Part shown: in pieces, positions 1 to 64,000 of the stretch
How positions within the stretch are numbered: the stretch's first letter is position 1
How the letters are laid out: the number at the start of each line of letters is the position of its first letter
Assembly: GCA_002320245.1 (NCBI GenBank)
Contig: DCKD01000044.1
Span: 5,225 to 69,224 of the forward strand
Direction: 5' to 3'
DNA length: 64,000 bases
Source: Lachnospiraceae bacterium UBA1683
Lineage (GTDB): Bacteria; Bacillota; Clostridia; Lachnospirales; Lachnospiraceae
Notes under the pieces: model-generated
What the model was told of the DNA's origin: nothing
Databases searched by the model: none
The model's input: the letters and a program-made list of their open reading frames with translations, nothing else
Program-made: the position numbers and the translations under genes

Positions 1-321
1 CTCAGCCAGGTGGTTGCGGCTGTGTTGCCGCTGGATTTTCCGTCCAGTGTGATTGGAATGATTTTCCTGTTCGTCTGTCTGATAACGGGAGCGTTGAGAA
101 TTGAACATGTTCAGGAAAAAGCGGATTTTCTGATGGAAAATATGGCTTTTTTCTTTGTCCCTGCGGGCGTGAGCGTCATGAATTACTTTGATGTGTTAAA
201 AAGCAGCATTGTCCCATTTCTAGTTGTATGCATCGTTTCTACCGTGATTACATTTGCGGCGACTGCATATAGTGTAACATTTGTGATGAAGTTGATGAAC
301 AGGAGGAAAAGTAATGCGTGA
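1..321 (+). CDS. CidA/LrgA-family holin-like membrane protein, 5' end cut by window edge
   Basis: Frame 1 is open from nt 1. The translation (SVIGMIFLFVCLITGALRIEHV...FFFVPAGVSVMNYF) fits the LrgA/CidA pattern. It overlaps the next gene by 8 nt. Confidence 0.8.
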   Translation, partial: LSQVVAAVLPLDFPSSVIGMIFLFVCLITGALRIEHVQEKADFLMENMAFFFVPAGVSVMNYFDVLKSSIVPFLVVCIVSTVITFAATAYSVTFVMKLMNRRKSNA

Positions 322-994
322 ATTGTTTCAGTCTCCATATTTTGGAGTCGCGCTCAGTGTTGTGGCATTTTGGATAGGCGTAAAGTTACAGCGCAGATTC
401 CAAACGCCAATTTGCAATCCGCTGATTATTGCAATTGTATTGATTGTCGGGGTGCTGGAAATCTTCCATATTTCTTATGAAGATTATAATGTAGGCGGTG
501 AGATTATCAACATGTTCCTTGCGCCGGCTACCGCCTGTCTGGCAGTTGCAATTTATACGAAGATGGATATCCTCAAGAGGAACTGGCTGCCGATTTTTGT
601 CGGCTGCGTTGTCGGTTCCGCCACTTCCATGCTTAGTGTGTATGCAATGTGCCTGCTGTTTGGATTGGATGAAAGCCTGACGGTTTCCCTCATTCCCAAA
701 TCGGTGACAACTCCGATTGCAGTCAGCATTTCACAGGGAAATGGAGGCGCCGTTCCGATTACGGTAGTAGCAGTTATTTTCACAGGGATTCTGGGAAGTA
801 TTTTGTCACCATTTCTGATTAGACTGTTCCGTGTAAAAGATCCCGTTGCGGCAGGACTTGCAATCGGTGCGTGCAGCCATGCGGTCGGAACATCAAAGGC
901 GATTGAGATTGGTGAAGTAGAAGGGGCTATGAGCGGACTCGCAATCGGAATCTGCGGAATTGTGACAGTATTGATTTCGATGTTTGTATTGTAA
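314..994 (+). CDS. LrgB-family membrane protein
   Basis: 226-aa polytopic membrane protein with LrgB-like stretches (PKSVTTPIAVSISQ, GACSHAVGTSKA). It is translationally coupled to the lrgA-like ORF. Confidence 0.85.
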   Translation: MRELFQSPYFGVALSVVAFWIGVKLQRRFQTPICNPLIIAIVLIVGVLEIFHISYEDYNVGGEIINMFLAPATACLAVAIYTKMDILKRNWLPIFVGCVVGSATSMLSVYAMCLLFGLDESLTVSLIPKSVTTPIAVSISQGNGGAVPITVVAVIFTGILGSILSPFLIRLFRVKDPVAAGLAIGACSHAVGTSKAIEIGEVEGAMSGLAIGICGIVTVLISMFVL

Positions 995-1010
995 AAATGT
1001 GGGGGCGGAT

Positions 1011-2576
1011 ATGAAAAAAGATACAACAAATACGTTAAAACGGGTACAGCGTTTCCCTGTCATTATGATTGGGGAAGGACTTTTGGTTGGGCTGGTCGGC
1101 GGCCTTATCGTACTTTTGTACCGGGTGGCATTGACATACGCCGGAAAATTGCTGGATGCGGTACTTACATATATACATGGAAATCCATTGGGGATTGCAG
1201 CGTGGTTTGTAGTTTTGATGCTATTTGCGTGGATTGTAGGAAAACTTGTGAAGTATGAGCCGATGATTTCCGGAAGTGGTATCCCTCAGGTAGAGGGGGA
1301 AGTGACAGGAAAGCTGTCGCAGAATTGGAAACGTGTGCTGCCGGCAAAGTTTATCGGCGGTTTCCTGTGCCTGTTCGGAGGTTTGTCATTGGGGCGGGAA
1401 GGCCCGTCCATCCAGTTGGGGGCAATGTGCGGGCAGGGGATTTCCCGGATATTCGACCGCGGAAAGACGGAGGAACGTTTTCTTATGACCTGTGGAGCCA
1501 GTGCCGGGCTTTCCGCTGCATTTCATGCTCCACTTGCCGGTGTGATGTTTGCGATAGAGGAAATTCACAAAGGATTTTCGGTGTCAATCCTGATTTCCGT
1601 GATGACGGCATCGGTCATATCGGATTATGTGTCCTCTCATATTCTCGGGCTCGATCCTGTTTTCACATTCCGGCTGGAGCATGCCCTTCCGCAGAATTAT
1701 TACTGGATGCTGATTCTGCTCGGACTGATTCTTGGCGCTCTCGGTGTATTCTACAACTGGGCGATGCTCAAGGCGCAGGAATTGTATAAGAAACCAAAAT
1801 GGCTCAATGAGACAACACGGCTGATGATTGCGTTTTTTATGGCAGGGGTATTTGGACTCCTTTTTCCGTCTGTGCTGGGCAGCGGACATGAATTGATTGT
1901 TTCGCTGACCAATGGTGAGATGGTCCTGTCACTGCTGCTGATTACATTTGTGTTAAAATTTGTATTTTCCGCGATTAGTTTTGGATCGGGAGCTCCTGGG
2001 GGAATCTTTTTCCCACTGCTGATTCTCGGAGCTCTGATTGGCGGTATTTTTGCGGTGACAGGCGTAGAGTTGTTCGGGCTGGACCCGATTTATATTAACA
2101 ATTTTGTACTGCTCGCAATGGCAGGCTATTTTACAGCAATTGTCAGGGCGCCGATAACCGGAATCATCTTATTGTTTGAAATGTCTGGCTCGGTCAGCCA
2201 AATGCTGTCGCTTGCAATTGTGTCCGTCACAGCTTATATCGTAGCCACATTGATGAAGTCTGAGCCGATTTATGAGAGCCTGCTGGACCGCATTTTGCAG
2301 GGGCAGGGAAAGAAACAGGCGGTAAAAGGAAACAGACAAAAGGTCTTAAGTACATTTGTCATCATGAATGGATCTGTGCTGGAGGAACGCCGTGTGCAGG
2401 AAATTACCTGGCCTGACAATTGTCTTCTGGTGTCGCTGGAGCGCAATGGTAAAGAGCAGATTCCCAAGGGGAAAACGGTGCTGATGGCAGGCGATATCCT
2501 GACAACGATGACAGATGAGAGAGATGCAGGATATGTACATGACAAAATGGAAAAGTTATGTTATACTTCATTTTAG
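1011..2576 (+). CDS. ClC-family voltage-gated chloride channel / H+-Cl- antiporter with C-terminal TrkA-C-like domain
   Basis: ClC selectivity motifs are present: GSGIPQ, GREGPSIQ and GAPGGIFFP. The start was chosen at MKKDTT after a G-rich RBS; the ORF-track start at 984 is also possible. Confidence 0.9.
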   Translation: MKKDTTNTLKRVQRFPVIMIGEGLLVGLVGGLIVLLYRVALTYAGKLLDAVLTYIHGNPLGIAAWFVVLMLFAWIVGKLVKYEPMISGSGIPQVEGEVTGKLSQNWKRVLPAKFIGGFLCLFGGLSLGREGPSIQLGAMCGQGISRIFDRGKTEERFLMTCGASAGLSAAFHAPLAGVMFAIEEIHKGFSVSILISVMTASVISDYVSSHILGLDPVFTFRLEHALPQNYYWMLILLGLILGALGVFYNWAMLKAQELYKKPKWLNETTRLMIAFFMAGVFGLLFPSVLGSGHELIVSLTNGEMVLSLLLITFVLKFVFSAISFGSGAPGGIFFPLLILGALIGGIFAVTGVELFGLDPIYINNFVLLAMAGYFTAIVRAPITGIILLFEMSGSVSQMLSLAIVSVTAYIVATLMKSEPIYESLLDRILQGQGKKQAVKGNRQKVLSTFVIMNGSVLEERRVQEITWPDNCLLVSLERNGKEQIPKGKTVLMAGDILTTMTDERDAGYVHDKMEKLCYTSF

Positions 2577-2609
2577 ATTGAGTAATTAATACGTTAAGGA
2601 GCAGAAATT

Positions 2610-3305
2610 ATGAAAAGAGTACTGTTAAAACTTAGCGGCGAGGCACTTGCCGGTGATAAAAAGACAGGATTTGACGAGGCAACCTGTATCGGTGTTGCCA
2701 AGCAGGTGAAGACACTTGTAGATGAAGGATACCAGATTGCAGTCGTAACAGGCGGCGGCAATTTCTGGAGAGGACGTACAAGCGAGACAATTGACCGTAC
2801 TAAGGCAGACCAGATTGGGATGCTGGCTACGGTTATGAATTGTATTTATGTATCCGACATTTTCAGGCATGTCGGAATGAAGACAGAGATTTTCACACCA
2901 TTTGTATGCGGAGCATTTACTTCACTGTTTTCAAAAGATGCAGCGCTTGCAGCGCTGAATGAGAAAAAAGTAATCTTTTTTGCAGGCGGTACTGGACACC
3001 CGTACTTCTCAACAGATACAGGAGCAGTCCTGCGTGCGATTGAGATTGAGGCAGACGCAATGCTGCTTGCAAAAGCAATCGATGGAATTTATGACAGCGA
3101 TCCGAAGGTGAATCCGGATGCGAAGAAGTACGATGAGATTACGATTCAGGATGTCATTGACCAGAAACTGGCAGCCGTAGATATGACTGCATCCATTCTC
3201 TGCATGGAGAACAAGATGCCGATGCTTGTATTTGGACTGAATGAAAAGAACAGTATCGTAGAGACGATGAGCGGAACATTTACCGGAACAAAAGTAACCG
3301 TCTAG
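2610..3305 (+). CDS. pyrH: UMP kinase
   Basis: MKRVLLKLSGEAL... and VVTGGGNFWRG are the classic PyrH N-terminus. It sits in the conserved pyrH-frr context. Confidence 0.95.
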   Translation: MKRVLLKLSGEALAGDKKTGFDEATCIGVAKQVKTLVDEGYQIAVVTGGGNFWRGRTSETIDRTKADQIGMLATVMNCIYVSDIFRHVGMKTEIFTPFVCGAFTSLFSKDAALAALNEKKVIFFAGGTGHPYFSTDTGAVLRAIEIEADAMLLAKAIDGIYDSDPKVNPDAKKYDEITIQDVIDQKLAAVDMTASILCMENKMPMLVFGLNEKNSIVETMSGTFTGTKVTV

Positions 3306-3320
3306 GAAGGGGACAAGACT

Positions 3321-3872
3321 ATGAATGAAAAGTTAAAAGTATATGACGAGAAGATGACAAAATCACTCAGAAGCCTGAATTCAGAACTGGCTACAATCCG
3401 TGCAGGGCGTGCGAATCCGCATGTACTCGACAAACTGTCCGTGGATTACTATGGTTCACTGACACCGATTCAGCAGGTAGCGAACGTATCAGTACCGGAG
3501 GCACGTATGATTCAGATTCAGCCTTGGGAGAAGAGCATGCTCAGAGAAATCGAGAAAGCAATCCTGACATCCGATATCGGAATCAACCCGACAAACGATG
3601 GAACAAGCATCCGATTGATTTTCCCGGAACTGACAGAGGAACGAAGAAAAGAACTGGCAAAAGATGTTAAGAAAAAAGGGGAGGCTGCAAAAGTCGCAGT
3701 CCGCAACATCCGCCGTGACGGAAACGATGCATTCAAGAAACTCAAAGGCAGCGATGTTTCTGAGGATGAAATCAAGGATCTGGAAGACCAGCTTCAGAAG
3801 ATGACGGATAAGTACATCAAAGAAGTGGATGAGACAGTTGACGCTAAGACAAAAGAAGTTATGACTGTATAG
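3321..3872 (+). CDS. frr: ribosome recycling factor
   Basis: 183 aa with LATIRAGRANPHVLD and VRNIRRDGND, both typical of Frr. It follows pyrH. Confidence 0.95.
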   Translation: MNEKLKVYDEKMTKSLRSLNSELATIRAGRANPHVLDKLSVDYYGSLTPIQQVANVSVPEARMIQIQPWEKSMLREIEKAILTSDIGINPTNDGTSIRLIFPELTEERRKELAKDVKKKGEAAKVAVRNIRRDGNDAFKKLKGSDVSEDEIKDLEDQLQKMTDKYIKEVDETVDAKTKEVMTV

Positions 3873-4031
3873 TTTATTCCCGCGGGAGCTTTGACTGGCA
3901 AAGATGAAGAAATATAGGGAGGGGCGCGCAATTTTGCAGTCCCTCTTTCTTATCACAAAGGATTAGAGCGTCAGAACTGCTTACGGATTGTTTTTCTGCT
4001 TTTAATAAAAATCATTGGGAGGAAATGGAAA

Positions 4032-4748
4032 ATGAATGTACCACAGCATGTTGCGATTATCCTGGATGGAAACGGACGATGGGCGAAGTCAAAAGGGATG
4101 CCGAGAAACTATGGACATGCCCAGGGAAGCAAGAATGTGGAGCGGATTTGCGAAGAGGCATGGCGTATGGGAATCAAATATCTGACCGTGTATGCATTTT
4201 CTACAGAAAACTGGAACCGTCCGGAGTCGGAAGTGAATGCACTGATGACACTGCTCCGCAATTACATGAAAACCTGTCTGAAGACGGCGAAGAAAAACGA
4301 TATGAAAATCCGTGTGATTGGTGATATTGAGCCACTGGATGATGATATCAAAAGCCGAATCCTAGAATTGGAAGAGGCAAGCAAGGATAATGGCGGGCTG
4401 AATTTTACAATTGCCCTGAATTACGGCAGCCGTGATGAGATGGTCCGTGCAGCCAGAAAGCTGGCAAAGGATTGTGCGGATGGCAGGGTGGAACCGGATG
4501 ACATTGATGAAGGGATGTTTACATCGTATCTTGATACACGTGAGATTCCAGAACCGGATTTGCTCATCCGGACAAGCGGAGAGCAGCGCCTTTCCAACTT
4601 CCTGCTCTGGCAGCTTGCGTATTCGGAGTTTTATTTTACAGATGTTCTTTGGCCGGATTTTACAAAAGAGGAATTGGTCCGTGCAATCGAGCAGTATAAT
4701 AGTAGGGATAGGCGTTTTGGGGAGATAAAGGAGGAACAGGATGTTTAA
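4032..4748 (+). CDS. uppS: isoprenyl transferase (undecaprenyl-diphosphate synthase)
   Basis: HVAIILDGNGRWA, AFSTENWNRP and IRTSGEQRLSNFLLWQ are the cis-prenyltransferase signatures. Confidence 0.95.
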   Translation: MNVPQHVAIILDGNGRWAKSKGMPRNYGHAQGSKNVERICEEAWRMGIKYLTVYAFSTENWNRPESEVNALMTLLRNYMKTCLKTAKKNDMKIRVIGDIEPLDDDIKSRILELEEASKDNGGLNFTIALNYGSRDEMVRAARKLAKDCADGRVEPDDIDEGMFTSYLDTREIPEPDLLIRTSGEQRLSNFLLWQLAYSEFYFTDVLWPDFTKEELVRAIEQYNSRDRRFGEIKEEQDV

Positions 4749-5553
4749 GACACGGTTATTGAGTGGAATACTGTTAGTAATTATTGCGTTGGTTACGTTG
4801 ATTTCCGGCGGGAATCTTTTATTTGGCACGGTGCTTATTATCAGTCTGATTGGACTGAGCGAATTGTATAAAGTATTCGAGATTGAGAAAAAAATGCTTG
4901 GCATCTGTGGATATCTGTTCGCACTTGGATATTATATATTACTGTATATGAAACCGCTTTTGCCGGGAAATGCGATGGACTGGTTTATGATGCTGTTCAT
5001 AGGATATTTGATTTGCCTGATGGCAATTATGGTATTTGCCTATCCGACCTATCACGCGAGTCAGGCGATAGCGGCATTTTTCGGGCTGTTCTATGTTGTT
5101 GTGATGTTGTCCTACATTTACCAAATCAGAATCCAGGCAGGCGGGGTGTTCCACGTATGGCTTGTCTTTATATGTGCATGGGGATGTGATACCTGCGCAT
5201 ACTGTGTAGGAATGCTCATCGGAAAACACAAGATGGCACCGGTCCTGAGCCCGAAGAAGTCTGTTGAAGGCGGAATCGGCGGGGTTGTCGGCGCAGCGTT
5301 GATTGGTGTACTGTACGCGCTGGCAATCAATCATTGGGGAAATGCCGGGGTGCAGGTATGGGAATACGCGGTAATCGGAGCGGCAGGCGGTGCGATTTCC
5401 CAGATTGGGGACTTGGCTGCCTCCGCAATCAAGCGAAATTATGACATCAAGGATTATGGAAAACTGATTCCGGGACACGGCGGGATTTTGGACCGTTTTG
5501 ACAGTGTAATCATTACGGCGCCGATTATCTATTATCTTGCGGCCATCTTGTGA
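4741..5553 (+). CDS. cdsA: phosphatidate cytidylyltransferase
   Basis: Polytopic protein with SPKKSVEG...GHGGILDRFDS, the CDP-diglyceride synthase signature. It overlaps the uppS stop by 8 nt. Confidence 0.9.
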   Translation: MFKTRLLSGILLVIIALVTLISGGNLLFGTVLIISLIGLSELYKVFEIEKKMLGICGYLFALGYYILLYMKPLLPGNAMDWFMMLFIGYLICLMAIMVFAYPTYHASQAIAAFFGLFYVVVMLSYIYQIRIQAGGVFHVWLVFICAWGCDTCAYCVGMLIGKHKMAPVLSPKKSVEGGIGGVVGAALIGVLYALAINHWGNAGVQVWEYAVIGAAGGAISQIGDLAASAIKRNYDIKDYGKLIPGHGGILDRFDSVIITAPIIYYLAAIL

Positions 5554-5801
5554 TTAGAGTGTCAAAACTACTTATGGATTGTTTCGCTGCTTTGCAGCTC
5601 CCACAATCCTGCCCTGCATTCGGAATTGGTGGAGCCTCTTCTCCACTTCTTTCTCATGTAGGGGCGCGTCATAAATCCATTCTCCCACTTGCGTGCGGGC
5701 ACGACGTGTGAGATGGCTTTTGACGCTGTAATCATATTATAGAATTTCACGGCTAAATGGAATTTAGCAATTGATACCGGGTGATGAAAGAGGACTTTGA
5801 G

Positions 5802-6977
5802 ATGAGGAAAAAGAAGATAGCGATTTTAGGTTCAACGGGTTCCATCGGAACACAGACGCTGGAAGTTGTACGGGAAAATGGGGATATTGAGGTTGTGGCG
5901 CTGGCAGCGGGAAATAATATCAGGCTGCTGGAAGAACAAATTCGTGAATTCCATCCAATACTTGCGGCAGTCTGGACAGATGAAAAGGCAAAAGAACTCC
6001 GGGAAAATGTAAAAGATGTGGAAGTAAAGATTGTGTCCGGAATGGATGGGCTGCTGGAAGTGGCTGCCGTGCCGGAATCTGAAATTCTTGTGACGGCAAT
6101 CGTAGGCATGATTGGGATCCTTCCGACAATTGAGGCAATCAAAGCCGGAAAAGACATTGCACTGGCAAATAAAGAAACACTGGTGACGGCAGGGCATATC
6201 ATTATGCCGCTGGCAAAAGAGTACGATGTTTCCATTCTTCCGGTGGACAGTGAGCACAGTGCAATTTTCCAGTCTTTGCAGGGTGGACAGCAGAAAGCGC
6301 TGCATAAAATTCTGCTGACTGCATCAGGCGGACCGTTCCGGGGAAGAATGAGGGCAGAACTGGAGAATATCCAGGTCGAAGATGCCTTGAAGCATCCGAA
6401 TTGGGAAATGGGACGCAAAATTACAATTGATTCTTCGACGATGGTAAATAAAGGGCTGGAGGTCATCGAAGCAAAATGGCTGTTTGGTGTAGACGTAGAC
6501 CGGGTGCAGGTTGTTGTCCAGCCACAGAGTATCATTCATTCTATGGTAGAATACGAAGATGGTGCCGTGATTGCACAGTTAGGTACACCAGACATGAAAC
6601 TGCCGATTCAGTATGCGCTGTACTATCCGGAACGGCGTTTTCTGCCGGGAGACAGACTGGACTTTACAGTATTGTCACAGATTACGTTTGAGGCACCGGA
6701 TATGGAAACATTTTATGGGCTGAAACTGGCATATGAGGCAGGAAGAGCCGGCGGCTCCCTTCCGACCGTGCTCAACGCGGCAAATGAAAAGGCAGTTTCC
6801 ATGTTCCTTAACCGGCAAATCCGGTATTTGCAGATTCCGGAAATGATTCAGGATTGTATGGAGCGGCACACGAATATTGCAAATCCGTCTGTGCCGGAGA
6901 TTCTGGCAGCGGAGCAGGAAACATACGAATATATCTTGTCAAAATATTCCGGATGCGGGATGGCTCCCGCCCGATAG
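5802..6977 (+). CDS. dxr: 1-deoxy-D-xylulose 5-phosphate reductoisomerase
   Basis: KKIAILGSTGSIGTQTL, LANKETLV and DSEHSAIFQ are Dxr motifs. The start was chosen at MRKKK after AAGAGGA; the track start at 5781 is possible. Confidence 0.93.
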   Translation: MRKKKIAILGSTGSIGTQTLEVVRENGDIEVVALAAGNNIRLLEEQIREFHPILAAVWTDEKAKELRENVKDVEVKIVSGMDGLLEVAAVPESEILVTAIVGMIGILPTIEAIKAGKDIALANKETLVTAGHIIMPLAKEYDVSILPVDSEHSAIFQSLQGGQQKALHKILLTASGGPFRGRMRAELENIQVEDALKHPNWEMGRKITIDSSTMVNKGLEVIEAKWLFGVDVDRVQVVVQPQSIIHSMVEYEDGAVIAQLGTPDMKLPIQYALYYPERRFLPGDRLDFTVLSQITFEAPDMETFYGLKLAYEAGRAGGSLPTVLNAANEKAVSMFLNRQIRYLQIPEMIQDCMERHTNIANPSVPEILAAEQETYEYILSKYSGCGMAPAR

Positions 6978-7012
6978 GCAGGAGCAAGAAATTAGTAAAG
7001 GGTGGTAACCAG

Positions 7013-8047
7013 ATGGGTATAATCATAGCAATTCTTTTATTCAGCGCAATTGTTATCTTCCATGAATTAGGTCATTTTCTGCTGGCAAAGGCAAATGGTA
7101 TCCGTGTAGATGAATTTTCACTCGGGCTTGGTCCGACTTTGTATGGAAAGAAAATCGGCGGGACGAAATTTTCGTTAAAACTGCTCCCATTCGGGGGGGC
7201 TTGTATGATGGGGGAAGATGATGCGGACGATATGTCCGAGGGGAGCTTTAACAGTAAATCAGTGTGGTCAAGAATCTCGGTGATTGTAGCCGGACCGGCA
7301 TTCAATCTGGTTCTGGCATGGATTCTCTGTATTATCATGATAGCGTGGATTGGATACCGCGCTCCGGTTCTGGACGGTGTAGAGGAAGGGTACTCTGCAA
7401 TGGAGCAGGGAATGCAGGCGGGGGACAGAATCACGGAAATCAACGGTCACAGCATTCATCTGTGGGATGAGATTACACTATACAATCTTTCTGTTCAGCC
7501 TGGAGAACAATTAGACGTAACATATGAGAGGGACGGAGAGAAACATACTGCAATGTTAGAGGCAAGACAGCTTGCAGGGGATTCCTACGCAAGGCTTGGA
7601 ATCGCAAGCACCGCAGAAAGAACGAAACCGGGAGTACTCGGCACGGTTCAATATGGCGCCTATACAGTGAAATACTGGGTATCCTATACGTTTGAGTGCC
7701 TGAAGATGCTTGTCACCGGTCAGGTTGGAATCAAGCAGATGTCCGGACCGGTCGGAATCGTGCAGGTTGTAGACAGCGCTTATCAACAGGCAAAACCGTC
7801 GGGAATACAGGTTGTGATTCTGAATATATTGAATATCGGAATTCTGCTCACAGCGAACCTCGGCGTCATGAATCTGATTCCGTTTCCGGCACTGGACGGT
7901 GGAAGACTGGTGTTCCTTCTTGTAGAGGCAGTACGCGGGAAACGAGTGCCGCCGGAAAAGGAAGGTATGGTGCACTTTGCAGGATTCGCATTGTTGATGA
8001 TATTGATGATAGTCGTGATGTATAACGATATCATGAGGATTTTCTGA
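7013..8047 (+). CDS. rseP: RIP (site-2) zinc metalloprotease RseP/YluC family
   Basis: The N-terminal TM carries HELGHFLLA (HExxH). There is a central PDZ-like region, and a C-terminal NLIPFPALDGG motif. The start was taken at MGIIIAI; the upstream part of the track ORF overlaps dxr. Confidence 0.9.
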   Translation: MGIIIAILLFSAIVIFHELGHFLLAKANGIRVDEFSLGLGPTLYGKKIGGTKFSLKLLPFGGACMMGEDDADDMSEGSFNSKSVWSRISVIVAGPAFNLVLAWILCIIMIAWIGYRAPVLDGVEEGYSAMEQGMQAGDRITEINGHSIHLWDEITLYNLSVQPGEQLDVTYERDGEKHTAMLEARQLAGDSYARLGIASTAERTKPGVLGTVQYGAYTVKYWVSYTFECLKMLVTGQVGIKQMSGPVGIVQVVDSAYQQAKPSGIQVVILNILNIGILLTANLGVMNLIPFPALDGGRLVFLLVEAVRGKRVPPEKEGMVHFAGFALLMILMIVVMYNDIMRIF

Positions 8048-8119
8048 ACCTGTGTCCGGTCGGTATTCTACAGTTTCTGAATGGGTGGGCTGTAAATCAG
8101 GCGGAATGTCAGGTATTTG

Positions 8120-8193
8120 AAAATAAGGGTATGGTAATGCATTTGTCCAAGGTTTGGTGACGTTGGATTCCTGGATTACCATACCCTTATTTT
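8120..8193. repeat. perfect 19-bp inverted repeat (AAAATAAGGGTATGGTAAT / ATTACCATACCCTTATTTT) with 36-nt loop; partial third arm at 8202-8220
   Basis: Read directly from the sequence. It lies in the 370-nt gap between the convergent rseP and MATE genes. Confidence 0.85.
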
Positions 8194-8418
8194 GCGGGAT
8201 TTTACCGTATCCCTTATTTTGCAGACTCTTGTGTACTGTCTCATTCATATTTCGCCAAATAGCGTGCCTGAATTTCCATCCCCTGCATTGTCGTCAATCA
8301 ACGATGCCACCGCATCGCCTCATTCTTTCGCCTTGCGGACTGAAAATTCATTCTGTGCTATTTAACTGAACGTGAATGAGACAGTGCACTGGTTTAACAG
8401 ACAGCAGCTATGGATGTG

Positions 8419-9783
8419 TTAAGCGGACAATTCCCGCAGTACCTTCCGGAATTCGAAGAAGAAAAGAACCGAGGTGAAAGTAACCGCCAGAAAATCTGCG
8501 ATTGGCTCTGCCATGTAAACTGCCATTGTCTGGTTGGAGCGGATGATTGCCGGCAGGATGTAAATCAGTGGAATGAGCAATATAAATTTTCGCATTACGG
8601 CAACGATAATGGAAGCCTTTGCCTTTCCGATGGAAGTAAATGTCATCTGGCAGGCCATCTGGATACCGAACAGGAACAGGCATGCCAGATAGATGCGCAA
8701 TGCGTTTGCGGTAAATGCAAGTAATTGGGCGTCGGATGTAAACATGGCCGCGAAGACCTGCGGGCAAATCATGACGGACAGCCATAACAGGGTAGCGTAA
8801 GTGAGGTTTACTTTCAGCAGCAGTTTGAAGGCCGCTTTCACACGGTCTTTATTTTTTGCACCATAGTTGTAGCTGATAATCGGCTGCGCACCCTGCCCAA
8901 GTCCCTGAAGCGGCAGCATGGCGAACTGCATGACGCTGGTTAGGATAGTCATGGCTCCGACTGCGATATCTCCGCCATATTTTAAAAGTGAAGAGTTAAA
9001 GCATACGGAGATAATACTTTCACTTGCCTGCATAATAAAGATGGAAGAGCCGAGGGCGAGCGCAGGCAGAATAATTGTACGCTCCGGTTTCAGATTGCAG
9101 CGTTTGATTTTTAAAAATGTTTTCTTCCCGAACAGGAATGCCAGTACCCAGATACAGGAAAGCGCCTGGGAAATGATTGTGGCGAGGGCAGCTCCGCGGA
9201 CACCGAGCCCAAATCCAAAGATGAAAACCGGATCCAGAATAATATTTGCCACGGCGCCAATCAGGACGGAAAGCATTCCGGTTTTGGCAAATCCCTGTGC
9301 GGTGATAAATGCATTCATACCGAGGGTAAGCTGTACGAAAATAGTTCCTATGGCGTAAATGTTCATATATGACACTGCATATTCGATTGTATTTTTACTG
9401 GCACCGAAGGAAAGTAAAAATGTCCGGTTTCCCAATAAAAGAATGATGGTCAGGATAATTGAAATGATAATTTGTGTGGTAAAACAGTTTCCAAGCGTTT
9501 TCTCGGCAGAGTTGGAATCACTTTGCCCCATGAAAATCGATGCACGGGGAGCACCTCCGTTTCCAACCAATGCCGCAAAAGCTGCCACAATCATAATCAA
9601 AGGCATACAGACACCCACGCCGGTCAGCGCGAGCGCGCCGACGTTTGGAATATGGCCGATGTAAATGCGGTCGACGATATTGTAAAGCATGTTAATCATT
9701 TGGGCGGCGACTGTTGGAAGTGCAAGCCGCAACAATAATTTTCCAACGGGTTCATTCCCTAAAAAGTTCTGATTTTCCTTCAT
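8419..9783 (-). CDS. MATE-family efflux transporter
   Basis: 454-aa, 12-TM-like protein. The N-terminus (PVGKLLLRLALPTVAAQMINMLYNIVDRIYIG) is typical of MATE/NorM proteins. Confidence 0.88.
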   Translation of the reverse strand: MKENQNFLGNEPVGKLLLRLALPTVAAQMINMLYNIVDRIYIGHIPNVGALALTGVGVCMPLIMIVAAFAALVGNGGAPRASIFMGQSDSNSAEKTLGNCFTTQIIISIILTIILLLGNRTFLLSFGASKNTIEYAVSYMNIYAIGTIFVQLTLGMNAFITAQGFAKTGMLSVLIGAVANIILDPVFIFGFGLGVRGAALATIISQALSCIWVLAFLFGKKTFLKIKRCNLKPERTIILPALALGSSIFIMQASESIISVCFNSSLLKYGGDIAVGAMTILTSVMQFAMLPLQGLGQGAQPIISYNYGAKNKDRVKAAFKLLLKVNLTYATLLWLSVMICPQVFAAMFTSDAQLLAFTANALRIYLACLFLFGIQMACQMTFTSIGKAKASIIVAVMRKFILLIPLIYILPAIIRSNQTMAVYMAEPIADFLAVTFTSVLFFFEFRKVLRELSA

Positions 9784-9804
9784 TGTTTTTCTCCTTGTTT
9801 TGTT

Positions 9805-10242
9805 TTATAATTTTTTCATGGCGTTTTTTGCATTTTCCGCAACCAGTGAATTCAGACGGTCAAACTCTTTTCTGTCGTTGTCCGACAGTCCCTGAAAAAG
9901 CTGCGCGTAAAGGCTGTCCTGTGCTTTTGCAATCTTATCGGTAATTGCTGTTGCAGCGGGCATAAGAGAAAGATGAATCTTTCGGCGGTCATTCCCATCG
10001 GGTGTCCGCCTCAGCAAGTCCTTCTGAATCAGAAGTTCCACAGCATGAGAAACATTTCCCTTTGAAAGCATACGCAGCTCGACAATATCTCCGGCGGTGT
10101 CTTTCCCAGGATTGTTGTAGAGAAAGCTGATAATCGTTGCTTCAATCAGAGAAAGCCGGTACTGCTCGCAAATCTGCTTGAGTATACTTTCATGCAGTTT
10201 CGTCATCTGGCGGAAGTTGACAAGAAAATCTGTAGTATTCAT
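9805..10242 (-). CDS. MarR-family transcriptional regulator
   Basis: Winged-helix core LSLIEATIISFLYNNPGKDTAGDIVELRMLSKGNVSHAVELLIQKDLLRRTPDGNDRRK. The start was taken at MNTTDF, with GGAGG upstream. It lies directly upstream of the MATE gene. Confidence 0.85.
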   Translation of the reverse strand: MNTTDFLVNFRQMTKLHESILKQICEQYRLSLIEATIISFLYNNPGKDTAGDIVELRMLSKGNVSHAVELLIQKDLLRRTPDGNDRRKIHLSLMPAATAITDKIAKAQDSLYAQLFQGLSDNDRKEFDRLNSLVAENAKNAMKKL

Positions 10243-10343
10243 CGGAAAACCTCCTTTCGGCAAAAAAGTTCCAAATAAAACAGTTCTAAAAAGAACTAAC
10301 AATGTTATTATATATCTGAATTGTAATCTTTGCAATGTAATAC

Positions 10344-10372
10344 TTGATAAAATTGTATCAACATGGTAGAAT
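10344..10372 (+). promoter_or_regulatory. sigma-A-type promoter (TTGATA-17 nt-TAGAAT) driving the Mn riboswitch/mntP
   Basis: -35 at 10344-10349 and -10 at 10367-10372, with exact 17-nt spacing. Confidence 0.6.
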
Positions 10373-10377
10373 AAATC

Positions 10378-10510
10378 ATCTCCACGAGGGAGTAATCGGC
10401 GTATTTGATATGTTGTACTATCGACAGAATGGCGCAGGGGCGTCCGGTATTACTGTAAACGATGAGACTCATGGACAGTATTGAGACTGTCTGTGTGTCT
10501 CTCTTTTATT
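10378..10510 (+). promoter_or_regulatory. yybP-ykoY (manganese) riboswitch with terminator expression platform
   Basis: It carries the conserved GAGGGAGUA and AUUGAGAC elements, followed by a GAGAC...GUCUC hairpin and U-run at 10504-10510. It lies directly upstream of an MntP-type Mn exporter, the canonical context. Confidence 0.7.
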
Positions 10511-10535
10511 ACATACGAAAGGAAAAAACAGAGGA

Positions 10536-11099
10536 ATGGGACTTTTAGAACTTTTTATTTTGGCAGTAGGATTATCAATGGATGCATTTGCAGTTTCGGT
10601 CTGCAAGGGATTATCACTTGGGAAGATTAAGGGGAAACACATGTGTGCCGCCGGCGTCTGGTTCGGTGGATTTCAGGCGCTGATGCCATTGATTGGATAT
10701 TTTGCAGGCAAGTTTTTTGCAGATATGATAACAGAATATGACCACTGGATTGCATTTATCCTACTTGTATTTATCGGCGGGAGCATGGTGAAAGAGTCGT
10801 TCGGTGATGAAGAATGTGCTGACAGTTCCATGGATGTGAAGACCATGTTTATGCTTGCGGTTGCAACTAGTATCGATGCTCTTGCAGTTGGCGTAACATT
10901 TGCCTTTTTGAAGGTCGCAATTGTCCCGGCGGTATCCTTTATCGGGATTGTAACATTTGCCTGTTCCGCAGCGGGTGTTAAAATCGGCAGCATCTTTGGT
11001 ATGAAATATAAATCAAAAGCAGAGTTATGCGGCGGCTTGATATTGATTTTGATTGGATTGAAAATCCTCCTTGAGGGAGTCGGGATTCTCGGTGTGTGA
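10536..11099 (+). CDS. mntP: manganese efflux pump MntP family
   Basis: 187-aa membrane protein with duplicated LSMDAFAVS / TSIDALAVG motifs characteristic of MntP (DUF204). Confidence 0.88.
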
Positions 11100-11303
11100 C
11101 GGACCGAATGTGTCCTTATCCGGTGGGGAAGTTATAGCCCCCGAGGCAAGCCGACGGGGCATCAAACTTGCGGCGCAGCAAGCAGCAGGGTATTTGCCTT
11201 TCGTGGCAGCCGCCAAATGTAAGCAGGCTTGTGCTTGGTCTATTGCTTGTAGGAATAAAGAATGTGGGGTGGAAACAGCGTGAGAAAAAACGGAAAGAAT
11301 AAC

Positions 11304-12518
11304 ATGGAAACTCGTGTTAAAGATAATGAAAAAACAAGTATAAAAAGCAGTGTGAAAAAAAATGCAAAAGCCAGACAGGCATGTAACATTTCAAAAAAAT
11401 GCGGGAGCTGTCAGTATCAGGGGATTTCTTATGCGGAGCAGCTAAGAAAAAAGCAGCATCAGGAGGAGACGCTTCTCGGGACATTTGGTAAAGTAAATCC
11501 GATTATCGGTATGGAGAATCCATATTATTATCGAAATAAAGTGCACGCGGTTTTTGGATGTGACCGCCGCGGCAATGCAATATCCGGCACATACGAAGCG
11601 AACAGCCACCGTGTTGTATCGGTAGAGAACTGTCTGATTGAGGATGCAAAAAGTCAGGAAATTATCCATACAATCCGCGGAATGCTGAAGTCATTTAAAA
11701 TCAAAACCTATGATGAAGACACCGGATACGGGCTGCTGCGGCATATTCTGGTCCGAAGAGGATTTAAAAGCGGAGAGATTATGGTGATACTGGTACTTGG
11801 TTCACTAATTCTTCCGTCCAAAAATAATTTTGTGAAGGCATTGCGAAAAGCTCATCCGGAGATTACAACAGTTGTACTAAATGTAAATGACAAAAGAACA
11901 AGCGTGGTACTTGGGGAAAAGGAAAAAACGATTTATGGACCTGGGTTCATTCGGGATGAATTATGCGGCTGTACATTTCGCATTTCCCCGAAATCGTTCT
12001 ATCAGGTAAATCCTGTCCAGACAGAAAAACTTTACGGTACGGCAATCACATTTGCCGGATTGAGCGGCAAAGAAACTATCATCGATGCTTACTGCGGAAT
12101 CGGAACCGTCAGCCTGATTGCGGCAAAACATGTGAAAAAAGTCATCGGTGTGGAGCTGAACAGGGATGCAGTCCGGGACGCCCGGACAAATGCAAAAGAA
12201 AACCGGATAACCAATGCAGAATTCTACCAGGGAGATGCGGGAGATTTCATGGTAGCAATGGCAGAAAAGGAACAGCGTGCAGATGTTGTATTTATGGATC
12301 CGCCACGTTCCGGAAGTGATGAAAGGTTTCTCTCCTCAGTCGTGAAATTAGGCTCCCCAAAAGTTGTGTATATTTCTTGCGGACCGGATACGCTTGCACG
12401 GGATTTGAAGTACCTGACGAAATACGGATATCAGGTGGAGAAAATACAGCCGGTGGATATGTTTCCGTTTTGCGACCATGTTGAGAGTGTCGTGTTGATG
12501 TCAAAAGTCGAGAAGTAG
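11304..12518 (+). CDS. 23S rRNA (uracil-5-)-methyltransferase, RumA/RlmCD family
   Basis: N-terminal Cys cluster (CGSCQYQ...ENC), SAM motif DAYCGIGT, and catalytic-region motifs DPPRSG and YISCGPDTLARD. The start is uncertain (11262 or 11304). Confidence 0.88.
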   Translation: METRVKDNEKTSIKSSVKKNAKARQACNISKKCGSCQYQGISYAEQLRKKQHQEETLLGTFGKVNPIIGMENPYYYRNKVHAVFGCDRRGNAISGTYEANSHRVVSVENCLIEDAKSQEIIHTIRGMLKSFKIKTYDEDTGYGLLRHILVRRGFKSGEIMVILVLGSLILPSKNNFVKALRKAHPEITTVVLNVNDKRTSVVLGEKEKTIYGPGFIRDELCGCTFRISPKSFYQVNPVQTEKLYGTAITFAGLSGKETIIDAYCGIGTVSLIAAKHVKKVIGVELNRDAVRDARTNAKENRITNAEFYQGDAGDFMVAMAEKEQRADVVFMDPPRSGSDERFLSSVVKLGSPKVVYISCGPDTLARDLKYLTKYGYQVEKIQPVDMFPFCDHVESVVLMSKVEK

Positions 12519-12738
12519 ATGTACGGAAAAGGCTTGAAAACAAGGGATTTCCGAGGTGGAGCAGATTTTGGACACAGGGCAACACGACCGGGAAATAAGA
12601 AGTTTGCTGTCAGCGGAAACATATCTACATGAAAAAATGACGGAGGGTTGAGTTGACAGCTTGTAAAATGGGTAGGTTGAGTGGATAGGTTGGATATTTG
12701 CAGGTCGAGTTGACAAGATTGATAATTTGATGAGAAAC

Positions 12739-12770
12739 GGCACCTTGTAGTGATATGAGGTGCCATTTTT
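12739..12770 (+). terminator. rho-independent terminator (GGCACCT-12 nt-AGGTGCC + T-run)
   Basis: 7-bp GC-rich stem followed by ATTTTT, about 220 nt after the methyltransferase stop. Confidence 0.6.
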
Positions 12771-12819
12771 ATGAGAGAAGATAAAGATAGAGAGGCAATC
12801 CAAGTGTAAAAGAGAATAG

Positions 12820-13374
12820 ATGTCCGGAGATCTTGCCCCGCTATTCGGAAGAAATCTGGACGGTGGGAAAGTTAGTTTGTGGATATCAGAGTTGACCTAT
12901 TTATATAGTGGTGAGAATTGCTGGAAGAAGTCTTTTCCATATGATATACTGGCAATGAGAGCAAAGGGATTAGTAAAAATTGCTATAGATGTTGTCTTTG
13001 ATTATCTCGAAGGTAAGGTTAAAGACTTTCCAGAAATAATAGAACAACTACGAAATAGTCCAGAAGCAGAGCAGAAAGTAGCCTCTTTATGGTCTGAATA
13101 TCTCTTTGAGAAAGGTCTCGTGTCAATAGGCTATAATGGTTTGTCAGATAAGCTTCTGATTTCTAATTTCCATCAGGAGGGATATTTAGATGGACTATAT
13201 GCAGGCTATGCCCTTGCGATGATGGCTATGGTAGACAACGATGCTCCCAAGGATATAATCCTTGCTGCAAGAGATTATATTCGTTCCAATTTAATAGACC
13301 ATCATTATGATGACAAAGATGAATTTATCGATTGGTATAAGGATGAGAAATATAGCTGGATTGATAAAACATGA
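12820..13374 (+). CDS. hypothetical protein (island gene A, 184 aa)
   Basis: Open frame in the AT-rich block. There is no convincing RBS at 12820, so the start is uncertain (internal Met at 12955). I recognise no family. Confidence 0.45.
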   Translation: MSGDLAPLFGRNLDGGKVSLWISELTYLYSGENCWKKSFPYDILAMRAKGLVKIAIDVVFDYLEGKVKDFPEIIEQLRNSPEAEQKVASLWSEYLFEKGLVSIGYNGLSDKLLISNFHQEGYLDGLYAGYALAMMAMVDNDAPKDIILAARDYIRSNLIDHHYDDKDEFIDWYKDEKYSWIDKT

Positions 13375-13445
13375 GAACCGTTACAGTTAAAAGTTATGAT
13401 AAAATAAAAATAGCGTATTAAGTACAAAATTACTGAGGAGGAGAA

Positions 13446-15101
13446 GTGATGTTAGACACTAAGCTATTTGCCTTGGATGCATCTTATATTAGAAGAGCTT
13501 TCCAAATGTCAGTAGAGTTGGATGTAAAGAACAGTGTATTTGGCACAGTTAAGTACAATGGAACTGTTATATATAATTGGGCAAAAAATAAATTTGTGGG
13601 TTTACAGATGCCTTCAAATATACATAATTTTTCTAAAAATCGTTCAGGGCAGGAAGTAAATGTCCTTTATAATCCGGAAAAACCCTATTTTTGTATTAAA
13701 GCATCACATCCAGATAAAACAGTTCCTGGGAGATTTTGGACTACCGAAGCAGAGATTCTTGTGAGTAACGGAAAGGTACTGTTGGGGGTAAAATTATCAT
13801 ATTCGACTCCGGTATCACAAGATAAGGAAATGATTGATTATAGTGTGCCTGTTTTTGTATGGAAGATATATAGAAATAATGGTATAGCAGATGTAAGAAG
13901 TCTTAAATCCCATGTATGGCAGATTGATGAGAAAAATATTGATGAGTTGTATGACTTTATACAAAATCGTAATAGAAGAATGCCTGTAGTGGTTATTACA
14001 GAAAGCGTGAATGTTGAAGGAGTAGGAGGACAATATTTAAGTGGTTATCTCGTAAATGGTGAAAGACTTGCTACAAAGGTAGGACTGATAGCTCATGTTG
14101 TATGCTTGGCTGATAATGTATCACAATTGTGGAATGAGAAGGTGGGAAGAAGCTGGGGTGTCTATAATGGAGCAGTGAGGACGTATTTCCCAGGCGCCGA
14201 TTTTAGTGATGAAACATATATGCAACATCCATTATCTGTAGCAAATAGAATTCTTGCGACTCATTATGAGGATGAAAAAGGAAAAGAATATATAGCTGGA
14301 GAAGCATTTGAATATGTTTTGATGAATAATCTAAGAAAGTATAATACTAATGTACACCTAGACTGGGAGAATATTGGCCATAAGTTTTATTTTGCTGCAA
14401 ATCGTGAGGAACTACGTAATAAAGAAAGAACGGTCGAGGATGCTGTATTGTTAAATGAAATGTATGAAGAACAGATACAGCAACTGGAGAAAAAAATTAA
14501 GAATCAGGAAGACGAAATAATTACAGCGATGATTGCGACAGAAAATATAGAGAAGGAACTGGAAGAAAATAGGCAAACGATTTATAGACTCAATATGCGA
14601 GTTGAGTCTTTAACATGTCAATTGGAAAAGTTGCGTGAAGGAAACCAGAGCGATATTCCTATTCTTAATGACTACACACAGTTGGTGGAGTGGGTTGAAA
14701 CGTATTTTCCAGGAAGATTAGTGTTGCACAATAGAGCTATTAGGGCATTAAAAGGGGCAGTGTTTAATGATCCAGAATTGGTTTTCAAAGCATTAAAATT
14801 GCTTGGCACAACTTACTATCAGATGCGTATGGGATATGTATCATTACAGGAATTTACAGATCAGTGCACTGAGCTTGGAATTGAAGAGGCGGGGTCCATT
14901 GCTGATACGGTAGCAGGAGAGTTAGGGGATACATATTTTGTCTCTTATCATGGGAAGAAATGTAAGCTAGAGAGACATTTAAGAAAAGGAAAAGTAAGAG
15001 ATCCTCAGTTTTGTATGAGAATATATTTCTTTTGGTCAGAGGAAGAATCCCAGATAGTTATAGGATCGTTGCCACAGCATTTGACTATAAGTACAAGTTG
15101 A
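13446..15101 (+). CDS. hypothetical protein (island gene B, 551 aa): unknown N-domain + central coiled coil + conserved-looking C-terminal domain
   Basis: Strong RBS GAGGAGGAG before GTGATG. A heptad-rich, E/K/Q-rich segment spans roughly aa 322-400. I recognise no Walker or nuclease motif. Confidence 0.75.
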   Translation: MMLDTKLFALDASYIRRAFQMSVELDVKNSVFGTVKYNGTVIYNWAKNKFVGLQMPSNIHNFSKNRSGQEVNVLYNPEKPYFCIKASHPDKTVPGRFWTTEAEILVSNGKVLLGVKLSYSTPVSQDKEMIDYSVPVFVWKIYRNNGIADVRSLKSHVWQIDEKNIDELYDFIQNRNRRMPVVVITESVNVEGVGGQYLSGYLVNGERLATKVGLIAHVVCLADNVSQLWNEKVGRSWGVYNGAVRTYFPGADFSDETYMQHPLSVANRILATHYEDEKGKEYIAGEAFEYVLMNNLRKYNTNVHLDWENIGHKFYFAANREELRNKERTVEDAVLLNEMYEEQIQQLEKKIKNQEDEIITAMIATENIEKELEENRQTIYRLNMRVESLTCQLEKLREGNQSDIPILNDYTQLVEWVETYFPGRLVLHNRAIRALKGAVFNDPELVFKALKLLGTTYYQMRMGYVSLQEFTDQCTELGIEEAGSIADTVAGELGDTYFVSYHGKKCKLERHLRKGKVRDPQFCMRIYFFWSEEESQIVIGSLPQHLTISTS

Positions 15102-15175
15102 TTTTGGAGAAAATCATGACGGCGATTAGAATTGACACTTATAAGCAACAGGATATGTGGATGTGAGGAGAACGT

Positions 15176-15955
15176 ATGAAATTAAAAAGAGAATGTAATA
15201 CTTGCGAATTTAATTTTGATGGTATTTGTGCAGGTCATGGGGAGGTATATGATTATGGAGAAAAAATAGTTGATGATACAAAGTGCTGTGATGATTGGGG
15301 GGCCAATCTTAAGTATTTTTCGGAAGTCACTGAGAATGCGCCGTGGTATATAAGGAATGATTATAAAATAAGTTTTGGTGAACTTTTGAAACGCATAGAT
15401 GATGATGAGAATGGAATCGCTCTTGAAGTGAATCTATATGATGCGATAGAGAAAATTTACGATTTAAGTTTGGTGGAGTTAGCAGAAGTATTAGGGGTAT
15501 CATTAGGTGTCATTAATTATGCTAAATATCAAGGAACTGTGGCAAAAAGGGCATCGGAATTTTCAGCTAGATTATGTATTCCAATACGTTTTTTTAATCA
15601 TTTTACAACGCACGATTTTGAAGAACTAAAGAGGTGTAAAGAAGAATTTGAGGCTAACGGTGATCCTAAATTATTTAGCGATAAAAAAATGAAATGGAAA
15701 GAAGAAAAACTAATTCCTAGAATTGAAGAATGTTTGGGTTGTACGCATACATCTGCACAAAAATATTATACGATAACACATATTGAGTGGCATAAAAATA
15801 TGGAAATAAGCGAACTAAGTAAAATGGAAAAGGAGTTTATTGAATTTATAATTCGGATTAATAAAAGGAAAGGGTACGAATTGACATCTTTTGAATATCT
15901 GATAGATGGAATTGGTTTTCCAAAGTTGCATTTGAATTATATGAAAAAGAAATAG
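15176..15955 (+). CDS. hypothetical protein (island gene C, 259 aa): N-terminal Cys cluster + putative HTH
   Basis: RBS GAGGAG 5 nt before the ATG. It has CNTCEFNFDGIC...CCDDW, and an HTH-like stretch LSLVELAEVLGVSLGVINYAKYQG. Confidence 0.7.
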   Translation: MKLKRECNTCEFNFDGICAGHGEVYDYGEKIVDDTKCCDDWGANLKYFSEVTENAPWYIRNDYKISFGELLKRIDDDENGIALEVNLYDAIEKIYDLSLVELAEVLGVSLGVINYAKYQGTVAKRASEFSARLCIPIRFFNHFTTHDFEELKRCKEEFEANGDPKLFSDKKMKWKEEKLIPRIEECLGCTHTSAQKYYTITHIEWHKNMEISELSKMEKEFIEFIIRINKRKGYELTSFEYLIDGIGFPKLHLNYMKKK

Positions 15956-15970
15956 AAATACATATCCATC

Positions 15971-16082
15971 GGTGCACCCTCTCACTGGCTTGCGTACCAT
16001 AAATTGATACAATGCACCCTTGGCTGTCAGAGGGTGCATTTTTAACGATTACCCATACTCAAAAAACGATAGGGTGCATTTG
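15971..16082. repeat. repeat A, copy 1 (112 bp; second copy at 28779-28890)
   Basis: Near-identical to 28779-28890. It contains the hairpin AATGCACCCT-10 nt-AGGGTGCATT plus T-run, and four GGGTGCA/TGCACCC words. Confidence 0.9.
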
Positions 16083-16155
16083 CCTCAGATTTATGGTATT
16101 CTATGGTAAAACACAGCGATAAAATATGATCTTCTTGAAAGGTGAGGTATTGAAT

Positions 16156-16635
16156 ATGAGTAAGGTATTAGTAGCGTATTTCAGTGCCAGCGGCGTAACA
16201 GCGAAACTGGCGAAGCGGCTTGCAGAGGCTATCGGAGCAGATTTACATGAAATTCAGCCGGAGGTTCCATACACGGATGCTGATCTGGATTGGATGGATA
16301 AAAAGAGCCGCAGCAGTGTGGAAATGAATGATAAGTTATTCCGGCCTGCTGTTGCAAACAAAGTGGAGAACATGGAGCAGTATTCAGTGATTTTCACAGC
16401 CTTCCCTATCTGGTGGTACGTTGCCCCGACTATTGTGAACACGTTTTTGGAGCAATACGATCTGACTGGAAAGACGATTATTCCGCTGGCAACTTCTGGA
16501 AGCAGTGGCATGGGGAACACAAACAAGGAACTGGCGGTTTCCTGTCCGGGAGCAGAATTAAAGGAAGGAAAGAGATTCTCTGCGAATGTAAGTGCGGAAG
16601 AACTGAAAGCATGGGCAGAAGGATTCGGGATTTAA
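16156..16635 (+). CDS. flavodoxin
   Basis: MSKVLVAYFSASGVT... and FPIWWYVAP are short-chain flavodoxin signatures. An AAAGGTGAGG RBS precedes the ATG. Confidence 0.85.
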   Translation: MSKVLVAYFSASGVTAKLAKRLAEAIGADLHEIQPEVPYTDADLDWMDKKSRSSVEMNDKLFRPAVANKVENMEQYSVIFTAFPIWWYVAPTIVNTFLEQYDLTGKTIIPLATSGSSGMGNTNKELAVSCPGAELKEGKRFSANVSAEELKAWAEGFGI

Positions 16636-16655
16636 GATACATAAAAAAGACCGAT

Positions 16656-17190
16656 AAACTTATCAATATAGACCCATAAAGTTATCTTTCATGACAACGA
16701 ATAATAAGAAATCTATGGTAACATCCTACCCGTAGTGGTAAATTATTCTACAGGAAAGGGTGCGAAGCATGGAAAATGAAGTATATGAAAAAGATTATGG
16801 AGAGGAATTCCGGGAGCGAAGCAATAAGGCAGAAGGAAAGGATTTTTTAGACACATTGATGGATGTTGGATTCTTCCAGGCGTATAAAGAAGAAATGGAC
16901 AAAATCCCAAAGCGTGTGGTTCCCAAAGAAAAAGCGGATTATGAATACTTGCTTGGAGAGTGTGACGCTTACGTCCGACAGTTCGGTGGAAGAATACGGG
17001 GCGAGGTAGATTACCAGAAATGGCAGGCTACCATTGATCTGTACCTGGAACATTTTGAGTTCTGTGACCGGGAGGCACTGACATTGCTGAAGGAGATCGC
17101 AGAGCGGGCGGAGAATGTGACGTTTTCGATGAAAGATGGGTTGCTTCGGATGTCGGTGTTCATTGGATATTTTGATGAAGTGTATTAAAA
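16656..17190. repeat. repeat B, copy 1 (about 535 bp; second copy at 29544-30078)
   Basis: Aligned by eye at above 90% identity. It includes a 113-nt leader and the whole 139-aa ORF. Confidence 0.9.
16769..17188 (+). CDS. hypothetical protein (139 aa), paralog of 29657-30076
   Basis: MENEVYEKDYGEEFRERS...; about 5 aa differ from the second copy. I recognise no family. Confidence 0.7.
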   Translation: MENEVYEKDYGEEFRERSNKAEGKDFLDTLMDVGFFQAYKEEMDKIPKRVVPKEKADYEYLLGECDAYVRQFGGRIRGEVDYQKWQATIDLYLEHFEFCDREALTLLKEIAERAENVTFSMKDGLLRMSVFIGYFDEVY

Positions 17191-17236
17191 AATGCTGCTG
17201 GCACATGAGAAAAGTTTCATGTATCAGCAGCTTTTT

Positions 17237-17659
17237 CTATCGCAGCAGTGGCATGCTGCCTGTGAGTTTATTGACTTTTTTCTTAGGACCGCAGATAGCA
17301 AGACCGAAGTATTGCAGAGTGCTTTCTGACACGTTTTCCATTTTTGAAATAAATTCATCATAGGTTTTACAGCCCTGTGCCAGATCGGAAAAGTCCACAA
17401 CGGTCAAATCCTGAAAGTCGGGTTGATAGAGCTTTTCACGGATTGCTTTGATGATTTCCGGCGAACCTTTTAAGATTGGTACAGGAAACTCGATGATTCC
17501 GAGATGCTCGTTTCCGCTCTGGTCTGTGACATTCGCACCGACCACCTCCGGCATTTCTTTTCCCAGGGTGATTCCCATGATAGCCGCTGTATTTGCGATA
17601 ATGCCAAGCGGCAGATTTTCGTCAATGACCATGACGCATTTTTCGTTCTGTAAATCCAT
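17237..17659 (-). CDS. DUF2000-domain protein
   Basis: 140 aa. KCVMVIDENLPLGIIANTAAIMGITLG...LTVVDFS matches my memory of the DUF2000 family. Confidence 0.6.
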   Translation of the reverse strand: MDLQNEKCVMVIDENLPLGIIANTAAIMGITLGKEMPEVVGANVTDQSGNEHLGIIEFPVPILKGSPEIIKAIREKLYQPDFQDLTVVDFSDLAQGCKTYDEFISKMENVSESTLQYFGLAICGPKKKVNKLTGSMPLLR

Positions 17660-17660
17660 T

Positions 17661-18557
17661 TTAGATTGCCTCCTGTTTTTGTGTCTTTCCTCTGTATTCA
17701 GAAAGAAACAGTCCGATCAGTGCCAGGACCGTACCAATGCCGGACATCACGGTTACTTTTTCGTTCAGGATGAAGGCGGATGTGACAACCGTAATAACCG
17801 GAACTAAGTAAATGTAAATGCTTGTTTTGACAGCACCCAGAATCTTCACAGCCATGTCCCAGGTGACGAAACAAAGTGCGGATGCGCCCAGTCCCAGGAA
17901 GATCAGATTCCCCAGGTAGACTGGATCTGCAAACCGTTCTGCTCCGATACGGAAGTCAAACAGGAATAGTGCAGGTATCATAAATATAATGCCATAGGCA
18001 AATACCCGCCTTGTAGTCTGGATGGTATGATATCCGAATTCGCTGATTTTCCGGATGAGTACAGAGTAACAGGCCCACACGACTGCCGCAGCTACTGCCA
18101 GCAAGTCACCGATGGGATTTAACTGCATCTTTGCTCCGTTGAAGCTAATCAGGCAGATGCCGGTCATTGCAACTATAAATCCTATGAAAAAATTTGTACG
18201 CAGCTTTTCTTCCTTTGTAAACAGGTGGGTGAGCATCGCTGTGAAAAAGGGTGCTATGGAGATGATCACACCTACATTGGAGGCCATTGTATAAGTCAGG
18301 GCAATGTTCTCCAGCAGATAATACAGGCACACGCCGCACAGTCCCGCCGCTGCAAAGACAGCTTCCTGCCGTTTGGTAGTGCCTCTCATCCGGTGGGGAT
18401 AGACGATCAGCAGTGCCAGAAATCCCAGGATAAACCGGAAGAACAGGATTTCTATCGGTTCAAAATCCACTAACAGCACCTTGGTGGAGATGAAGGTAGT
18501 TCCCCATATCAGGATCGTTACCAGCGCCGCCAGATGCCCGGTTGTTTTTTTACTCAT
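17661..18557 (-). CDS. DMT-superfamily (EamA-like) transporter
   Basis: 298 aa, 10-TM-like, with two EamA-type halves (ILIWGTTFISTK..., AVVWACYSVLIRK...). Confidence 0.85.
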   Translation of the reverse strand: MSKKTTGHLAALVTILIWGTTFISTKVLLVDFEPIEILFFRFILGFLALLIVYPHRMRGTTKRQEAVFAAAGLCGVCLYYLLENIALTYTMASNVGVIISIAPFFTAMLTHLFTKEEKLRTNFFIGFIVAMTGICLISFNGAKMQLNPIGDLLAVAAAVVWACYSVLIRKISEFGYHTIQTTRRVFAYGIIFMIPALFLFDFRIGAERFADPVYLGNLIFLGLGASALCFVTWDMAVKILGAVKTSIYIYLVPVITVVTSAFILNEKVTVMSGIGTVLALIGLFLSEYRGKTQKQEAI

Positions 18558-19410
18558 CCGGCGTTTCCTCCTTCTCTAAAAATATGTCACGGTAAAGGCC
18601 CGGTGCCAGTCCGATAAATCGGTTGAAATAGTTCGTGAAATGACTCTGGTCGGAAAAGCCTGTCTGCATAGCCGCCTCTATCGGAGGTACCCCCTGCTCC
18701 AGAAGTTTCTTTGCTTTGCCAATGCGTATGTTCTCCAAGTAGCTGTATGGCGTGACGCCTTTGGACTTGGTAAAGGCCCGGAGCAGTGTGGATTTGCTAA
18801 GACCGGCATAGCGGCAGATCTGGTCTAAATAAATCCGGTCTGCAAAGTGCTGCTCCATAAAATCACAGGCTTTTTCAATTTCCTCCCGGCATTCCGGGAT
18901 GCATCTTTCAAAGGGCTGCCCGTACCGCTGAATCAGTAGGGATATGAGGAGTAACAGGTTTTCTTCCTTACCGAACTCACAGGAGCCTTTCATGACCAGT
19001 TCGTGGAGTGGGTGTAGGTAGCAGGTCACTTCCTCATCGAAGATCACATTTTTGGAAAAGCCGGGGAGTTCTCTTCTCCCGGTCACTTCTTCTGCCAGGT
19101 CCAGCATGACTTCTTTGGTGATATTAAATCCCCGGTAATCCAACGTGCCATCATCACTCTGCACACAGGCATGATTGTCTCCGGGATTGAAAAGAACGAT
19201 ATCACCTTTTGCTATGGTGTATTCTTGATTGCGACAGGAGAGGCAGCGTTCTCCGTCCTCGATAAATCCAATTACATAGTATTCATGGAAGTGGTTTGGA
19301 AATGGCTGTACGATTCCCTCAAAACGGTACGCCTCAATCCGAAGCTCATCATCATAAACCACCGTCCTTGTTTCTTTCTTCATGTTTGTTCCCTCCTTGC
19401 TGTTCTTCAT
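18550..19410 (-). CDS. AraC-family transcriptional regulator (cupin N-domain + HTH)
   Basis: The C-terminus (LDQICRYAGLSKSTLLRAFTK...IEAAMQTGFSDQSHFTNYFNRFIG) is the AraC signature. The alternative start is 19383. Confidence 0.9.
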   Translation of the reverse strand: MKNSKEGTNMKKETRTVVYDDELRIEAYRFEGIVQPFPNHFHEYYVIGFIEDGERCLSCRNQEYTIAKGDIVLFNPGDNHACVQSDDGTLDYRGFNITKEVMLDLAEEVTGRRELPGFSKNVIFDEEVTCYLHPLHELVMKGSCEFGKEENLLLLISLLIQRYGQPFERCIPECREEIEKACDFMEQHFADRIYLDQICRYAGLSKSTLLRAFTKSKGVTPYSYLENIRIGKAKKLLEQGVPPIEAAMQTGFSDQSHFTNYFNRFIGLAPGLYRDIFLEKEETPDE

Positions 19411-19612
19411 TGTAGCATTTCAAAATGCAAAAGGCTTGTAAAATATCTTCATTTTCTTCAGAATGGATAAAGGCTGGATAGTTTGCAAAGGGTGTGGTAT
19501 GCTGTAAGCAGGACATCAACATGGAAGCAGGAGCGTGAAAGCTATGACATTGAAATGGTGGATAAAGCTAACAGGACATCGTTACAAGTTGGAATGATGG
19601 GAGGTGCGTTTT

Positions 19613-20281
19613 ATGGCAAACATTTTGATCGTAGAAGATGAAAAAAATATGCAGGATATTATTGCTGAATATATGCAGCGCGGTGGACATACCTGTTTTA
19701 TGGCAGACGATGGAGTGGATGCGCTGCTGATACTGAAAAATAATCCTATGGATTTGATGATACTGGATATTATGATGCCTCATCTGGACGGTTTTGCCGT
19801 GTGCAAAATGGCAAGGGAAATGAGTAATCTGCCTATTATCATGTTGACTGCGAAAAGCAGCGAAGACGATAAACTAAAAGGGTATGAATTGGGCGCAGAT
19901 GATTACATGACAAAACCATTCAGCCCCAGGGTGCTGCTGGCAAAAGCGAATGCTTTGCTGCGCCGTTCTTCTGTTGCCCCGGCAGAAACCATAAGCGTCG
20001 GTAAAATTTCCATAATCCCCGCTTCTCATAAGGTCTTTCTGGATGGACAGGAAATCACTTTGACCCATAAGGAATATGAGCTGCTTCATTTTTTCATGTC
20101 AAACCCCGGACAGATTTTTAGCCGGGAGCAGCTGCTGAACCGGATATGGGGATATGATTTTGAGGGAACGACCCGAACGGTAGACACACATATCAAAACG
20201 CTGCGGCAGAAATTGGGGGACGAAAGCAAACATATTGTGACGCTTATCCGTTCCGGCTATAAGTTTGAGGTGGCAGTATGA
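19613..20281 (+). CDS. OmpR-family response regulator (TCS-1)
   Basis: Receiver domain (ILIVEDE...LMILDIMMPHLDG...LTAK) plus winged-helix C-terminus (TVDTHIKTLRQKLG...IRSGYKF). Confidence 0.92.
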   Translation: MANILIVEDEKNMQDIIAEYMQRGGHTCFMADDGVDALLILKNNPMDLMILDIMMPHLDGFAVCKMAREMSNLPIIMLTAKSSEDDKLKGYELGADDYMTKPFSPRVLLAKANALLRRSSVAPAETISVGKISIIPASHKVFLDGQEITLTHKEYELLHFFMSNPGQIFSREQLLNRIWGYDFEGTTRTVDTHIKTLRQKLGDESKHIVTLIRSGYKFEVAV

Positions 20282-21354
20282 GTATAAAAGATAACTTTAC
20301 CTTGAAGACTGTCCGCAAAAAAATCATAATGGTTTCCAAGACAGCGGGAATTATTTTGATTATTTCTTATGTTGTATCAACCCGACTGCCCATCGACCCG
20401 GATATTTCATTTTGGATTTGGCTTTGCTTTGTCACGGCGCTGGTTTTGGTTGTTGACTATTTAATGGGGCGCTTTATCTCAAATCCTGTTTCCGAGTTGA
20501 GCCGGGCTGCCCGCCAAATGGCACATCTTGATTTTTCGTCTCCCTGTAAAATCAATACGAATGACGAATTTGGTGAGTTATCTAAAAACCTTAATAAAAT
20601 GTCTCAAAATTTGCAGCAGGCGCTTTCAGAGCTTCAAACTGCAAACGCCCAGCTTGAAAAGGACGTGGAACAGGAAAGGCTTCTTCTGATGGAAAGAAAG
20701 GAACTGGTAGACAGCCTTTCCCACGAAATGAAAACCCCATTAGGCGTTATCCGGGCGTATGCCGAGGGCTTACAAGATGAAACAGATGAAGCAAAAAGGC
20801 AAAAATATTCCGAGGTCATCATAGCCGAAACGGAGCGCATGAGCAGCTTAATTACTACGTTACTTGATTTGTCTGCGCTGGAAAACGGAGCTACACAGCT
20901 TCATCCGGAACGCTTTGACTTTGTTGAATTTCTGGAAACGGTTGCCGGGCGGCTTCTAATTGATACCCCGGATGCGGATTTTGTTTTGCAGTACGAGCTT
21001 CCAGAGTATCCCGTCTATGTCAATACCGATAAAAGCCGTATGGAACAGGTTTTAGATAACCTGATTGTCAATGCGAAAAGGAATGTCCAGCCGGGCGGTG
21101 TTTTGAAGTTGACCTTAAAAGAAAGCGCTTGTATGTTGGATTTCACTATTTTTAACCAAGGGCCGCCCATCCCGCAGGAAAACCTTTCAAAAATCTGGAC
21201 AAAATTCTACCGTGACAGAAATTCCAAATACAGCGGTTCGGGGCTGGGACTTGCCATTGTTGCACAGATTCTATCTATGCAGCATTTAACCTATGGCGCT
21301 GCAAACCAGCCCGGAGGCGTGGCGTTTTACTTCTCTATTCCCACGATAAAATGA
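20278..21354 (+). CDS. sensor histidine kinase (TCS-1)
   Basis: Two TM segments, a HAMP-like linker, the H-box SHEMKTPL, and G-box GSGLGLAIV. It has a 4-nt overlap with the response regulator. Confidence 0.92.
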   Translation: MSIKDNFTLKTVRKKIIMVSKTAGIILIISYVVSTRLPIDPDISFWIWLCFVTALVLVVDYLMGRFISNPVSELSRAARQMAHLDFSSPCKINTNDEFGELSKNLNKMSQNLQQALSELQTANAQLEKDVEQERLLLMERKELVDSLSHEMKTPLGVIRAYAEGLQDETDEAKRQKYSEVIIAETERMSSLITTLLDLSALENGATQLHPERFDFVEFLETVAGRLLIDTPDADFVLQYELPEYPVYVNTDKSRMEQVLDNLIVNAKRNVQPGGVLKLTLKESACMLDFTIFNQGPPIPQENLSKIWTKFYRDRNSKYSGSGLGLAIVAQILSMQHLTYGAANQPGGVAFYFSIPTIK

Positions 21355-21373
21355 CAACCTGATATTTGCAGAT

Positions 21374-21416
21374 AGGCTTCTGTTCTCCAAAAGGAAACGG
21401 AAGCCTTTTCTTTTTT
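21374..21416 (+). terminator. rho-independent terminator after TCS-1
   Basis: AGGCTTC...GAAGCCT stem followed by TTTTCTTTTTT. Confidence 0.65.
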
Positions 21417-21428
21417 CGCTCAAAAGAT

Positions 21429-21461
21429 TTCACACCAACTTCACACCGACCTCACACCGAT
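21429..21461 (+). promoter_or_regulatory. three tandem 11-bp direct repeats TTCACACC(A/G)AC: probable OmpR-type response-regulator binding site
   Basis: TTCACACCAAC TTCACACCGAC CTCACACCGAT, with one helical turn of spacing, about 65 nt upstream of the ABC operon. Confidence 0.55.
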
Positions 21462-21525
21462 TTCAAAGCATTTTCTTATCTTTATCCCACAAAGAGGGAA
21501 CACCCCTCAAAATAAGGAGGTAACG

Positions 21526-21684
21526 ATGATGTTTTTAGGTTTGGAATGGTACTGGTGGCTTGTAATTCTGGGGGTGCTGGCAATCTCTATCCCGGTCAAG
21601 GTAAAGTTTATGAAGTGGTGGAATGAACGCCAGCGGGAAAAGAAAAAGGAGCAGCGCGGAAAATGGGGGGATGAAAATGATTGA
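21526..21684 (+). CDS. small membrane protein (52 aa), not in the supplied ORF track
   Basis: AAGGAGG lies 6 nt upstream of the ATG. The sequence is MMFLGLEWYWWLVILGVLAISIPVKVKFMKWWNERQREKKKEQRGKWGDEND: one TM plus a basic tail. Its stop overlaps the ABC ATPase start. Confidence 0.55.
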   Translation: MMFLGLEWYWWLVILGVLAISIPVKVKFMKWWNERQREKKKEQRGKWGDEND

Positions 21685-22525
21685 CGTAAAGGACTTGACA
21701 TTTTCCTATGGGAAAGACAAACAGGCATTGCATGGCCTGAATTTCTCCGTGGGAGATGGCGAAATCTTTGGGTTTTTAGGGCCGAATGGTTCCGGCAAGT
21801 CAACAACCCAAAAGATACTAACGGGCATTTTGAAAGGACATGGGGGTACGGTATCTTTATTCGGGCAGGACATCAAAAACGCACATACACAGGAATTTTT
21901 TCAAAAAATCGGCGTCCTGTTTGAGTTTCCCTATCTGTATGCCAATTTAAGCGCCCTTGACAATCTCCATTATTTTGCCTCGTTCTATCCCAAGGAGCAA
22001 CTGCGGGATGCGGAAGAACTGCTTGACGAGCTGGAATTTAAGAGGGACTTTTTGAAAAAGCCGGTTTCCTCCTACTCAAAGGGGATGCGCCAGCGTGTCA
22101 GCATGGCGCGGGCCTTAATCAGCAACCCGAAGCTCCTGTTTTTAGACGAGCCGACCAGCGGCCTTGATCCTGCCGGAGCTGTCCTCTTTCGTAAGATTAT
22201 AGAGAAAGAACGACAGAAAGGCACGACAGTATTTTTGACAACGCACAATATGCTGGACGCTGATCTGCTCTGTGACAGAGTAGCGTTTATCTCCAATGGA
22301 AATATTGTGGCGCTGGATACGCCAAGGAATCTGAAAGAGCAAAACAGCAATCACAGCATTGTCATTGACTATCTGTATCAGGGCAAGCGGGAGGAACAGA
22401 CGATGGAAGCCCCGGAGCTGAAAGCCGGTATTCCTTTTGTATATGACGAATTAATCAGCGTTCACTCACAGGAACCGACTTTGGAGGATATGTTTATTCA
22501 ATATACAGGGAGGGGGCTGACTTAA
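21671..22525 (+). CDS. ABC transporter ATP-binding protein (ABC-2 type)
   Basis: Walker A GPNGSGKST, signature YSKGMRQR, Walker B LLFLDEPTSGLD. The start was taken at MKMIDVKDL. Confidence 0.9.
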   Translation: MKMIDVKDLTFSYGKDKQALHGLNFSVGDGEIFGFLGPNGSGKSTTQKILTGILKGHGGTVSLFGQDIKNAHTQEFFQKIGVLFEFPYLYANLSALDNLHYFASFYPKEQLRDAEELLDELEFKRDFLKKPVSSYSKGMRQRVSMARALISNPKLLFLDEPTSGLDPAGAVLFRKIIEKERQKGTTVFLTTHNMLDADLLCDRVAFISNGNIVALDTPRNLKEQNSNHSIVIDYLYQGKREEQTMEAPELKAGIPFVYDELISVHSQEPTLEDMFIQYTGRGLT

Positions 22526-23517
22526 TGTGGAGAGGATTTTCCCATTTACTGAAAAAAGACTTCAAGTTGATGTTGTCCAGTAAATTTTTTCTGTTGGCTC
22601 TTATCTCACTTGTCTTATATTCCTGCTATATCAATTTTGTGTATGTGAATTTAGATCAGGAGATGTACCCTGTTTATCTTTATGACCCACAGGATAAGCT
22701 GTCTGTCACTTCGGAGTATATTACAAAGATAGACAGTCGGGAGGCCGTGGAAACGGCCTGTGCTGACCAATATTCTGTTGGTTTTGATTTTTCTGCTGAT
22801 AAGCCGGAATTGTATATGCTTTCTAGCGGTTTGGAAACCACCGATCACTACCGCATGGTTTGGGGTGAAGCTGTCATAAATGGAAATGTGGATGGGCAGG
22901 CAGGTGTAATCGGCACCAACAACAAGGAAATGAAAAACCGCCGGGAAATTACCGCTGAATTTCTGTTTTTTGAATTATCAGCAGTTGGATTTTTGGGGCT
23001 GGCCTCCATGCTCTTTAAGGAGAAGCAGATGGGTGTGATACGGGTACACGGGATACTCCCTGTCCGCCGTTCTATGTTCATTTTATCCAAACTGCTCCTG
23101 CTGTTGGTTTCAGATTTGATGTTCACGTCCTTGCTGACAGTGATCAATCTGGGGGTTCCGTATGCCATTGATGTACTGCCGGAAGTTCTCTTGCAGGCAG
23201 GTATTTTATCACTGATTATGACGTTGGTCGGTTTCTTTTGCGCGATCCGGCTACCAGATTTCAAACAGTTTTCCTTGTTTTATCTTGTGCTTGCGGTTTT
23301 TGTGACAACGCCCGTATTTCTGGCAGGACAGACCGGCATTGCATGGGACTGGATTGTTTACCACCCAATGTACCATTTATTTGAGGCGATGAAAGCGGCT
23401 TATTTTTCTACACCAATGGTGGAAGCGCCTTATTACTTGATTTGTTTTGGAGCAATTATTCTTTTGTTCCTACTTGTCTATCAGACATTGAACTGCGAAA
23501 TGGCAAAGGAGGGATAG
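22525..23517 (+). CDS. ABC-2-type transporter permease
   Basis: 330 aa: an N-terminal TM, a large extracytoplasmic loop, then about 5 C-terminal TMs. It is coupled to the ATPase (TAATG). Confidence 0.7.
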   Translation: MWRGFSHLLKKDFKLMLSSKFFLLALISLVLYSCYINFVYVNLDQEMYPVYLYDPQDKLSVTSEYITKIDSREAVETACADQYSVGFDFSADKPELYMLSSGLETTDHYRMVWGEAVINGNVDGQAGVIGTNNKEMKNRREITAEFLFFELSAVGFLGLASMLFKEKQMGVIRVHGILPVRRSMFILSKLLLLLVSDLMFTSLLTVINLGVPYAIDVLPEVLLQAGILSLIMTLVGFFCAIRLPDFKQFSLFYLVLAVFVTTPVFLAGQTGIAWDWIVYHPMYHLFEAMKAAYFSTPMVEAPYYLICFGAIILLFLLVYQTLNCEMAKEG

Positions 23518-23520
23518 GGA

Positions 23521-24537
23521 ATGAAAGGATTAAAATATCAACTTAAAAGTATTCGCCGCGATAAAATGTGCATTTTGACCTTTCTGCTCCCGGTCATTGT
23601 CGGTATCGCTATCAATCTGCTTTCAGGTGTGAGTTTTCAGTCAATGGGCGAAACCGCATTTGGCGTTTTGGAAAACAATATCTCTGCTGATACGGTCGAA
23701 TGGCTGCAATCAAACGGAACTGTTACGCAATATGAAACGCTCGATGAACTTCGAGAAGCCGTAAACAATCCGTCCACCCAAATGATAGGCGTTCTGCAAA
23801 CTGGTAACGCGATACAGACCTTTCTTTCGGGGGACGAATTAGAGGTAAACAGAAGGATTGCAGATACGCTCCCACAGATTTATGAAAATCGAATAGAACA
23901 GTTGTCGCTTGACAAGACGATCATCCCGGTGAAAACAGATAATAATGAGGGGTTGAAATCTCTTTTAATCGTGCTCGCTTTGGTTACGGCTATGTTTATG
24001 GGCTGTACCTTTAATGCAATGAATATCATCAGTGAGAAAGAGGACGGTATAGAATTTATCAATCAGGTACTTCCTACGACAACAAAATCCTATGTGGTTC
24101 AGAAAATGCTTTTAGGCTTTATTGGAGGTAGTGTTTCAACTATTGTAACTGCATTTATCTGTTTGCGGATAGAGGCAGTACAGATATTACCGTTTTTACT
24201 GATTGTCCTGTTCTCTGCTTATATTTCGGCTTTGATAGGATTGTTCATCGGTTACTTTTCAAATGGACTAATGGTGGGAATTGTTTACATCAAGATCGTA
24301 ATGATTTTGTTTCTTGCTCCGCCTATCTTCTTTTATCTGACGGTTCCAGATAACAGTATCATTTTTATACTTTCGTATCTGATACCGTCAAGTGCAACCT
24401 TTGAGGGCATTATGAATTTGGCAAATGGCAGTACCACAATAGCGTTCAAAGATATTTTTGTTCTTGTTGTTCATTGCATATTTTGGTTTTTGACCTATTT
24501 GCTTATATCGGAACGCCAGAAAAACAGGTATAACTGA
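23521..24537 (+). CDS. ABC-2-type transporter permease (second subunit)
   Basis: 338 aa with the same topology as the preceding permease. Confidence 0.7.
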   Translation: MKGLKYQLKSIRRDKMCILTFLLPVIVGIAINLLSGVSFQSMGETAFGVLENNISADTVEWLQSNGTVTQYETLDELREAVNNPSTQMIGVLQTGNAIQTFLSGDELEVNRRIADTLPQIYENRIEQLSLDKTIIPVKTDNNEGLKSLLIVLALVTAMFMGCTFNAMNIISEKEDGIEFINQVLPTTTKSYVVQKMLLGFIGGSVSTIVTAFICLRIEAVQILPFLLIVLFSAYISALIGLFIGYFSNGLMVGIVYIKIVMILFLAPPIFFYLTVPDNSIIFILSYLIPSSATFEGIMNLANGSTTIAFKDIFVLVVHCIFWFLTYLLISERQKNRYN

Positions 24538-24556
24538 CCTCGAGTAAGGAAATGAA

Positions 24557-24988
24557 ATGGCGGTGAAAACTATGGTGGATATCTTAATTATTGAGTCTGG
24601 GAAGGAAGATGGGATACTAAATGAAATAGTGGATTTTATATCTTCAAGGACACAGTGCCGGGTTATGAACTTACTGCCGAATTTAAATAAAAATCATTCT
24701 GCTGAAGTTTTGTCTTTTGCCGGCATAGAAGTTCGTGTCTATGAGCAGACCGTCTACCAGGATGGAGAATTAGTGCCAATGCCCCACCATGAGTTTTTTA
24801 CGTTACTCTATCTGGCACAGCATCCCGGATGGGTATTCTCGAAAGAACAAATCTATGAGGCAGTATGGAAATCGCCTGGAGATGAGTGTGGATCAGCAGT
24901 GACAAATGTGATCAGCCAGATTCGGAAGAAGATCGGGGATAGGTATATAGAAACTGTAATTAACAGCGGGTATAAATTTGTGGGATAG
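24557..24988 (+). CDS. orphan winged-helix (OmpR/PhoB Trans_reg_C-type) DNA-binding protein, copy 1
   Basis: C-terminus HHEFFTLLYLAQHPGWVFSKEQIYEAVW...VISQIRKKIGDRYIETVINSGYKFVG. The N-terminus is too short (about 50 aa) to be a receiver domain. Confidence 0.8.
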   Translation: MAVKTMVDILIIESGKEDGILNEIVDFISSRTQCRVMNLLPNLNKNHSAEVLSFAGIEVRVYEQTVYQDGELVPMPHHEFFTLLYLAQHPGWVFSKEQIYEAVWKSPGDECGSAVTNVISQIRKKIGDRYIETVINSGYKFVG

Positions 24989-25002
24989 AAAACGAAAGAT
25001 AA

Positions 25003-25363
25003 GGGCATCTGCTAGTGAGACTGGCGGGTGCTTTTTTCTCACAGATATGGTATGCTGTTAGCAGAATTATTTATCGGAGGTACGAGTATGGAAGAACAGC
25101 AGAATCCATTGACTTATGAAATCATCAAAGCGGCGGTTGCCGGAGAGAAATGGGCAACAGAAAAAGTTATTGCACACTACGATTCTTATATTGAAGAACT
25201 CGCCACGGTAAAAGAAAGACAGCCGGACGGCAGCGTGAGAACCTATGTGGACGAGGACATGAAACAGGAGATCATATTGAAGTTGTTGGAGAAGATACTA
25301 GACTTCCCATTGAAGGAAGCGGAGAGGATAGCAGGAGGGAAAACTGAGTTGGAGGCTGGTTAG
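25003..25363. repeat. repeat C, copy 1 (terminator + leader + orf8-like gene; second copy at 30086-30443)
   Basis: GCATCTGCTAGTG..GGCGGGTGCTTTTTTCTCACAGATATGGTATGCTGTTAGCA is shared almost exactly. The coding part is roughly 85% identical by eye. Confidence 0.85.
25088..25363 (+). CDS. Tn916 orf8-like helix-turn-helix protein (conjugative-transposon HTH family), copy 1
   Basis: LTYEIIKAAVAGEKWATEKVIAHYDSYIEEL... is paralogous to 30171-30443 and 44298-44546. Confidence 0.65.
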   Translation: MEEQQNPLTYEIIKAAVAGEKWATEKVIAHYDSYIEELATVKERQPDGSVRTYVDEDMKQEIILKLLEKILDFPLKEAERIAGGKTELEAG

Positions 25364-25384
25364 AGAAGAAGTAGATATACACAA

Positions 25385-25518
25385 AGTTACTTGGAAATTA
25401 AAACCCAGAGCATTGAGGGGTGGCGGTGATGAATGTAATAAGCCAAATCAGGCAGAAGATCGGAGATAGGTACATAGAAACGGCGGTTGGGATCGGGTAT
25501 AAGTTTCAGATTGTGTAA
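25385..25518 (+). pseudogene. 3' fragment of an orphan winged-helix gene
   Basis: It aligns with 34600-34736. TGA replaces the Cys codon of ...EHCGAAV.... Only ...MNVISQIRQKIGDRYIETAVGIGYKFQIV remains open. Confidence 0.75.
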
Positions 25519-25689
25519 TTCTGAGCCGATAGCAGGCATTTGGAAACAGATGTGGCTATCGGCTCTAGTGTTGTGTTAATGATTAGAGAGTTGAGATAAC
25601 CAGCTTTTAGAGGTAAAATAAAAAAGACCAGAGCTATTGCTTGAGATAAATCAAGTCGAATGGAAGAAAAGCCATCAAGGAGGAAATCA

Positions 25690-26364
25690 ATGGTTACAAT
25701 ATATTATGTTGAGGATGATTGGGATATCGCAGAGAATGTAAAAACATATCTGGAAATCCGGCAGATGGAAGTATCTTTATATTATAGTATCGCTGATGCG
25801 AAACAAGCATTACTGATAAAGCGTCCAGACCTCCTTTTGGTGGATCGGAATATGCCAGATGGAAATGGGGATGAAATGTGTAAATGGATTCGCCGCTTAT
25901 GGGGAAATCAGCTTCCAATTCTTTATTTAACGGTTCGGGGAGAAACGGCAGATATTGTTCAGGGATTTCAGGATGGAGCAGATGATTATGTGGTAAAACC
26001 GTTTGAGTTGGAGGTGTTGTATTCCCGTATCCTGGCATTGTTGCGCCGGAGTGGACAAACAAAGGAAACCCGGCTTTTCTGCGATAATCTTTTGCTGGAC
26101 ACAGATAAAATGTCTGTTTTTTGGGAACAGGAAGAAATTCTGTTGAGTCAGCCGGAATATCAGCTGCTCCTTCTGCTGATGGAAAACAAAGGAAAAACGG
26201 TAACCAGAAGACAGCTATTGGAACAGGTATGGGACAGCAATGGAAATTATGTGAATGACAATACATTGACCGTGACAATGAAACGCTTGCGGGAGAAATT
26301 ACACAATCCGACCTGCCTGAAAACCATACGCAGTTTTGGTTATCGACTGGAGGAAAGCATATGA
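25690..26364 (+). CDS. OmpR-family response regulator (TCS-2)
   Basis: IYYVEDD...LLLVDRNMPDGNG...LTVR plus the winged helix TLTVTMKRLREKL...IRSFGYRL. Confidence 0.9.
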   Translation: MVTIYYVEDDWDIAENVKTYLEIRQMEVSLYYSIADAKQALLIKRPDLLLVDRNMPDGNGDEMCKWIRRLWGNQLPILYLTVRGETADIVQGFQDGADDYVVKPFELEVLYSRILALLRRSGQTKETRLFCDNLLLDTDKMSVFWEQEEILLSQPEYQLLLLLMENKGKTVTRRQLLEQVWDSNGNYVNDNTLTVTMKRLREKLHNPTCLKTIRSFGYRLEESI

Positions 26365-27548
26365 CAGAGATAAGGAAACAGAGACTAACAGTTTGGGTGC
26401 CGGTGCTGGTGTGTGTTGTCAGTATTATTGGCATAACAGTTTTTTGGCAGTATGAATACCGGCAGGCTGCCTTTGAACATGTGTCCAAATTTTGTGAAAT
26501 CATCATAGAAAATCATCCGGAAGGAGAGGAGCAGACACTTTCTGCATTGAAACAATATCATACGCTGGCAGAGCAGGAAGTGAAAGGAAATCAGTTTCTG
26601 AAGCAGTATGGATATCGAAATAATGAATTCTGCGAAGGTGTTCTGTGGAACTTTTTCATTCCTTCTGTAGTTTTAATACTTTTGGTGATCTGTGGATTTC
26701 TACTTACTGTATGGCGTATGAATAAGCGTAATCGAATGAGAATAGCGGAACTGACGAGTTATCTGGAGCAGGTCAATGTTGGTGCTGCCGGAACAGTCAT
26801 ACAGGTGAAAGAAGATGAATTTTCTCATCTCCAGGATGAAATATATAAGACAGTTACATCTCTGTATCAGACAAGGGAGGCAGCGGTGCAGGCAAAAGTG
26901 AATTTTGCAAATAATCTGGCAAATATAGCCCACCAATTAAAGACACCGATTACTTCCGCCTTTCTTTCTTTGCAGCTTATGAAGAATACAACACCCAATA
27001 CTTATGGAGAACAGATTGAGAGACAGTTGAATCGGTTAAACAGATTAGAAGAATCATTGTTGACGCTTTCTAAGATTGATGCCGGTACTTTGCATTTAGA
27101 ATTTTCACAGGTGGATATTTACACAGCGTTAAACCTTGCAGCGGAGAATTTGAATGATTTACTGTTGAAAGAGAATGTCTCTGTGGATATTCCAGATCAT
27201 GGGGGTATTGAAATCTATGGAGACATGGAGTGGATAATGGAAGCCCTTATGAATTTGATGAAAAATTGCATGGAGCACTCTAAGCATGGAGGAACGATAC
27301 ATTGTGATTATTCCAGCAATCCGCTTTATGCGGAAATCCTGATATGGGATGATGGAGAGGGCTTTCAGGCAGAAGATATACCACACCTTTTTGAGCGGTT
27401 TTATCGAGGAAAAGGTACTGCCGGAAATGGAATAGGGATTGGATTGTCCCTAGCGCATTCTATTTTTGAGCTGCAGAACGGCAATATTACTGCCCGGAAT
27501 CTGCCAGAAGGCGGAGCGTGTTTTGAAATAAGGGTGTACAGTCACTGA
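26361..27548 (+). CDS. sensor histidine kinase (TCS-2)
   Basis: H-box AHQLKTPI, N-box LMNLMKNCMEHS, G-box GNGIGIGLSLA. Confidence 0.9.
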   Translation: MTEIRKQRLTVWVPVLVCVVSIIGITVFWQYEYRQAAFEHVSKFCEIIIENHPEGEEQTLSALKQYHTLAEQEVKGNQFLKQYGYRNNEFCEGVLWNFFIPSVVLILLVICGFLLTVWRMNKRNRMRIAELTSYLEQVNVGAAGTVIQVKEDEFSHLQDEIYKTVTSLYQTREAAVQAKVNFANNLANIAHQLKTPITSAFLSLQLMKNTTPNTYGEQIERQLNRLNRLEESLLTLSKIDAGTLHLEFSQVDIYTALNLAAENLNDLLLKENVSVDIPDHGGIEIYGDMEWIMEALMNLMKNCMEHSKHGGTIHCDYSSNPLYAEILIWDDGEGFQAEDIPHLFERFYRGKGTAGNGIGIGLSLAHSIFELQNGNITARNLPEGGACFEIRVYSH

Positions 27549-27563
27549 GATGTCACTTTCCTT

Positions 27564-27572
27564 TGTTATAAT
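27564..27572 (+). promoter_or_regulatory. extended -10 element TGTTATAAT upstream of the truncated ABC gene
   Basis: Read directly from the sequence. I found no good -35, which is consistent with an activator-dependent promoter. Confidence 0.4.
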
Positions 27573-27693
27573 GTGACTTGTAAGAAGGATGCTCTGCTTG
27601 CAGAAGCATGATTCGCAAGTCAACGAGGGAAAATGCGAAGCATTTTTTCGAGTGGCAATGAATATCAGCCTATAACAAAAAGGAGAGGATGTC

Positions 27694-28254
27694 ATGGAGA
27701 TACTAAAATGTGAAGGAATCAGAAAAGTATATGGTTCGGGCGAAAACTGTGTTACGGCTTTAGATCGGATCGATTTGTCTGTGGACAAAGGAGAGTTTGT
27801 TGCCATTGTAGGCGCATCCGGTTCAGGAAAGTCTACGCTTTTACATATTCTTGGAAGCGTGGATCAGCCGACAGAAGGAAAAATTGTAGTGGAAGGAACA
27901 GATATTTCTACCATGAACCGGACACAGTCGGCTATTTTCCGGAGAAGAAAAGTGGGGCTGGTCTATCAGTTTTATAATCTGATCCCTACGCTTACCATTC
28001 GGAAAAATATCCTCATGCCGCTTTCTCTGGACAAAAGGAAACCGAACCAGGAGTATTTTGAACAGGTCGTAAACACGTTAGGCATTGCTGATAAGCTGGA
28101 CTTTCTTCCCAACCAGTTATCCGGCGGACAACAGCAGCGTGCAGCCATAGCAAGGTCTTTGATTTACCGACCAGCTCTCTTACTCGCTGATGACTGTGAG
28201 ATAATAGGACTAACAAGGAGAAACCCAATAAAATCAAGGGTTCTATCATGTTAG
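27694..28254 (+). pseudogene. BceA/MacB-type ABC ATPase truncated inside Walker B
   Basis: Normal through GASGSGKST, LSGGQQQR and ALLLAD. At about 28196 it diverges (DCEIIGLTRRN...) where EPTGNLD is expected. No FtsX-type permease follows. Confidence 0.8.
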
Positions 28255-28422
28255 TTCTATTTTTTTGACCGAAAATGAACATGATTTTATGGATTTGGAA
28301 AGGAGATCCCGTCAGTGATTGACTGATTAAAAAATATAGAAAGATAGGGTATAACGAAGAAAGCTGTATCAGCAGAAGATAAAAATAAATACTCAGAAAG
28401 GAAAGTTAAGGGAGGGATAAGA

Positions 28423-28740
28423 ATGATGAGTAGAGAAGTCATGAAGAAAACAATATTACCGATGTCGTTTTTGGCAATCTGGATTTGGATCGCATATAAT
28501 TTTTGTACGTCTTTAGGACAGAATGAATGGTGGAAAATATGGATGGTTATTGGAAGGCCATACGGAATACATAGTCTGTGTGTATGGTTATTACCTAGGG
28601 ATTTTGATATAGGTGGAACCGCCGGAGTTTTGGTAATAAATATAATATTAGGTTGTTTGATTGGTGAAGTAGTGGTTATATGGTATGTATTACGTGCCGT
28701 TTATGTTTTATTTAAATATCTTGTAGACCTGTTAAGATAA
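28423..28740 (+). CDS. small hypothetical membrane protein
   Basis: 105 aa, about 3 predicted TMs, AT-rich. GGAGGG lies upstream. Confidence 0.5.
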   Translation: MMSREVMKKTILPMSFLAIWIWIAYNFCTSLGQNEWWKIWMVIGRPYGIHSLCVWLLPRDFDIGGTAGVLVINIILGCLIGEVVVIWYVLRAVYVLFKYLVDLLR

Positions 28741-28778
28741 ATAATTTCATGATTTTAAATTGTGTATAGATATTTATT

Positions 28779-28890
28779 GGCGTGCCGTCTCACTGGCTTG
28801 CGTACCATAAATTGATACAATGCACCCTTGGCAGTCAGAGGGTTCAAATTTAACGATTACCCATACTCAAAAAACGATAGGGTGCATTTG
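28779..28890. repeat. repeat A, copy 2
   Basis: Matches 15971-16082. The right arm of the hairpin has decayed (AGGGTTCAAATT). Confidence 0.9.
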
Positions 28891-28976
28891 GAAGAGGAAT
28901 GGAAAATTCCAAACTTGTATGTTATACTGGATACTGAAAATAACGAGACAAACATGAAGTTGTGAGGTGCATGAGT

Positions 28977-29177
28977 ATGAAAAAGTATGAATACAAATTT
29001 GTTGAAGTAAAGAAACAAGCAGGGTTAGCAGGCATTACGTTTGAAGAATGTAAAAAAGTAATAATTTCAGAAGCAGAACAAGGCTGGCGATTGAAACAAA
29101 TTGTTACGCCAATCAACGAGAAATCAGGGGTTAATAGTCCTGTATGTTATCAAATTATTTTTGAAAGAGAAGCATAA
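28977..29177 (+). CDS. DUF4177-domain protein
   Basis: MKKYEYKFVEV...EAEQGWRLKQIV...YQIIFERE fits the DUF4177 pattern as I recall it. Confidence 0.6.
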   Translation: MKKYEYKFVEVKKQAGLAGITFEECKKVIISEAEQGWRLKQIVTPINEKSGVNSPVCYQIIFEREA

Positions 29178-29206
29178 AATAAATTGGAAGTTATTGAGAG
29201 GTAATT

Positions 29207-29443
29207 ATGAAAATCGTAAAAATTTTATTATCTATTATGATAATACTTTTCGCTATATTAGAATTAGTAAAAATTCTTCCGCTTGATATAGCAAATCCTA
29301 TTATGCTTACATCCCTTGCCACTCTTTTACTGTTAAGAAGTGTAGAATATAAAAACAGCAGAGAAAAAAGAGGCTTTATTCTTACCTGTTTAACCGCAGT
29401 ATTTGTCTATGTTGTTGTGATTTATAATGTTTTTATAGGTTAA
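29207..29443 (+). CDS. small two/three-TM membrane protein (possibly DUF3953-like)
   Basis: 78 aa and hydrophobic. The family call is from memory only. Confidence 0.45.
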   Translation: MKIVKILLSIMIILFAILELVKILPLDIANPIMLTSLATLLLLRSVEYKNSREKRGFILTCLTAVFVYVVVIYNVFIG

Positions 29444-29543
29444 GAAAATTCCAGTTGATAGGGGAGCAACAGACAAAATGTTTGTTGCTTTTCTTTTTTG
29501 ATGAGAATATAAAATAAAACGATTACCACAAGGTTTGTTTAAG

Positions 29544-30078
29544 AAACTTATCAATATAGACCAATAAAGTTATCTTTCATGACAACGAATAATAAGAAAT
29601 CTATGGTAACATCCTACCCGTAGTGGTAAATTGTTCTACAGGAAAGGGTGCGAAACATGGAAAATGAAGTATACGAAAAGGACTATGGAGAAGAATTCCG
29701 GGAGAGAAGCGATAAGGCAAAGGGAAAGGATTTTCTGGACACCTTGATGGATGTTGGATTCTTTCAGGCGTATAAAGAAGAAATGGACAAAATCCCAAAG
29801 CGTGTGGTGCCCAAAGAAAAAGCGGATTATGAATACCTGCTTGGTGAGTGTGACGCTTACGTCAGGCAGTTTGGCGGAAAAATCCGGGGCGAGGTAGATT
29901 ACCAGAAATGGCAGGCTACCATTGATCTGTACCTGGAGCATTTTGAGTTTTGTGACCGGGAGGCGCTGGCGCTGCTAAAAGAGATCGCAGAGCGGGCGGA
30001 GAACGTGACGTTTTCGATGAAAGATGGGTTGCTTCGGATGTCGGTGTTTATTGGATATTTTGATGAGGTGTATTAAGC
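29544..30078. repeat. repeat B, copy 2
   Basis: Matches 16656-17190. Confidence 0.9.
29657..30076 (+). CDS. hypothetical protein (139 aa), paralog of 16769-17188
   Basis: Near-identical translation. Confidence 0.7.
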   Translation: MENEVYEKDYGEEFRERSDKAKGKDFLDTLMDVGFFQAYKEEMDKIPKRVVPKEKADYEYLLGECDAYVRQFGGKIRGEVDYQKWQATIDLYLEHFEFCDREALALLKEIAERAENVTFSMKDGLLRMSVFIGYFDEVY

Positions 30079-30085
30079 GGGATGA

Positions 30086-30443
30086 GAGCATCTGCTAGTG
30101 TGAGGACTGGCGGGTGCTTTTTTCTCACAGATATGGTATGCTGTTAGCATCAGCTTGGAGGTATGGAGCTATGGGCGATCAGCAGGATACATTGACTTAT
30201 GAAATTATCAAAGCGGCTGTTGCCGGGGAAAAGTGGGCAACGGAAAAAGTCATTGCACACTACGATTCTTATATTGAGAAACTTTCCACAGTGAAAGAAA
30301 AGCAGCCTGACGGCAGCGTGAGAACCTATGTGGATGAGGATTTGAAGCAGGAGATAGCATTGAAACTGTTGGAGGAGATACCGAACTTTTCGATGGAGGA
30401 AGCGGAGAGGACAGCGGAAGGGGAAACAGAGAAGGAGGAATAA
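30086..30443. repeat. repeat C, copy 2
   Basis: Matches 25003-25363. Here it directly abuts repeat B. Confidence 0.85.
30171..30443 (+). CDS. Tn916 orf8-like helix-turn-helix protein, copy 2
   Basis: MGDQQDTLTYEIIKAAVAGEKWATEKVIAHYDSYIEKL... Confidence 0.65.
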   Translation: MGDQQDTLTYEIIKAAVAGEKWATEKVIAHYDSYIEKLSTVKEKQPDGSVRTYVDEDLKQEIALKLLEEIPNFSMEEAERTAEGETEKEE

Positions 30444-30562
30444 AAGGGTGGGGTAAACTTCTGAAAAGAAGCCCCACCTTTTCGCGTGACTAAGAGGGTG
30501 TCTTGAACTTTACCTGCAAAACGAAAAATGTGGTTTTACCTTTTCGCAAAAGAGGTTTTATT

Positions 30563-30733
30563 GCTAACTTCCATAAATAATCCTACTCAAACCCTGTTAT
30601 TAGCTAAAACAAAAGGTTTTTAAGTTTTTTGCTGAATAACATACCTACTCATTTATCCACCAACAAAATTGCGAACAACTCAGTATTTATCAGGGTTTTA
30701 AGCGTTTGAGTAGGAAAATGATGGGAAGTTAGC
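30563..30733. repeat. 171-bp segment bounded by imperfect 34/43-nt inverted repeats
   Basis: Left arm GCTAACTTCC..CCTACTCAAAC..CCCTG. The right arm is its reverse complement, with blocks of 10, 11 and 5 identical nt and an 8-nt insertion. Confidence 0.7.
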
Positions 30734-30757
30734 ATTTATGTATCAGATAGGTTTCTA

Positions 30758-30805
30758 TTGACAAAAGGTAAAAGTACGTCTATACTGTACTTAACAAATA
30801 AGTAC
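30758..30805 (+). promoter_or_regulatory. promoter TTGACA-17-TATACT with overlapping AGTAC-rich operator palindromes (GTACTTA-5-TAAGTAC)
   Basis: -35 at 30758-30763, -10 at 30781-30786, and a perfect 7-bp inverted repeat at 30787-30805. This is the likely autoregulatory site of the GntR/YtrA-type repressor downstream. Confidence 0.6.
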
Positions 30806-30839
30806 GTTAAGTACAAAAAGTACGATTGAGGGGTGTTGT

Positions 30840-31211
30840 ATGGAGATTATCATAAGTAATAGCAGCGACAAACCCATATACGAACAGATATGTCTGCAAA
30901 TAAAGAGTCTGATTATGGATGGCACCTTGTCATCGGGAGAAGCACTACCGTCCATGCGTTCATTAGCAAAAGATTTGCATATTAGCGTTATAACTGTTCA
31001 ACGAGCCTATGAGGATTTAACTCGTGACGGTTTTATTGAAACCGTATCTGGCAAGGGAAGTTTCGTTGCATCACAAAACCGTGAATTCATACAGGAAGAA
31101 CAACTGCGGATAGCGGAGGAATTATTGCAGAAGGCTGCGGAGATTGGTCGAACTCATGGGATTCCTTATGAACAATTGGCTAACATCTTAAAACTATTTT
31201 ATGAAGATTAA
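30840..31211 (+). CDS. GntR-family (YtrA-subfamily) transcriptional regulator
   Basis: PIYEQICLQIKSLIMDG...LPSMRSLAKDLHISVITVQRAYEDL, with a short C-terminus as in the YtrA type. Confidence 0.88.
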   Translation: MEIIISNSSDKPIYEQICLQIKSLIMDGTLSSGEALPSMRSLAKDLHISVITVQRAYEDLTRDGFIETVSGKGSFVASQNREFIQEEQLRIAEELLQKAAEIGRTHGIPYEQLANILKLFYED

Positions 31212-31225
31212 TGTGAGGTAGAAAA

Positions 31226-32092
31226 ATGGAAGATAACAGTATTGTTGTTCGTGGATTAAGCAAAAGTCTTGGAGACTTTTTGCTGGATAATGTTTCATTT
31301 GAAGTCCCTAAAGGAAGAATTGTTGGCTTTATAGGCGAAAACGGAGCTGGGAAAAGCACCACAATCAATCTCATCTTAAATGAGTTGAAAAAGGATGCTG
31401 GTACAATTGAGGTGCTTGGTAAAGATAATATGACATTATCATTTAAAAATGAAATCGGAGTGGTCTTTGACGAGTGTAATTTCCATGAAGTATTTAATGC
31501 TGCGGATATAGGAAAAATCCTCTCTGGTGTGTATTCTACATGGGATAAGGGATTGTATCAGCGCTACTTGAAACAATTTAATCTTCCGGCAAACAAGCCC
31601 ATTGGTTCATTTTCAAAAGGAATGAAAATGAAACTTTCGATTATATGTGCGATGGCCCATAAACCTAAATTGCTAATTCTGGACGAAGCGACAACTGGCC
31701 TTGATCCGGTTGTAAGGGATGAAGTGTTGGATTTGTTTTTAGAATTTATTCAAGATGAAGAACATTCCTTGTTCTTTTCATCACACATAATTTCCGATAT
31801 TGAGAAGATTGCGGATTATGTCATTCTTATTCATCGGGGTAAAATTATATTTGAGGAGCAAAAGGATAATCTGATTTATAACTTTGGTATAGCGAAATGC
31901 AGACAGGAGCGTTTCACATCTGTTTCTTCAGATGATTATCTAATATACAGAAAGACGAACGTGTGCATGGAATGCTTGATTCCAGATAAAGATTCTTTTA
32001 GAAAAAAATACAAAGATGTTGTTGTTGATAACGCAACATTGGAAGATATTATGCTTTTTTATATCAAAGGAGGTGTCTCATGCAAGGATTGA
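31226..32092 (+). CDS. ABC transporter ATP-binding protein
   Basis: GENGAGKST, FSKGMKMKL and LLILDEATTGLD. Confidence 0.9.
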   Translation: MEDNSIVVRGLSKSLGDFLLDNVSFEVPKGRIVGFIGENGAGKSTTINLILNELKKDAGTIEVLGKDNMTLSFKNEIGVVFDECNFHEVFNAADIGKILSGVYSTWDKGLYQRYLKQFNLPANKPIGSFSKGMKMKLSIICAMAHKPKLLILDEATTGLDPVVRDEVLDLFLEFIQDEEHSLFFSSHIISDIEKIADYVILIHRGKIIFEEQKDNLIYNFGIAKCRQERFTSVSSDDYLIYRKTNVCMECLIPDKDSFRKKYKDVVVDNATLEDIMLFYIKGGVSCKD

Positions 32093-32712
32093 TTTATAAG
32101 GATGTGTGTCTTTTCTTCAAAAGCATTGAAAAGAGACTGCTGGTAATTGTGGGAGTAGTAATTATTTTTCTGATAGTTGAGGCAGGAAGTTATGCCGGGT
32201 TTATGGCATCAGTCATGTTGGCGATGACAGTTGGTATTCAAAGTGTTTTGAGTTTTGCAAGTGATGAAAAGGCAAATTGGAAAAAATATCAAATGTCTAT
32301 GCCTATAAGTAACTATGGTGTTGTGGCGAGTAAATATACTTCAATAGTTTTGATTCTGTTACCGTGCATCATGGGGAGTGTAATCTTAAATTTACTTTCC
32401 AGCGTTATATACAGCGAGTGGAATATAATGCTTTGGGAGCTATCTATTTTAGCTTCTATACTTGTTCCACTTATTTGGGCGGCAATTTGTATGCCATTGA
32501 CTTACTGGTTTGGGTTTCGATCAGCTCAGACAATGGGACTGATTTGTATATTTCCGATGATTTATTTTATCAAGTTTTTTGAAGACGGTCCAGGATTAAC
32601 TGCCTTACCGGATTCGATGGCATCTTACATTTTAGGGCTTTGTGTTATATGTCTGATATTGTTCTTTCTTTCGTTCCTTTTGAGTGTTGTTGGATATTCA
32701 AGAAAAAAATAA
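32080..32712 (+). CDS. ABC-2 transporter permease
   Basis: 210 aa, about 6 TMs. It overlaps the ATPase stop by 13 nt. Confidence 0.7.
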   Translation: MQGLIYKDVCLFFKSIEKRLLVIVGVVIIFLIVEAGSYAGFMASVMLAMTVGIQSVLSFASDEKANWKKYQMSMPISNYGVVASKYTSIVLILLPCIMGSVILNLLSSVIYSEWNIMLWELSILASILVPLIWAAICMPLTYWFGFRSAQTMGLICIFPMIYFIKFFEDGPGLTALPDSMASYILGLCVICLILFFLSFLLSVVGYSRKK

Positions 32713-32768
32713 CGAGAGGATATTGATGGCAGATAGGAGACCTTGGCTATTGAGTACTAAAATGGTGG

Positions 32769-33176
32769 GTGGTGATATTGGTTGGAACGATAGAAATTGT
32801 GATGAGGAAGATTGCTCCCTCCGGGAGCGTTTCAGAAACTGTCCTGGTTTCACTGCCGGGTGCGAAATCCCAGGAAACCACCCATAGTTCCGACATCCTC
32901 ACATTCCCCAACCTGGAAATCCGCATCAAAGAACAGATTGTCTACCACGATAACCACCCTGTCCCTCTCACCCACCATGAGTTCTTTACCTTACTCTACC
33001 TAGCCCAACATCCGTCTTGGGTTCTTAGCAAAGAGCAAATCTACGAAGCGGTCTGGAAAGCGGACCCGGAACATTGCGGAGCTGCGGTGGCGAATGTGGT
33101 GTATTCCCTTAGAAGGAAGATCGGAGATGGCTACATCGAAACTGTGGTTGGGAGCGGGTATCGGTTTGTGGGGTAG
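32769..33176 (+). CDS. orphan winged-helix DNA-binding protein, copy 2
   Basis: LTFPNLEIRIKEQIVYHDNHPVPLTHHEFFTLLYLAQHPSWVLSKEQIYEAVW...GSGYRFVG. The start is uncertain (GTG 32769 or ATG 32799). Confidence 0.75.
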   Translation: MVILVGTIEIVMRKIAPSGSVSETVLVSLPGAKSQETTHSSDILTFPNLEIRIKEQIVYHDNHPVPLTHHEFFTLLYLAQHPSWVLSKEQIYEAVWKADPEHCGAAVANVVYSLRRKIGDGYIETVVGSGYRFVG

Positions 33177-33301
33177 TATAATAGACAGGAAGTAGTAGCC
33201 TTTTGGGGGCAATGCTTCCTGTTCTTTTTTAATTTATATTTTACTATATGTAAGAAATATGTTATACTGAAAGTCAGAAATTTTGGGAAGGCGGTGAGCA
33301 G

Positions 33302-33520
33302 GTGGGAAAGAGTAAATACACATTTGATAGCAAGATCCATATATATCGAGCAACTAAGCGTATGACACAGCAGGAGCTTGCCGATTTGGTGGGTGTATCA
33401 CGGCAAACCATTATGCAGCTTGAACGAAACCGCTATAATCCGTCTATGTTGTTGTCATACAGTATCGCAAAGGTATTTGATGTTACAATCGAAGATTTAT
33501 TTGATTTCAAGGAGGAATAG
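33302..33520 (+). CDS. small XRE-family HTH regulator (YozG-like)
   Basis: MTQQELADLVGVSRQTIMQLERNRYNPSMLLSYSIAKVFDVTIEDLF. The apparent start is GTG. Confidence 0.8.
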   Translation: MGKSKYTFDSKIHIYRATKRMTQQELADLVGVSRQTIMQLERNRYNPSMLLSYSIAKVFDVTIEDLFDFKEE

Positions 33521-33522
33521 CT

Positions 33523-33861
33523 ATGCAGACATTTTATGAGTTTATCTGGAACTTGTTCAATAATAAAATGCTTTTCATTGTGGGCGCCTGGGCAGGGATA
33601 CCACTTACCCTTATATTGCTTATTATGTTTGCCCGAAAGAAAAATCGAGATGAGCGGGGATGGAAAATTATAGGTAAAGCCAGCATCATTTCTTTTATTT
33701 ACCTTATATTAGTGGTGAATCTTTTCGCAAAAATTTTGGGATATGTGGTAGATACCCATGAAGTACACTATCTTTTTGTAGGAAACGCAATTCAGTGGCT
33801 TTATGATACCGTGATAATAGTCGAAATCGTTGCTATGTTGATTTTAAGAAAAATTGAATAA
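33523..33861 (+). CDS. membrane protein partnered with the small XRE regulator
   Basis: 112 aa, about 4 TMs, starting 2 nt after the regulator's stop. Confidence 0.6.
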   Translation: MQTFYEFIWNLFNNKMLFIVGAWAGIPLTLILLIMFARKKNRDERGWKIIGKASIISFIYLILVVNLFAKILGYVVDTHEVHYLFVGNAIQWLYDTVIIVEIVAMLILRKIE

Positions 33862-34011
33862 CCTCACTTATTCCGAATGTGAATCCATCCCTCCCACGAT
33901 CATACGACCATAGGATGTTTGTGGAAGAAATTTTTATTTCAAAAAGTATGAAATAGTTTACATTATAAAAGAAATAAATTATAATAGCGGTGTCGAGAAG
34001 GAGGTGATAAT

Positions 34012-34302
34012 ATGGTCGGAACGGTTATCGAGAGTATCATAATTCTTGGCGCGATAGTTTCTTCTTATTTGCTTTTGAAGAAAAATCCATCAAAGGCGCG
34101 CAAAACATTTGCAATTTCCTTTGTACTTGCATTTGCTGTTATTATTGCATTTGCTCTTGCACAGCTTAGTGTACAATTCAAGTTGCTGGAAATTACGTTG
34201 TCGTATTCTCCAGTAGAGGTTCTTGCGCTTATGGCAATTGTTTATTGGATTGCCTTCGTGTCAGCAAAAGGAACACTTTTTGACAAAGTAATCGGAGCAT
34301 AG
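34012..34302 (+). CDS. small hypothetical membrane protein
   Basis: 96 aa, about 3 TMs, with GGAGG upstream. Confidence 0.5.
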   Translation: MVGTVIESIIILGAIVSSYLLLKKNPSKARKTFAISFVLAFAVIIAFALAQLSVQFKLLEITLSYSPVEVLALMAIVYWIAFVSAKGTLFDKVIGA

Positions 34303-34352
34303 TGTTTTAAGCTCTAATGTAATGAGGCGGTGATCTATATGGGAAAGTCATA

Positions 34353-34736
34353 GTGCTGACTGTATCTGATACGGAAGAACATATCTTTAACAAAGTGATG
34401 GCGGCTCTGACCGATGATACTGTATCAGTAATCCCCTATGAGTCGCCACAGCCTGTCCTCACCTTCCCCAACCTGGAAATCCGCACCAAAGAACAGACTG
34501 TCTACCACAATGGCATTCCCGTTCCTCTCACCAACCATGAGTTCTTTACCTTACTCTACCTAGCCCAACATCCATCCTGGGTTCTCTCGAAAGAGCAAAT
34601 CTACGAAGCAGTCTGGAAAGAAAACCCGGAGCATTGTGGGGCGGCGGTGGCGAATGTGGTGTATTCCCTTAGACGGAAGATCGGTAATGGGTACATAGAA
34701 ACGGTGGTTGGGAGCGGGTATCGGTTTGTGGGGTAA
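34353..34736 (+). CDS. orphan winged-helix DNA-binding protein, copy 3
   Basis: About 90% identical by eye to copy 2 over the last 90 aa or so. The start is uncertain (GTG 34353 or ATG 34398). Confidence 0.75.
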   Translation: MLTVSDTEEHIFNKVMAALTDDTVSVIPYESPQPVLTFPNLEIRTKEQTVYHNGIPVPLTNHEFFTLLYLAQHPSWVLSKEQIYEAVWKENPEHCGAAVANVVYSLRRKIGNGYIETVVGSGYRFVG

Positions 34737-35006
34737 AAGAACGTCCCGGAGGGGCTATTATAAATGCTGCTTTGGGACGTTCCCAAATTGAAAATATCGT
34801 TGAATTTGTACTAACAAAATGCTATAATGGCATTGATTTTACAGAATGAAAGAGGTGAGCTTATGCGTGCCAATAAAAAAGGTCAAAATGAAGAGTGGCT
34901 CCATGCAAAACCAGTAGACAGCGACATTTGCATGGAGTAATTAAGGTCGCTTAATGAATATGCTGGTTTTGCAACTTGACTATTTATAATCAAGGAGGAA
35001 GCCTGC

Positions 35007-35270
35007 ATGAAATATATGAATGCGAAAGATATTCTTCCGGACTTGCTGGTTAAGGAACTGCAGGGTTACATACAAGGAGGCTATATTTATATACCTGCGA
35101 GTGAAAATCAGCATCGACGCTGGGGAGAAGTATCTGGATATAAAGAGGAATTACGGCAAAGAAACATTGAGATAGTCAAAGCGTATAACAGTGGTTTTTC
35201 TATCGAATATCTTGCTGAAAAGTATTGTCTTTCCATTTCCAGTATTCGGAAGGTCATTTATCAGAAATAA
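35007..35270 (+). CDS. small DNA-binding-like protein (CD3324-family-like)
   Basis: AAGGAGG RBS. DILPDLLVKELQGYIQGGYIYIP...RNIEIVKAYNSGFSIEYLAEKYCLSISSIRKVIY. The family name is from memory. Confidence 0.5.
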   Translation: MKYMNAKDILPDLLVKELQGYIQGGYIYIPASENQHRRWGEVSGYKEELRQRNIEIVKAYNSGFSIEYLAEKYCLSISSIRKVIYQK

Positions 35271-35400
35271 TTAATAGAAGGGGCTGCTACATGCAGTCTC
35301 TTTTTTTACCCAAAACATTACCGAAACATTCTGTGGATTGCTATGATAAAAAAAGCCAGGTAAAATATGAGCAAACAACAGAAAGTATGAGGTAAATCAA

Positions 35401-36030
35401 ATGGCTAACTCGGAAAAAATATATCCTCGTTCAGGGGATAAAGAAACAGTGTATTTAAAACCGGTTATTTCAAATCCTAATATATCAGTTGGCGAATTCA
35501 CCATGTATAATGATTTTGTTAATGATCCGATGCGGTTTGAAAGAAATAGTGTGCTGTATCAGTACCCGATTAATCATGACAAATTGATAATCGGTAAATT
35601 TTGTTCGATTGCTTGTGGTGCGAAGTTTATTTTTAACAGTGCAAATCATACCTTATCTTCGGTTTCCACATATCCGTTTCCGATATTTTTTGAAGAATGG
35701 GGTTTGAATATCAAGGATGTTGCTGCTGCATGGGACAATAAAGGAGATATTATAATCGGCAATGATGTTTGGATTGGATATGAGGCAGTAATCATGGCTG
35801 GTGTTACCGTTGGTGACGGTGCGATTATCGGAACTCGTGCTGTTGTTACAAAAGATGTGCCACCATATACAATCGTAGGTGGTGTGCCAGCGAAACCAAT
35901 AAGAAAACGCTTTGACAATGAAACTTTAGATGAACTACTTAAAATAAGATGGTGGGATTGGCCAGAAGAAAAGATAGCAAGAAATATTCATGCTATCCAA
36001 TCTGGTTGTTTAAAACAGTTGCAAGGATAA
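35401..36030 (+). CDS. vat: Vat-family streptogramin A O-acetyltransferase (xenobiotic acyltransferase, hexapeptide repeat)
   Basis: The hallmarks run the full length: YPRSGDKETVYLKP..., IGKFCSIA, NHTLSSVSTYPF, IGNDVWIGYEAVIMAGVTVGDGAIIG, VGGVPAKPIRKRF and IRWWDW. Confidence 0.88.
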   Translation: MANSEKIYPRSGDKETVYLKPVISNPNISVGEFTMYNDFVNDPMRFERNSVLYQYPINHDKLIIGKFCSIACGAKFIFNSANHTLSSVSTYPFPIFFEEWGLNIKDVAAAWDNKGDIIIGNDVWIGYEAVIMAGVTVGDGAIIGTRAVVTKDVPPYTIVGGVPAKPIRKRFDNETLDELLKIRWWDWPEEKIARNIHAIQSGCLKQLQG

Positions 36031-36054
36031 GAAAAAGTGAGGGGAAAGAAGACT

Positions 36055-36333
36055 ATGTTAAAAAATGGGCGGTATGGAATGATAATGACAATGAAAGTTG
36101 TATCACTTCTTTTTCTGATAATATGTTGTATAGGCGGGATAATGGTAGTTTCTAATAAAGAAAAGTACGAAAGCAAAAATTACTCATTTTCTGACGCTAT
36201 GGACAAAAGTGAGTTTGAAAAAATGTTGGATATAAATGAAATTCCCTACAAAATACGTTCGACTGACACTATATCTGTAACAAAAGACTATATAGATGAG
36301 GCTGATAAAGTCTATGACATTATCTTTGAATAA
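36055..36333 (+). CDS. small hypothetical secreted/anchored protein
   Basis: N-terminal TM (VVSLLFLIICCIGGIMVV). I recognise no family. Confidence 0.45.
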   Translation: MLKNGRYGMIMTMKVVSLLFLIICCIGGIMVVSNKEKYESKNYSFSDAMDKSEFEKMLDINEIPYKIRSTDTISVTKDYIDEADKVYDIIFE

Positions 36334-36487
36334 AGTTGTAGGTTATGTAAAATTACCGATTGTCGCCCCTGTTCTTTTATACATAATGGGAAGGACAAGT
36401 CCGCAGACAAAATGAGGTTCGGTGGGCTGCGTTCCCATGCTCTCATTTCACTCTGGATTTCGTTTTGAAGTTTAGAGGTATTTTTAT

Positions 36488-36721
36488 GTGCAGCACAAGG
36501 AAGTAGGCGATCTCTCATTGGGAAATAATCAACCGGTGTATTGTGTTGCTGCATTTGGGTTGATAAGAAGTGCCATTATGTATTTCAAGATGTTACAGTT
36601 TGAGAATGACTTTGCATTTATCGTGAGATCCATATGGTTGTTAGCGGTTACGGGATATATGGGCCTAATGGCATACCAGGCGTATGCGTTAGAGAAAAAA
36701 TGGCGAGTGGCTGTAAAATAG
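36488..36721 (+). CDS. small hypothetical membrane protein (weak call)
   Basis: Non-ATG start with no clear RBS. It is retained only because it fills the gap on the cassette strand. Confidence 0.3.
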   Translation: MQHKEVGDLSLGNNQPVYCVAAFGLIRSAIMYFKMLQFENDFAFIVRSIWLLAVTGYMGLMAYQAYALEKKWRVAVK

Positions 36722-36749
36722 GTAACTCAAGAGTTAAAGGAGGGCGGAG

Positions 36750-37067
36750 ATGTTAATGCAAATGAATATAAAACGTCAACCTGTCATCCAGCGAGGTAAT
36801 CTTACCATTGATCCACAGTGCTGTACGGTCACATTGGCCGGACAGAAAATTAGTTTGTATCCCAAGGAATTTGATGTCCTACATTTACTTGTACAATATC
36901 CTGGTTGGGTGCTTTCTCCGGAACAGATTTATAAGGCTGTGTGGCAAGAAGATGCGATTGGTTGTGAGCGTGTGGTCTATAACGTGATTTGCCAGATTAG
37001 AAGGAAACTGAAGAACCCGGATTTGATCCAGACGGTTATTGGGCGAGGATATAAGTTTGTGGAATAA
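36750..37067 (+). CDS. orphan winged-helix DNA-binding protein, copy 4 (divergent)
   Basis: AAGGAGGG RBS. LYPKEFDVLHLLVQYPGWVLSPEQIYKAVW...VICQIRRKL...IGRGYKFVE. Confidence 0.8.
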   Translation: MLMQMNIKRQPVIQRGNLTIDPQCCTVTLAGQKISLYPKEFDVLHLLVQYPGWVLSPEQIYKAVWQEDAIGCERVVYNVICQIRRKLKNPDLIQTVIGRGYKFVE

Positions 37068-37120
37068 GTTAATCCCTCGGAGCAGTGAAAAGAACTGTCC
37101 AGGGGGATTTTTGCATATAA

Positions 37121-37246
37121 GCCAGTTGGAAACAAAACTTCAGAGCATTACGGGGCAGCGGTGGCGAATGTGGTATATTCCCTTAAACGAAAGATTGAAG
37201 ATGGGTAGAAACGGTGGTTGGGAGCGGATATCGGTTTGTGGGGTAA
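37121..37246 (+). pseudogene. 3' fragment of an orphan winged-helix gene (copy-3-like)
   Basis: It aligns with 34605-34736. A 3-nt loss turns GGGTACATAGAAACG into GGGTAGAAACG (TAG), and the frame is broken further on. Confidence 0.75.
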
Positions 37247-37249
37247 AAG

Positions 37250-37295
37250 AACATCCCAGAGTAGCAATGTAGAATTGCTGCTTTGGGATGTTTTC
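37250..37295 (+). terminator. rho-independent terminator retained with the fragment
   Basis: GAACATCCCAGAG...CTTTGGGATGTT followed by TTT. The homologous hairpin follows copy 3 at about 34740-34785. Confidence 0.6.
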
Positions 37296-37393
37296 ATGTA
37301 ATCTGATAAAAAAATAAAGAAGAAATCTTTATGGAATCTTCAAAATTACCCGGTATGCTATCCATGAAATCAAAAGAAAGGACTTGATATTAT

Positions 37394-38095
37394 ATGGATA
37401 TGATTTTGAAAACAACAAATCTCTGCAAATCATTCAGCGGGCAGACAGTCGTAAATAACATATCGCTGAACATTGAAAAAAATTCCGTCTATGGATTGTT
37501 AGGACCAAACGGAGCCGGAAAATCCACAACACTCAAAATGATAACAGGTATTTTGAAGCCCACATCTGGGAGTATCGAGTTTGACGGCCACGCATGGAAG
37601 CGGAGCGACTTAAACCATATTGGAGCATTGATTGAAATGCCGCCGCTTTATGAGAATTTAACCGCCTATGAAAATCTGAAAGCTAGGTCAACCCTTTTAG
37701 GGCTGACAGACAAAAGGATTGAGGAAGTGCTTCAAATTGTCCGGTTGACAGAAACAGGCAGGAAAAGAGCCGGACAGTTTTCACTTGGAATGAAGCAGCG
37801 GCTTGGAATTGCGATTGCATTATTAAACAGTCCGAAGCTGCTTATTCTCGACGAGCCTACAAACGGTCTTGATCCGGTAGGGATTGAAGAACTTAGGGAG
37901 CTTATCCGTTCATTTCCGGAAAAAGGAATTACCGTTATTTTATCCAGTCATATTCTTTCCGAGGTGCAGCAGACAGCAGACCATATCGGCATTATTGCGG
38001 GTGGTATCTTAGGCTATGAGGGGAAACTTAATGCAAATGAAAATTTGGAACAGCTTTTTATGGACGTTGTGAAAAGCAATCACAGGGAGGGCTAA
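37394..38095 (+). CDS. lantibiotic-protection ABC transporter ATP-binding subunit (LanF-like)
   Basis: GPNGAGKSTTLKMITG, FSLGMKQRLGIA and LLILDEPTNGLD. It is followed by MutE/MutG-type permeases. Confidence 0.8.
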   Translation: MDMILKTTNLCKSFSGQTVVNNISLNIEKNSVYGLLGPNGAGKSTTLKMITGILKPTSGSIEFDGHAWKRSDLNHIGALIEMPPLYENLTAYENLKARSTLLGLTDKRIEEVLQIVRLTETGRKRAGQFSLGMKQRLGIAIALLNSPKLLILDEPTNGLDPVGIEELRELIRSFPEKGITVILSSHILSEVQQTADHIGIIAGGILGYEGKLNANENLEQLFMDVVKSNHREG

Positions 38096-38098
38096 AGT

Positions 38099-38821
38099 AT
38101 GAATTACTTAAAATCAGAGCATTTGAAATTCAAAAGGACAATATCAAACAAGCTGCTTTTCATCATTCCACTAATTACAGCTATTTTTGCATGGATAGTG
38201 GGCGGCTTTATCGGGTTTCAATATACAACGCTTTACTGGTGGTATGCGTTCCTACTTCCGGGAGCAATCGCAATTTTATGTTCCTTATCACACCGGAAAG
38301 AAGAAAGCGCAGGGAAATATTATTCTGTATTTTCTATGCCCATGAACCTTTTAAAATTTGAAATAGCAAAAGGAATGATTCTGATTGAAAAGCTGCTTGT
38401 GGCAGGAGTATTTTTAGCATTGCTTATCTCAATCAGCAATATCATTTCCCCGGCAACAGCGGTATATTCTGTTCCGCAGAGTATAGCAGGCAGTATAGCG
38501 ATTGTGATAGCGTCCGTCTGGCAAATCCCGTTGTGCCTGTACCTTGCGCGTAAAATAGGACTATTTGTACCGATAATGCTAAATACTGTACTTGGGATAT
38601 TTCTTCCTATCCTGTTAGGAAACACAGCCGTTTGGTGGCTCATGCCGTATTGTTGGGCGGCGAAGCTGGCGGAGCCGCTTATGGGGATTGAATTAAACGG
38701 AACTTTTGCAGGAAATCCCGGCTTTTCTTGTACCATTTTTATCTCTGCCGCACTATCAATATTCTTATTCATTGTCTTATCTTTTGTGGACGCAAAGGAC
38801 TTTGCAAAAGGAGGTAGATAA
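38099..38821 (+). CDS. lantibiotic immunity ABC permease, MutE/EpiE-like
   Basis: MNYLKSEHLKFKRTISNKL..., 6 TMs. Confidence 0.7.
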   Translation: MNYLKSEHLKFKRTISNKLLFIIPLITAIFAWIVGGFIGFQYTTLYWWYAFLLPGAIAILCSLSHRKEESAGKYYSVFSMPMNLLKFEIAKGMILIEKLLVAGVFLALLISISNIISPATAVYSVPQSIAGSIAIVIASVWQIPLCLYLARKIGLFVPIMLNTVLGIFLPILLGNTAVWWLMPYCWAAKLAEPLMGIELNGTFAGNPGFSCTIFISAALSIFLFIVLSFVDAKDFAKGGR

Positions 38822-38822
38822 G

Positions 38823-39554
38823 ATGGGGTTTCTGGGGGCGGTTCATTCCGAACTGATAAAAGTAAAGCATACGTCCTTTGGGGCAATTCATTTATGCGTA
38901 CCTGTTCTTGGGGCGTTGCTGTTTATTGTTTACTATGTCCTATATGGAAACACAGCGGATTACAAAAAATTAAAAATGATATTAGAGCTTACGGCCACCA
39001 TTTTTCCTTTGCTGATAAGTGTTGTTGTGAGCTTGAATGTCTTATTAGAAGAAAAGGCTTCACACTTTCAAATATTACTTGGAGTGCCTAACCGGTATAA
39101 AGTTGTACTGACAAAATTAGCCGTTTTATATGGAGCAGGAATAACCGCGCTGTTTTGCCTGCTCCTTGTCTTTCTGCTCGGCGTTCATTTTTTGAGAATA
39201 GATGATACCGTACAACTTAGTATGTTAGTCAAAGCAGCCGCAGGAATGGCCTTTTGCAATTTAATTATTTATGCGCTGCATTTATTTCTTAGCTTTCGGT
39301 TTGGACTGGGTATCTCATTGTTTTGGGGAGTATTTGAAAGCCTGCAATGTATTCTATACAGTAATATCGAGTTAAAAGGTATAGGGCGATATATCCCCTT
39401 TGCATGGTCTATGAACTGGGTGCATGATGTTATGAACAACGTCCTGTCCATTCATGGGAGAGAATGGATAGGAATTACTGTATTGACAATAAGCGGCGTA
39501 TTATTAACTTTACTATGGTTTTCTCATTGGGAGGGACGAAAAAATTATGAATAA
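38823..39554 (+). CDS. lantibiotic immunity ABC permease, MutG-like
   Basis: MGFLGAVHSELIKVKHTSF..., 6 TMs. The start is placed 2 nt after the previous stop; the track start at 38706 is rejected. Confidence 0.7.
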   Translation: MGFLGAVHSELIKVKHTSFGAIHLCVPVLGALLFIVYYVLYGNTADYKKLKMILELTATIFPLLISVVVSLNVLLEEKASHFQILLGVPNRYKVVLTKLAVLYGAGITALFCLLLVFLLGVHFLRIDDTVQLSMLVKAAAGMAFCNLIIYALHLFLSFRFGLGISLFWGVFESLQCILYSNIELKGIGRYIPFAWSMNWVHDVMNNVLSIHGREWIGITVLTISGVLLTLLWFSHWEGRKNYE

Positions 39555-40362
39555 AAACAAAAAAATAATTATACTTCTGCTGTTTACCTTTATCGTTTGT
39601 GTGGCTCTTGCAGGCTGCACTTTACAGGACAGAATCGAAGAATATTCCAGCGACAAGGAACAATGCTATCTGAATACGGAAAACGTAACACGTTTTTCCT
39701 ATAAGGGTAACGATTACACCATTTTGGCAGATACCGTATCAAATGGTGGGCTTGGAAAATGGATTGGATATATCCGGCAACTTGCCGCCATAGATGAGAA
39801 CGGAAAAATATTGCTGCAAGAAAATGTTGAAACGGCGACTTTTCAATCCTTAGCGGATTTGGCAGAGAAAGCACCAGAAGCCGCTTACATTATTCCTTTT
39901 CTCAATGTATATGCAGCTCCTAACGCAGACGATTATCTGATTGTAGATGTAAACGGAGGGTATCATAAAGCTGTTATCAGCGAGAATGTCAAGGATAGCG
40001 ATACTGTTTTTGATTTTAAGGAAACAGAAGAATCTATAAATGACAGCTTTGAAGTCAATCCAGAAAATGCGACACAGCTCCTTTGTGGCGAAACGGTTTA
40101 TCAAGTAACGTCTGAGATGGTATCAGATGATGAATTAGGCAGCTACATTGATATTCTTGCGGAAAGAGTTACATTCGATACAGAAACGAAAATCCCTTTG
40201 TCAAAGGAAGATTTAAGCAATATTGACTGGTACGGGGAAAATGCCGGACAGGGGCGAGAGTATTGGTTTTACACAGATGTCTATGAGATTTACGGAACCG
40301 ATAAAGCGGAAGCGGTTGCAGTCAAGGTAAATAATAACTACTATATTGCAAAGCGGCAATGA
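39547..40362 (+). CDS. lipoprotein of unknown function
   Basis: Signal peptide with the lipobox LAGC (MNKNKKIIILLLFTFIVCVALAGCTL). It sits inside the immunity operon. Confidence 0.7.
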   Translation: MNKNKKIIILLLFTFIVCVALAGCTLQDRIEEYSSDKEQCYLNTENVTRFSYKGNDYTILADTVSNGGLGKWIGYIRQLAAIDENGKILLQENVETATFQSLADLAEKAPEAAYIIPFLNVYAAPNADDYLIVDVNGGYHKAVISENVKDSDTVFDFKETEESINDSFEVNPENATQLLCGETVYQVTSEMVSDDELGSYIDILAERVTFDTETKIPLSKEDLSNIDWYGENAGQGREYWFYTDVYEIYGTDKAEAVAVKVNNNYYIAKRQ

Positions 40363-40423
40363 CAGCTTTCCTGCCCTTGTAGCTTGTGCTATACTAAAAA
40401 GGACAACGAAAGGAGGCGACAAT

Positions 40424-41083
40424 ATGGCAGCGATCCTTATGATTGATGATGAACAGGCTATTTTAGAGCTTGTCAAAAACGGACTGCAAAAGGACGGGCA
40501 TTTTGTAACTGCCTATACCTCTGCTGCACAGGTGCCGCTTGATAAACTGCACAGGTATGATTTGATTATACTGGATATTATGATGCCGGATATAGATGGT
40601 TTTTCTTATTGTGATAAAATCCGTTCCCTTGTGGACTGCCCCATTCTTTTTCTGACAGCAAAGACAATGGAGCATGACATCACATTTGGGCTTGGTCTGG
40701 GCGCAGACGACTATCTGACAAAACCATTCCGTATTGCAGAATTGCGAGCGAGGGTAAACGCCCACTTACGACGTGAACACAGGGAACGACATACCGCACT
40801 TACCTTTGACCGGATAAAAATTGATTTATCTGCAAAAGAATTACGGGTAGATAACACGCCCGTTACCTTAACCAAAAGCGAATATCTGATTTGTGAATAT
40901 CTTGCAAGGAACAAAGGACAGGTATTTTCAAAAGAACAGATTTACGAAGCGGTTTTCAGCTTAGAGGGCGACAGTGATAATTCTACAATTTCTACTCACA
41001 TCAAAAATATCCGGGCAAAATTGAACAAACTGGAAATTCAGCCGATAGCGACAGTCTGGGGGATAGGGTATAAATGGGAATAA
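40424..41083 (+). CDS. OmpR-family response regulator (TCS-3)
   Basis: ILMIDDE...LIILDIMMPDIDG...LTAK plus the winged helix TISTHIKNIRAKL...VWGIGYKW. Confidence 0.9.
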   Translation: MAAILMIDDEQAILELVKNGLQKDGHFVTAYTSAAQVPLDKLHRYDLIILDIMMPDIDGFSYCDKIRSLVDCPILFLTAKTMEHDITFGLGLGADDYLTKPFRIAELRARVNAHLRREHRERHTALTFDRIKIDLSAKELRVDNTPVTLTKSEYLICEYLARNKGQVFSKEQIYEAVFSLEGDSDNSTISTHIKNIRAKLNKLEIQPIATVWGIGYKWE

Positions 41084-42438
41084 AGAAAAAAACATCACTA
41101 AAAGAGTCTTTTTGGAAATTCTTATTTATGCTTCTGATTGGGCTAATAGGCGCGGTGGTGATACCATTCAGTCTTATTTTAGCCGGAACCAGTACGGGAC
41201 TTATTACCTATGCGGATTATTCAGAACGCAGTGCAAAAAACCTTGCTCCTGTTATTGCTGCGACGCCGGATTTGACAGACGTGCAGCTTCCTATGGGTTG
41301 CAAGTATTTGGTGCTGGATAAGAATTATCAAGTGACAGAAACGACCTTAGAGGGCGACGATTTAGACCGGGCTATGGAGTATGCAATATCCGGGAAGATA
41401 AATACAAACCTCAACAAACAGTATTTGCTTGTGACCCGCGAAAATGAATATGTGGTGCTGCAATATTATATAGGCTCACAGTTTACAAATGAATGGCTTT
41501 ATGAGCATTTCCCCTCACCGGAAATTCTGCTTTATATTCTTATAGCAATCAACTGTATTGCAGTATGCGTGATATTGACAGCGAAGTTTGCAAAAAATAT
41601 GCGGGCGCAGCTCTCCCCGCTTTTTGAAGCAACAAGGCAGGTTGCCGGACAAAATCTTGATTTTGAAGTGGGACATTCAAAAATCAAAGAATTTGAGGAC
41701 GTACTTTGTTCTTTTGCTAATATGAAAGATAATCTGAAAATATCTTTAGAGAAGCAATGGCACGCGGAACAATTACAAAGAGAACAGATTGCAGCACTCG
41801 CTCATGATTTGAAAACACCTTTGACCGTCATTCAAGGAAATATTGATTTGATAAGTGAAACGGAATTGGATGCAGAGCAGAAATTATACGCTGGGTATAT
41901 TACGGAAAGTTCGGAACAGATGCAGTCCTATATAAAGATATTGATCGACATATCCAGGGCAGCAGTTGGGTACCAGCTTCGGAAAGAAAAGGTGGACTTC
42001 CGCGAGTACATACGAAAATTAAATGTACAGATTGGATCTTTGTGTAAGATAAAAGGAATACATTTGCAGGAAAATATATTGTCCGTACCTCAAAGTTTAG
42101 AAATTGACGGTATGTTATTGGAACGTGCGATTATGAATATCGTAAATAATGCTTTGGATTATTCACCGCAGGGAGGGACAATTTATGTAGAAGTGTGTAA
42201 TTTGGGAAGTAATACGCAAATTTCAATAGCGGATGAAGGCAATGGATTTTCTAAAGAAGCATTGAAACATGCCCATGAAAGATTTTTTATGGATGATCAA
42301 AGTCGCGGTTCAAAGATGCATTTTGGTATGGGATTGTATATCGCAGAATCTATTGTAAAACAGCACGGTGGAAATTTGATATTAGAGAATTCAAAACAAA
42401 CACATGGGGCAAATGTGATTATAAAAATCCCATGTTAA
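41074..42438 (+). CDS. sensor histidine kinase (TCS-3)
   Basis: Two TMs flank an extracytoplasmic domain of about 140 aa. H-box AHDLKTPL, G-box GMGLYIAESIV. Confidence 0.9.
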   Translation: MGIKKKTSLKESFWKFLFMLLIGLIGAVVIPFSLILAGTSTGLITYADYSERSAKNLAPVIAATPDLTDVQLPMGCKYLVLDKNYQVTETTLEGDDLDRAMEYAISGKINTNLNKQYLLVTRENEYVVLQYYIGSQFTNEWLYEHFPSPEILLYILIAINCIAVCVILTAKFAKNMRAQLSPLFEATRQVAGQNLDFEVGHSKIKEFEDVLCSFANMKDNLKISLEKQWHAEQLQREQIAALAHDLKTPLTVIQGNIDLISETELDAEQKLYAGYITESSEQMQSYIKILIDISRAAVGYQLRKEKVDFREYIRKLNVQIGSLCKIKGIHLQENILSVPQSLEIDGMLLERAIMNIVNNALDYSPQGGTIYVEVCNLGSNTQISIADEGNGFSKEALKHAHERFFMDDQSRGSKMHFGMGLYIAESIVKQHGGNLILENSKQTHGANVIIKIPC

Positions 42439-42702
42439 TGGCATTACGGGCAGTAAGAAAAACGCTGCCCGTTTTTTTGTGCAAATCTTTATGAAATCTT
42501 CAAAATTATCCAATAACATAATCTTAGATTATCACACCAGTTGCGATTGCGGTTAAAATAATTCGTTGTCATATTTTGTCGAACGATTTTCAAAATATTA
42601 TACCATTCATAACTCATCCATAACTCGTTCATAACCCGGTGTTTTATAATGGCAGATAACGAGAAAAACCAGCAGCAACAAGGAATTCTTGTCCTACTGG
42701 TT

Positions 42703-43074
42703 TCACTCAGATTTTTCCGCATCGGACTCACTGTGCTGGGCCAGAAATTGCTCAGTCATACAGTCCACGGTGTTCAACATGAATTTCCGTTCCTGCGGAT
42801 GGCATATTTGGAATTTCCCGATGAGATGTTCTATATCCATATCTTCATCGGAAATCTCCGGGTTGAACAGTATGTTCGCTGAAATTCCTAACCGATTCAC
42901 AATCGGATAGAGGATTTCAAAGGAAGGGTTCATCTGTCCCTTCTCTATGTTCTGGATGGTCTTGATTGCCACATGGCAATCGTCCGCCAGTTCCTGTTGG
43001 GTTAGCTTGCAGACGTGTCTTGCGGCGCGGATACAGTTACCCAAATGTGCTAATTTGTCTTTCCGCATAATCAT
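42703..43074 (-). CDS. XRE-family HTH regulator, Tn916 orf9-like position
   Basis: LGNCIRAARHVCKLTQQELADDCHVAIKTIQNIEKGQMNPSFEIL. It is divergent from the sigma/orf8-like pair. Confidence 0.8.
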   Translation of the reverse strand: MIMRKDKLAHLGNCIRAARHVCKLTQQELADDCHVAIKTIQNIEKGQMNPSFEILYPIVNRLGISANILFNPEISDEDMDIEHLIGKFQICHPQERKFMLNTVDCMTEQFLAQHSESDAEKSE

Positions 43075-43560
43075 TCACCTCACATATATTCTATCGTGCC
43101 GATTTGGGTTTTCACATTCCCTAATCGTACCTACATAGTATGCAAGATTATGCCGATTGTGGAAATGGAATATAGAAAGCCCTGTCGGGGAGTCAATAAA
43201 AAAAACGGCTTCCCGCAGCAGGGCTTATTCGTGTTTGCCATCTGTGGTTTGCCGTAAGGAGAAAACCGTGGATGGCATTATTTTTGTGAAAGGGTATAGG
43301 TTCCAACCGGGTGGACAATTAAAAAAATCCTAGCATTCGATGCGGAGTCTTATACCTACGAACAGGCATTATATTGCGTGTTTAATACCTATAATAATAC
43401 CTATAATGCATATTACTACCATATCTGGAACTATCACGTCAGGAAGCAGCAGAAGCTCCCTGGCGTTTTTCTATGTCAATTTCTGACGAATTTCCTTGAT
43501 TGTTATTGGAGCAGAGGCCCTCCGTGTTTGTTTTGTGCCTCTATTGAAAATATAGCCCAT

Positions 43561-43855
43561 GAAAAATTTTTTGAGAAATTTCCGTTTTCATTTCCGATTT
43601 TGAAAAGCTGAATTGTTTTAGTTATTTAAAGGGGAAAAAGGGGCATTTCTACTGCCCGGAAAAATTTTTTGAAAAAATTTTGAAAAACCTTTCCGGTTTG
43701 GGGTGGGCAGATCTGTCTTAGTAGTTAAAGGGGACAAAAGGACAGTTCTGCCACTCGGAAAAATTTTTTGAGAAATTTTCAAAAACCTTTCCGGTTTTGC
43801 ATGGGCAGATTTGTCTTAGTAGTTCAAAGGAGGCGATAAGGACCACTCAACACTG
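43561..43855. repeat. tandem repeat, 3 units of about 98 bp (starts 43561, 43659, 43758)
   Basis: Each unit opens with GAAAAATTTTTTGA(G/A)AAA(T)TTT. Units 2 and 3 are close; unit 1 is more diverged. The last unit runs into the sigma gene's RBS. Confidence 0.85.
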
Positions 43856-43876
43856 CATAGGAAAGGGGGAACGATC

Positions 43877-44311
43877 ATGTCGGCTCCCTTAAAAGACAAG
43901 GACTGCATCATTGCCATATTTGACAGTTTTGCCAAGACCGTGATGAAGAACGAGTGCAGGGATGCAGTGGAACAGGAAAAAAGAAAACGACAAAAAGAAC
44001 AGACGGCGACAGAGAAGATGCAGTATCTGTTTGAGACACAGGTGCAGGAGGACGTTTATCCGTCCGAGCATCTGGTTCTGCAGGGAAAATCCCATATTTG
44101 TGTGATTACCTGTGAACTGCTGTACAATGCCATGCTGAAATTGACAGAAACGCAGCGGGAAGTGCTGATCCTGGATTTCTGGTATGGGTACACGGATATT
44201 GAGATTGCTGCACAGTTTTCTGTGACGCCAAGAACAATCTACAACTGGCGGCAGAAGGCTTTTGCTGCTATAAGAAACTATCATGAAAGGAACCATTATG
44301 AAAGAAAATGA
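43877..44311 (+). CDS. sigma-70-family (region 4) regulator, Tn916 orf7-like
   Basis: LTETQREVLILDFWYGYTDIEIAAQFSVTPRTIYNWRQKAFAAI. Confidence 0.8.
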   Translation: MSAPLKDKDCIIAIFDSFAKTVMKNECRDAVEQEKRKRQKEQTATEKMQYLFETQVQEDVYPSEHLVLQGKSHICVITCELLYNAMLKLTETQREVLILDFWYGYTDIEIAAQFSVTPRTIYNWRQKAFAAIRNYHERNHYERK

Positions 44312-44546
44312 ACTTACATACGAGCTGATCTGCGCCGCCGTAAAAGGCGACCAGGAGGCGCTCGACCAGATTTTGATTTATTATGACGATTACATTAACA
44401 CATTAGCGACAGTGAAGGCCAAGGACGCACAGGGGAATGAGTACCAGTATGTGGACGGCGACTTAAAGACACGGATTCAGATGAAACTGGTTGATGCAAT
44501 ACCGAAGTGGAGGGGATTAAGAAATGTTGACGACAGACTTATTTGA
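44298..44546 (+). CDS. Tn916 orf8-like helix-turn-helix protein, copy 3 (divergent)
   Basis: MKENELTYELICAAVKGDQEALDQILIYYDDYINTLATVK... It overlaps the sigma gene's 3' end. Confidence 0.65.
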   Translation: MKENELTYELICAAVKGDQEALDQILIYYDDYINTLATVKAKDAQGNEYQYVDGDLKTRIQMKLVDAIPKWRGLRNVDDRLI

Positions 44547-45333
44547 TTTTGCCTTTGTGCCGGACTGGTACGGGCAGCTGGATGAATTGGCACAGATGGC
44601 GCTCCCGGAGCCATGGAAGTTTAAGAAACCGGCCAATGCCACAAAAAACCAGGACACCCCTATTCTTGAGCGTTACATACATACTATTTTTCGGAAACAG
44701 TGTATTGAATTCAATTCGGCGGAGGATGACGATAGGGCAGGACAGTTCTTCCATGTGGAGAACGAGCGCGCGTGTTTCCATACCGGACTTTACAACAGCC
44801 GGTATAAGGGAATCTATGCCTTCTTTGACCGGAACCATAAGAAGGATTCCATGTTGGACTGGTATTTCCGGGGATTCTGTGACGAGCTGTCACCGTGGCT
44901 TAGATACATACAGCCGCTGCCGCAGAAGCCTTCCTACTATATGGCGCAGAGGGGCGCAGGCTTCCATCCGGACTGGCCGATTCGGGTAAATGTCGAACAC
45001 ATCCTGGGGGATGCAGACAATCTGGAACGGATACCGGCGAAGATCCGCAAGGCGAAGAACCTGCCGCTTTTGTTTGAGACAGCGGTGGAACTTGGCAGGA
45101 GGCGTGCAGTAGTAGAACCGGGGATTGTAGTGCCGCAGGGATATCAGGGGAAGATACAGTACCTCCTCCCGGTTTATCTGACGAATATGAAGAAACCGGA
45201 TCTTGTCATGACGCTGGAAGTGATGGACGGCTATTACATGGGACATACCTGCCTGACTCTGGAAATGGCTTACCTAAACGCCAGGGTGGTTGCGCGGCCG
45301 CTGGTTCCGTGGCTGACAGAACTTGTGAAATAG
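44524..45333 (+). CDS. hypothetical protein, possibly DUF3825-like
   Basis: 269 aa. LFDFAFVPDWYGQLDELAQMALPEPW... The family assignment is from memory and unverified. Confidence 0.4.
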   Translation: MLTTDLFDFAFVPDWYGQLDELAQMALPEPWKFKKPANATKNQDTPILERYIHTIFRKQCIEFNSAEDDDRAGQFFHVENERACFHTGLYNSRYKGIYAFFDRNHKKDSMLDWYFRGFCDELSPWLRYIQPLPQKPSYYMAQRGAGFHPDWPIRVNVEHILGDADNLERIPAKIRKAKNLPLLFETAVELGRRRAVVEPGIVVPQGYQGKIQYLLPVYLTNMKKPDLVMTLEVMDGYYMGHTCLTLEMAYLNARVVARPLVPWLTELVK

Positions 45334-45358
45334 GGATAAGAGAATAAAGATAGAGAGA

Positions 45359-45403
45359 CGCCCGACAAAGTTAGATGCACATAGGATGGTGCTTTGTCGG
45401 GCG
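45359..45403. terminator. 12-bp-stem hairpin between convergent genes (bidirectional terminator candidate)
   Basis: CGCCCGACAAAG-21 nt-CTTTGTCGGGCG. Confidence 0.6.
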
Positions 45404-45441
45404 CAAAGTAAGAAAACGATTGGTGGTTTATTGTGTCCGAA

Positions 45442-46395
45442 TTAATTTATGGACATGGAGGCCAACAAGGCAATTTTCTCATTCATGAGGTCTATGATAT
45501 GCTGGCCGAGTTTCTCAAGCCATTTGGCATCGATCTCCCAAAAGCTTTCCTTATGAAGCTGTATTTCCAGCAGCCGCTTCATCTGCCACAGGGTGTCCTG
45601 AAATGCTTCCGCCTGGTCAGAAATGCAGGTGGCTTCAATACTGCCCGGTTCCGCAGAGCGGCTGCGGCCGGTGCTTTTATCATATACACGCAGCTTTCCT
45701 TCGCTGGCGGCCTTCACATACCGTTTGGTCGCATCGTCCATCAGGAGTGTGGCAAAGTACATGGCAAGTCCAGCTTCATCAATAGTTGACGGGTAATAGC
45801 AGAAGGCCATTTCCAGAAAGTTCAGCAGCTTCTCTACAAGGTATCCCCATTCGTTTGGCTCCCACCTTAAAAGCTCCGGGTGATAAAAATCCTTGTTGTC
45901 GATCCGGCAGTGCTGTTCTTCCACATATAACGCGATGGCTTCTGCAATGAATTCTGACCACATCCAGTAGCCTTCCTGCTTTGCCCGTTCTGCTGCAAGA
46001 CCCGGATTATTGAAGCGGTGCAGGTCGTCAGAACGGCATTCATTGTGGATGGCATAATAGTGACCCAGTTCATGCCAGAGATAGTGGCAGAAATAATCAT
46101 CCGCAAGAGGTATCTTTTGCGGATCAGGTATGTATTTTTGCCAGATAAGGATGGCATCCCCAAGATCCCCATGGATCATCTCCATGATGGAAGTGTAATG
46201 CTCCTCATCAATATCCGTCTGGCGGGAACGTAATTTTGCAACGAGCATTTTCCGGGTAGGGAATACGGTCTTGTCACTGACGATATGGATTTCTGGGATA
46301 GGTATTGTGTCCATGCCGGGAAAAGGCGGCATAAATCTTTGGAAGATTGCCAGTGCTTCCGGTATCCATGCTTTTATCTGTCTCTGCGTAACCAT
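45442..46395 (-). CDS. hypothetical protein with HExxH zinc-peptidase motif
   Basis: 317 aa. YFCHYLWHELGHYYAIH contains HELGH. I can name no other family. Confidence 0.55.
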   Translation of the reverse strand: MVTQRQIKAWIPEALAIFQRFMPPFPGMDTIPIPEIHIVSDKTVFPTRKMLVAKLRSRQTDIDEEHYTSIMEMIHGDLGDAILIWQKYIPDPQKIPLADDYFCHYLWHELGHYYAIHNECRSDDLHRFNNPGLAAERAKQEGYWMWSEFIAEAIALYVEEQHCRIDNKDFYHPELLRWEPNEWGYLVEKLLNFLEMAFCYYPSTIDEAGLAMYFATLLMDDATKRYVKAASEGKLRVYDKSTGRSRSAEPGSIEATCISDQAEAFQDTLWQMKRLLEIQLHKESFWEIDAKWLEKLGQHIIDLMNEKIALLASMSIN

Positions 46396-46432
46396 GGCAG
46401 TGCTCCTTTATGTGAAGGTGATCGGTGTTTGG

Positions 46433-46825
46433 TCAGGATTGATTTTCATCCACTTCTTTTACACCGAAATATATGATAGTGTTTTCCGTCTTGCTGTAGT
46501 CATATACGACGCCGTGCATTTCATAGTCGAAATCCATGTCGCTCATGTATTTTAATACATGCGGCTGGTCGGGAGGATAGCAGTCGCAGGTACACCGGGA
46601 AAATTCTTCCATACCGGAAAGTTCGTCAATGACGGCATGGATAAGGCTGTCGGCAGCATTGTGGATATTGGAACCGTATTCAATGGCAGCCAGTTCCGGG
46701 CGGACAGGATAAGAGATGCCAGCTTTTAGGTGCGGGTCGCAGCATTTTTCCTTACGGGTGCCGCTGTGTATATCATCATCGTCAAATTCAAGGACATCTG
46801 GGAAACGGTAGATTATGTATTTCAT
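46433..46825 (-). CDS. hypothetical Cys-rich acidic protein (130 aa)
   Basis: Co-oriented with and 37 nt upstream of the HExxH gene. It carries CC and CTCDC clusters. Confidence 0.5.
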   Translation of the reverse strand: MKYIIYRFPDVLEFDDDDIHSGTRKEKCCDPHLKAGISYPVRPELAAIEYGSNIHNAADSLIHAVIDELSGMEEFSRCTCDCYPPDQPHVLKYMSDMDFDYEMHGVVYDYSKTENTIIYFGVKEVDENQS

Positions 46826-46981
46826 GCAGGTACTTCCTTTCAGTTTCCATTTTTACTAAGAAGTATACCACGTCGGCAGTAAAATGGATAGCTGTTTTGT
46901 GTATAATAAAACGGAGCAGGATGGCCACCAGCGGGAGACACAGAAAAGTGGTTTCCGCCTGAAAAAAACATAATATGAAAT

Positions 46982-47092
46982 ATAATTCAATAAAAACACA
47001 GAAATTCAAGAATGAAGACTGGTTGAAAATATTTGAATTCAAATACAAAAATATATTGACTTATAATTCAAAATATGCTATAAATAATTCAA
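46982..47092. promoter_or_regulatory. divergent promoter/operator region: 3 x ATAATTCAA, one palindrome TTTGAATTCAAA, promoter TTGACT-17-TATAAA
   Basis: 9-mers at 46982, 47063 and 47084; palindrome at 47032-47043; -35 at 47056-47061; -10 at 47079-47084. A fourth 9-mer lies at 48580-48588. Confidence 0.55.
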
Positions 47093-47111
47093 ATAAAAGG
47101 AGGATAGTTCA

Positions 47112-47975
47112 ATGGAAGAATTCGATATTCAGAGATTGATGGACAACATAAACAGCATTATTCAGCAGAAAAATATAAAGATTGGAGAGATGGAAAGTGA
47201 TATCGGAGTATCTCCCGGATATATTTCGCGCCTGACCAAAAAAGGGAACGGAGCCGCGACATCGGCAGATTTAATCTGGAAGGTAGCAAAATATCTGGGA
47301 GTCAGCGTGGACTTCCTTATGGATGGCAACGCAGCAAAAACAGCAGATAATCTCCGGTATATGCAGGGGTTTATCAATAAGCTGATGGTCCGTACTGAAT
47401 CAGCGGAACTTTGCTGGGAACCGATTACCACGAAATATGTGAATCAGATTATGGCCGGAGGGGACGGTGAGTTGTTCATAGTAAAGGAGTGTGGAAAAAC
47501 AGAACATGTGGACAATGGGAACGATCTCCCGATTATTGAAGAAAATACGTTTAGTGAGGACAACTACACATACCGGCGCGTGAAAAAAAACAGAATCTGG
47601 TCTTCGGCAGCCCCGCTGGAGTATGTATGGCTGGATGGGCCGGGATTTGTCACAAAATTGAATGAGGAAACAGAACTTTATATCTTCTCCATGGGCATTA
47701 GTTTTGGTACCGATCATGGAAATATCGAAGATACATTTTATGACGTGTACATGAGAAAATATGTAGTGGATGATTCTCCGGATGTATTAGATAACAATAT
47801 GGGTGAACCAGTTTTTTACTGGAAACTGATACCTCTCTGCAATACATTTAATAACGCATCTGCCATTAGGGAAGATATCATTGATCTGTATAACAGTGCA
47901 AGCAATCATGCCTATGATATAAAGCTGGATGCGGATGCGAAGAGTTTTATAGATGAATTCATGGGCTTAATTTAA
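47112..47975 (+). CDS. XRE-family HTH protein with about 200-aa C-terminal domain of unknown function (repressor-like)
   Basis: IKIGEMESDIGVSPGYISRLTKKGNGAATSADLIWKVAKYLGVSVDFLMDG. AAAGGAGG RBS. Confidence 0.75.
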   Translation: MEEFDIQRLMDNINSIIQQKNIKIGEMESDIGVSPGYISRLTKKGNGAATSADLIWKVAKYLGVSVDFLMDGNAAKTADNLRYMQGFINKLMVRTESAELCWEPITTKYVNQIMAGGDGELFIVKECGKTEHVDNGNDLPIIEENTFSEDNYTYRRVKKNRIWSSAAPLEYVWLDGPGFVTKLNEETELYIFSMGISFGTDHGNIEDTFYDVYMRKYVVDDSPDVLDNNMGEPVFYWKLIPLCNTFNNASAIREDIIDLYNSASNHAYDIKLDADAKSFIDEFMGLI

Positions 47976-47987
47976 GGAGGGCATCGG

Positions 47988-48191
47988 ATGAATTACAAGA
48001 GCAACATGGCAAAGTCGCCAAATGGTGCGACCCTTGGGGAGCGGATCACGATAAGGGGCGGCTATGGGCTCCATTACAAAGCAGGGAAAAAGCAGGATGA
48101 CCTTACTGTGGAACAATTAGTAGAATGCGTTTCTGGGAGAAAAGTGAAAGAAATCATATATTTCCCACAGTCAGAACATTCTTTGAAATGA
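47988..48191 (+). CDS. small hypothetical protein
   Basis: 67 aa, with AGGAGGG upstream. Confidence 0.45.
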   Translation: MNYKSNMAKSPNGATLGERITIRGGYGLHYKAGKKQDDLTVEQLVECVSGRKVKEIIYFPQSEHSLK

Positions 48192-48896
48192 GACCAGGAT
48201 GGTAACGCAGGATAAGGAACTGCAAAGAAAGCGAAAGATATGGACTGCACGAGTTTTGTCAATTGTGAGCACGGCCGGAGCAGGATGGACGCGGGACTTA
48301 TTGGCCTTATAGAATCCATCTGCCCTGGCCGTTTTTGCTGTTATAAGTATGCGTAAGATGGTATTTGCTGTAGCAGCGAATTAATATCGGCGGCATTTGA
48401 TAGAGGAATATAATATCAAAAAAGCATCACGGGGGCAGAAAAATAGACAAAATATACCAGAAATCAATGTGTAACTCTTGCAAAATCTGCCAATTTGTGA
48501 TAATATGAAATACTCACATGAGATGTGTGAGGTTTGATATCCAATTATACATAAGATTAACAATGAACCTGTTTTATTTATAATTCAAAAGATGATGGGA
48601 AAATATGAGGTGATGAAAGCAGTTTAGAATTTTAGAATAGCAAAAGTTACATATTTAATGGTTTAGCAAAAATACTCTAGTTGATTATTTAAAACGAAAA
48701 ATCTTGGTAGGACTGTAAATTAAATCAACGGTAGAAGTGCGCAAATCTTTATGTAACCTTTGCTTTTTTGATATAAAAAATATGGCTGGGGCAAATAGAG
48801 AGTTGGGCTGCATTTAATAAGACCTGTGCAGAACGCAGAACCTATTTGCCTCAGCTTTTTTTATACGGAAAAGCCTCCATTAGCAAGAAGGAGGTG

Positions 48897-49331
48897 ATGG
48901 TGTTGAAACAGGAATGGGTATCAGACCTGGAAGCAACCGGACAAAAACTAAAGACACTCAGAAAACGGGCCGGCCTGACACAGGAGCAGCTGGCAGAGCG
49001 GGTGGGCGGCACCTGTACAAACACCGTCATCTCACGTTATGAACGTGGCAATACTGAGATGGGAATCCAGACGATGTACGATTTAGCGGAGGCATTGGGA
49101 GTGCCGCCGTCAGAGCTGATCCCGGACCGGCTGCTACATAATAACGATGGCATTCATAATGACAATAACACTTATAAAGCTTCAGGGAATAAATCTTTGG
49201 GGCAGCAACAGGCCGGCACAGCTGATATTCATTCCCTTTACAGCCAGCTGGATGGGCCGAATAAGAAAATGATAGATGAAATGATAAGTCTGATGCTTTT
49301 TAAACAGAAGCATACAGAACGGTTAGCATGA
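48897..49331 (+). CDS. XRE-family HTH protein (Cro/CI-like)
   Basis: GQKLKTLRKRAGLTQEQLAERVGGTCTNTVISRYERGNTEMGIQTMYDLAEALGV. AGGAGG lies before the ATG at 48897. Confidence 0.8.
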   Translation: MVLKQEWVSDLEATGQKLKTLRKRAGLTQEQLAERVGGTCTNTVISRYERGNTEMGIQTMYDLAEALGVPPSELIPDRLLHNNDGIHNDNNTYKASGNKSLGQQQAGTADIHSLYSQLDGPNKKMIDEMISLMLFKQKHTERLA

Positions 49332-49380
49332 ACCGTGTGGATTAAGAAAAACAGGAAAATCCGCACGGTTTATTTTTTTT
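49331..49380 (+). terminator. rho-independent terminator
   Basis: AACCGTGTGG...CCGCACGGTT (one G-U pair) followed by TATTTTTTTT. Confidence 0.65.
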
Positions 49381-49914
49381 GTCTTTTTTCAGAGCAGTTT
49401 TTCTATTTTCCTATCTAATCTGCACTTTGCTTCAGATTGTTGAAAGTTTCCTTTTTTATTGATTTGAGTGAACATGAAAATGATTTTTTAAAATTGGACT
49501 TATTTGTCTATTTTTGAACCGGGATTGGACTTTTGCGTTGAGGTAATGTCTGCGTGTTCTTGTTAGAATATTTCCAGAGCAGGGGAGCGGACAAGTCCTA
49601 AAGCCGGGTAACCTGAATGGGGTAAATGCTTCCCGCTTAATAAAATATCGAATGCCTGACTAGTAAATGCATAAGGGCAAAGGTTCTCATACAGCTTTTT
49701 ACTTCTGCCATCGGCTTGGAAATAAGCCGCCGGCACGAGGAGAGGGTGTATAGGAGTATACCGCAGAACCCTTGTGCCTTTTTAGCCAGGTTGTGTCAGC
49801 CGCTGTGTACTCCGAAAGAGTGACATGGCGTTTTTTTCGTTATGGAACTTCCGCCCCATGGATCTTCATGAGCGCCTTTGCCCAGACCGCATTCCAGGCG
49901 GAAAGGACAAGACC

Positions 49915-50619
49915 ATGAAGGATGAAAGAATTATCGTAACTGAGGAAACCACATTAAATAAGCTGCTGGAGATGATTGGACAGGCTGAGAAAGCGGCAAA
50001 GACCCCAACTGCTAAGAGCCTGCGTGAAAACGCGGGAGCGCCAATCGCGGAGACGGAGACTGGAGACTGCAAGGTATACAGAAATGGTTATGCGGTCTAT
50101 GCCAACGGTACCGGAACCGCGGTCCTCTGGCTGGCAGACTGCAGCTCTTTTACTTACCGCTTTGCACAGCTTGGTGACAGGGAAAAGGAGTACATGGCTG
50201 ATACGGATACTCTGGATGAGTCTTTCTTTGGGGTGCAGCCGTGGTTCATGGCAGTGATGGTCAGAGGCGGGCACCAGGTAGAGAAAAACAGCATGAACCG
50301 CCAGTTTGACCGTAAAGGGGCCAAAAAGGATTTGTGGGATGAAGATGAAACGGAGGAAAAGAGAGAGCAGAGTTGGAATTCTGGATGCCATTGTGAAAGC
50401 CCGGAGTGTGTTTATATCAGGAAAGAGACGATGAGGGAACAGCTTAGGAAACTGACCGACAAGCAGAGGGAGGTATTCATCCTTTACCATGGGTATGGAT
50501 ATAAGCAGCATGAAATAGCAGAAATGCTGGGCATTACACAGAAGGCCGTTGATTTCCGTTTAAATAGTGCTGAAAGAAAGGTCCGGATATCGGCAATTTG
50601 CTTTTCAAAACTTTTTTGA
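49915..50619 (+). CDS. phage-type sigma-70 region-4-like regulator
   Basis: C-terminus LTDKQREVFILYHGYGYKQHEIAEMLGITQKAVDFRLNSAERKV. The start was taken at MKDERI. Confidence 0.65.
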   Translation: MKDERIIVTEETTLNKLLEMIGQAEKAAKTPTAKSLRENAGAPIAETETGDCKVYRNGYAVYANGTGTAVLWLADCSSFTYRFAQLGDREKEYMADTDTLDESFFGVQPWFMAVMVRGGHQVEKNSMNRQFDRKGAKKDLWDEDETEEKREQSWNSGCHCESPECVYIRKETMREQLRKLTDKQREVFILYHGYGYKQHEIAEMLGITQKAVDFRLNSAERKVRISAICFSKLF

Positions 50620-50831
50620 GAAATTTTGCAGAGATACTACTTAAACAGCTTCTCCCGCGACTATTTATGAGAGGAACTTTTCAGGAAGCCCACAGAGAAA
50701 CCTCCCAAAAATCTGTGAGAGGAGGATAAACCCATGAAGGTAATTTAAGCATTGGCACTGTAAATCCATAATACAACAAATCTGCCGCTTTCCTATTTCG
50801 GGAGGGCGGCAGCCATGAGAAGGAGGCCAAT

Positions 50832-51413
50832 ATGAACAAAAATAAATGCGAGGCGTGCAAAGAACGTAAGGAGCGTATCTATATCTGTTCCCCGCTGCGG
50901 CCAAAAGCACAGGAACCAGAGAGGGCAGAAATAGAGCTGAAGGACAACCTTGAAAGGGCAAAGACAGCCTGCAGGCTGGTGGCGAAACTCGGAGCCGTTC
51001 CGCTCTGCAGCCATCTTTTCTGCACACAGTTTCTGGATGATGAGGTTGCGGATGAGAGGAAGATTGGAAGGCGCATCGGCCTGGAACTGCTGAAGGATGC
51101 GGATGAACTGTGGTGCTTTTCTGAATATATCTCCGAGGGGATGATGGAAGAAATCGCGCTGGCATCGAAGCTGGGAATCCCGGTGAGAACCATTGGGGAA
51201 TCGGCAGGGCTGCTGGGGAAGATGTCCGGCAAAAAATGCTGTAAACAGCAGGAACCGTGCGGGGCTGAAGGCACAAAGGATGCGGATATTGAGACCGGGA
51301 TTCCCCTTTGCGATGTTCAGGATGCAATGGAGGCGGTTAAGAAACTGCTGGAAGTCATTTTTGGTGATGGAATGACCGGAACAGATAAGAAGGGGGAAAA
51401 AGGCAATGAGTAA
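50832..51413 (+). CDS. hypothetical protein, possibly DUF4406 / nucleoside-deoxyribosyltransferase-like fold
   Basis: RIYICSPLRP...CSHLFCTQFLDD...DELWCFSEYISEGMMEEIALASKLGIPV. The family call is from memory only. Confidence 0.35.
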   Translation: MNKNKCEACKERKERIYICSPLRPKAQEPERAEIELKDNLERAKTACRLVAKLGAVPLCSHLFCTQFLDDEVADERKIGRRIGLELLKDADELWCFSEYISEGMMEEIALASKLGIPVRTIGESAGLLGKMSGKKCCKQQEPCGAEGTKDADIETGIPLCDVQDAMEAVKKLLEVIFGDGMTGTDKKGEKGNE

Positions 51414-51537
51414 GAAATGCAGGGCACAGCACAGCGGACCACACCGCCGTCATGGTGACCGGAATGTGCAGACACGCTATTCTGGCAAATGCAGGGGGCA
51501 GGAAATTACAAAAAATAATGTCCAGGAGGAAAGCAGG

Positions 51538-51729
51538 ATGGAGGATGAAAAGAAAAAGGAAGGTAACAAGAAGGATTTTGTGCCGGTTATTATCCCGGAA
51601 ATCAAGGTGAAAATCCATGAGCTGCATATCCACATGGATGAGCGTATGGATACCGTGAATTTTAATGGGGACTGTGAGGTATCCATTGCGGATGAAGAGG
51701 AGGAAGCATATGGCGAAGAAGACAGATGA
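51538..51729 (+). CDS. small hypothetical acidic protein
   Basis: AGGAGGA RBS before MEDEKKKEG. The longer track ORF from 51406 is possible. Confidence 0.4.
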   Translation: MEDEKKKEGNKKDFVPVIIPEIKVKIHELHIHMDERMDTVNFNGDCEVSIADEEEEAYGEEDR

Positions 51730-52192
51730 CAAACGGAAAACTATTCTGGTTCCGGTAGATGCGTCAAAACTCAGCCAGGGACTGAAGGCTGCTTTCATGG
51801 GCATTGCAATGGTCTTTGACAGCATCGGGGCCGGAGAAGCTGCCCTGGAATTGAAAGCTGCGGCAGAAGAGGTTTCCGGTTCCACAGATGAAGCTGAAAC
51901 CAGACAGGGGGATACTGGCGAAGCGGATATTGTAGAAAGCACAGGGAGTGCTGAAAATGATCTGGGAAATAAACAGGAGTATGGCGCAGAAGATGCTTCT
52001 AAGGACAAACAGGAAAACGTATCCGCCGTTACGGTGGATGACATCACAAAGGTCATCGTAGCGAAGATCAAGCAGAAACGCAGCAACAACGAAAAGATCG
52101 GGCAGCTTTTAAAGACCTACGGCGTGGACAAGGTCAGCAGCCTTCCTGCTGAAAAGTATGAGGCATTCCTAACGGATATCTCCCAGCTTTAA
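51710..52192 (+). CDS. hypothetical acidic phage protein
   Basis: MAKKTDDKRKTILVPVD..., with a low-complexity acidic middle. It lies in the operon frame. Confidence 0.5.
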   Translation: MAKKTDDKRKTILVPVDASKLSQGLKAAFMGIAMVFDSIGAGEAALELKAAAEEVSGSTDEAETRQGDTGEADIVESTGSAENDLGNKQEYGAEDASKDKQENVSAVTVDDITKVIVAKIKQKRSNNEKIGQLLKTYGVDKVSSLPAEKYEAFLTDISQL

Positions 52193-52915
52193 ATGGAGCC
52201 GGCCGGAGTGGATGGCAATGATGCTGCTATGCAAATTCCGCTGACATGTGGGAAGGTAGCCTTAATAGACGCAGTGGATTACCCAAAAATCTGTGGATAT
52301 AAATGGCGTTTTCATAGCGGATATGCGCGGGCTTTTAAATATAATCCATCCACTCAAAAGAACGATGCCATACACATGAGCCATATGATCATGCCGTGTC
52401 CGCCAGGAATGGAGGTAGACCATATCAATAGGGATAGGCTGGATAACCGTAAATGTAATCTCAGAGTGGTAACACGTTCACAGAATTGCGCCAACAGAGG
52501 TTCTTTCAAAAACTCAGTCTCGCAGTATAAAGGGGTCCATTGGAATAAGAAGATGGAACTGTGGGAAGCGGCGATAAGGAAGGATGGTATCCAGATAGCA
52601 ATCGGTGCGTTTAACGACGAGGTTGCTGCTGCAAGCGCATATAACGATTATGCCAGAAGGATGTGGGGAGAATATGCAGTCCTTAATGATATAGAAGAGG
52701 TGGATTATAAGAGAATGCGCCATTTAAAGCCTGAAAATTCAAGATCCAGATTTCGTGGGGTAACGATGCACAGATGTGGAAAGTGGACAGCGAGACTGAC
52801 CATAAACGGAAAGAGGAAAACGCTCGGATATTTCACCACGGAAGAGGACGCGGCAAGAGCATATAACAGGGCTTATGAAGAATACACAGGCAGGGAGGGA
52901 CCAAATGTAATATGA
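52193..52915 (+). CDS. HNH endonuclease with two AP2-type DNA-binding domains
   Basis: EVDHINRDRLDNRKCNLR (HNH), then YKGVHWNKKMELWEAAI...AAASAYNDYA and FRGVTMHRCGKWTARL...EDAARAYNRAYEEY (AP2). Confidence 0.8.
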   Translation: MEPAGVDGNDAAMQIPLTCGKVALIDAVDYPKICGYKWRFHSGYARAFKYNPSTQKNDAIHMSHMIMPCPPGMEVDHINRDRLDNRKCNLRVVTRSQNCANRGSFKNSVSQYKGVHWNKKMELWEAAIRKDGIQIAIGAFNDEVAAASAYNDYARRMWGEYAVLNDIEEVDYKRMRHLKPENSRSRFRGVTMHRCGKWTARLTINGKRKTLGYFTTEEDAARAYNRAYEEYTGREGPNVI

Positions 52916-54207
52916 GTAAGAAAGAAGTAAAACCAGTCAGGACACAGGACTTTGCAGGACACAGGCGGGACGGCCCCGTGCTGGACCATGCATCGCGGAA
53001 ACATGCCCTGCTCACAGCATCCGGATCAGAGAGGTGGAGGCACTGCACACCATCCGCCCGGCTGGAAGACCAGTTTCCAAATGAATCATCCGTCTATGCT
53101 GAGGAAGGGACAGCGGTACACGAGTATTGTGAGTACCTTGTCAGAAAGGAGCTTCACGAGCGGGTCCAGATGCCGCAGTCAGATTTCTATACGGAAGAAG
53201 TTCTGGGATATGCGGAAATTTACAGGCAGTTTGTCATGGAGCAGGTTGAAAAACTGAAACGGGAGGGCCTGAACCCTATGGTCCTGGTGGAGGAGCGGCT
53301 TGACTTCTCTAATATCGTGCCGGAAGGATTCGGTACAGGGGACTGCCTGATTGCTGCGGAAGGTAAACTGCACGTTATTGATTACAAGAACGGCTATCAT
53401 CATGTGGATGCGGAAAGGAACAGCCAGCTGATGCTATATGGCTGCGGGGCATTAAATGCTTATGACTATGTCTTTGATGTAGAGGAAGTTTCCATGACGA
53501 TTGTGCAGCCGAGGATAGAAAATATCTCCACATTCACTTGCAGCAAAGAAGAACTGCTGGCATGGGGAGAAGAGCTGAAACCCATTGCGAAAATGGCTTT
53601 TGAGGGAAAAGGAGAACAGAATCCGGGGGAATGGTGCCATTACTGCAGGGCAAAACATGTCTGCAGGGCTTGTATGGACGCAGCGTTATCGCTTGCCAGG
53701 GAAGAGTTTTTCAATCTGGATGACGGCATCCTGGCTGATACAGCGGAAGAAACAGATGTCACAGCACCTTATAATCCGGATGAATCCGCACCCGTATTTA
53801 AAGCGCCGGGGCTGGTGAGTTTCCCGGAACTGGTAGCGGTCCTGCCAACCCTGAACCGTATCTCGTCCTGGATAGAGTCTGTTTTTGCTTTTATATCCGG
53901 GGAGGCGATCAACCATGGTGTGGCGGTGGACGGTTATAAAGTGGTGGAAGGCAGGAGCAAGCGGGTATTTACTGACACAAAAGCAGTCATAAAAGCCGCG
54001 GAGGAACAGGGTTATACGGATATCTATAAGCAGGAACTTCTGACACTTACGGAGTTTGAGAAGATGATGGGCAGGAAGAAGTTTGCACAGATCCTTGGAA
54101 AGTATGTGGCCAAGCCTTCTGGAAAGCTGGCACTTGTTCCGGAGAGCGACCCAAGGCCGGCAGTGGACGTGAGCAGTGCCGGGGATGAATTTGAAGCACT
54201 GGAATAG
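52912..54207 (+). CDS. DUF2800-family protein (PD-(D/E)XK / Cas4-like nuclease with C-terminal Cys cluster)
   Basis: SGSERWRHCTPSARL..., DYKNGYH, CHYCRAKHVCRAC. This is the usual partner of DUF2815 and PolA in phage replication modules. Confidence 0.7.
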   Translation: MSKKEVKPVRTQDFAGHRRDGPVLDHASRKHALLTASGSERWRHCTPSARLEDQFPNESSVYAEEGTAVHEYCEYLVRKELHERVQMPQSDFYTEEVLGYAEIYRQFVMEQVEKLKREGLNPMVLVEERLDFSNIVPEGFGTGDCLIAAEGKLHVIDYKNGYHHVDAERNSQLMLYGCGALNAYDYVFDVEEVSMTIVQPRIENISTFTCSKEELLAWGEELKPIAKMAFEGKGEQNPGEWCHYCRAKHVCRACMDAALSLAREEFFNLDDGILADTAEETDVTAPYNPDESAPVFKAPGLVSFPELVAVLPTLNRISSWIESVFAFISGEAINHGVAVDGYKVVEGRSKRVFTDTKAVIKAAEEQGYTDIYKQELLTLTEFEKMMGRKKFAQILGKYVAKPSGKLALVPESDPRPAVDVSSAGDEFEALE

Positions 54208-54328
54208 TGGGTTCCAGTCCGTACACCAAAGACACACAAATAATCCAGGGCGCATAGACGGCGCATATTTATTCGCCGATCCTGTGCGTCCTTTTATAAC
54301 AGAAAAATGATTATGGAGGGAAACATTT

Positions 54329-54910
54329 ATGGCAAACCAGAAGAATTTCAGCGCAACAAAAGTAATCATCCCGTGCCGCATTTCCTTTGCGAACATCTGG
54401 GAAGCGAAATCAATTAATGGAGGGGAAGAAAAGTATTCCGTATCCTGCGTGATTCCAAAGTCGGATAAGAAGACCATCGCTAAGATCCAGAAAGCGGTGG
54501 AGGCGGCGAAGGAGGACGGGAAGATCCGCAAATGGAGCGGCAAGATCCCGCCGAACCTGAAACTTCCGCTCCGTGACGGTGATATTGACCGCCCGGATGA
54601 TGAGAATTATCAGGACTGCTATTTCCTCAATGCTACCAGCAAGGATGCCCCGCAGGTGGTTGACCGCAGGGTGCAGCCGGTCACAGACCCGATGATGGTG
54701 TATTCCGGCTGTTACTGCAACGTATCCGTAAATTTCTACGCATTCAATGCGAACGGAAACCGCGGCGTTGCGGCGGGGCTTGGGAATATCCAGTTTGTGA
54801 AAGATGGGGAACGCCTGTCAGGGAAGGCTTCAGCGGATGCGGACTTTGATGCTTTGGAGGATGACGGCGGGGATGTCCTTGGGGATGACACGCCGGATTA
54901 CCTGAGCTGA
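54329..54910 (+). CDS. DUF2815-family protein (phage ssDNA-binding-like)
   Basis: ATKVIIPCRISFANIWEAKSINGGEEKYS... and an acidic C-terminal tail. Confidence 0.7.
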   Translation: MANQKNFSATKVIIPCRISFANIWEAKSINGGEEKYSVSCVIPKSDKKTIAKIQKAVEAAKEDGKIRKWSGKIPPNLKLPLRDGDIDRPDDENYQDCYFLNATSKDAPQVVDRRVQPVTDPMMVYSGCYCNVSVNFYAFNANGNRGVAAGLGNIQFVKDGERLSGKASADADFDALEDDGGDVLGDDTPDYLS

Positions 54911-54990
54911 CCCTCTGATGAGACAGATGGGACACATGGGAGGGCGGGAGGAATCCTTCTCTCCCTTTTTACATGCGGCGGAGGTGGATA

Positions 54991-56976
54991 ATGAATCAGA
55001 TAAAAGAAAAGAGCAGGGAAAAACCATGTGTGCTTAGTATCGATTTGGAAAGTTACAGTGACGTAGACCTGGCCAAATGCGGCGTCTACAAATATGTGGA
55101 GGGTGATTTCCATATTCTTCTGCTTGCTTACGCTTTTGATGATGATGAGGTGCGGATTGTGGATATGGCCTGCGGGGAAAGCATCCCGCAGGAAGTCCTG
55201 GATGCCGTTGATGATCTGGATATCATCAAAGCGGCATGGAACGCACAGTTTGAACGGACCTGTATCGGGTATTACCTTGGGCGGGTACTGGACCCGGATT
55301 CCTGGAGGTGTTCCATGGTACACGCCGCCTCTCTTTCTTTGCCGCTGGCGCTGAAGAATGCGGCAAAGGTATTAAAGACCGGGCAGCAGAAGGACAGGGC
55401 AGGAGAGAGCCTGATCAAATATTTTTCCGTCCCATGTAAGCCAACTAAGGCCAACGGCGGCAGGACAAGGAACCTGCCGGAGCATGATCCGGAAGGATGG
55501 CAGAAGTTTAAGGAATACTGCCTGCAGGATGTACGGACGGAGCGTGACATCCGAAAACGGCTGGAGGTATTCCCGATGCCGGATCAGGAGTGGGACTATT
55601 ACCATATGGACCAGAGGATCAATGACCGGGGAGTGCAGATTGATACGGAACTGGTGGAGATGGCAATTGCCTGTGACCTGATGCTGTCGGATGAGATGGG
55701 CAAAAGGGCATATGAGCTGACCGGCCTTGAGAACCCGAACAGCGTCTCACAGCTGAAGAACTGGCTTGAGGAACGGGGGATTCCGGTGGAGAGACTTGGG
55801 AAAAAGGATGTGGCGGCAATGATCACAGACCTTGATAAGAATGGCTGCGACCAGGAGGCGCTGGATATGCTGAAACTCCGGCTCCAGATGGCAAAGTCCA
55901 GTGTGAAAAAGTACCAGGCTGCACAGCGGTGCGTCTGTGAGGACGGAAGGGCAAGGGGGCTGTTCCAGTTCAATGGGGCCGCAAAGACAAACCGGTGGGC
56001 CGGCCGTCTGATCCAGCTGCAGAATCTTGTGAGAAATGAGATCAGCACACTGGATGAAGCCAGGGAGCTTGTAAAGATGGGGGAGTTTGAACTTTTGGAA
56101 TCCATCTATGGGAATGCACCCGATATTCTTTCGCAGCTGATCCGGACGATGCTGGTTCCCAAGGAAGGGCACGAATTCATCGTTGCTGACTTTTCTGCCA
56201 TTGAGGCGAGGGTGCTGGCATGGCTGGCCGGGGAGCAGTGGCGGCTGGAGGCCTTCCGTAATGGGGAGGACATATACTGTGCATCGGCATCACAGATGTT
56301 CGGCGTGCCTGTAGTAAAGCATGGGGTCAATGGGGAACTGAGGCAGAAAGGGAAGGTTGCGGAACTGGCGTGCGGCTATCAGGGAGGCAGCGGCGCGTTG
56401 ATTTCTATGGGCGCACTGGAAATGGGCCTAAAAGAAGGAGAACTCCCGGATATCATCGAACAGTGGAGAAACGCTTCCCCGCACATCGTGCAGTTTTGGT
56501 GGGATGTGGAGAAAGCCGCCACAGAAACAGTTAAAACCCATGAGGAACACGTTGTTGGAAAAGTCAGATTTCAGTTTTATGGAAACACGCTCTGGATGGT
56601 GCTGCCAAGCGGGCGGAAGCTGGCTTATCTGAAACCCAGGCTCCAGCCTAACAGATTTGGGCGGATGAGCCTGACCTTTGAGGGGATGGGCGCAAACAAT
56701 AACTGGGCGAGGCAGGAGAGCTACGGAGGCCGTATGGTGGAAAACTGTACGCAGGCAACAGCGAGGGACATCCTTGCGGAAGCCATGCGGCGGCTGGAAC
56801 AGGCTGGGTTTGAGATTGTCGGCCATGTACACGATGAAGTGATCATTGAGGCGCCGGTTGGAAGATGCAAGGTGGACGAGGTCTGCCGGCTGATGGCAGA
56901 AAACCCTCCGTGGTGCCCGGACTGTCCTTTGGACGCTGCCGGTTACGAAGCGCCTTCTTATTATTTCAAGGATTAG
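54991..56976 (+). CDS. family A DNA polymerase (phage type, with 3'-5' exonuclease-like N-domain)
   Basis: DLESYS, DFSAIEARVLAWLAGE, RQKGKVAELACGYQGG and VGHVHDEVIIE are family A (PolA) motifs. Confidence 0.88.
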   Translation: MNQIKEKSREKPCVLSIDLESYSDVDLAKCGVYKYVEGDFHILLLAYAFDDDEVRIVDMACGESIPQEVLDAVDDLDIIKAAWNAQFERTCIGYYLGRVLDPDSWRCSMVHAASLSLPLALKNAAKVLKTGQQKDRAGESLIKYFSVPCKPTKANGGRTRNLPEHDPEGWQKFKEYCLQDVRTERDIRKRLEVFPMPDQEWDYYHMDQRINDRGVQIDTELVEMAIACDLMLSDEMGKRAYELTGLENPNSVSQLKNWLEERGIPVERLGKKDVAAMITDLDKNGCDQEALDMLKLRLQMAKSSVKKYQAAQRCVCEDGRARGLFQFNGAAKTNRWAGRLIQLQNLVRNEISTLDEARELVKMGEFELLESIYGNAPDILSQLIRTMLVPKEGHEFIVADFSAIEARVLAWLAGEQWRLEAFRNGEDIYCASASQMFGVPVVKHGVNGELRQKGKVAELACGYQGGSGALISMGALEMGLKEGELPDIIEQWRNASPHIVQFWWDVEKAATETVKTHEEHVVGKVRFQFYGNTLWMVLPSGRKLAYLKPRLQPNRFGRMSLTFEGMGANNNWARQESYGGRMVENCTQATARDILAEAMRRLEQAGFEIVGHVHDEVIIEAPVGRCKVDEVCRLMAENPPWCPDCPLDAAGYEAPSYYFKD

Positions 56977-56987
56977 AGGTGGAAAAA

Positions 56988-57326
56988 ATGGCTCATGTAT
57001 TATCAGTCAAAGACGGGAGAAATGTGGCTGTGTTCGGCGTCCGTGACATTCTTGATATTGTAGGGGATTGTGCTGGTGATGATGTCCGGCATTATCTGGA
57101 AGAACACCTTGCGGATATCGGGGAGATGGAAGCAGAGTTTGAATTTGCGGACAAGGAGCATGAAAAAGAACTGGAGCGGCAGGGGGAACACCAACGGTCC
57201 CTACTGAACGATATTAAGGAGGAGACGGAAGCCCTGGAAGAACTGCTCCATGCCCAGAGGCTTGACCATAAGAAACTGCAAAAGGCAGCAGACAATATCT
57301 GGCGGATATGCAGCCGGGAATTGTGA
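56988..57326 (+). CDS. hypothetical phage protein
   Basis: MAHVLSVKDG..., helical and acidic. GAGGTGG RBS. Confidence 0.5.
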   Translation: MAHVLSVKDGRNVAVFGVRDILDIVGDCAGDDVRHYLEEHLADIGEMEAEFEFADKEHEKELERQGEHQRSLLNDIKEETEALEELLHAQRLDHKKLQKAADNIWRICSREL

Positions 57327-57374
57327 CGGAAGCATATCCGTTCTGTATTGATTGGATTCTAAAGGAGGGTGACG

Positions 57375-57719
57375 ATGGCAAAAGCAGGAAGACCAAAAAG
57401 TGAGGAGAAAATCCAGGAAGGAAGATGCATTGCCCTTATGGATAACAACTTTGGGGAACGGGACTGCCCGTTTTATAAAAATAAGAGCAGGAACCGGAAG
57501 GAACAGCAGGACTGCCTGAAATGTCTGGTCAAAAACGGCAGGACAGACCTGCTGGAAAAATATAAAAAGGTGCTGGGCAGACTGGGTGTGTTTGATGCTG
57601 CAGACGGATATATGGAAACGGCGGCAGCGGAATTAGAGCGGTATGACGGGGAGTGTATGAAAAACTTCCTGTCAGGTAATTCCGTGCCGGAGGAGGGTGA
57701 GGATGAATGGAATGACTGA
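57375..57719 (+). CDS. hypothetical phage protein
   Basis: AAGGAGG lies 6 nt before MAKAGRPKSEE. Confidence 0.5.
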   Translation: MAKAGRPKSEEKIQEGRCIALMDNNFGERDCPFYKNKSRNRKEQQDCLKCLVKNGRTDLLEKYKKVLGRLGVFDAADGYMETAAAELERYDGECMKNFLSGNSVPEEGEDEWND

Positions 57720-58071
57720 GGGCTGCATTGCAGGAGGAACACTGCCGGGCGGTGCTTCCGGCAGTATGGAGGAATGCTATGAGAACCTGGTCGCCGCCAT
57801 TGTGAAACAGGCGGTGCGGGATTACGAAAGGATTCTGGTCCAGTTGTTTTCCCGCCCTGCGGGGGAAAAGCAGATACGTCTGAACATGGAAAAGGTGGAA
57901 CTTGAGGTGTTTTTCCATTCTGCCTGGTATGGGACATTGACAGACATTGATGGGGACAGGCTGATCCGCACAGTGCGCTCCCATGCTTTGGATAAGACGA
58001 AAGAAATGGTTAGAAAGAAGCATCAAAAACGGTTGAAGGAGATGGAGATGGGAATGTCCGCGAATGGATGA
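57703..58071 (+). CDS. hypothetical phage protein
   Basis: It overlaps the previous stop. ENLVAAIVKQAVRDYERIL... Confidence 0.45.
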   Translation: MNGMTEGCIAGGTLPGGASGSMEECYENLVAAIVKQAVRDYERILVQLFSRPAGEKQIRLNMEKVELEVFFHSAWYGTLTDIDGDRLIRTVRSHALDKTKEMVRKKHQKRLKEMEMGMSANG

Positions 58072-58164
58072 AAGAAAGGCAGAGTTAAAAACGGAGAAAT
58101 GACGTGCAGTGCTGATAAGGCCAGTAAATCAGCGGTAAAAGTCTGACATCGGAAGGAGGATTTT

Positions 58165-59232
58165 ATGAAAGCAGGCAGAAGTTTAAAAGAAGTCATGGTG
58201 GAACTGGACCGCCAGAGCAAGGCAAAGAGAGATTATATCGGGCCGGCGGAGGCATTCCATCTCAGGGATGACGGCCGGACGTTTGAGATCAACCATGTGG
58301 TCTCCGGGCAGCAGGAAGTCTTTGCTACCAGCCAGCTCTTCCACAGGCAGGTGGCATCGGTGCTTGGTATCCCGGCAAAGTATTATGATATGATGTCGGC
58401 GCAGAAACCGGAATTGCTGGCAGAGAACGTGAACGCATGGTTTGCGGATAAGACGGGCAGCTATATGATCCGCTCCATGGATTACGGCAGCGGTCCGGTG
58501 GCAAGGGCGCTCCTTTCGGAACGGTACCGCCGTATTGACAATATGGAGATTGCCACGGCAGTCCTTCCGTTATTTGCCGGACAGGAGCAGTATGAGGTGG
58601 TTTCCTGCGAGGTGACGGAGAACCGGCTGTATTTAAAAATCGTGAATCACCGGTTGGAGATGGCCGTTGTTCCGGGGGACTATGTGCAGGCCGGCGTGGT
58701 GATCTCAAACTCAGAGGTTGGCCTTGGTTCCGTTTCGGTACAGCCGCTGGTCTACCGCCTTGTGTGTACGAACGGAATGGTAGTCAATGACATGGGCGAA
58801 CGGAAGAACCATGTAGGGAGGACAGCCAGGGCATTAGAGGACAGCTTTCACATTTATTCGGATGAGACCATTGAAGCGGAGGACAAGGCGTTTCTTTTGA
58901 AACTCCGGGATGTGACGGCTGCGGCGATTGAGGAGAGCCGTTTTGCACAGGTGGTCGGCAGATTAAAAGAGGCAGCCGGTGTGCCGATTACAGGAAAGGT
59001 GCCGGAGGTGGTGGAACTTACCGGCCGCAGCTATGGGCTGAACCAGGACGAGCAGGACAGCATCCTGCAGTATCTGATTTCCGGCGGTGATCTCTCACAG
59101 TACGGGCTATCCAATGCCATCACGCGGGCAAGCCAGGAGGTAGAGTCTTACGATCGGGCGACTGCGCTGGAGGGCATCGGGTGGCAGGTAGCAACGATGA
59201 CGGGGCAGCAGTGGAAGGAGCTGAACGGATAA
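58165..59232 (+). CDS. DUF932-family protein (phage/plasmid-like)
   Basis: LSERYRRIDNMEIATAVLP...VISNSEVGLGSVSVQPLVYRLVCTNGM, as I recall for DUF932. Confidence 0.6.
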   Translation: MKAGRSLKEVMVELDRQSKAKRDYIGPAEAFHLRDDGRTFEINHVVSGQQEVFATSQLFHRQVASVLGIPAKYYDMMSAQKPELLAENVNAWFADKTGSYMIRSMDYGSGPVARALLSERYRRIDNMEIATAVLPLFAGQEQYEVVSCEVTENRLYLKIVNHRLEMAVVPGDYVQAGVVISNSEVGLGSVSVQPLVYRLVCTNGMVVNDMGERKNHVGRTARALEDSFHIYSDETIEAEDKAFLLKLRDVTAAAIEESRFAQVVGRLKEAAGVPITGKVPEVVELTGRSYGLNQDEQDSILQYLISGGDLSQYGLSNAITRASQEVESYDRATALEGIGWQVATMTGQQWKELNG

Positions 59233-59429
59233 TGGCGGGATGGAACAGAAATGATGAGATTATCCGTGAGAGGGAAGTGTATGTGGACGACCAGTGCTGT
59301 GAAAACTGCCGTTACTGGTGCGGCTGGGACCCGGTAGAAAGTGCGAATGGATGCAAAAATTACAGCCGCCCGGATTATGAGCAGCGGCCGGAGGGCAGAT
59401 GGTGCCCGTATTGGAAAGGCAGGAGATAA
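59232..59429 (+). CDS. small Cys/Trp-rich protein
   Basis: 65 aa. QCCENCRYWCGW...GCKNY...RWCPYW. Its start overlaps the previous stop (TAATG). Confidence 0.5.
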   Translation: MAGWNRNDEIIREREVYVDDQCCENCRYWCGWDPVESANGCKNYSRPDYEQRPEGRWCPYWKGRR

Positions 59430-59819
59430 ATGAGGGAGTCAGCAGTTGAAAAAGCATTTGTTGATGCCGTCCGGAAAGCGGGCGGAGCGGCACTTAAATT
59501 CACATCGCAGAGCAGGAATGGGGTACCGGACCGTCTGGTACTCTTTTTTAGCGGGAAAGCGGCATTTGTGGAACTGAAAGCACCGGGGAAACAGATGCGC
59601 CCCCTGCAAAGAAAACGGCGTAAGCAGCTGGAGGCGCTCGGCTTCCCGGTCTTCTGCGTGGACAGCATGGAACAGATACAGCCGGCAATCAAGGCGCTGG
59701 AGGAATGGAATCCGGGGGCACCGATACCCACGGGCATTGGGGTGCAGATACCGGATACTGAAAATGCAGAACTGCCCACAAAGGATACAGAGGCAGGGAA
59801 AGGGGATGATGCCCGATGA
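59430..59819 (+). CDS. VRR-NUC domain nuclease
   Basis: ESAVEKAFVDAVRKAGGAALKFTSQSRNGVPDRLVLF..AAFVELKAPG...QLEALGF. Confidence 0.8.
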   Translation: MRESAVEKAFVDAVRKAGGAALKFTSQSRNGVPDRLVLFFSGKAAFVELKAPGKQMRPLQRKRRKQLEALGFPVFCVDSMEQIQPAIKALEEWNPGAPIPTGIGVQIPDTENAELPTKDTEAGKGDDAR

Positions 59820-61196
59820 AGTTCATACCGCACGAATATCAGAGCTATTGTATTGAGTATATCAAAGCTCATCCAATCGCAGGATTATTTCTGGATATGG
59901 GCCTCGGCTGAGAGCAAGACAGTAATCACTTTATCCGCGATCCGGGATCTGATGCTGGATACCTGTGAAGTATCCAAGGCGCTGGTGATCGCACCCCTCC
60001 GTGTGGCAAGGGACACATGGCCGGCTGAAGCGGAAAAATGGGATCATTTGGAAGATATAGACGTGTCTGTTATCGTGGGGGATAAGAAAACAAGGATAGC
60101 CGCTTTGAACCATCCGGCAATGGTTTATGTGATAAATCGGGAGAATGTGAAGTTTCTTGTAGAATATTACGAGAAAAATGGGTTGCGATGGGATTTTGAC
60201 GCCGTTATTATTGATGAACTTTCCTCGTTCAAGAACCACCAGTCACAGCGTTTCAAGTGGCTGCGGAAAGTGCGTCCGTTTGTGAAACGTATGATAGGGC
60301 TGACCGGTACGCCAACTTCCAATGGACTTATGGACCTGTGGGCGGAGATTGGAATCCTTGACGGTGGGGAACGGCTGGGGCGTTTCATCGGCAGATACCG
60401 GGAGGCATACTTTAAGGCCGGAAGCATGAACCCACAGACAGGCGTGGTGTTCCAGTATGTCCCTCGCCCCGGAGCGGAGAAGCAGATTTATGAGAAGATT
60501 GCCGATATTACGATTTCCATGAAAGCGATGGATTACCTCCATATGCCGGACTGTGTGCCGGCCCGGCACTATGTGGAGATGGATAAAAAAGAGAGGAAAC
60601 TTTACGATATGCTGCGTAAGGATTTGCTGATCCCTTTGGAGGATGCGGATATCGACGCGGCCAATGCTGCTTCTCTGACAGGGAAGCTCCTGCAGATGGC
60701 AAACGGTGCGGTCTATGACGAGAACAGCGCTGTGCGGGAGATCCATCAAAGAAAATTGGAAAAACTGGAGGATCTGATTGAAGCCGCCAACGGCCAGTCT
60801 GTCCTTGTCGCCTACTGGTTCAAGCATGACCGGCAGAGGATTATGGAGCATCTGTCAAGTATGGGGTACAAGCCGAGGGATATCAAAGAATCCAAAGATA
60901 TCAGGGACTGGAACGAAGGGAATATTCAGGTAGCCCTTATCCATCCAGCCAGTGCGGGACATGGGTTAAATATCCAGTCGGGCGGACACATCCTGATCTG
61001 GTTCGGACTGACATGGAGTCTGGAACTTTACCAGCAGACCAATGCCAGACTCTGGCGGCAGGGGCAGACAGATGTGGTGACGATCCATCATATCATCTGC
61101 AAGGATACGGTGGATGAGGACGTGATGGTGGCACTGGAGCAAAAAGATATCACTCAGGAAAAGCTGATCGCAGCAGTGAAGGCGAGGCTGTATTGA
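59816..61196 (+). pseudogene. SNF2/DEAD-like helicase interrupted by a 7-nt insertion in the Walker A codons
   Basis: From the ATGA overlap at 59816: MKFIPHEYQSYCIEYIKAHPIAGLFLDMGLG then TGA. The +1 frame continues KTVITLSAI... through DELSSFKN, GTPTSN and the helicase C-domain. Removing 59909-59915 restores GLGKT. Confidence 0.8.
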
Positions 61197-61245
61197 TACT
61201 GGAAACATGGAGCACACAGGAATTTTACCGGAAGGAGGGTGGACG

Positions 61246-61899
61246 ATGAATGACAAGACGGTCAGTGCCGGACAGAACCAGGAGCCAGGGAAGAACCCGA
61301 AAGCGGAGCAGGACCCCGGAGAAGTGTTTTTTCAGGAGGCCGCCCTTTTTCTGGCAGAAACATATGGAAGGATGCTTGATGACAGGGGACAGCTTAAAGC
61401 GGTGATTGATGCCGGGGTTATTCCGTATACAGAGGAAATGGCAATCCGGGATTTGTCTGCCGTAAGTGTGGGTTACGATACCGAGCGGGTACAGACGAGC
61501 AATATCAGCAATATCCCGGAGCAGATTGCCGTTTTGCTGGACAGCGGGTATGTGGAGAAGATGAACAGGCGGCTGAAACGGGAGATGGACGGAACGGCCA
61601 GGGATTACACATATCTTTGCTGGAAGATCGAAATCGTGGAAACCGCTATGAGGGAGCGGATGAGCAAAAAAGAACAGGATATTTTTAAAAGGATCTTTTT
61701 GAGAAAAAAGACCTACCGGCAAATATGCGCTGCCTATAAAAAAGGAACTTTGCATAATAAACAGATCAGTCAGACAAAGAAAAAATGTTTGCAGGCAATA
61801 GCCGATCATCTGAAGAATGCCAGCTGTTTTCCTCTGTATAGCCGGTATATGAATAATCTGCGGAGGGAATGCCAGCAGGAAAAGGAAAGAGAGGGATAA
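61246..61899 (+). CDS. hypothetical phage regulator-like protein (sigma region-4-like C-terminus?)
   Basis: AAGGAGGG RBS. C-terminus MSKKEQDIFKRIFLRKKTYRQICAAY... Confidence 0.4.
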   Translation: MNDKTVSAGQNQEPGKNPKAEQDPGEVFFQEAALFLAETYGRMLDDRGQLKAVIDAGVIPYTEEMAIRDLSAVSVGYDTERVQTSNISNIPEQIAVLLDSGYVEKMNRRLKREMDGTARDYTYLCWKIEIVETAMRERMSKKEQDIFKRIFLRKKTYRQICAAYKKGTLHNKQISQTKKKCLQAIADHLKNASCFPLYSRYMNNLRRECQQEKEREG

Positions 61900-61904
61900 A
61901 TAAA

Positions 61905-62423
61905 ATGGCTGAGAAACCTGTAAAGAGGGGATTTGGGTGGAAACGCATGGGGGATGTACACAAGGCTGACGCGGAGTGCGCCATCATGCTCAAAGGAATC
62001 ATCCGAAGGCTGCCGGAACTAAGGGAATACTGCCAGTATTTTGAGACCAGGAGAAAGAGCCTGCTTACTATGGCAGAGATTGAGGAGCGGGAGATTACCT
62101 TCCTGAATGTGGGAAAAATAAAAGAACTTATGGGACTGCCGCTGTCAGAAGAGGACAAGAAAGCCTTGTTTGCCTATTTTGATGCCAGTACCCAGATAAT
62201 GGTTTTGGAAACCGGGATGGAGGGACTTCCAGAGGGCCAGTACCGTGAAATTGCCTATGACCGGTATTTTGAAAGGATGAGCTATAAGAAGATCATGCAG
62301 AAACACAGTGTGAATAAAAAAACTGTCCAGAGAGCGTTGGGAAAAACTAAGGCTTATCTTCTTACCTATTCCAGATGGTATTTGGACTTGGCGGGAAAGG
62401 TAAAAGAGTCGGTCACCCAGTAA
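61905..62423 (+). CDS. hypothetical phage regulator-like protein (sigma region-4-like C-terminus?)
   Basis: C-terminus YREIAYDRYFERMSYKKIMQKHSVNKKTVQRALGK. Confidence 0.4.
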   Translation: MAEKPVKRGFGWKRMGDVHKADAECAIMLKGIIRRLPELREYCQYFETRRKSLLTMAEIEEREITFLNVGKIKELMGLPLSEEDKKALFAYFDASTQIMVLETGMEGLPEGQYREIAYDRYFERMSYKKIMQKHSVNKKTVQRALGKTKAYLLTYSRWYLDLAGKVKESVTQ

Positions 62424-62575
62424 AAGTGTCCCTTTTTGCCCTCTCCGGGATACCAAAGCGATATGCTATTATTATAATGCGCAAGAGCAAACGAAAAAGC
62501 CAGAGCGGAAACAGCCATGACAGTTTCCATTCTGGCTTTTCTTATGTGATTGAATGGAAGGAGGAGAAAAATGAT

Positions 62576-63115
62576 ATGGGCAGGAAAAACCGTAGGAAAA
62601 AATCTGCGTATACCAGAAAGATGAAAACGGGTGCAAAACGTCTGGTAACGATGAAAATGGAGCAAGTACATACCGGCTGCGATGAAAATTTTGAAATGCC
62701 AGAACAACAGAGCAGTTTGGGACCACATCGTGGTGACATCTGGTTTGCAGAACTTGGAAAGCATCCGGGGACGAGCGTCCAGGAAGGGTGCCGTCCGGTA
62801 TTTATCGTGAGCAATGATATGGCAAACGGGCATTCCGCTACGGTGACTGTCGTTCCGATGACATCTAAGAAGAAAAAAGCATATCTTCCAACGCATGTTT
62901 TGACGGAAGCGTCAGACTGTCCCAATCTGGAACCTTCCATGGTTCTGGCGGAGCAGGTAACTACTATTGGTAAGTGTGCCCTCAAGAGTTTTGTGGGACG
63001 TGTCGGGGAGAGCAAAATACATGAGATTGAAAAGGCCATGGAGGTGCATCTGGGTCTTACGTCACGTTGTATATCTGACAGGTGGGATGCCTGTATTAGC
63101 GGCAAAGGAGTGTGA
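62576..63115 (+). CDS. PemK/MazF-family endoribonuclease toxin with N-terminal basic extension
   Basis: RGDIWFAELG...GCRPVFIVSNDMANGHSATVTVVPMTSKKKK.YLPTHV...SMVLAEQVTTIGK. GGAGGAG lies before the ATG at 62576; starts at 62651 or 62657 are possible. Confidence 0.8.
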   Translation: MGRKNRRKKSAYTRKMKTGAKRLVTMKMEQVHTGCDENFEMPEQQSSLGPHRGDIWFAELGKHPGTSVQEGCRPVFIVSNDMANGHSATVTVVPMTSKKKKAYLPTHVLTEASDCPNLEPSMVLAEQVTTIGKCALKSFVGRVGESKIHEIEKAMEVHLGLTSRCISDRWDACISGKGV

Positions 63116-63121
63116 GAATTT

Positions 63122-64000
63122 GTGGGTACAGTTAATTTTGTAAACATCCCGGCGGATTTAAAAGAGTCCTGCCTGTTCTGCGTGTGGAAGAAAGAAAAGG
63201 GGAAAGGCAGGTCTGCTCGCCTGACGAAAGTTCCTTATAACCCCGTTACCGGGCAGAAGGCACAGAGCAATAACGGGGAGACTTTTTCAGATTTTGCCAC
63301 TGCAATGAAATCTTTTGCGATGGGCGGATATGACGGTATCGGAATCCGGGTTTCCTCTGGCATTGGTGCCATTGATATTGATCACTGTATCCGGGAGGAC
63401 GGCACCTTAAATGACGTGGCGGCTTCCGTACTGGGAGTTTTTAAAGATGCATACTTTGAACGCTCCCCGTCCGGCAGCGGACTTCGTGGGTTCTTCCATG
63501 TGGATGCGGATTTCATTTTTGATAAGACGGTTTATTACATCAATAATCGGACGCATGGGCTGGAAGTGTATCTTCCGGGAGCAACGAACCGATTTGTAAC
63601 CGTCACAGGGGACCAGTACCGCGCAGGTTCGGTACCGGCGGATATGGAAGCGCTCCAAAGCGTACTGGATACGTTCATGAAACGGAAATCCCAGGTGGTG
63701 AACACACACATTGAGCCGTGTTCCTATCTGACAGATGAGCAGGTACTGGAACATGCGAAAAAGTCTGCCAATGGAGAACGGTTCACAGACTATTATAACG
63801 GCAATTGGCAGAGATACTTTGATAACCAGTCAGATGCGGATATGGGGTTCCTCTCCATGCTGGCATTTTGGTGTGGATGCGATGAAGAACAGATGGACCG
63901 TATTTTCCGTACTTCAGGCATGATGCGCCCGAAGTGGGACAGGAAACAGGCAGGCACGACTTATGGAGGGATTACTATCCGCAATGCGGTGGCAACCTGC
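63122..64000 (+). CDS. prim-pol / VirE-type phage-plasmid primase, 3' end beyond window (absent from ORF track)
   Basis: GTG start 10 nt after AAAGGAG, then open to nt 64000. IGAIDIDHC, ERSPSGSGLRGFF and SDADMGFLSMLAFWCG..EEQMDRIFRTSGMMRPKWD are prim-pol and primase-helper motifs. Confidence 0.75.
   Translation, partial: MGTVNFVNIPADLKESCLFCVWKKEKGKGRSARLTKVPYNPVTGQKAQSNNGETFSDFATAMKSFAMGGYDGIGIRVSSGIGAIDIDHCIREDGTLNDVAASVLGVFKDAYFERSPSGSGLRGFFHVDADFIFDKTVYYINNRTHGLEVYLPGATNRFVTVTGDQYRAGSVPADMEALQSVLDTFMKRKSQVVNTHIEPCSYLTDEQVLEHAKKSANGERFTDYYNGNWQRYFDNQSDADMGFLSMLAFWCGCDEEQMDRIFRTSGMMRPKWDRKQAGTTYGGITIRNAVATC

Follow-up and report, generated by a model that had tools for sequence, protein, structure and literature searches.

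Layout of the locus

The block studied here comprises three co-directional open reading frames, ORFs A, B and C, which lie between a RumA-type methyltransferase gene and a non-coding repeat in the window, that is, the whole 64-kb stretch of DNA that was analysed. Its features are listed below.

11262-12518, + strand: rumA, encoding a RumA-type RNA uracil-5 methyltransferase (tRNA-U5/RumA-type; Pfam PF05958, E=2.4e-25)
12450-12466, + strand: invariant 17-nt core CCGGTGGATATGTTTCC in the 3' end of rumA, encoding PVDMFP; putative crossover/attachment core
12739-12764, + strand: intrinsic terminator-like hairpin after rumA, in shared element DNA (11-bp stem, then a T-run)
12820-13374, + strand: ORF A, 184 aa
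13427-15951, + strand: DNA module containing ORFs B and C
13446-15101, + strand: ORF B, 551 aa from GTG
13449-15101, + strand: ORF B from its real start, 550 aa from ATG, behind a GAGGAGG ribosome-binding site
14661-15098, + strand: C-terminal alpha+beta domain of ORF B (residues ~405-550), predicted RelE/YafQ-like RNase effector
15176-15955, + strand: ORF C, 259 aa
15958-16082, + strand: non-coding repeat forming the right boundary of the block, a GC-rich hairpin with a T-run; second copy at 28766-28890

The stop codon of ORF A is 71 nt from the GTG of ORF B, and 74 nt separate ORF B from ORF C. Because the homologues of ORF B measure 550 aa, the ATG at 13449 was taken as the real start of this gene. 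Each of the three ORFs has conserved homologues elsewhere, and therefore they are genes and not chance ORFs. GC content is 33-38% in the block (0.335-0.376 over 13-16 kb), compared with approximately 0.44-0.49 in the flanking and core DNA and 0.50-0.55 in the 53-60 kb region, and the fine profile falls at ~12.9 kb and returns at ~16.1 kb. The two copies of the boundary repeat are 90% identical over 125 nt in a self-blast, with a core that is ~96% identical; the copy at 15958-16082 has a fold z-score of -2.4, and Rfam searches of the repeat and of the non-coding stretches returned no match. The layout given by the earlier sequence-only reading (ORFs of 184, 551 and 259 aa with gaps of 71 and 74 nt, downstream of a RumA-type gene and upstream of a repeat) is thus confirmed by the ORF coordinates, the PF05958 match and the recurrence of the repeat, and the strong ribosome-binding sites that it noted are strong for ORF B and good for ORF C. 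The AT-richness that it had estimated relative to the core and the 53-60 kb region agrees with the computed GC profile, and its view of the block as foreign DNA at a junction of core and accessory DNA is supported.

ORF B is a member of the HEC-07 family

ORF B matched the PADLOC model PDLC04161 (HEC-07) with an E-value of 1.1e-97 and 326 bits, residues 15-549 aligning with positions 21-551 of the 553 in the profile, and three other HEC-07 models matched it with E-values from 1e-62 to 6e-42. HEC-07, the Hma-embedded candidate 07 (PADLOC PDLC04158-04161), was described by Payne et al. (2024, bioRxiv 10.1101/2024.01.29.577857), who showed that one representative works as a single-gene anti-phage system in E. 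coli. Judged by these profile matches, ORF B is a full-length member of this already described anti-phage family, and it is the sole component of the block with an assignable defence function. The sequence-only reading was therefore right that the block carries a phage-defence gene; its proposals that the locus is undescribed and that none of the three proteins can be placed in a family do not hold for ORF B: PADLOC has dedicated models for its family, and a defence phenotype of the family has been published.

The protein is full length and retains every invariant residue of the family. It has 37 full-length homologues of ~550 aa that align end to end, and relatives are present in 209 species genomes. 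It was absent from GenBank phages, and plasmids carried only relatives of ~22% identity. The neighbours of the family vary across 95 loci and include no obligate partner gene. In one locus (L012), the homologue directly follows HmaB/HmaC; in another (L005), it directly follows a Type I hsdRMS operon in a neighbourhood that also holds PD-T4-6 and PDC-S02; and a further homologue sits in an integrase element that also bears GajA. ORF B thus shares with published HEC-07 its length of ~550 aa, the full-length HMM match, a final conserved His (H544 in ORF B, H543 in the reference protein), a thioredoxin-like middle domain without CxxC, a small C-terminal alpha+beta domain, and homologues lying within Hma and Type I R-M loci. 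In contrast, the copy in the window sits in a Clostridia-type gut bacterium, lies outside any multi-gene system as the first cargo gene of a rumA-inserted element, and is followed by a Cys4-HTH gene (ORF C) that most family members lack. This widens the range of HEC-07 to gut Clostridia and to the end cargo of mobile elements.

Domain architecture and possible mode of action of ORF B

The AlphaFold2 model of ORF B (pLDDT 86.5) begins with an alpha/beta sandwich (residues 12-145, pLDDT >90), for which the top PDB matches in Foldseek were Bet v 1/START-like proteins (E~1e-3, TM 0.33-0.42), not spermine synthase; HEC-07's N-terminal domain was named AdoMetDC-like by Payne et al. (10.1101/2024.01.29.577857). 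Five polar residues of this domain are invariant, namely H87, D89, R95, D148 and R176. The middle domain matched thioredoxin-2 (2ppt_A) with a Foldseek probability of 1.0, a target TM of 0.44 and an rmsd of 3.9 over 100 columns, and residues ~146-300 include only one Cys and no CxxC. A helix (residues 332-396) lies between the middle and C-terminal domains, and residues 442-540 are modelled as two helices followed by an antiparallel sheet, a secondary structure that fits RelE-type proteins. Across 24 homologues, the most distant of which share 29% identity, H544 (codon 15078-15080), R524, Y526, W529 and H510 do not vary. Payne et al. (10.1101/2024.01.29.577857) assigned a RelE fold (HP0892, PDB 4LTT) with a conserved H543 to the C-terminal domain of HEC-07, and predicted RNase action.

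We propose that ORF B may be a sensor and an effector in one polypeptide. The N-terminal alpha/beta ligand-binding-type domain, together with the thioredoxin-like domain without CxxC, would serve sensing or auto-inhibition, and the ~65-residue coiled-coil helix, which is probably a dimerisation element, would join this sensor part to a C-terminal RelE/YafQ-like RNase. A phage cue would free the RNase, which may then cut mRNA via the invariant His544, probably on the ribosome as RelE and YafQ do, and this cleavage would halt translation and abort the infection. In its proposed fold, and in bearing a catalytic-type His that lies, past a beta-hairpin, a few residues short of the C-terminus, the C-terminal domain resembles RelE/YafQ mRNA interferases (E. 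coli YafQ, PDB 4ML2; HP0892, PDB 2OTR/4LTT). Unlike them, ORF B has no antitoxin partner, some ~400 residues of putative sensor domains are joined to its effector domain, and sequence-level similarity is undetectable (a probability of 0.2 in hhalign against verified E. coli YafQ); the RNase role is a predicted one. A type II RelE toxin-antitoxin arrangement was rejected, as there is no conserved small neighbour and ORF C, at 259 aa, is missing from most loci of the family.

A competing reading of the mechanism is that HEC-07 acts otherwise than by RelE-like mRNA cleavage, either through small-molecule binding or depletion by the N-terminal domain or through a ParE-like, non-RNase C-terminal domain. 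The RNase idea of Payne et al. is based on structural resemblance, with no mutants reported, and sequence-profile methods gave no RelE signal for ORF B: the profile of the C-terminal domain retrieved nothing relevant from PDB sequences, only 1 of 15 members matched a Pfam family (Gp49, E=0.18), and a whole-protein search of PDB sequences returned coiled-coil noise only. The list from whole-chain Foldseek was filled by matches to the N-terminal domain. Moreover, the N-terminal domain resembles ligand-binding folds and has its own invariant polar residues, and RelE/ParE-fold proteins include non-RNases (10.1101/2025.01.28.635273). Against this reading, the invariant C-terminal His would match the catalytic His of YafQ/HP0892-type toxins in position, and the motif RIYFFW...VIGSLPQH resembles, as a reading of the sequence, the terminal beta-hairpin of RelE-family toxins. 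We regard a mechanism other than RelE-like cleavage as unlikely but as having a real chance of being correct. The mechanism of HEC-07 is still a prediction, and the present analysis underlines this point.

ORF C and its relation to ORF B

ORF C (model pLDDT 82.7) consists of an N-terminal Cys4 part (C7, C10, C18, C38 and W41), a central HTH (~residues 87-140) and a C-terminal alpha/beta domain, the last of which is variable within the family. Matches of the HTH to domains of the XRE/Cro type and of sigma region 4 were consistent, if weak; the ~55 central residues resemble XRE/Cro HTH with a target TM of ~0.6 and a global E-value >0.2, and a profile search of PDB sequences gave noise, save for a sigma-region-4 HTH hint. 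No Pfam, NCBIfam, PADLOC or PHROG model covers the family, and it was found neither in IMG/VR nor among GenBank phages or PLSDB plasmids. Its relatives are embedded in or lie beside Type III R-M, Gabija, ZacBC and PDC-S39 loci, and altogether the gene is shuffled among at least six defence systems, with HEC-07 and DpdF-like loci added to these four. In Type III R-M loci it stands between mod and res, with a C-Res gap of 26-35 nt in one cluster of 14 loci (L153) and of 0-937 nt in four further clusters, and where it follows GajB the gap is 2 nt. We conclude that ORF C represents a rare defence-associated family of putative DNA-binding Cys4 + HTH proteins.

In classical R-M systems, the gene of the controller (C) protein lies immediately upstream of the R gene. 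The relatives of ORF C in Type III loci are likewise found immediately upstream of res and co-oriented with it, whereas ORF C in the window is followed by a terminator and not by a restriction gene. With the C proteins, RptR (PMC12255303) and the BrxR/WYL-family regulators (PMC9122601), ORF C shares the possession of an HTH and a family that co-localises with many unrelated defence systems. However, it matches none of these in Pfam, NCBIfam or PADLOC, and it usually stands downstream of or inside an operon and not at its head; C proteins, furthermore, are XRE-type proteins of ~80 aa, whereas ORF C, at 259 aa, has Cys4 and C-terminal domains in addition. The family may be an unrecognised immune accessory module that could either control the transcription of defence operons in response to metals or redox state, or itself be an embedded defence gene, a possibility that we put forward tentatively and with somewhat less than even confidence. 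The family is of broader value, as these rare Cys4-HTH proteins recur in Type III R-M operons and beside Gabija, ZacBC, PDC-S39 and HEC-07. Should the family regulate or assist defence systems, it would constitute a new shared control element of Firmicutes defence islands, and the unannotated neighbours of its genes could be mined for new defence genes.

Whether ORF C belongs with ORF B was addressed by HMM searches across 204 loci. C-family genes occurred in only four of 95 B-family loci (L001-L004, the four closest), and B-family genes in none of 80 metagenome C-family loci, so that B and C are found together only in the lineage of the window and in these four loci. Some marginal matches of the B profile near C-family loci (E~5e-4) proved to be coiled-coil matches to small conjugative-element proteins and not HEC-07. 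On these counts, C was rejected as an antitoxin or obligate partner of B. The four loci are integrase-bearing elements at a different genomic site, to which the module at 13427-15951 is 82.7% identical over 2.5 kb of DNA, with limits 19 nt before the GTG of ORF B and at the stop codon of ORF C. Since B and C move as one DNA module in two elements, a lineage-specific functional link can still be envisaged.

Such a link would make B and C a lineage-specific two-gene variant of HEC-07, in which C regulates the transcription of B or co-senses. Besides the contiguous module, the gap of only 74 nt, the good ribosome-binding site of ORF C, its HTH and the occurrence of its relatives in tight defence operons (gaps of 0-35 nt in the Mod-C-Res order, 2 nt after GajB) are in its favour. 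However, homologues of B at 74%, 59%, 43% identity and below are all without C, published HEC-07 works as a single gene, C relatives lack B in all 80 metagenome loci, and beyond 19 nt the DNA upstream of B is unconserved between the window and L001, with no shared operator visible. The spacer between B and C is also poorly conserved between the window and L001, and we found no conserved operator in it or upstream of B, and no obvious conserved palindrome in the spacer. On balance, we consider the two-gene variant rather improbable. The likeliest role of ORF C is that of a transcriptional regulator or an accessory factor, one that would be dispensable for HEC-07.

A mobile element at the 3' end of rumA

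Streptococcal and clostridial ICEs are integrative elements known to target the 3' end of rumA-type genes. In the window, rumA is the target gene, and its final ~40 nt come from the inserted element. The window and L107 differ in their rumA genes upstream of ~12450, with ~70% identity, and from ~12477 onward their sequences are identical. The 17-nt core is identical across four otherwise divergent rumA genes (window, L107, L109 and L009), and identity to the element-bearing loci starts just downstream of it. The terminator-like hairpin after rumA lies in a segment that is 98.7% identical and common to the window, L107 and L109, and the whole segment from ORFs A, B and C to a flavodoxin gene recurs identically behind two distinct rumA genes whose chromosomal surroundings differ. 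In the locus L009, the same position after rumA is taken by another element, whose HEC-07 gene is 59% identical. The suggestion that the 3' end of the rumA-type gene is an insertion site is thus borne out by one element in two rumA backgrounds and by a second element in the same place. The 59%-identical pair of HEC-07 genes at one insertion site is a natural one that is suited to specificity studies. The crossover points differ slightly between L107 and L109, and therefore homologous exchange between related elements may add to site-specific integration.

The arrangement resembles the defence-cargo hotspots that prophages and ICEs carry at their ends, in that the element replaces the rumA 3' end at a conserved core, the defence genes are the first cargo past the junction, and the same site holds different cargo in different elements. 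It differs from them in that the 64-kb window yielded neither the recombinase nor the opposite end; a further copy of the rumA 3' end, as a mark of that other end, was not found there either, and no tRNA genes are present. We infer that the block is probably the first cargo segment of a mobile element that recombined into the rumA 3' end at the 17-nt core. The best explanation of the locus, in which we have good confidence, is that ORF B is an intact HEC-07 gene on this element and encodes a putative sensor-effector RNase, that ORF A is unrelated to it, and that ORF C is a separate HTH protein.

The block could instead be the inert debris of an older element, with B not expressed or not functional in its host. 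ORF A is visibly damaged, no recombinase is adjacent, the island shows duplications and segmental gain and loss, and upstream of B there is no strong consensus promoter, with promoter-like sites at chance level. Nevertheless, B is full length with all invariant family residues and a strong ribosome-binding site, and the shared segment is 98.7-100% conserved across host backgrounds with its ORFs intact, which makes decay an improbable account.

ORF A belongs to another mobile-element family

ORF A is a chimeric or 5'-replaced copy of a gene family of ~160 aa from mobile elements. Homology to the family is confined to 12958-13374 (residues 47-184). In blastn, the homology to loci L021-24 begins abruptly at 12958, 63 nt downstream of the start of the family gene; all nine IMG/VR matches begin at residue 47-49 or later (47-80); and in an alignment with 12 relatives, residues ~18-46 have no counterpart. 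The alignments indicate that the first 46 codons are foreign to the gene family. MAFFT, however, pairs a faint FG-x3-LD-x2-K motif in the N-terminus of ORF A with the N-terminus of the family, which leaves a small residual chance for a divergent N-terminus carrying an insertion of ~24-29 residues, although this stretch shows no homology at the DNA level. No match was found in Pfam, PADLOC, PHROG or NCBIfam, and a profile search of PDB sequences gave noise only. Relatives lie beside paired serine recombinases and beside HEC-05/BrxU, and the family's usual place is next to variable defence cargo, close to the ends of prophage-like elements with large serine recombinases.

A-family genes occurred in none of the 95 B-family loci and in no C-family locus, and the DNA homology of ORF A (12958-13383) forms a module separate from that of B and C. 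Its zero co-occurrence, its replaced 5' end and this separate module rule out ORF A as a partner gene of B, and it would take no part in HEC-07 defence, being an adjoining copy from another mobile-element family. The co-occurrence of the three genes as a unit elsewhere, which the sequence-only reading had offered as a check, was never seen for A and largely failed for C, which joined B in L001-L004 alone; judged from these counts, B acts alone, and A, B and C are not a unit. That the three form one undescribed defence or abortive-infection system, as their shared direction, closeness, single AT-rich stretch and defence-prone neighbourhood had suggested, is very improbable indeed given the absence of A from the loci of the other two, its replaced 5' end and separate homology, and the fact that B is already a described family. 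What looked like an unknown three-gene system is thus HEC-07, a single-gene defence already known, carried at the margin of a mobile element that targets rumA.

HEC-07 identity of ORF B

The AT-rich block at 12776-16082 consists of three co-directional ORFs, here A, B and C, with the sizes and gaps described for them in the sequence-only reading (71 nt between A and B, 74 nt between B and C), followed by a repeat that recurs farther along the island:

12820-13374, + strand: ORF A, 184 aa
13446-15101, + strand: ORF B, 551 aa counted from GTG
15176-15955, + strand: ORF C, 259 aa
15958-16082 and 28766-28890: copies of a non-coding 125-nt repeat, core ~96% identical

The AT-rich composition was borne out, as GC content is 0.335-0.376 over 13-16 kb, against ~0.44-0.49 nearby and 0.50-0.55 at 53-60 kb, where the DNA is phage-like, and a finer profile falls at ~12.9 kb and returns at ~16.1 kb. 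The gene 5' of the block does encode a methyltransferase, of the RumA/tRNA-U5 type (PF05958), and the gene 3' of it encodes a flavodoxin (PF12682). All homologues of ORF B are ~550 aa long, which places its true start at ATG 13449, preceded by GAGGAGG.

The block had been proposed as an undescribed defence locus of three genes. The instinct about defence was sound, but the system is a single gene and has already been described: ORF B matched HEC-07 (Hma-embedded candidate 07) in PADLOC-DB over its full length (PDLC04161, E=1.1e-97, residues 15-549 on profile positions 21-551 of 553), and it almost certainly belongs to this family. Searches of Pfam, PHROGs and NCBIfam with ORF B gave coiled-coil noise only. 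We found 37 homologues of full length, and relatives are spread across many phyla, in 209 genomes at species level. Among 24 aligned homologues, with identity down to 29%, H544 (codon 15078-15080) is invariant, together with H510, G514, R524, Y526 and W529 in the C-terminal domain and W44, H87, D89, R95, D148, R176 and R244 in the N-terminal half. In the AlphaFold2 model (pLDDT 86.5), an alpha/beta domain at the N-terminus is followed by another alpha/beta domain, then by a helix of 65 residues (332-396) and finally by a C-terminal domain of helices plus sheet. Foldseek against the PDB backs a thioredoxin-like domain (2ppt, probability 1.0) and relates the N-domain to Bet v 1/START-like folds (E~1e-3, low TM), and these N-domain matches displace any for the C-terminal domain from the list. 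Sequence profiles gave no RelE signal in ORF B, whether by hmmsearch of the PDB, by comparison with Pfam or by hhalign alignment to PDB-verified YafQ.

HEC-07 belongs to the 'Hma-embedded candidates', of which nine were tested and seven were active, HEC-07 included; a single representative, cloned as a lone gene, lowered plaquing of several coliphages (Payne et al., bioRxiv 10.1101/2024.01.29.577857). The same preprint describes the N-domain as AdoMetDC-like, a further domain as thioredoxin-like but lacking CxxC, and the C-terminal domain as RelE-like, similar to HP0892 and with a conserved H543. It reports no active-site mutant of HEC-07, and the RNase mechanism is therefore itself inferred; mechanistic follow-up work on HEC-07 was not found in the searchable literature. 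Family membership, intactness, residue conservation, autonomy and mobile-element context are established for ORF B. It probably guards its host from some phages, and RelE-like RNA cleavage is a possible mechanism that we propose tentatively. ORF B would then be a fused sensor-effector, in which a phage cue would lift the auto-inhibition exerted by the N-terminal domains and the RelE/YafQ-like C-terminal domain would cut RNA, with His544 as the putative catalytic residue. The long helix is probably a dimerisation element.

In one comparison locus (L109 5296-7011), the gene call for HEC-07 gives 571 aa, versus 550, in an element copy otherwise 98.7% identical, which suggests that its stop codon was lost and that the frame extends nearly to the start of C. 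Distant HEC-07 relatives (~22% identity, 84-86% coverage) were found on plasmids of Klebsiella (~111 kb) and on Pseudomonas megaplasmids (~590 kb), all annotated as hypothetical proteins (hits H1-H12, e.g. NZ_CP028550.1 2800-4203).

Relationship of ORFs A, B and C

The three ORFs are not a unit. When 95 B-family loci were searched by tblastn and with HMMs, the A family was found in none and the C family in the four closest only, and a B-family gene was found in 0/80 C-family metagenome loci. Marginal B-profile matches in the C-family loci were rejected as HEC-07, being coiled-coil noise. At the DNA level, the A-family module (12958-13383, 86% to L021-24) is separate from a B+C module (13427-15951, 82.7% to L001-4). 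The surroundings of B homologues differ between loci of decreasing identity to ORF B. The homologue with 87% identity lies within an integrase-bearing element, where a C homologue (79%) comes next and GajA lies farther along; that with 74% identity is directly 3' of a Type I hsdR-M-S operon and is followed by unrelated genes, a PD-T4-6-like kinase and PDC-S02; and that with 43% identity is directly 3' of HmaB-HmaC, the archetypal embedding. HEC-07 has no need of ORF C.

The homologue with 59% identity (in L009) lies directly 3' of a RumA-type gene, the same site type as in the window, and is followed by two large, unrelated and unannotated genes whose products have 1017 aa and 784 aa (L009 7809-13233). 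The 784-aa protein has a faint AAA_22 signal and neither protein has a convincing PADLOC match; the two genes may represent a system, not yet described, that occupies the same cargo slot.

ORF A as a cargo-slot landmark

The family of ORF A (155 hits, ~160-166 aa) has no family annotation. The simplest reading of ORF A itself is that its 5' end was replaced. It aligns with family members from residue 47 onward only, its DNA homology begins abruptly at 12958, which is 63 nt inside the family gene, and all nine IMG/VR matches begin at residue 47-49 or later (47-80). The first 46 codons are GC richer, and a convincing ribosome-binding site is absent. A small chance must be left to a divergent N-terminus carrying an insertion, a reading favoured by the faint FG..LD..K resemblance of this N-terminus to the family. 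A replaced 5' end is the reading that we retain.

Intact A-family genes lie at prophage-like element ends (L021-L025), a few genes 3' of large serine recombinases that occur in pairs (with SHOCT_2), and the cargo adjoining them varies. It is VanZ/DUF1413 in Ruminococcaceae, and in a Clostridium botulinum locus (L025 4226-6507) it comprises an HTH gene and a HEC-05/BrxU-type GmrSD defence gene (E=3e-198), the latter directly 5' of the A-family gene. The 250-, 305- and 348-aa genes just 3' of A had no PADLOC match. The position of the A family beside serine recombinases and variable cargo therefore indicates that ORF A is a landmark of the cargo slot, not a partner of ORF B.

ORF C and its defence neighbourhoods

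ORF C gave sub-threshold HTH signals only against Pfam, PADLOC, PHROGs and NCBIfam. Its family, for which no library has a model, is rare: of 1.84 billion cluster representatives 199 match at E<=1e-3, many of them fragments, and no member occurs in IMG/VR, among GenBank phages or on PLSDB plasmids. The family alignment has a conserved N-terminal Cys4 motif, CxxCEFNFxGxC...C[DN]xWG (C7, C10, C18, C38, W41), followed centrally in ORF C by a helix-turn-helix, LVELAEVLGVSLGVINYAKYQGTVAKR; short members (158-180 aa) lack the C-terminal domain. The model (pLDDT 82.7) is largely helical with a small C-terminal sheet. Fold searches gave no significant global match, and the recurring partial matches are to XRE/Cro-type repressor domains (TM ~0.6 on target, rmsd ~2 A, ~55 residues), including the 434 and P22 repressors, the CapH N-terminal domain, C.EcoT38IS, Stl and many phage 'HTH_XRE' proteins. 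A profile search against the PDB gave a hint of a sigma-region-4-like HTH.

After dereplication of C-family contexts into 30 clusters at 90% identity, a recognised defence gene was found <=3.5 kb away in at least 15 of the 30. Type III R-M accounts for seven clusters, most of them arranged Mod-C-Res (L153, L158, L164, L170, L172, L202), where 26-35 nt separate C from Res in the main cluster and as much as ~940 nt elsewhere; the loci with C between mod and res are divergent, and an upstream DrmD-like helicase is often present in the Type III loci. Gabija was found in two clusters (L182 is arranged GajA-GajB-C), in one of which C lies 2 nt after GajB. HEC-07 was also found in two, as was a DpdF-like gene beside C, and single clusters contain ZacB-ZacC (L166, ZacB-ZacC-C) and PDC-S39 (L197, PDC-S39 then C). 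With Gabija, ZacBC, PDC-S39 and HEC-07, the C gene comes immediately behind its partner. In a rough neighbour-joining tree, the partners are shuffled among C clades with no co-divergence. The best reading is that ORF C is a promiscuous defence-associated accessory and a putative DNA-binding protein, perhaps a controller. The C proteins of R-M systems, RptR (PMC12255303) and BrxR/WYL (PMC9122601) are precedents for such a role; ORF C lies outside all these families. The C family is the most novel thread of this analysis and merits separate follow-up. In a Hungatella sp. locus (L016 5261-5968), a 235-aa protein without Pfam or PADLOC match is encoded 33 nt 5' of a C-family gene, at the extreme end of a prophage, past holin and amidase, and is a candidate for an unknown partner of C.

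The rumA junction

Anchoring on the downstream flavodoxin gene, we found that an identical segment, A-B-C-flavodoxin-139/142 aa, occurs after two different chromosomal backgrounds, namely MutS2-HtrA-HD-RumA (462 aa; L107 and L109) and MatE-MarR-MntP-RumA (412 aa; L108 and the window). Alignment of rumA 3' ends revealed an invariant 17-nt core, CCGGTGGATATGTTTCC, common to all four otherwise divergent rumA genes, that of L009 included:

window 12450-12466: 17-nt core at the rumA 3' end
L107 ~4295-4311: the same core
L009 ~5650-5666: the same core

The window and L107 have different genes 5' of the core and are identical from ~12477, and L109 joins the shared element just past the rumA stop codon. 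Since identity begins downstream of the core, the element provides the rumA end plus all DNA 3' of it, and since one and the same element adjoins two different rumA genes immediately 3' of the core, the core is likely the attachment or crossover site. This fits the statement in the sequence-only reading that rum-type 3' ends serve as integration sites. Within the 64-kb window, neither a recombinase nor a second junction was found.

Other features of the island

A 533-nt duplication (16656-17188 versus 29544-30076, 93%) covers a 142-aa ORF without family. Window 17189-29543 is missing from L107 and L110, where the two duplication copies are joined; therefore, this 12.3-kb segment, which contains DUF2000, EamA, AraC, a two-component system and ABC transporters, was probably gained or lost through recombination between the repeats. 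The 125-nt repeat has a TGnTACAAT promoter-like motif and a GCACCC...GGGTGC hairpin with a T-run, and a second GGGTGC could give an alternative pairing. Its copies precede different genes, its fold z-score is -2.4, and it had no match in Rfam.

Rightward in the window are regulator and ABC-transporter cassettes, divided by short repeats that are 70-88% identical (24783-25506, 32896-33176, 34456-34781, 37123-37292) and accompany small Trans_reg_C/HTH_16-type regulator genes, so that the island looks like an accretion of alike regulator-plus-transporter modules. Beyond the cassettes lies a phage-like replication module (DUF2800, PolA, DUF932, SNF2, a sigma factor and a MazF-domain protein). Within it, a 246-aa ORF at 62375-63115 has its PemK/MazF toxin domain confined to residues 119-223, which makes it a MazF-like toxin with an N-terminal extension of ~118 residues. 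A full-length Clostridiales-1 sRNA (RF01699, 101.9 bits) at 5565-5734 on the - strand is consistent with a Clostridia host.

Follow-up and report, generated by a model that had tools for sequence, protein, structure and literature searches.

HEC-07 is the Hma-embedded candidate 07 described by Payne, Hughes, Fineran and Jackson (bioRxiv 2024, 10.1101/2024.01.29.577857), and it is represented in PADLOC by the models PDLC04158-04161. According to this preprint, the protein is composed of an AdoMetDC-like domain, a second, thioredoxin-like domain without the CxxC motif, and a C-terminus that is RelE-like and in which His543 is conserved. One HEC-07 representative lowered phage plaquing in E. coli. 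HEC-07 is listed there as a single protein, the two-gene systems being HEC-02 and HEC-03 only, and neither HEC-07 point mutants nor an RNase assay is found in the preprint text. Another system that has to be considered is Menshen. Its NsnC protein has an N-terminal inactive-PIN domain and has NsnA (ParB-DUF262) and NsnB (ABC ATPase) as partners. For its archetypal and commonest C-terminal domain, PB-BECR1, the authors describe an H-R-H triad and a likeness to the BECR RNase YafQ, the RNase activity being a prediction (PMC12065111).

In this study, we analysed a stretch of 64,000 nucleotides from Lachnospiraceae bacterium UBA1683, hereafter the window. An uninterrupted ORF lies on its forward strand at 13446..15101 and has 551 codons if counted from GTG. 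A strong Shine-Dalgarno sequence, GAGGAGGAG, was read from the sequence at 13435..13443 (+), 5 nt upstream of an ATG at 13449 and just 2 nt upstream of the GTG at 13446. Because of this spacing and because all close homologues are 550 aa long, translation most likely starts at ATG 13449, the alternative GTG 13446 being less likely. The gene is thus placed at 13449..15101 (+), with 550 codons plus stop. The protein matched PDLC04161 with E = 1.1e-97, residues 15-549 aligning with positions 21-551 of the 553 in the profile, and the remaining three HEC-07 models matched it too (E = 1e-62 to 6e-42). On these profile matches, the gene is a member of the already described HEC-07 family. The initial annotation knew the layout from no described system; it was essentially right on architecture but wrong on novelty, since the layout was already in PADLOC and had been reported as anti-phage. 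This ORF of 550 aa, without a Pfam or NCBIfam match, can now be annotated as a HEC-07 anti-phage gene on a small mobile islet. Pfam, NCBIfam and PHROGs searches with this protein and with the products of the two neighbouring genes, A and C, gave coiled-coil noise and no family.

The HEC-07 family is widespread, with more than 1,000 clusters at 50% identity: at a threshold of E <= 1e-30, the census of cluster representatives gave 1,298 members, nearly all of them about 550 aa long and matching from end to end. No HEC-07 homologue was found in the phage genomes searched. The window protein resembles the described HEC-07 in its architecture of about 550 aa, in which two N-terminal globular domains are followed by a RelE-like C-terminus, in the C-terminal His (H543 of the representative of Payne et al. 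corresponds to H544 here), in acting without an obligate partner gene, and in having homologues within or beside other defence systems. It differs in that it comes from a Firmicute and is located not inside Hma but on a small low-GC islet 3' of an RNA U5-methyltransferase gene. We consider it likely that the gene product defends against phages as a self-contained single polypeptide and that the small islet with the gene was acquired horizontally.

The AlphaFold2 model of the whole protein (mean pLDDT 86.4) has the globular N-terminus, the coiled coil and the C-terminal domain that the initial annotation had read from the sequence; only its start codon, and with it the length of 551 aa, is probably to be changed. 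Residues 1 to about 310 are globular and form two domains. Domain 1 (aa 1 to about 125; 13449..13823, +) is composed of an antiparallel sheet and a long helix and carries the conserved residues W44, D89, R95 and W97. Domain 2 (aa about 130-310; 13836..14378, +), described from the model and from conservation, is of the alpha/beta type, carries R176, R244, Y246 and H260, and may be a ligand-binding or sensing site. A helical linker and coiled coil follow at aa 313-396 (14385..14636, +), where Pfam and NCBIfam gave nothing beyond coiled-coil noise. Within this region residues 332-396 form a continuous helix of 65 residues in the model. The heptad segment had been described as uninterrupted, and indeed a single register runs over 332-396 with no break, 79% of the a/d positions being hydrophobic versus 38% overall. 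The C-terminal domain (aa about 405-550; 14661..15098, +) is of the RelE/ParE fold (BECR type; an N-terminal strand, a helical hairpin and an antiparallel sheet) with a helical insertion, as judged from the model, the fold neighbours and the NsnC matches described below. Modelled separately, it is compact (pLDDT 92.3, pTM 0.88), and it is a putative RNase effector. It contains the catalytic-type block KLERH(510)LRKG...MR(524)IY(526)FFW...LPQH(544)L at 14964..15083 (+), which comprises an H-R-H triad and a Tyr; in the C-terminal motif, KLERHLRKGKVRDPQFCMRIYFFWSEEESQIVIGSLPQHL, CMRIYFF begins at nt 15012.

Conservation was examined in 173 HEC-07 members with a median identity of 29% to the window protein. 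In the C-terminus, Y526 and H544 are present in 100%, H510 in 98% and R524 in 80% of the members, the other 20% or so having Ala or Gly in place of R524. The R/Y/H motif noticed at first is real and far from chance. In the N-terminal half, R176 and R244 are found in 100%, H260 in 98%, Y246 in 96%, D89 in 95% and R95 in 91%. These data give two candidate functional sites in HEC-07, the putative catalytic residues H510, R524, Y526 and H544 and the domain 2 residues R176, R244 and H260, and the continuous heptad helix sits between the two.

Because the N-terminal half is conserved as strongly as the C-terminus, it could be catalytic, not a sensor. The N-terminal half would then be the enzymatic effector, and the RelE-like C-terminus would be a non-catalytic targeting or sensing module that binds, for example, the ribosome or RNA. 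RelE-fold domains such as RelE and YoeB are known to bind the ribosomal A site. The (near-)invariant polar residues D89, R95, R176, R244, Y246 and H260 cluster in the N-terminal half, and Payne et al. likened its domains to the enzyme folds AdoMetDC and thioredoxin (10.1101/2024.01.29.577857). We nevertheless regard this explanation as unlikely. The C-terminal H/R/Y/H residues are equally invariant and are placed like the catalytic residues of BECR RNases, the C-terminal module is joined both to unrelated N-terminal regions and to NsnC, which fits a common output module, the thioredoxin-like domain has no CxxC motif, and no enzyme family was matched by the N-terminal half. The AdoMetDC-like call for domain 1 was not reproduced in our full-length fold search, where weak Bet v 1/START-like matches were found instead (E about 2e-3, TM to target <= 0.43) and where spermine synthase and thioredoxin were absent from the best 50 matches. 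The weak Bet v 1-like matches dominated this full-length search, and for the C-terminus it was uninformative.

When the separate model of the C-terminal domain was compared with the PDB by Foldseek, 35 of the best 50 matches were toxins of the RelE/ParE superfamily, an enrichment with P < 1e-50 among 350,542 chains. These neighbours include E. coli RelE, YoeB, HigB2, ParE/PfiT and HP0892; the TM-scores to the target ranged from 0.38 to 0.58, with 0.58 for P. horikoshii RelE (1wmi_A) and 0.49 for HP0892. The resemblance to RelE, HigB and Gp49 toxins proposed in the initial annotation thus stands at the level of fold; at the level of sequence it does not. The window protein had no match to RelE-clan Pfam families (ParE_toxin, Gp49, HigB, YafQ, YoeB and others). 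A Pfam scan of 20 HEC-07 C-termini gave one noise match (Gp49, E = 0.19) and no enrichment of the RelE clan, and a scan of 34 C-termini gave no RelE-clan match. When PDB sequences were searched with phmmer and, twice, with a profile, only spurious helical-repeat matches (IFRD2, kinesin light chain) were obtained. The profile-profile comparison that had been suggested for the C-terminus also failed to connect it with YoeB: hhalign returned a probability of 2.3%. The YoeB profile used had little depth (Neff 1.4), since only sequences at least 82% identical had come out of the search for homologues.

The negative sequence and profile comparisons with RelE and YoeB would be expected if the resemblance were a coincidence of small alpha/beta folds and the C-terminus an unrelated domain. 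No individual Foldseek match reached E <= 0.001 (best E = 0.044), and a viral structure library gave no match. Such a coincidence is extremely improbable in our view, as a single superfamily supplies most of the best fold matches and as Payne et al. independently assigned the HEC-07 C-terminus to HP0892 (10.1101/2024.01.29.577857). The AlphaFold2 model, the link to NsnC and the published HEC-07 description support the idea, already present in the initial annotation, that the coiled coil joins a RelE/ParE-type toxin fold to N-terminal sequence of larger size.

Among solved folds, those of RelE/ParE type II toxins (RelE, YoeB, YafQ, HigB, HP0892) are the closest to the modelled domain, which also carries basic and aromatic residues of catalytic type on its beta-sheet and, like YoeB, YafQ and HP0892, has a His at the C-terminus. 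However, sequence similarity to these toxins is not detectable, the HEC-07 domain has about 145 aa with a helical insertion in contrast to about 85-95 aa, it is fused to an N-terminal region of about 400 aa, and HEC-07 has no adjoining antitoxin gene and no neighbour that is conserved across the family. The residues H510, R524, Y526 and H544 are compatible with cleavage of mRNA, either ribosome-dependent or free. ParE-type structures rank among the fold matches beside RNases (PfiT 9w3a, YoeB/ParE 6n90 and ParDE 6x0a), and the RNase function of HEC-07 is a prediction, so one may ask whether the domain, as a ParE-like or another non-nuclease fold, poisons gyrase or binds protein and cleaves no RNA. 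To our knowledge, ParE toxins are without the conserved set of catalytic His and Arg residues, unlike HEC-07, where at least 98% of the members have H510 and H544. The only relative detectable by sequence, the C-terminus of NsnC, is closest in structure to YafQ and carries the H-R-H triad (PMC12065111). A non-nucleolytic domain is thus quite unlikely, and a putative RNase remains our preferred reading.

The relationship to NsnC was found with PADLOC models. Half of the diverse HEC-07 C-termini (17 of 34) matched the NsnC model PDLC03912, with a best E of 1.9e-6, and a homologue on a Klebsiella plasmid matched this model with E = 1.6e-14. The last 61 residues of the window protein gave weak, in-register matches to three NsnC models (E = 0.013-0.044). 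The similarity spans the last 65-70 residues or so, is in register with the NsnC C-terminus in every match, and is confined to profile positions of about 210-316. H510/R524/H544 of HEC-07 correspond to the H-R-H arrangement reported for PB-BECR1, though the NsnC models matched by HEC-07 may differ in type from PB-BECR1, and both proteins are predicted to serve defence systems as RNase effectors. Unlike NsnC, HEC-07 has its own N-terminal domains and coiled coil and is without NsnA and NsnB; neither was matched among the neighbours of the window gene. From these comparisons, HEC-07 has a domain in common with NsnC and is not a component of Menshen. This link suggests that an RNase module is common to otherwise unrelated defence systems. 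It is absent from both papers (10.1101/2024.01.29.577857, PMC12065111), and PB-BECR1 occurs in no other searchable paper.

A genuine NsnC sequence was sought among the plasmid matches, and new architectures turned up instead. The coiled coil and C-terminal domain are fused to unrelated N-terminal regions in a 978-aa HTH protein, present on over 130 megaplasmids of Pseudomonas, and in a 720-aa protein of Vibrio. The catalytic-type block is kept in other architectures that bear the C-terminal domain. We offer, tentatively and with some doubt, the idea that the coiled coil and BECR domain constitute a portable effector cassette used by HEC-07, NsnC and at least two large plasmid proteins. HEC-07 would then be an antitoxin-free, RelE-type RNase kept off in cis by its pair of N-terminal domains, which would bind a cue at an Arg/Arg/His site. 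The cue at this invariant site may be a small molecule or a nucleic acid. If this is true, HEC-07 would be the RNase counterpart of CapRel in its logic.

The following mechanism is plausible for HEC-07. The two N-terminal globular domains would serve as an infection sensor or regulatory unit, with the invariant R176, R244 and H260 in domain 2, and the 65-residue heptad helix would form a coiled coil through which the protein oligomerises and the sensor is coupled to the effector. The C-terminal domain would act as an RNase through the H510-R524-H544 triad together with Y526. In the uninfected cell the RNase would be kept inactive in cis, and because of this an antitoxin gene would not be needed. 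Infection would free the RNase, and cleavage of RNA, either mRNA on the ribosome, as by RelE, YoeB and YafQ, or free RNA, would shut down translation and abort phage production. CapRel, said to have been described by Zhang et al. in Nature in 2022, is reportedly a fused toxin-antitoxin defence protein. It resembles the proposed HEC-07 in being a single polypeptide with a presumably autoinhibited toxin domain that is released by a phage cue, without a separate antitoxin. However, the CapRel toxin is an N-terminal, tRNA-pyrophosphorylating RelA/SpoT-like enzyme and there is no coiled coil, so that the parallel would be a mechanistic analogy, not homology. The anticodon nucleases PrrC and RloC also combine a regulatory N-terminal module and a C-terminal RNase in a single chain, as predicted for HEC-07, and RloC has a long coiled coil; they differ in that the regulator is an ABC ATPase, ATPase motifs being absent from HEC-07, and in that the nuclease has a fold other than that of RelE. 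Control of a RelE-fold RNase in cis, with no antitoxin, would, if real, add to the known uses of toxin domains in immunity.

The HEC-07 gene lies in a low-GC islet (12750..16000; 32-38% GC versus 44-48% in the flanks) between gene A (12820..13374, +; 184 aa, no family match) and gene C (15176..15955, +; 259 aa, with a Cys-rich N-terminus). The methyltransferase gene upstream ends in a terminator-like hairpin (12739-12764); apart from this hairpin, a promoter and terminator scan gave what is expected from shuffled sequence. Around the islet, the search for direct repeats and att sites gave only short, imperfect repeats at chance level. The three genes are co-oriented with gaps of 74 nt and no terminator-like site between them, the trio is intact on many contigs of the lineage of the window (gene A is in L026-L028), a weak HTH signal was seen in gene C, and a copy of gene C with 79% identity adjoins the closest HEC-07 relative. 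These features would suit a three-gene functional unit in which gene C or gene A is an antitoxin, a regulator or a co-sensor, and a test with and without gene C had been suggested in the initial annotation. Other loci speak against such a unit, which we judge improbable. Gene A was absent by tblastn from all other HEC-07 loci and belongs to the islet only in this lineage. Gene C is missing at six loci (P0003, P0007, P0012, P0018, P0027 and P0028), including P0003, whose HEC-07 is 87% identical to that of the window, and gene C homologues occur without HEC-07 in L022-L025, one case being a copy that follows a prophage lysis cassette, as expected of an independent mobile gene. The neighbours of HEC-07 differ in all seven contexts examined, the P0012 homologue standing alone with housekeeping genes on both sides, and HEC-07 is described as a single protein (10.1101/2024.01.29.577857). 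A conserved partner gene was rejected because the downstream genes are unrelated to one another, and to gene C, between contexts. Genes A and C are cargo unrelated to HEC-07, and HEC-07 is autonomous. No recognisable defence system was found around HEC-07 in the window. Elsewhere, homologues lie near a Type I R-M system plus AbiJ/kinase, GmrSD-HNH and AIPR, and also near a DUF1156/DUF499 locus, which we read from its Pfam domains as Hma-like.

The open reading frame at 13446..15101 (+ strand), first described in the initial annotation, is present and comprises 551 codons counted from a GTG. A strong Shine-Dalgarno sequence (GAGGAGGAG) occupies 13435-13443, leaving a spacing of 5 nt to the ATG at 13449 and of just 2 nt to the GTG; close homologues are 550 aa long, and residues are therefore numbered from the ATG. 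Scans with Pfam, NCBIfam and PHROGs found nothing except coiled-coil noise at residues ~320-400, so the original label "unknown" was fair for general-purpose libraries. In the PADLOC defence library, the protein matched HEC-07 model PDLC04161 end to end (E = 1.1e-97; residues 15-549 on profile positions 21-551 of 553), and three further HEC-07 models matched likewise. We regard it with high confidence as a HEC-07 defence protein. It joins a known family that has experimental support, and PADLOC would annotate it automatically.

HEC-07 ("Hma-embedded candidate 07") was described by Payne, Hughes, Fineran and Jackson (bioRxiv 10.1101/2024.01.29.577857). HEC-01 and HEC-09 were the only candidates without protection; in E. 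coli the other seven, HEC-07 among them, each lowered plaquing efficiency by orders of magnitude for two or more phages. Phage protection is on record for one HEC-07 family member. In that paper the first domain is AdoMetDC-like, the second is thioredoxin-like without CxxC, and the C-terminal domain, with a conserved histidine H543, is likened to HP0892, a RelE-family toxin of H. pylori; the text reports neither point mutants of HEC-07 nor RNase assays. Thus, the architecture had been deduced correctly from the raw sequence, but the layout, which the annotation did not know from any earlier system, was already described. What is added here to published knowledge of HEC-07 is modest: an invariant site in domain 2, a link to NsnC/PB-BECR1, an apparently portable module and a likely hotspot beside a methyltransferase gene.

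The full-length AlphaFold2 model has a mean pLDDT of 86.4 and a pTM of 0.58, and the relative placement of domains is therefore uncertain. It contains a sheet-plus-helix domain (residues ~1-125), an alpha/beta domain (residues ~130-310), two helices (residues 313-328 and 332-396) and, after the second helix, the C-terminal domain. The 65-residue helix keeps a single heptad register, with 79% hydrophobic residues at a/d positions versus 38% overall, which confirms the uninterrupted coiled coil proposed earlier. A PDB fold search with this model gave only weak Bet v 1/START-like matches (E ~2e-3).

Residues 400-550 modelled separately gave a very confident structure (pLDDT 92.3, pTM 0.88). The domain has ~145 aa versus ~90 for a toxin, the extra length coming from a helical insertion in the model. 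In the PDB fold search its best match was M. tuberculosis RelE2 (3g5o_B, E = 0.044), and RelE/ParE-superfamily toxins made up 35 of the top 50 matches. The neighbours include RelE from four organisms, YoeB, HigB, HigB2, PfiT, ParE and HP0892, and target-normalised TM-scores of the fold matches range from 0.38 to 0.58. With no match at E <= 0.001 on one side and, on the other, an enrichment of P ~4e-53 (assuming 5,000 superfamily chains in the 350,542-chain library), a chance resemblance to RelE is extremely improbable. No RelE-type toxin was matched by the C-terminus in PDB sequences (phmmer and two profile searches) or in Pfam scans of 20 and of 34 diverse HEC-07 C-termini, and hhalign against a YoeB alignment, itself narrow, gave a probability of 2.3%. 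Since these sequence tests were all negative, the RelE/HigB/Gp49 likeness noted at first holds for fold and residue pattern; homology to any of the three is not detectable in sequence.

A sequence bridge leads instead to NsnC, the effector of the Menshen defence system (PMC12065111, a 2025 analysis). Klebsiella plasmids of ~110 kb carry a distant homologue of HEC-07 whose last ~70 residues match PADLOC NsnC models (E = 5e-13 when the whole protein is scanned, E = 1.6e-14 with that segment alone), and 17 of 34 diverse HEC-07 C-termini match NsnC model PDLC03912 (best E = 1.9e-6). For the window protein, the last 61 residues give weak matches to three NsnC models (E = 0.013-0.044), aligned in register with the C-terminus of NsnC; these are its sole matches outside HEC-07. 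NsnC C-termini are polymorphic. The archetypal and commonest one, PB-BECR1, belongs to the Barnase/EndoU/Colicin/RelE superfamily and has an H-R-H triad in place of the H-D-H of YafQ; RNase activity of NsnC is itself a prediction (PMC12065111). H510, R524 and H544 of HEC-07 are set like this triad, although the NsnC sub-family of the matched models may differ. ParE is among the fold neighbours, and beside the H-R-H-like set a ParE-like, non-nucleolytic action of the domain is quite unlikely. The HEC-07-NsnC link was not found in the literature: neither paper's searchable text names the other system, and PB-BECR1 is named in no other searchable paper. The Klebsiella variicola copy (plasmid p2_020019, L029 5818-7407) has 529 aa and 23% identity. 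Such copies lie on IncFIB plasmids beside recombinase, 5'-3' exonuclease and dnaE genes, a backbone that looks like a phage-plasmid.

Relatives numbered 37 in a word-indexed search. When 1.84 billion cluster representatives were searched exhaustively with a profile, 6,256 matched at E <= 0.001 and 1,298 at E <= 1e-30; among the 150 matches listed, nearly all are ~550 aa and align end to end. Across 173 diverse members (median identity to the window protein 29%), Y526 and H544 are 100% conserved in the C-terminal domain, Y496 and H510 98%, and R524 80%, being otherwise Ala or Gly. In the N-terminal half, R176 and R244 are conserved in 100%, H260 in 98%, Y246 in 96%, D89 in 95% and R95 in 91%. 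An enzyme in that N-terminal half, with the RelE-like domain serving for targeting only, is nonetheless unlikely. We consider it probable that HEC-07 is a single-chain defence protein composed of an N-terminal sensor, a coiled coil and a RelE-fold RNase effector. The N-terminal domains would detect infection, and the coiled coil may oligomerise the protein and transmit the signal. The putative RNase, with H510, R524, Y526 and H544, would be autoinhibited in cis until unleashed by infection, stopping translation. For this RNase/abortive mechanism the chances seem slightly better than even. A copy otherwise 99% identical to the window gene (L028 4276-5991, 571 aa as called) is frameshifted after residue 534, and out-of-frame sequence replaces the last beta-strand and H544; the putative catalytic end has been inactivated naturally, or else the assembly is in error.

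The C-terminal module also ends other proteins. A protein of 978 aa that has an HTH at its N-terminus, on >130 Pseudomonas megaplasmids (for example P. aeruginosa pZPPH29-KPC, L030 3286-6222), aligns to the HEC-07 profile starting at the coiled coil (positions 341-549) and matches the NsnC C-terminus, and a 720-aa protein of Vibrio plasmid pSEA2 (L031 4066-6228) likewise carries the coiled coil and BECR-like module at its end. When the window copy is aligned directly with those of the Klebsiella, Pseudomonas, Vibrio and Hma type, H510 and H544 are invariant and R524 is kept in four of five. These architectures and retained residues support a reading of the coiled coil and C-terminal domain as an output module placed on interchangeable N-terminal regions. 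The Pseudomonas protein is annotated only as hypothetical.

HEC-07 lies with gene A (12820-13374) and gene C (15176-15955) in a low-GC islet (~12750-16000; GC 32-38% versus 44-48% in the flanks), which is bordered by genes for an RNA U5-methyltransferase and a flavodoxin. Homologues occur in varied settings, most of them rich in defence genes: following a type I R-M operon, along with AbiJ/kinase and DUF1016 genes; beside DUF1156 and HEPN-DUF499 genes, a locus whose Pfam domains resemble an Hma system; behind a methyltransferase gene of this kind, with other cargo; in an integrase-bearing element; near AIPR and PIN genes; and alone between housekeeping genes. The trio is fixed only in the window's lineage. 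Gene A is in none of the other HEC-07 loci examined. Gene C accompanies HEC-07 elsewhere only at the locus of the closest relative, P0002, where it is 79% identical; the genes 3' of HEC-07 in other contexts are unrelated to it, and its small family (22 clusters) has members without HEC-07, one right behind a prophage lysis cassette. Because neither neighbour is a conserved partner, HEC-07 is autonomous and gene C is no credible antitoxin; a three-gene system is very unlikely.

Gene A (184 aa, present only with this lineage's islet) has no match in Pfam, NCBIfam, PADLOC or PHROGs. Gene C encodes 259 aa, is Cys-rich at the N-terminus (CNTC...C...CC) and gives a weak HTH signal. Its few relatives with an organism name are from Clostridia (Hungatella, Fusibacter), and the Hungatella homologue directly follows a holin/amidase cassette, a prophage-moron-like placement.

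A 4.8-kb block (12359-17188) recurs at 98.7% identity on two metagenome contigs, L026 and L028, between flanks unlike those in the window. This block holds the 3' end of the methyltransferase gene, the trio, the flavodoxin gene (16126-16635) and, at 16760-17188, an ORF of 142 aa. What was exchanged is thus larger than the low-GC islet, with an end that falls within a conserved gene, and movement by homologous recombination is suggested. In related genomes, the site just 3' of the TRAM/U5 RNA methyltransferase gene (11262-12518) has the look of a variable hotspot for defence genes. At such sites, L009 carries HEC-07 with a 1017-aa gene and a 784-aa gene (faint AAA_22 match), and L017 carries GmrSD-HNH, DUF1016 and HEC-07.

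Follow-up and report, generated by a model that had tools for sequence, protein, structure and literature searches.

Why should a small gene for a lone DNA-binding domain recur at the end of one unrelated operon after another, and does it only mark these operons or also help to exchange them? We addressed this in a window of 64,000 nt, the whole stretch analysed, from a gut member of the family, Lachnospiraceae bacterium UBA1683 (GCA_002320245.1, contig DCKD01000044.1, positions 5,225-69,224, forward strand). The original prediction had placed four intact copies of the gene and two 3' fragments here, all on one strand, and all six were recovered:

24557-24988, + strand: orphan winged-helix gene, copy 1; 143 aa, c1 subtype; PF00486 only (E 1.5e-16)
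25388-25518 (about), + strand: stub f1, decaying 3' fragment of a winged-helix gene
32769-33176, + strand: copy 2; 135 aa; PF00486 (E 5.6e-18)
34353-34736, + strand: copy 3; 127 aa; PF00486 (E 1.1e-17); conserved segment from 34456
36750-37067, + strand: copy 4; 105 aa, divergent c4 subtype; PF00486 (E 3.9e-21)
37123-37246, + strand: stub f2, 3' fragment of a copy-3-type gene

Both stubs aligned in register with the last 125-130 nt of the intact genes. A tblastn search of the window gave no orphan copies beyond these six; its other matches were the DNA-binding domains of full response regulators.

The intact genes had been proposed to encode a winged helix without a receiver domain, and this was borne out. 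Trans_reg_C (PF00486) was the sole Pfam match in all four; a nearby true response regulator (25660-26364) matched both Response_reg and Trans_reg_C. In the AlphaFold2 model of copy 3, residues 35-125 formed a canonical OmpR winged helix (pLDDT >90), with a single low-confidence helix and a disordered linker ahead of it. The N-terminal extension of copy 4 was almost nil. With hhalign, the orphan protein covered positions 118-231 of a 235-column response-regulator profile, which run from the last receiver helix through the linker to the end of the DNA-binding domain. Its closest solved relatives were the effector domains of CarR, ArlR, PhoB, PhoP and SaeR. Domain search, hhalign and AlphaFold2 together rule out response regulators with a misplaced start.

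In alignments, copies 2 and 3 shared 88-89% of the last 280 nt and 69% of the protein overall, copy 1 shared 65% (DNA) and about 50% (protein) with both, and copy 4 stood at about 40-42% (protein). The dN/dS ratio was 0.19 between copies 2 and 3 and 0.10-0.13 between copy 1 and these two. The orphan genes are real and under purifying selection (dN/dS 0.1-0.2). A family search returned 486 matches among 498 candidates, and the 120 matches listed were all proteins of 109-146 aa with PF00486 only. In all, the family has several hundred members, about 101-146 aa long and for the most part from Lachnospiraceae. The genome loci with a family gene (n=39) came nearly throughout from Clostridia, with Lachnospiraceae the majority. 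On balance, we take the six elements to be paralogues, four functional and two decaying, of a stand-alone OmpR/PhoB-type DNA-binding family associated with mobile elements.

As an alternative to a role in exchange, each cassette had been suggested to carry its own regulator. The proteins are indeed selected, but copies 2 and 3 have near-identical recognition helices, which speaks against DNA targets particular to each cassette; these two copies most likely share a common operator. No operator motif was found 3' of the copies or in the cassette promoters. Because it has no receiver domain, the orphan protein would probably be active whenever its own operon is transcribed, which is the weakest step of our reading.

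The copies are embedded in an island with the following features:

11262-12518, + strand: rum-type RNA (uracil-5)-methyltransferase gene (Pfam tRNA_U5-meth_tr), last core gene before the island
15975-16635, + strand: backbone copy A; promoter and 5' leader hairpin, then flavodoxin gene (16126-16635, Pfam Flavodoxin_4)
16760-17188, + strand: 142-aa backbone gene, copy A (repeat family D2); left 533-bp direct repeat
17237-19410, - strand: block of DUF2000, EamA transporter and AraC regulator
19604-24537, + strand: cassette 1; response regulator, histidine kinase, ABC ATPase, two permeases
25088-25363, + strand: HTH_16 (Tn916 orf8-like) backbone gene, copy A (PF12645, E 5e-25)
25660-28254, + strand: truncated cassette; response regulator, histidine kinase, cut ABC ATPase
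28783-30555, + strand: backbone copy B; leader, DUF4177 and other small ORFs, 142-aa gene (29648-30076, +), HTH_16 (30171-30443, +), tail
30556-30734, no strand assigned: MITE-like element (179 nt, terminal inverted repeats), inserted precisely where tail and cassette meet
30840-32712, + strand: cassette 2; GntR regulator, ABC ATPase, ABC2 permease
33302-34302, + strand: cassette 3; XRE regulator, two small membrane proteins
35007-36721, + strand: cassette 4; Mor-like protein, Vat-like acetyltransferase (35401-36030), two small ORFs
37394-42438, + strand: lantibiotic resistance cassette lanFEG-lanI-lanRK (TIGR03740, TIGR03732 and TIGR03733 above cutoffs; Spa1_C domain)
42566-45333, no strand assigned: right backbone; XRE regulator (42703-43074, - strand), 98-nt tandem repeats, sigma-70 region-4 protein (43877-44311), short HTH_16 gene (about 44298-44546), DUF3825

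The 3' end of rum is an integration hotspot (PMC4288039), and arrays just 3' of rum were also present in loci L003 and L006. The right flank of the array carries the gene set listed for phi1207.3 (PMC4260502), and Tn916-type regulatory genes (XRE, sigma, HTH_16) are present among the cargo. The best reading places the cargo region between the rum 3' end and a phi1207.3/phi-m46.1-like prophage.

As predicted, the intact copies of cassettes 1 to 4 each close a functionally unrelated operon and are followed by a terminator. Operons ending in the orphan gene are mostly antimicrobial-peptide or antibiotic resistance modules; the Vat-like acetyltransferase scored 245 bits with the Vat family model, under its 300-bit cutoff. 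The lanFEG-lanI-lanRK cassette comes last and lacks its own orphan gene. In the truncated cassette, the ATPase spans model positions 1-167 of 221 and homology with all other loci stops at 28193; this cassette has lost its FtsX permease and its winged-helix gene.

A hairpin begins within 10 nt downstream of all six copies and stubs (-20 to -32 kcal/mol, z -3.1 to -9.0), with a U-tract at four of them:

24997-25039, + strand: terminator hairpin after copy 1 (-25 kcal/mol), then T-run
25523-25565, + strand: hairpin after f1 (-30 kcal/mol)
33184-33223, + strand: terminator after copy 2
34739-34782, + strand: hairpin after copy 3 (repeat family D5), a homologue of the one that follows f2
37068-37114, + strand: terminator after copy 4

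No common core was found among these hairpins, which form several unrelated sequence families and look like ordinary terminators. The copy-1 terminator is homologous to the terminator-promoter region normally found 3' of the 142-aa gene, and a 45-nt segment here (25019-25063) is identical to 30105-30149.

The stubs read as decaying pseudogenes. Both carry internal stops or frameshifts, and the 5' half of f1 is 63-75% identical to its references, while its hairpin is 94% identical to L002 and L018. Stub f2 and its own hairpin (37248-37294) form a direct repeat of about 175 nt with 34609-34785, and this pair flanks cassette 4. An intact gene stands in place of f1 in L002, L018, L019 and L020 and in place of f2 in L021, L043, L004 and L007; the pair of copy 4 and stub is conserved in L026, L050, L017 and L034. 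Stub start points are spread over positions 124-260 of a 300-nt model. They vary between cassette types and are about constant within one type, which fits one capture per type followed by spread.

The orphan gene had been proposed to mark cassette boundaries, and the survey of related genomes and metagenomes agreed. The same architecture occurs in dozens of metagenome and genome contigs with the same gene beside different cargo, and cassette order is not fixed. Loci L001-L006 have a common block of 6.6 kb (97.5-99.6% identity) followed by different cassettes in each; further orders were found in L007, L053 and L054. In L003, the DUF2000/EamA/AraC block sits between a 139-aa gene and HTH_16, and the junction between AraC block and HTH_16 that holds cassette 1 in the window is empty.

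Recombination breakpoints had also been expected inside the gene, and presence/absence junctions do fall in its conserved 3' segment, even between very close strains. L022 and L057 lack cassette 3 and carry a chimeric gene, in which a copy-2-type 5' half is joined at 34456 to the copy-3 3' half and the DNA downstream; from this junction, L057 and the window are 99.76% identical over 12.6 kb. L054 and L056 have a third type of 5' half on the copy-3 3' half, with 99.8% identity from 34557. Three near-identical strains (at least 99.76% downstream) thus combine three different 5' halves and upstream cassettes with one gene 3' half. Overall, 52 of 263 breakpoint clusters lay in the gene and its terminator, against 4.6% expected, a 4.3-fold enrichment.

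The gene reads as one of several conserved linkers: junctions also occur at the flavodoxin leader, at the 142-aa gene and at HTH_16 plus tail. Backbone copy A is the sharp left end of a block common to many loci, and its flavodoxin leader is repeated at 28783-28890. The window corresponds to L053 plus 12,888 bp flanked by the 533-bp direct repeats of the 142-aa gene, L053 being without window positions 16656-29543 (a 12.9-kb insertion polymorphism). The HTH_16 tail of copy B ends sharply at ...CGCAAAAGAGG. HTH_16 copy A has no such tail and is fused directly to f1. The MITE-like insertion is present in L053 and L055, with an empty site in L002. The left edge of the right backbone at 42566 was sharp in seven loci.

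We consider it rather probable that the array is a mosaic, assembled as conserved linkers that are portable recombine by homology, and that illegitimate captures, which are rare, leave 3' stubs. Among copy-2/3-type genes, whether of one genome or of several, the winged-helix segment of about 280 nt is 85-94% identical and would act as portable homology; the 3' half of the gene looks like a shared handle for cassette shuffling. RecA-type recombination between such segments would insert, delete or replace whole cassettes, and the three other linkers named above would recombine likewise. New cargo would arrive rarely, by illegitimate or Campbell-type joins that duplicate or truncate the orphan gene, so that a 3' stub and terminator remain. 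The stub would then serve as right-hand homology arm for the spread of that cassette type. An intact orphan gene would be co-transcribed as the final gene of its accessory operon, up to the intrinsic terminator.

Several observations count against this mosaic reading. Only copy-2/3-type genes are alike enough for efficient recombination, copies 1 and 4 having at most 65% DNA identity to them. Of the homology breakpoints, about 80% fall elsewhere than in the gene, and the endpoints are non-independent events. HTH_16 became fused to a winged-helix 3' half on separate occasions in L036 and in the window. Finally, about 23 3' stubs compare with at most two 5' fragments; plain homologous recombination does not predict this bias, and we infer the Campbell-type joins and the homology-arm role to account for it. 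The 3' segment may also be conserved through protein constraint alone, recombination there being a by-product without a role.

We give a minor share of the probability to the main competitor: the orphan genes are conserved accessory regulators without a special role in exchange, any shared sequence recombines, and the array is no more than resistance operons piling up at a hotspot for mobile-element cargo. The equally sharp junctions at the 142-aa gene, the HTH_16 tail, the flavodoxin leader and the 42566 edge agree with it, as do the many breakpoints outside the gene, the purifying selection and the decay of the stubs. It leaves unexplained why an orphan gene or 3' stub ends almost every unrelated cassette, even single-gene ones (CPBP protease, XRE-membrane protein, secreted 140-aa protein), as well as the breakpoint enrichment and the three strains that differ exactly within the gene. 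The original prediction went further, suggesting that the gene perhaps mediates exchange. The junctions in its 3' segment stand, but no sign of a dedicated site-specific mechanism was found, and its place as the exchange segment has to be shared with the other linkers. We consider an integron-like system improbable, in which the gene 3' end and hairpin would be attC-like, the end of the HTH_16 tail attI-like, the recombinase encoded elsewhere on the element and the winged-helix protein perhaps an accessory DNA-binding factor. Such a system would suit the boundary after the HTH_16 tail, nucleotide-identical in at least six contexts with different cassettes each time, the closure of every cassette by the gene 3' end and a long imperfect hairpin (40-47 nt), the retention of 3' stubs only, and the single orientation of all window copies and in most loci. 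However, unrelated IS elements aside, no integrase, resolvase or transposase gene was found in the window island or, in annotated loci, within 10 kb of the gene queried. No conserved core site or fixed breakpoint was found: stub starts are scattered, and the left end of one same cassette shifts between loci (25392-25403, 25532, 25563). The hairpins are unrelated and terminator-like, with T-runs, and stops and substitutions accumulate in the stubs. The 142-aa backbone protein had no match in Pfam or NCBIfam and no PDB fold match, and a recombinase-like fold was not found.

The missing recombinase genes also largely refute a serial integration of independent elements into the orphan-gene 3' end, each bringing a replacement 3' end, as at tRNA and protein genes. 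We think this very unlikely, although 3' stubs beyond inserted DNA are a classic sign of integration at a gene 3' end and the island occupies a known hotspot: no cassette has an integrase, repeated att core sequences are absent, stub lengths are unequal, and inserts go down to about 0.5 kb with a single gene. The least probable reading sees the copies as pseudogenes or mis-annotated response regulators from decaying two-component systems. The N-terminal region does align with the last receiver helix and linker, copy-1-type N-termini resemble by eye the first strand and helix of a receiver, and in L004 and L054 one cassette has a gene for a receiver alone in front of it. For the present copies it is refuted by the intact reading frames, the low dN/dS (0.1-0.2), the hundreds of family members of like length and the confident AlphaFold2 fold; no receiver-coding sequence lies upstream in any frame. 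Response-regulator decay may still be the evolutionary origin of the orphan genes.

The papers searched gave no account of cassette arrays punctuated by an orphan winged-helix gene, and the mosaic reading is best set against known systems. With OmpR/PhoB response regulators, the orphan protein shares the DNA-binding fold and sequence family. It differs in having neither a receiver domain nor a phospho-acceptor aspartate and in requiring no cognate kinase; the loop that leads into the recognition helix has an invariant cysteine, and the gene is the last of its operon. The last cassette (37394-42438) matches lanFEG-I-RK of gut commensals, systems associated with Tn916-type and conjugative-element genes (PMC10793476); in the passages searched, that paper gives no description of an array upstream, of an orphan gene or of shuffled cassettes.

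Two prophages of streptococci that bear resistance genes, phi-m46.1 and phi1207.3, carry cargo at their left end. Here, resistance genes likewise occur next to a prophage; the island adjoins the 3' end of rum as phi-m46.1 does (PMC4288039), and its right flank shares with phi1207.3 a family A DNA polymerase, DUF2815-type ssDNA-binding protein, D5 primase, SNF2 helicase, SAM synthetase and cytosine methylase (PMC4260502). The att sites and the integrase lie outside the window, and the array may belong to the prophage. The cargo here is instead a long multi-cassette array, and the DNA polymerase is only 53-57% identical to known phages.

Integrons (IntI, attI, attC) likewise have co-oriented arrays of functionally unrelated, resistance-rich cassettes whose order varies by strain, a recurring element with an imperfect hairpin at each cassette end and a constant boundary beside a conserved platform. 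The present array differs in having no integrase and no conserved recombination core, and its junctions vary. Each of its cassettes is an entire operon that brings its own promoter and terminator, its recurring element is a selected protein-coding gene, and its mechanism would be homologous rather than site-specific.

In the SXT/R391 family, the variable regions and hotspots of conjugative elements evolve by homologous recombination. Tn916/CTn1-type elements of Clostridioides difficile combine a conserved backbone with accessory modules (PMC3383454). Both have interchangeable modules like those found here (ABC transporters, two-component systems, GntR or Xre regulators) and a mosaic explained by recombination between shared segments, and the Tn916/CTn1 type also has the regulatory set with opposite-strand XRE, sigma-like protein and HTH_16. 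The window contains neither conjugation genes nor an integrase, and, in contrast to both groups, one small gene repeats through its variable region and delimits each module.

The cassette array contains four intact genes for a winged helix without a receiver domain, here called orphan genes, together with two decaying 3' fragments (stubs) and two HTH_16 genes:

24557-24988, + strand: orphan Trans_reg_C gene, copy 1
25088-25363: HTH_16 gene (Pfam)
25388-25518, + strand: stub f1, in register with the 3' end of the intact genes
30171-30443: HTH_16 gene (Pfam)
32769-33176, + strand: orphan Trans_reg_C gene, copy 2
34353-34736, + strand: orphan Trans_reg_C gene, copy 3
36750-37067, + strand: orphan Trans_reg_C gene, copy 4
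37123-37246, + strand: stub f2, in register with the 3' end of the intact genes

The original prediction of four same-strand genes encoding nothing but a winged helix was confirmed. All four open reading frames were found on the + strand, and Trans_reg_C was the sole Pfam match in each (60.6-75.3 bits against a cutoff of 26.2; E 1.5e-16 to 3.9e-21). A Response_reg match was absent from the orphan copies by Pfam, though a neighbouring, genuine response regulator (25660-26364) matched both Response_reg and Trans_reg_C. Only 30-55 residues precede the winged-helix domain, and the N-terminal receiver with its phospho-acceptor aspartate is missing. No additional orphan copies were found in the window by tblastn. 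Copies 2 and 3 shared 88-89% DNA identity over the last 280 nt, and copy 4 had ~40% protein identity to the other copies, both in line with the earlier estimates by eye (~90% and ~40%). Copy 1 was 65% identical to copies 2 and 3. Over 93 conserved codons, dN/dS was 0.19 between copies 2 and 3 (dS 0.37) and ~0.1 between copy 1 and copies 2/3, where dS was saturated. The orphan genes are real genes forming a family.

An AlphaFold2 model of copy 3, built from a 58-sequence alignment, showed a canonical OmpR winged helix at residues 35-125 with pLDDT >90. It has the four-stranded N-terminal sheet (strands 35-57), the three helices (61-72, 80-88, 96-110) and the C-terminal hairpin (115-125) of the OmpR/PhoB fold. 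The closest solved structures were the effector domains of CarR, ArlR, PhoB, PhoP and SaeR. Ahead of the domain, the model has one low-confidence helix followed by a disordered linker. Against a response-regulator profile, hhalign matched the orphan protein to nothing of the receiver but its last helix, then to the linker and the DNA-binding domain; together with the single low-confidence helix, this ruled out a receiver-domain remnant in the N-terminus. Cys95 of copy 3 (window ~34635), in the loop that joins helix 2 to the recognition helix, was invariant in all aligned members. OmpR-type domains do not usually have such a cysteine; it could conceivably have a redox role.

A homology search returned at least 486 matches among 498 candidates. 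The 120 matches listed were 109-146 aa long with the Trans_reg_C domain alone, and many of those listed were ~90% identical over the C-terminal 73% of the query only. The N-terminal 30-55 residues fell into a few unrelated types. No NCBIfam model reached its cutoff for the orphan protein, and public annotation of the family is generic only ("winged helix-turn-helix domain-containing protein"). A receiver-only gene (114 aa) was observed ahead of an orphan-ended ABC cassette in two comparison loci (L004 16821-20093, L054 3435-6557). It may be a response regulator split by cassette insertion, and possibly a clue to the origin of the family.

A hairpin of -20 to -32 kcal/mol lies within 10 nt 3' of every copy and stub, with a U-tract in four, which agrees with the terminators predicted after the intact copies. 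Between each orphan gene and the preceding gene lie 19-56 nt free of terminators, so the orphan gene is likely to be transcribed together with its cassette. Stubs f1 and f2 align to the final 125-130 nt of intact copies and carry stops or frameshifts, bearing out their earlier reading as 3' fragments. The 5' half of f1 was 63-75% identical to references, and its hairpin was 94% identical to those of the L002 and L018 genes; the stubs decay. With a nucleotide profile of the 3' 300 nt, ~23 3' stubs and almost no 5' fragments were found. Although f1 and f2 begin at nearly the same codon, stub starts were scattered from model position 124 to 260 (n~23), and a single site-specific breakpoint was rejected. 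Each cassette type has its own stub start:

CPBP protease cassette: model position about 190
XRE-membrane protein cassette: model position 146
secreted 140-aa protein cassette: model position 124-140
copy-4-type cassette: model position 159-173
HTH_16 joined to stub: model position 132 or 169

This pattern fits one illegitimate capture per cassette type, followed by spread.

Metagenome contigs with close homologues repeated the design, with co-oriented cassettes each ending in an orphan Trans_reg_C gene. Among their cargo were two-component systems of OmpR or LytTR type and GntR regulators, each with ABC transporters, besides other modules; genes for a 139-aa protein and for HTH_16 often lay in between. 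A survey of related genomes and metagenomes, as had been proposed, showed that the orphan gene flanks different cargo and that cassette order varies among loci. A 6.6-kb block was common to L001-L004 and L006 (97.5-99.6% identity) and sharp at both ends, and each locus carried a different cassette after its right end (...CGCAAAAGAGG). Scanning species-representative genomes gave 39 loci, nearly all in Clostridia and mostly in Lachnospiraceae (Faecalicatena, Dorea, Blautia, Anaerostipes, Bariatricus, Hungatella); a 20-kb stretch contained as many as 6 copies or stubs. One strand held all scan copies except three weak response-regulator-like matches. The backbone genes co-occurred in most close loci, not in distant ones. 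A plasmid search gave distant response regulators only, plus one Subdoligranulum variabile record (L052, OY725878.1) with several orphan copies at 16550-24789 (44-59% protein identity, one inverted). As an Oscillospiraceae record, it extends the family and its multi-copy habit beyond Lachnospiraceae.

Cassette junctions were found inside the orphan gene, as the original prediction had asked to be checked, both in L022 and in three loci from the same or a very close species (L054, L056, L057). L022 carries a hybrid gene, with the 5' half of copy 2 and the 3' half of copy 3, and lacks cassette 3 (XRE-membrane). Rightward of 34456, L057 matches the window at 99.76% identity over 12.6 kb, and the 5' half of its gene is of copy-2 type (~93% to copy 2). 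In L054 and L056 the match starts at 34557, with 99.8% identity to its right; their N-terminus is of a third type, and another cassette lies upstream. These junctions are evidence that exchanges within the orphan gene distinguish strains. In L054 (6297-7806) and L056, an IS630-like element (HTH_29/DDE_3) sits at a TA inside the orphan gene, splitting it at the equivalent of window 34557. The window cassette 25660-28254 follows an intact orphan gene in L002, L018, L019 and L020, and f1 corresponds to the 3' ~115 nt of that gene; likewise, the lantibiotic cassette follows an intact orphan gene in L021, L043, L004 and L007, with f2 as its 3' end. Of 263 clustered homology endpoints across all loci, 52 lay in the gene and terminator, against 4.6% expected; the endpoints are not independent, so the enrichment p-value is only indicative. 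One polymorphism between near-identical strains is an insertion or deletion of 12.9 kb: L053, whose species is likewise the same or very close, matches the window except that 12,888 bp (16656-29543) are missing, and copies of the 142-aa gene bound that segment as 533-bp direct repeats (94% identical).

The earlier idea that the winged-helix gene marks and mediates cassette exchange thus stood in part: the gene delimits cassettes and exchanges occur within it, but a dedicated site-specific mechanism did not emerge. We favour homologous recombination between portable conserved linkers, with rare illegitimate joins. Ordinary recombination on such shared homology would let mobile elements gain, lose or exchange entire operons. 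A ~175-nt direct repeat (gene 3' end and hairpin) on both sides of cassette 4 (Vat-like) is the signature expected from a Campbell-type insertion, and could allow double-crossover insertion of this cassette beside any copy-3-type gene.

Alternatively, the orphan gene 3' end and its hairpin could be a true recombination site, a Gram-positive counterpart of integron attC; we consider this very improbable. In this version, an unrecognised recombinase would capture cassettes where the HTH_16 tail has its constant end, with the winged-helix protein perhaps marking or bending the site. If true, mobile elements of gut Clostridia would carry a dedicated operon-capture platform for antimicrobial-peptide resistance. 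The absence of a recombinase, a core site and a fixed junction argues against such an integron-like system, though an enzyme acting in trans could still serve it. Homologous recombination accounts only in part for three features: the invariant boundary of the tail, the marked bias towards 3' stubs and the repeated HTH_16-stub joins. The array has no neighbouring tyrosine recombinase (IntI) gene: no recombinase or transposase family was matched by any ORF >=140 aa between 12.5 and 50 kb, and L001-L012 and L053-L057 showed no recombinase gene up to 10 kb from the looked-up gene. Nor was there an attC core with precise crossover, since the hairpins fall in several unrelated terminator-like families, the stub starts are scattered, and the left ends of one cassette vary from locus to locus. 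K-mers in 50 non-redundant downstream regions gave only terminator stem families and no shared operator or attC-like motif. Six cassette promoter regions shared no sequence except AT-rich words. The motif GGTATGCTGTWAGCA occurs three times (19496, 25049, 30135), but precedes only HTH_16 (twice) and one response-regulator gene and is therefore not a general promoter motif. We thus retain recombination between the portable linkers.

Lacking a receiver domain, the orphan protein probably has an activity that tracks transcription of its own operon. The recognition helices are identical in copies 2 and 3, which end different cassettes, and different in copies 1 and 4. This identity argues for a shared target of copies 2 and 3, and the earlier alternative of a separate regulator for each cassette is not borne out for these two. 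No candidate operator was found downstream of the copies or in the cassette promoters. A common target of the family may link cargo expression to mobile-element biology.

The last cassette encodes lanFEG-I-RK, with the LanFEG ATPase (TIGR03740, 380 bits, cutoff 309.75), both permeases (TIGR03732, 188 bits, cutoff 145; TIGR03733, 130 bits, cutoff 117) and a Spa1_C immunity protein. Lantibiotic resistance of this type is described in gut commensals (PMC10793476). The acetyltransferase of cassette 4 is a putative Vat/CatB-like hexapeptide enzyme by sequence, scoring 244.8 bits, under the NCBIfam equivalog cutoff of 300 for Vat-family streptogramin A acetyltransferases. The ABC ATPase at 27694-28254 is truncated: it covers model positions 1-167 of 221 and breaks off beyond the signature region. 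Six other loci carry this cassette, and their homology to the window stops at 28193, so an illegitimate junction removed the cassette's permease and orphan gene.

Among the backbone genes, the 142-aa protein (29648-30076 and relatives) belongs to an unannotated family with 236-249-aa relatives in clusters of thousands. Its model was confident (pLDDT 86) and had no significant fold match in the PDB; with no match in Pfam, NCBIfam or PADLOC either, a hidden recombinase or sigma factor was discarded. A duplicated promoter and 5' leader (15975-16082, 28783-28890) with a terminator-like hairpin and a repeated GGGTGCATTT motif precedes the flavodoxin gene in backbone copy A and, in copy B, a DUF4177 gene. 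The leader resembles an attenuator but has no Rfam match, and the hairpin ahead of flavodoxin is not a known riboswitch. A 179-nt MITE-like element (30556-30734) sits precisely at the junction of the HTH_16 tail and the GntR cassette. Its terminal inverted repeats are imperfect (TGCTAACTTCC...GGAAGTTAGCA), and TTTAT is the likely target duplication. The element was also present in L053 and L055, and L002 has the empty site.

Bases 1-12518 are core chromosome (lrgAB, pyrH, frr, uppS, cdsA, dxr, rseP and others), ending in a rum-type RNA uracil methyltransferase gene that adjoins a lower-GC island. The rum 3' end is the phi-m46.1 integration site and a recognised hotspot (PMC4288039). Directly 3' of rum, segment 12820-15955 holds three genes of low GC (36-39%). 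One 551-aa protein (13446-15101) matched the candidate anti-phage defence family HEC-07 (E 1e-97), and no family match was found for its 184-aa and 259-aa neighbours. A whole-window Rfam search gave only one small RNA, unrelated to the array: a Clostridiales-1 RNA between cdsA and dxr (5565-5734, - strand; RF01699, 102 bits).

A prophage replication module starts at ~50 kb, with a DUF2800 nuclease, an Enc34-type (DUF2815-type) ssDNA-binding protein, a family A polymerase and a SNF2 helicase. Overlapping contigs (L058) extend it by a D5 primase, SAM synthetase, HNH endonuclease and DNA methylases, giving a replication module of the phi-m46.1/phi1207.3 type; the right-flank genes are the set listed for streptococcal phi1207.3 (PMC4260502). 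L058 also carries a SymE-like toxin, a ParB-methylase and a C5 methylase. In the window itself, 62375-63115 encodes a 246-aa protein whose C-terminal domain is a PemK/MazF toxin. Human-gut phages and streptococcal Javan prophages have DNA polymerases 53-57% identical to the one here, and no close DNA relative of the right flank was found in phage collections. A Tn916-type regulatory set was present as well, with an opposite-strand XRE gene (42703-43074, - strand), a sigma region-4 gene (43877-44311) and HTH_16 (~44298-44546). Between the divergent XRE and sigma genes lies a tandem repeat (43561-43830; ~2.7 copies of a 98-99-nt unit), whose units could serve as binding sites for a regulator in the switch region of the element. 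No conjugation module and no tyrosine or serine recombinase was found in the 64-kb window. L002 has large conjugative-element-type proteins upstream of its array, so some arrays may sit in such elements.

Accessory modules of this kind are already known in Tn916/CTn1-type elements (PMC3383454), as are mosaic cargo regions of mobile elements and the lantibiotic system (PMC10793476). The repeated orphan gene that delimits cassettes, with strains differing by exchanges within it, is new; no description of an orphan-gene-punctuated array was found in the full-text literature searched. Transporter-based defences against lantibiotics, bacitracin-type peptides and peptides of the host are numerous in gut Lachnospiraceae. 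The array suggests a route by which such resistance operons could be mixed between strains and genera, threaded on portable homology. The orphan protein represents a large unstudied family of receiver-less OmpR-type regulators. The conserved 280-nt segment offers an anchor for cassette PCR and for mining the cargo pool from metagenomes, much as attC sites are used for integrons.
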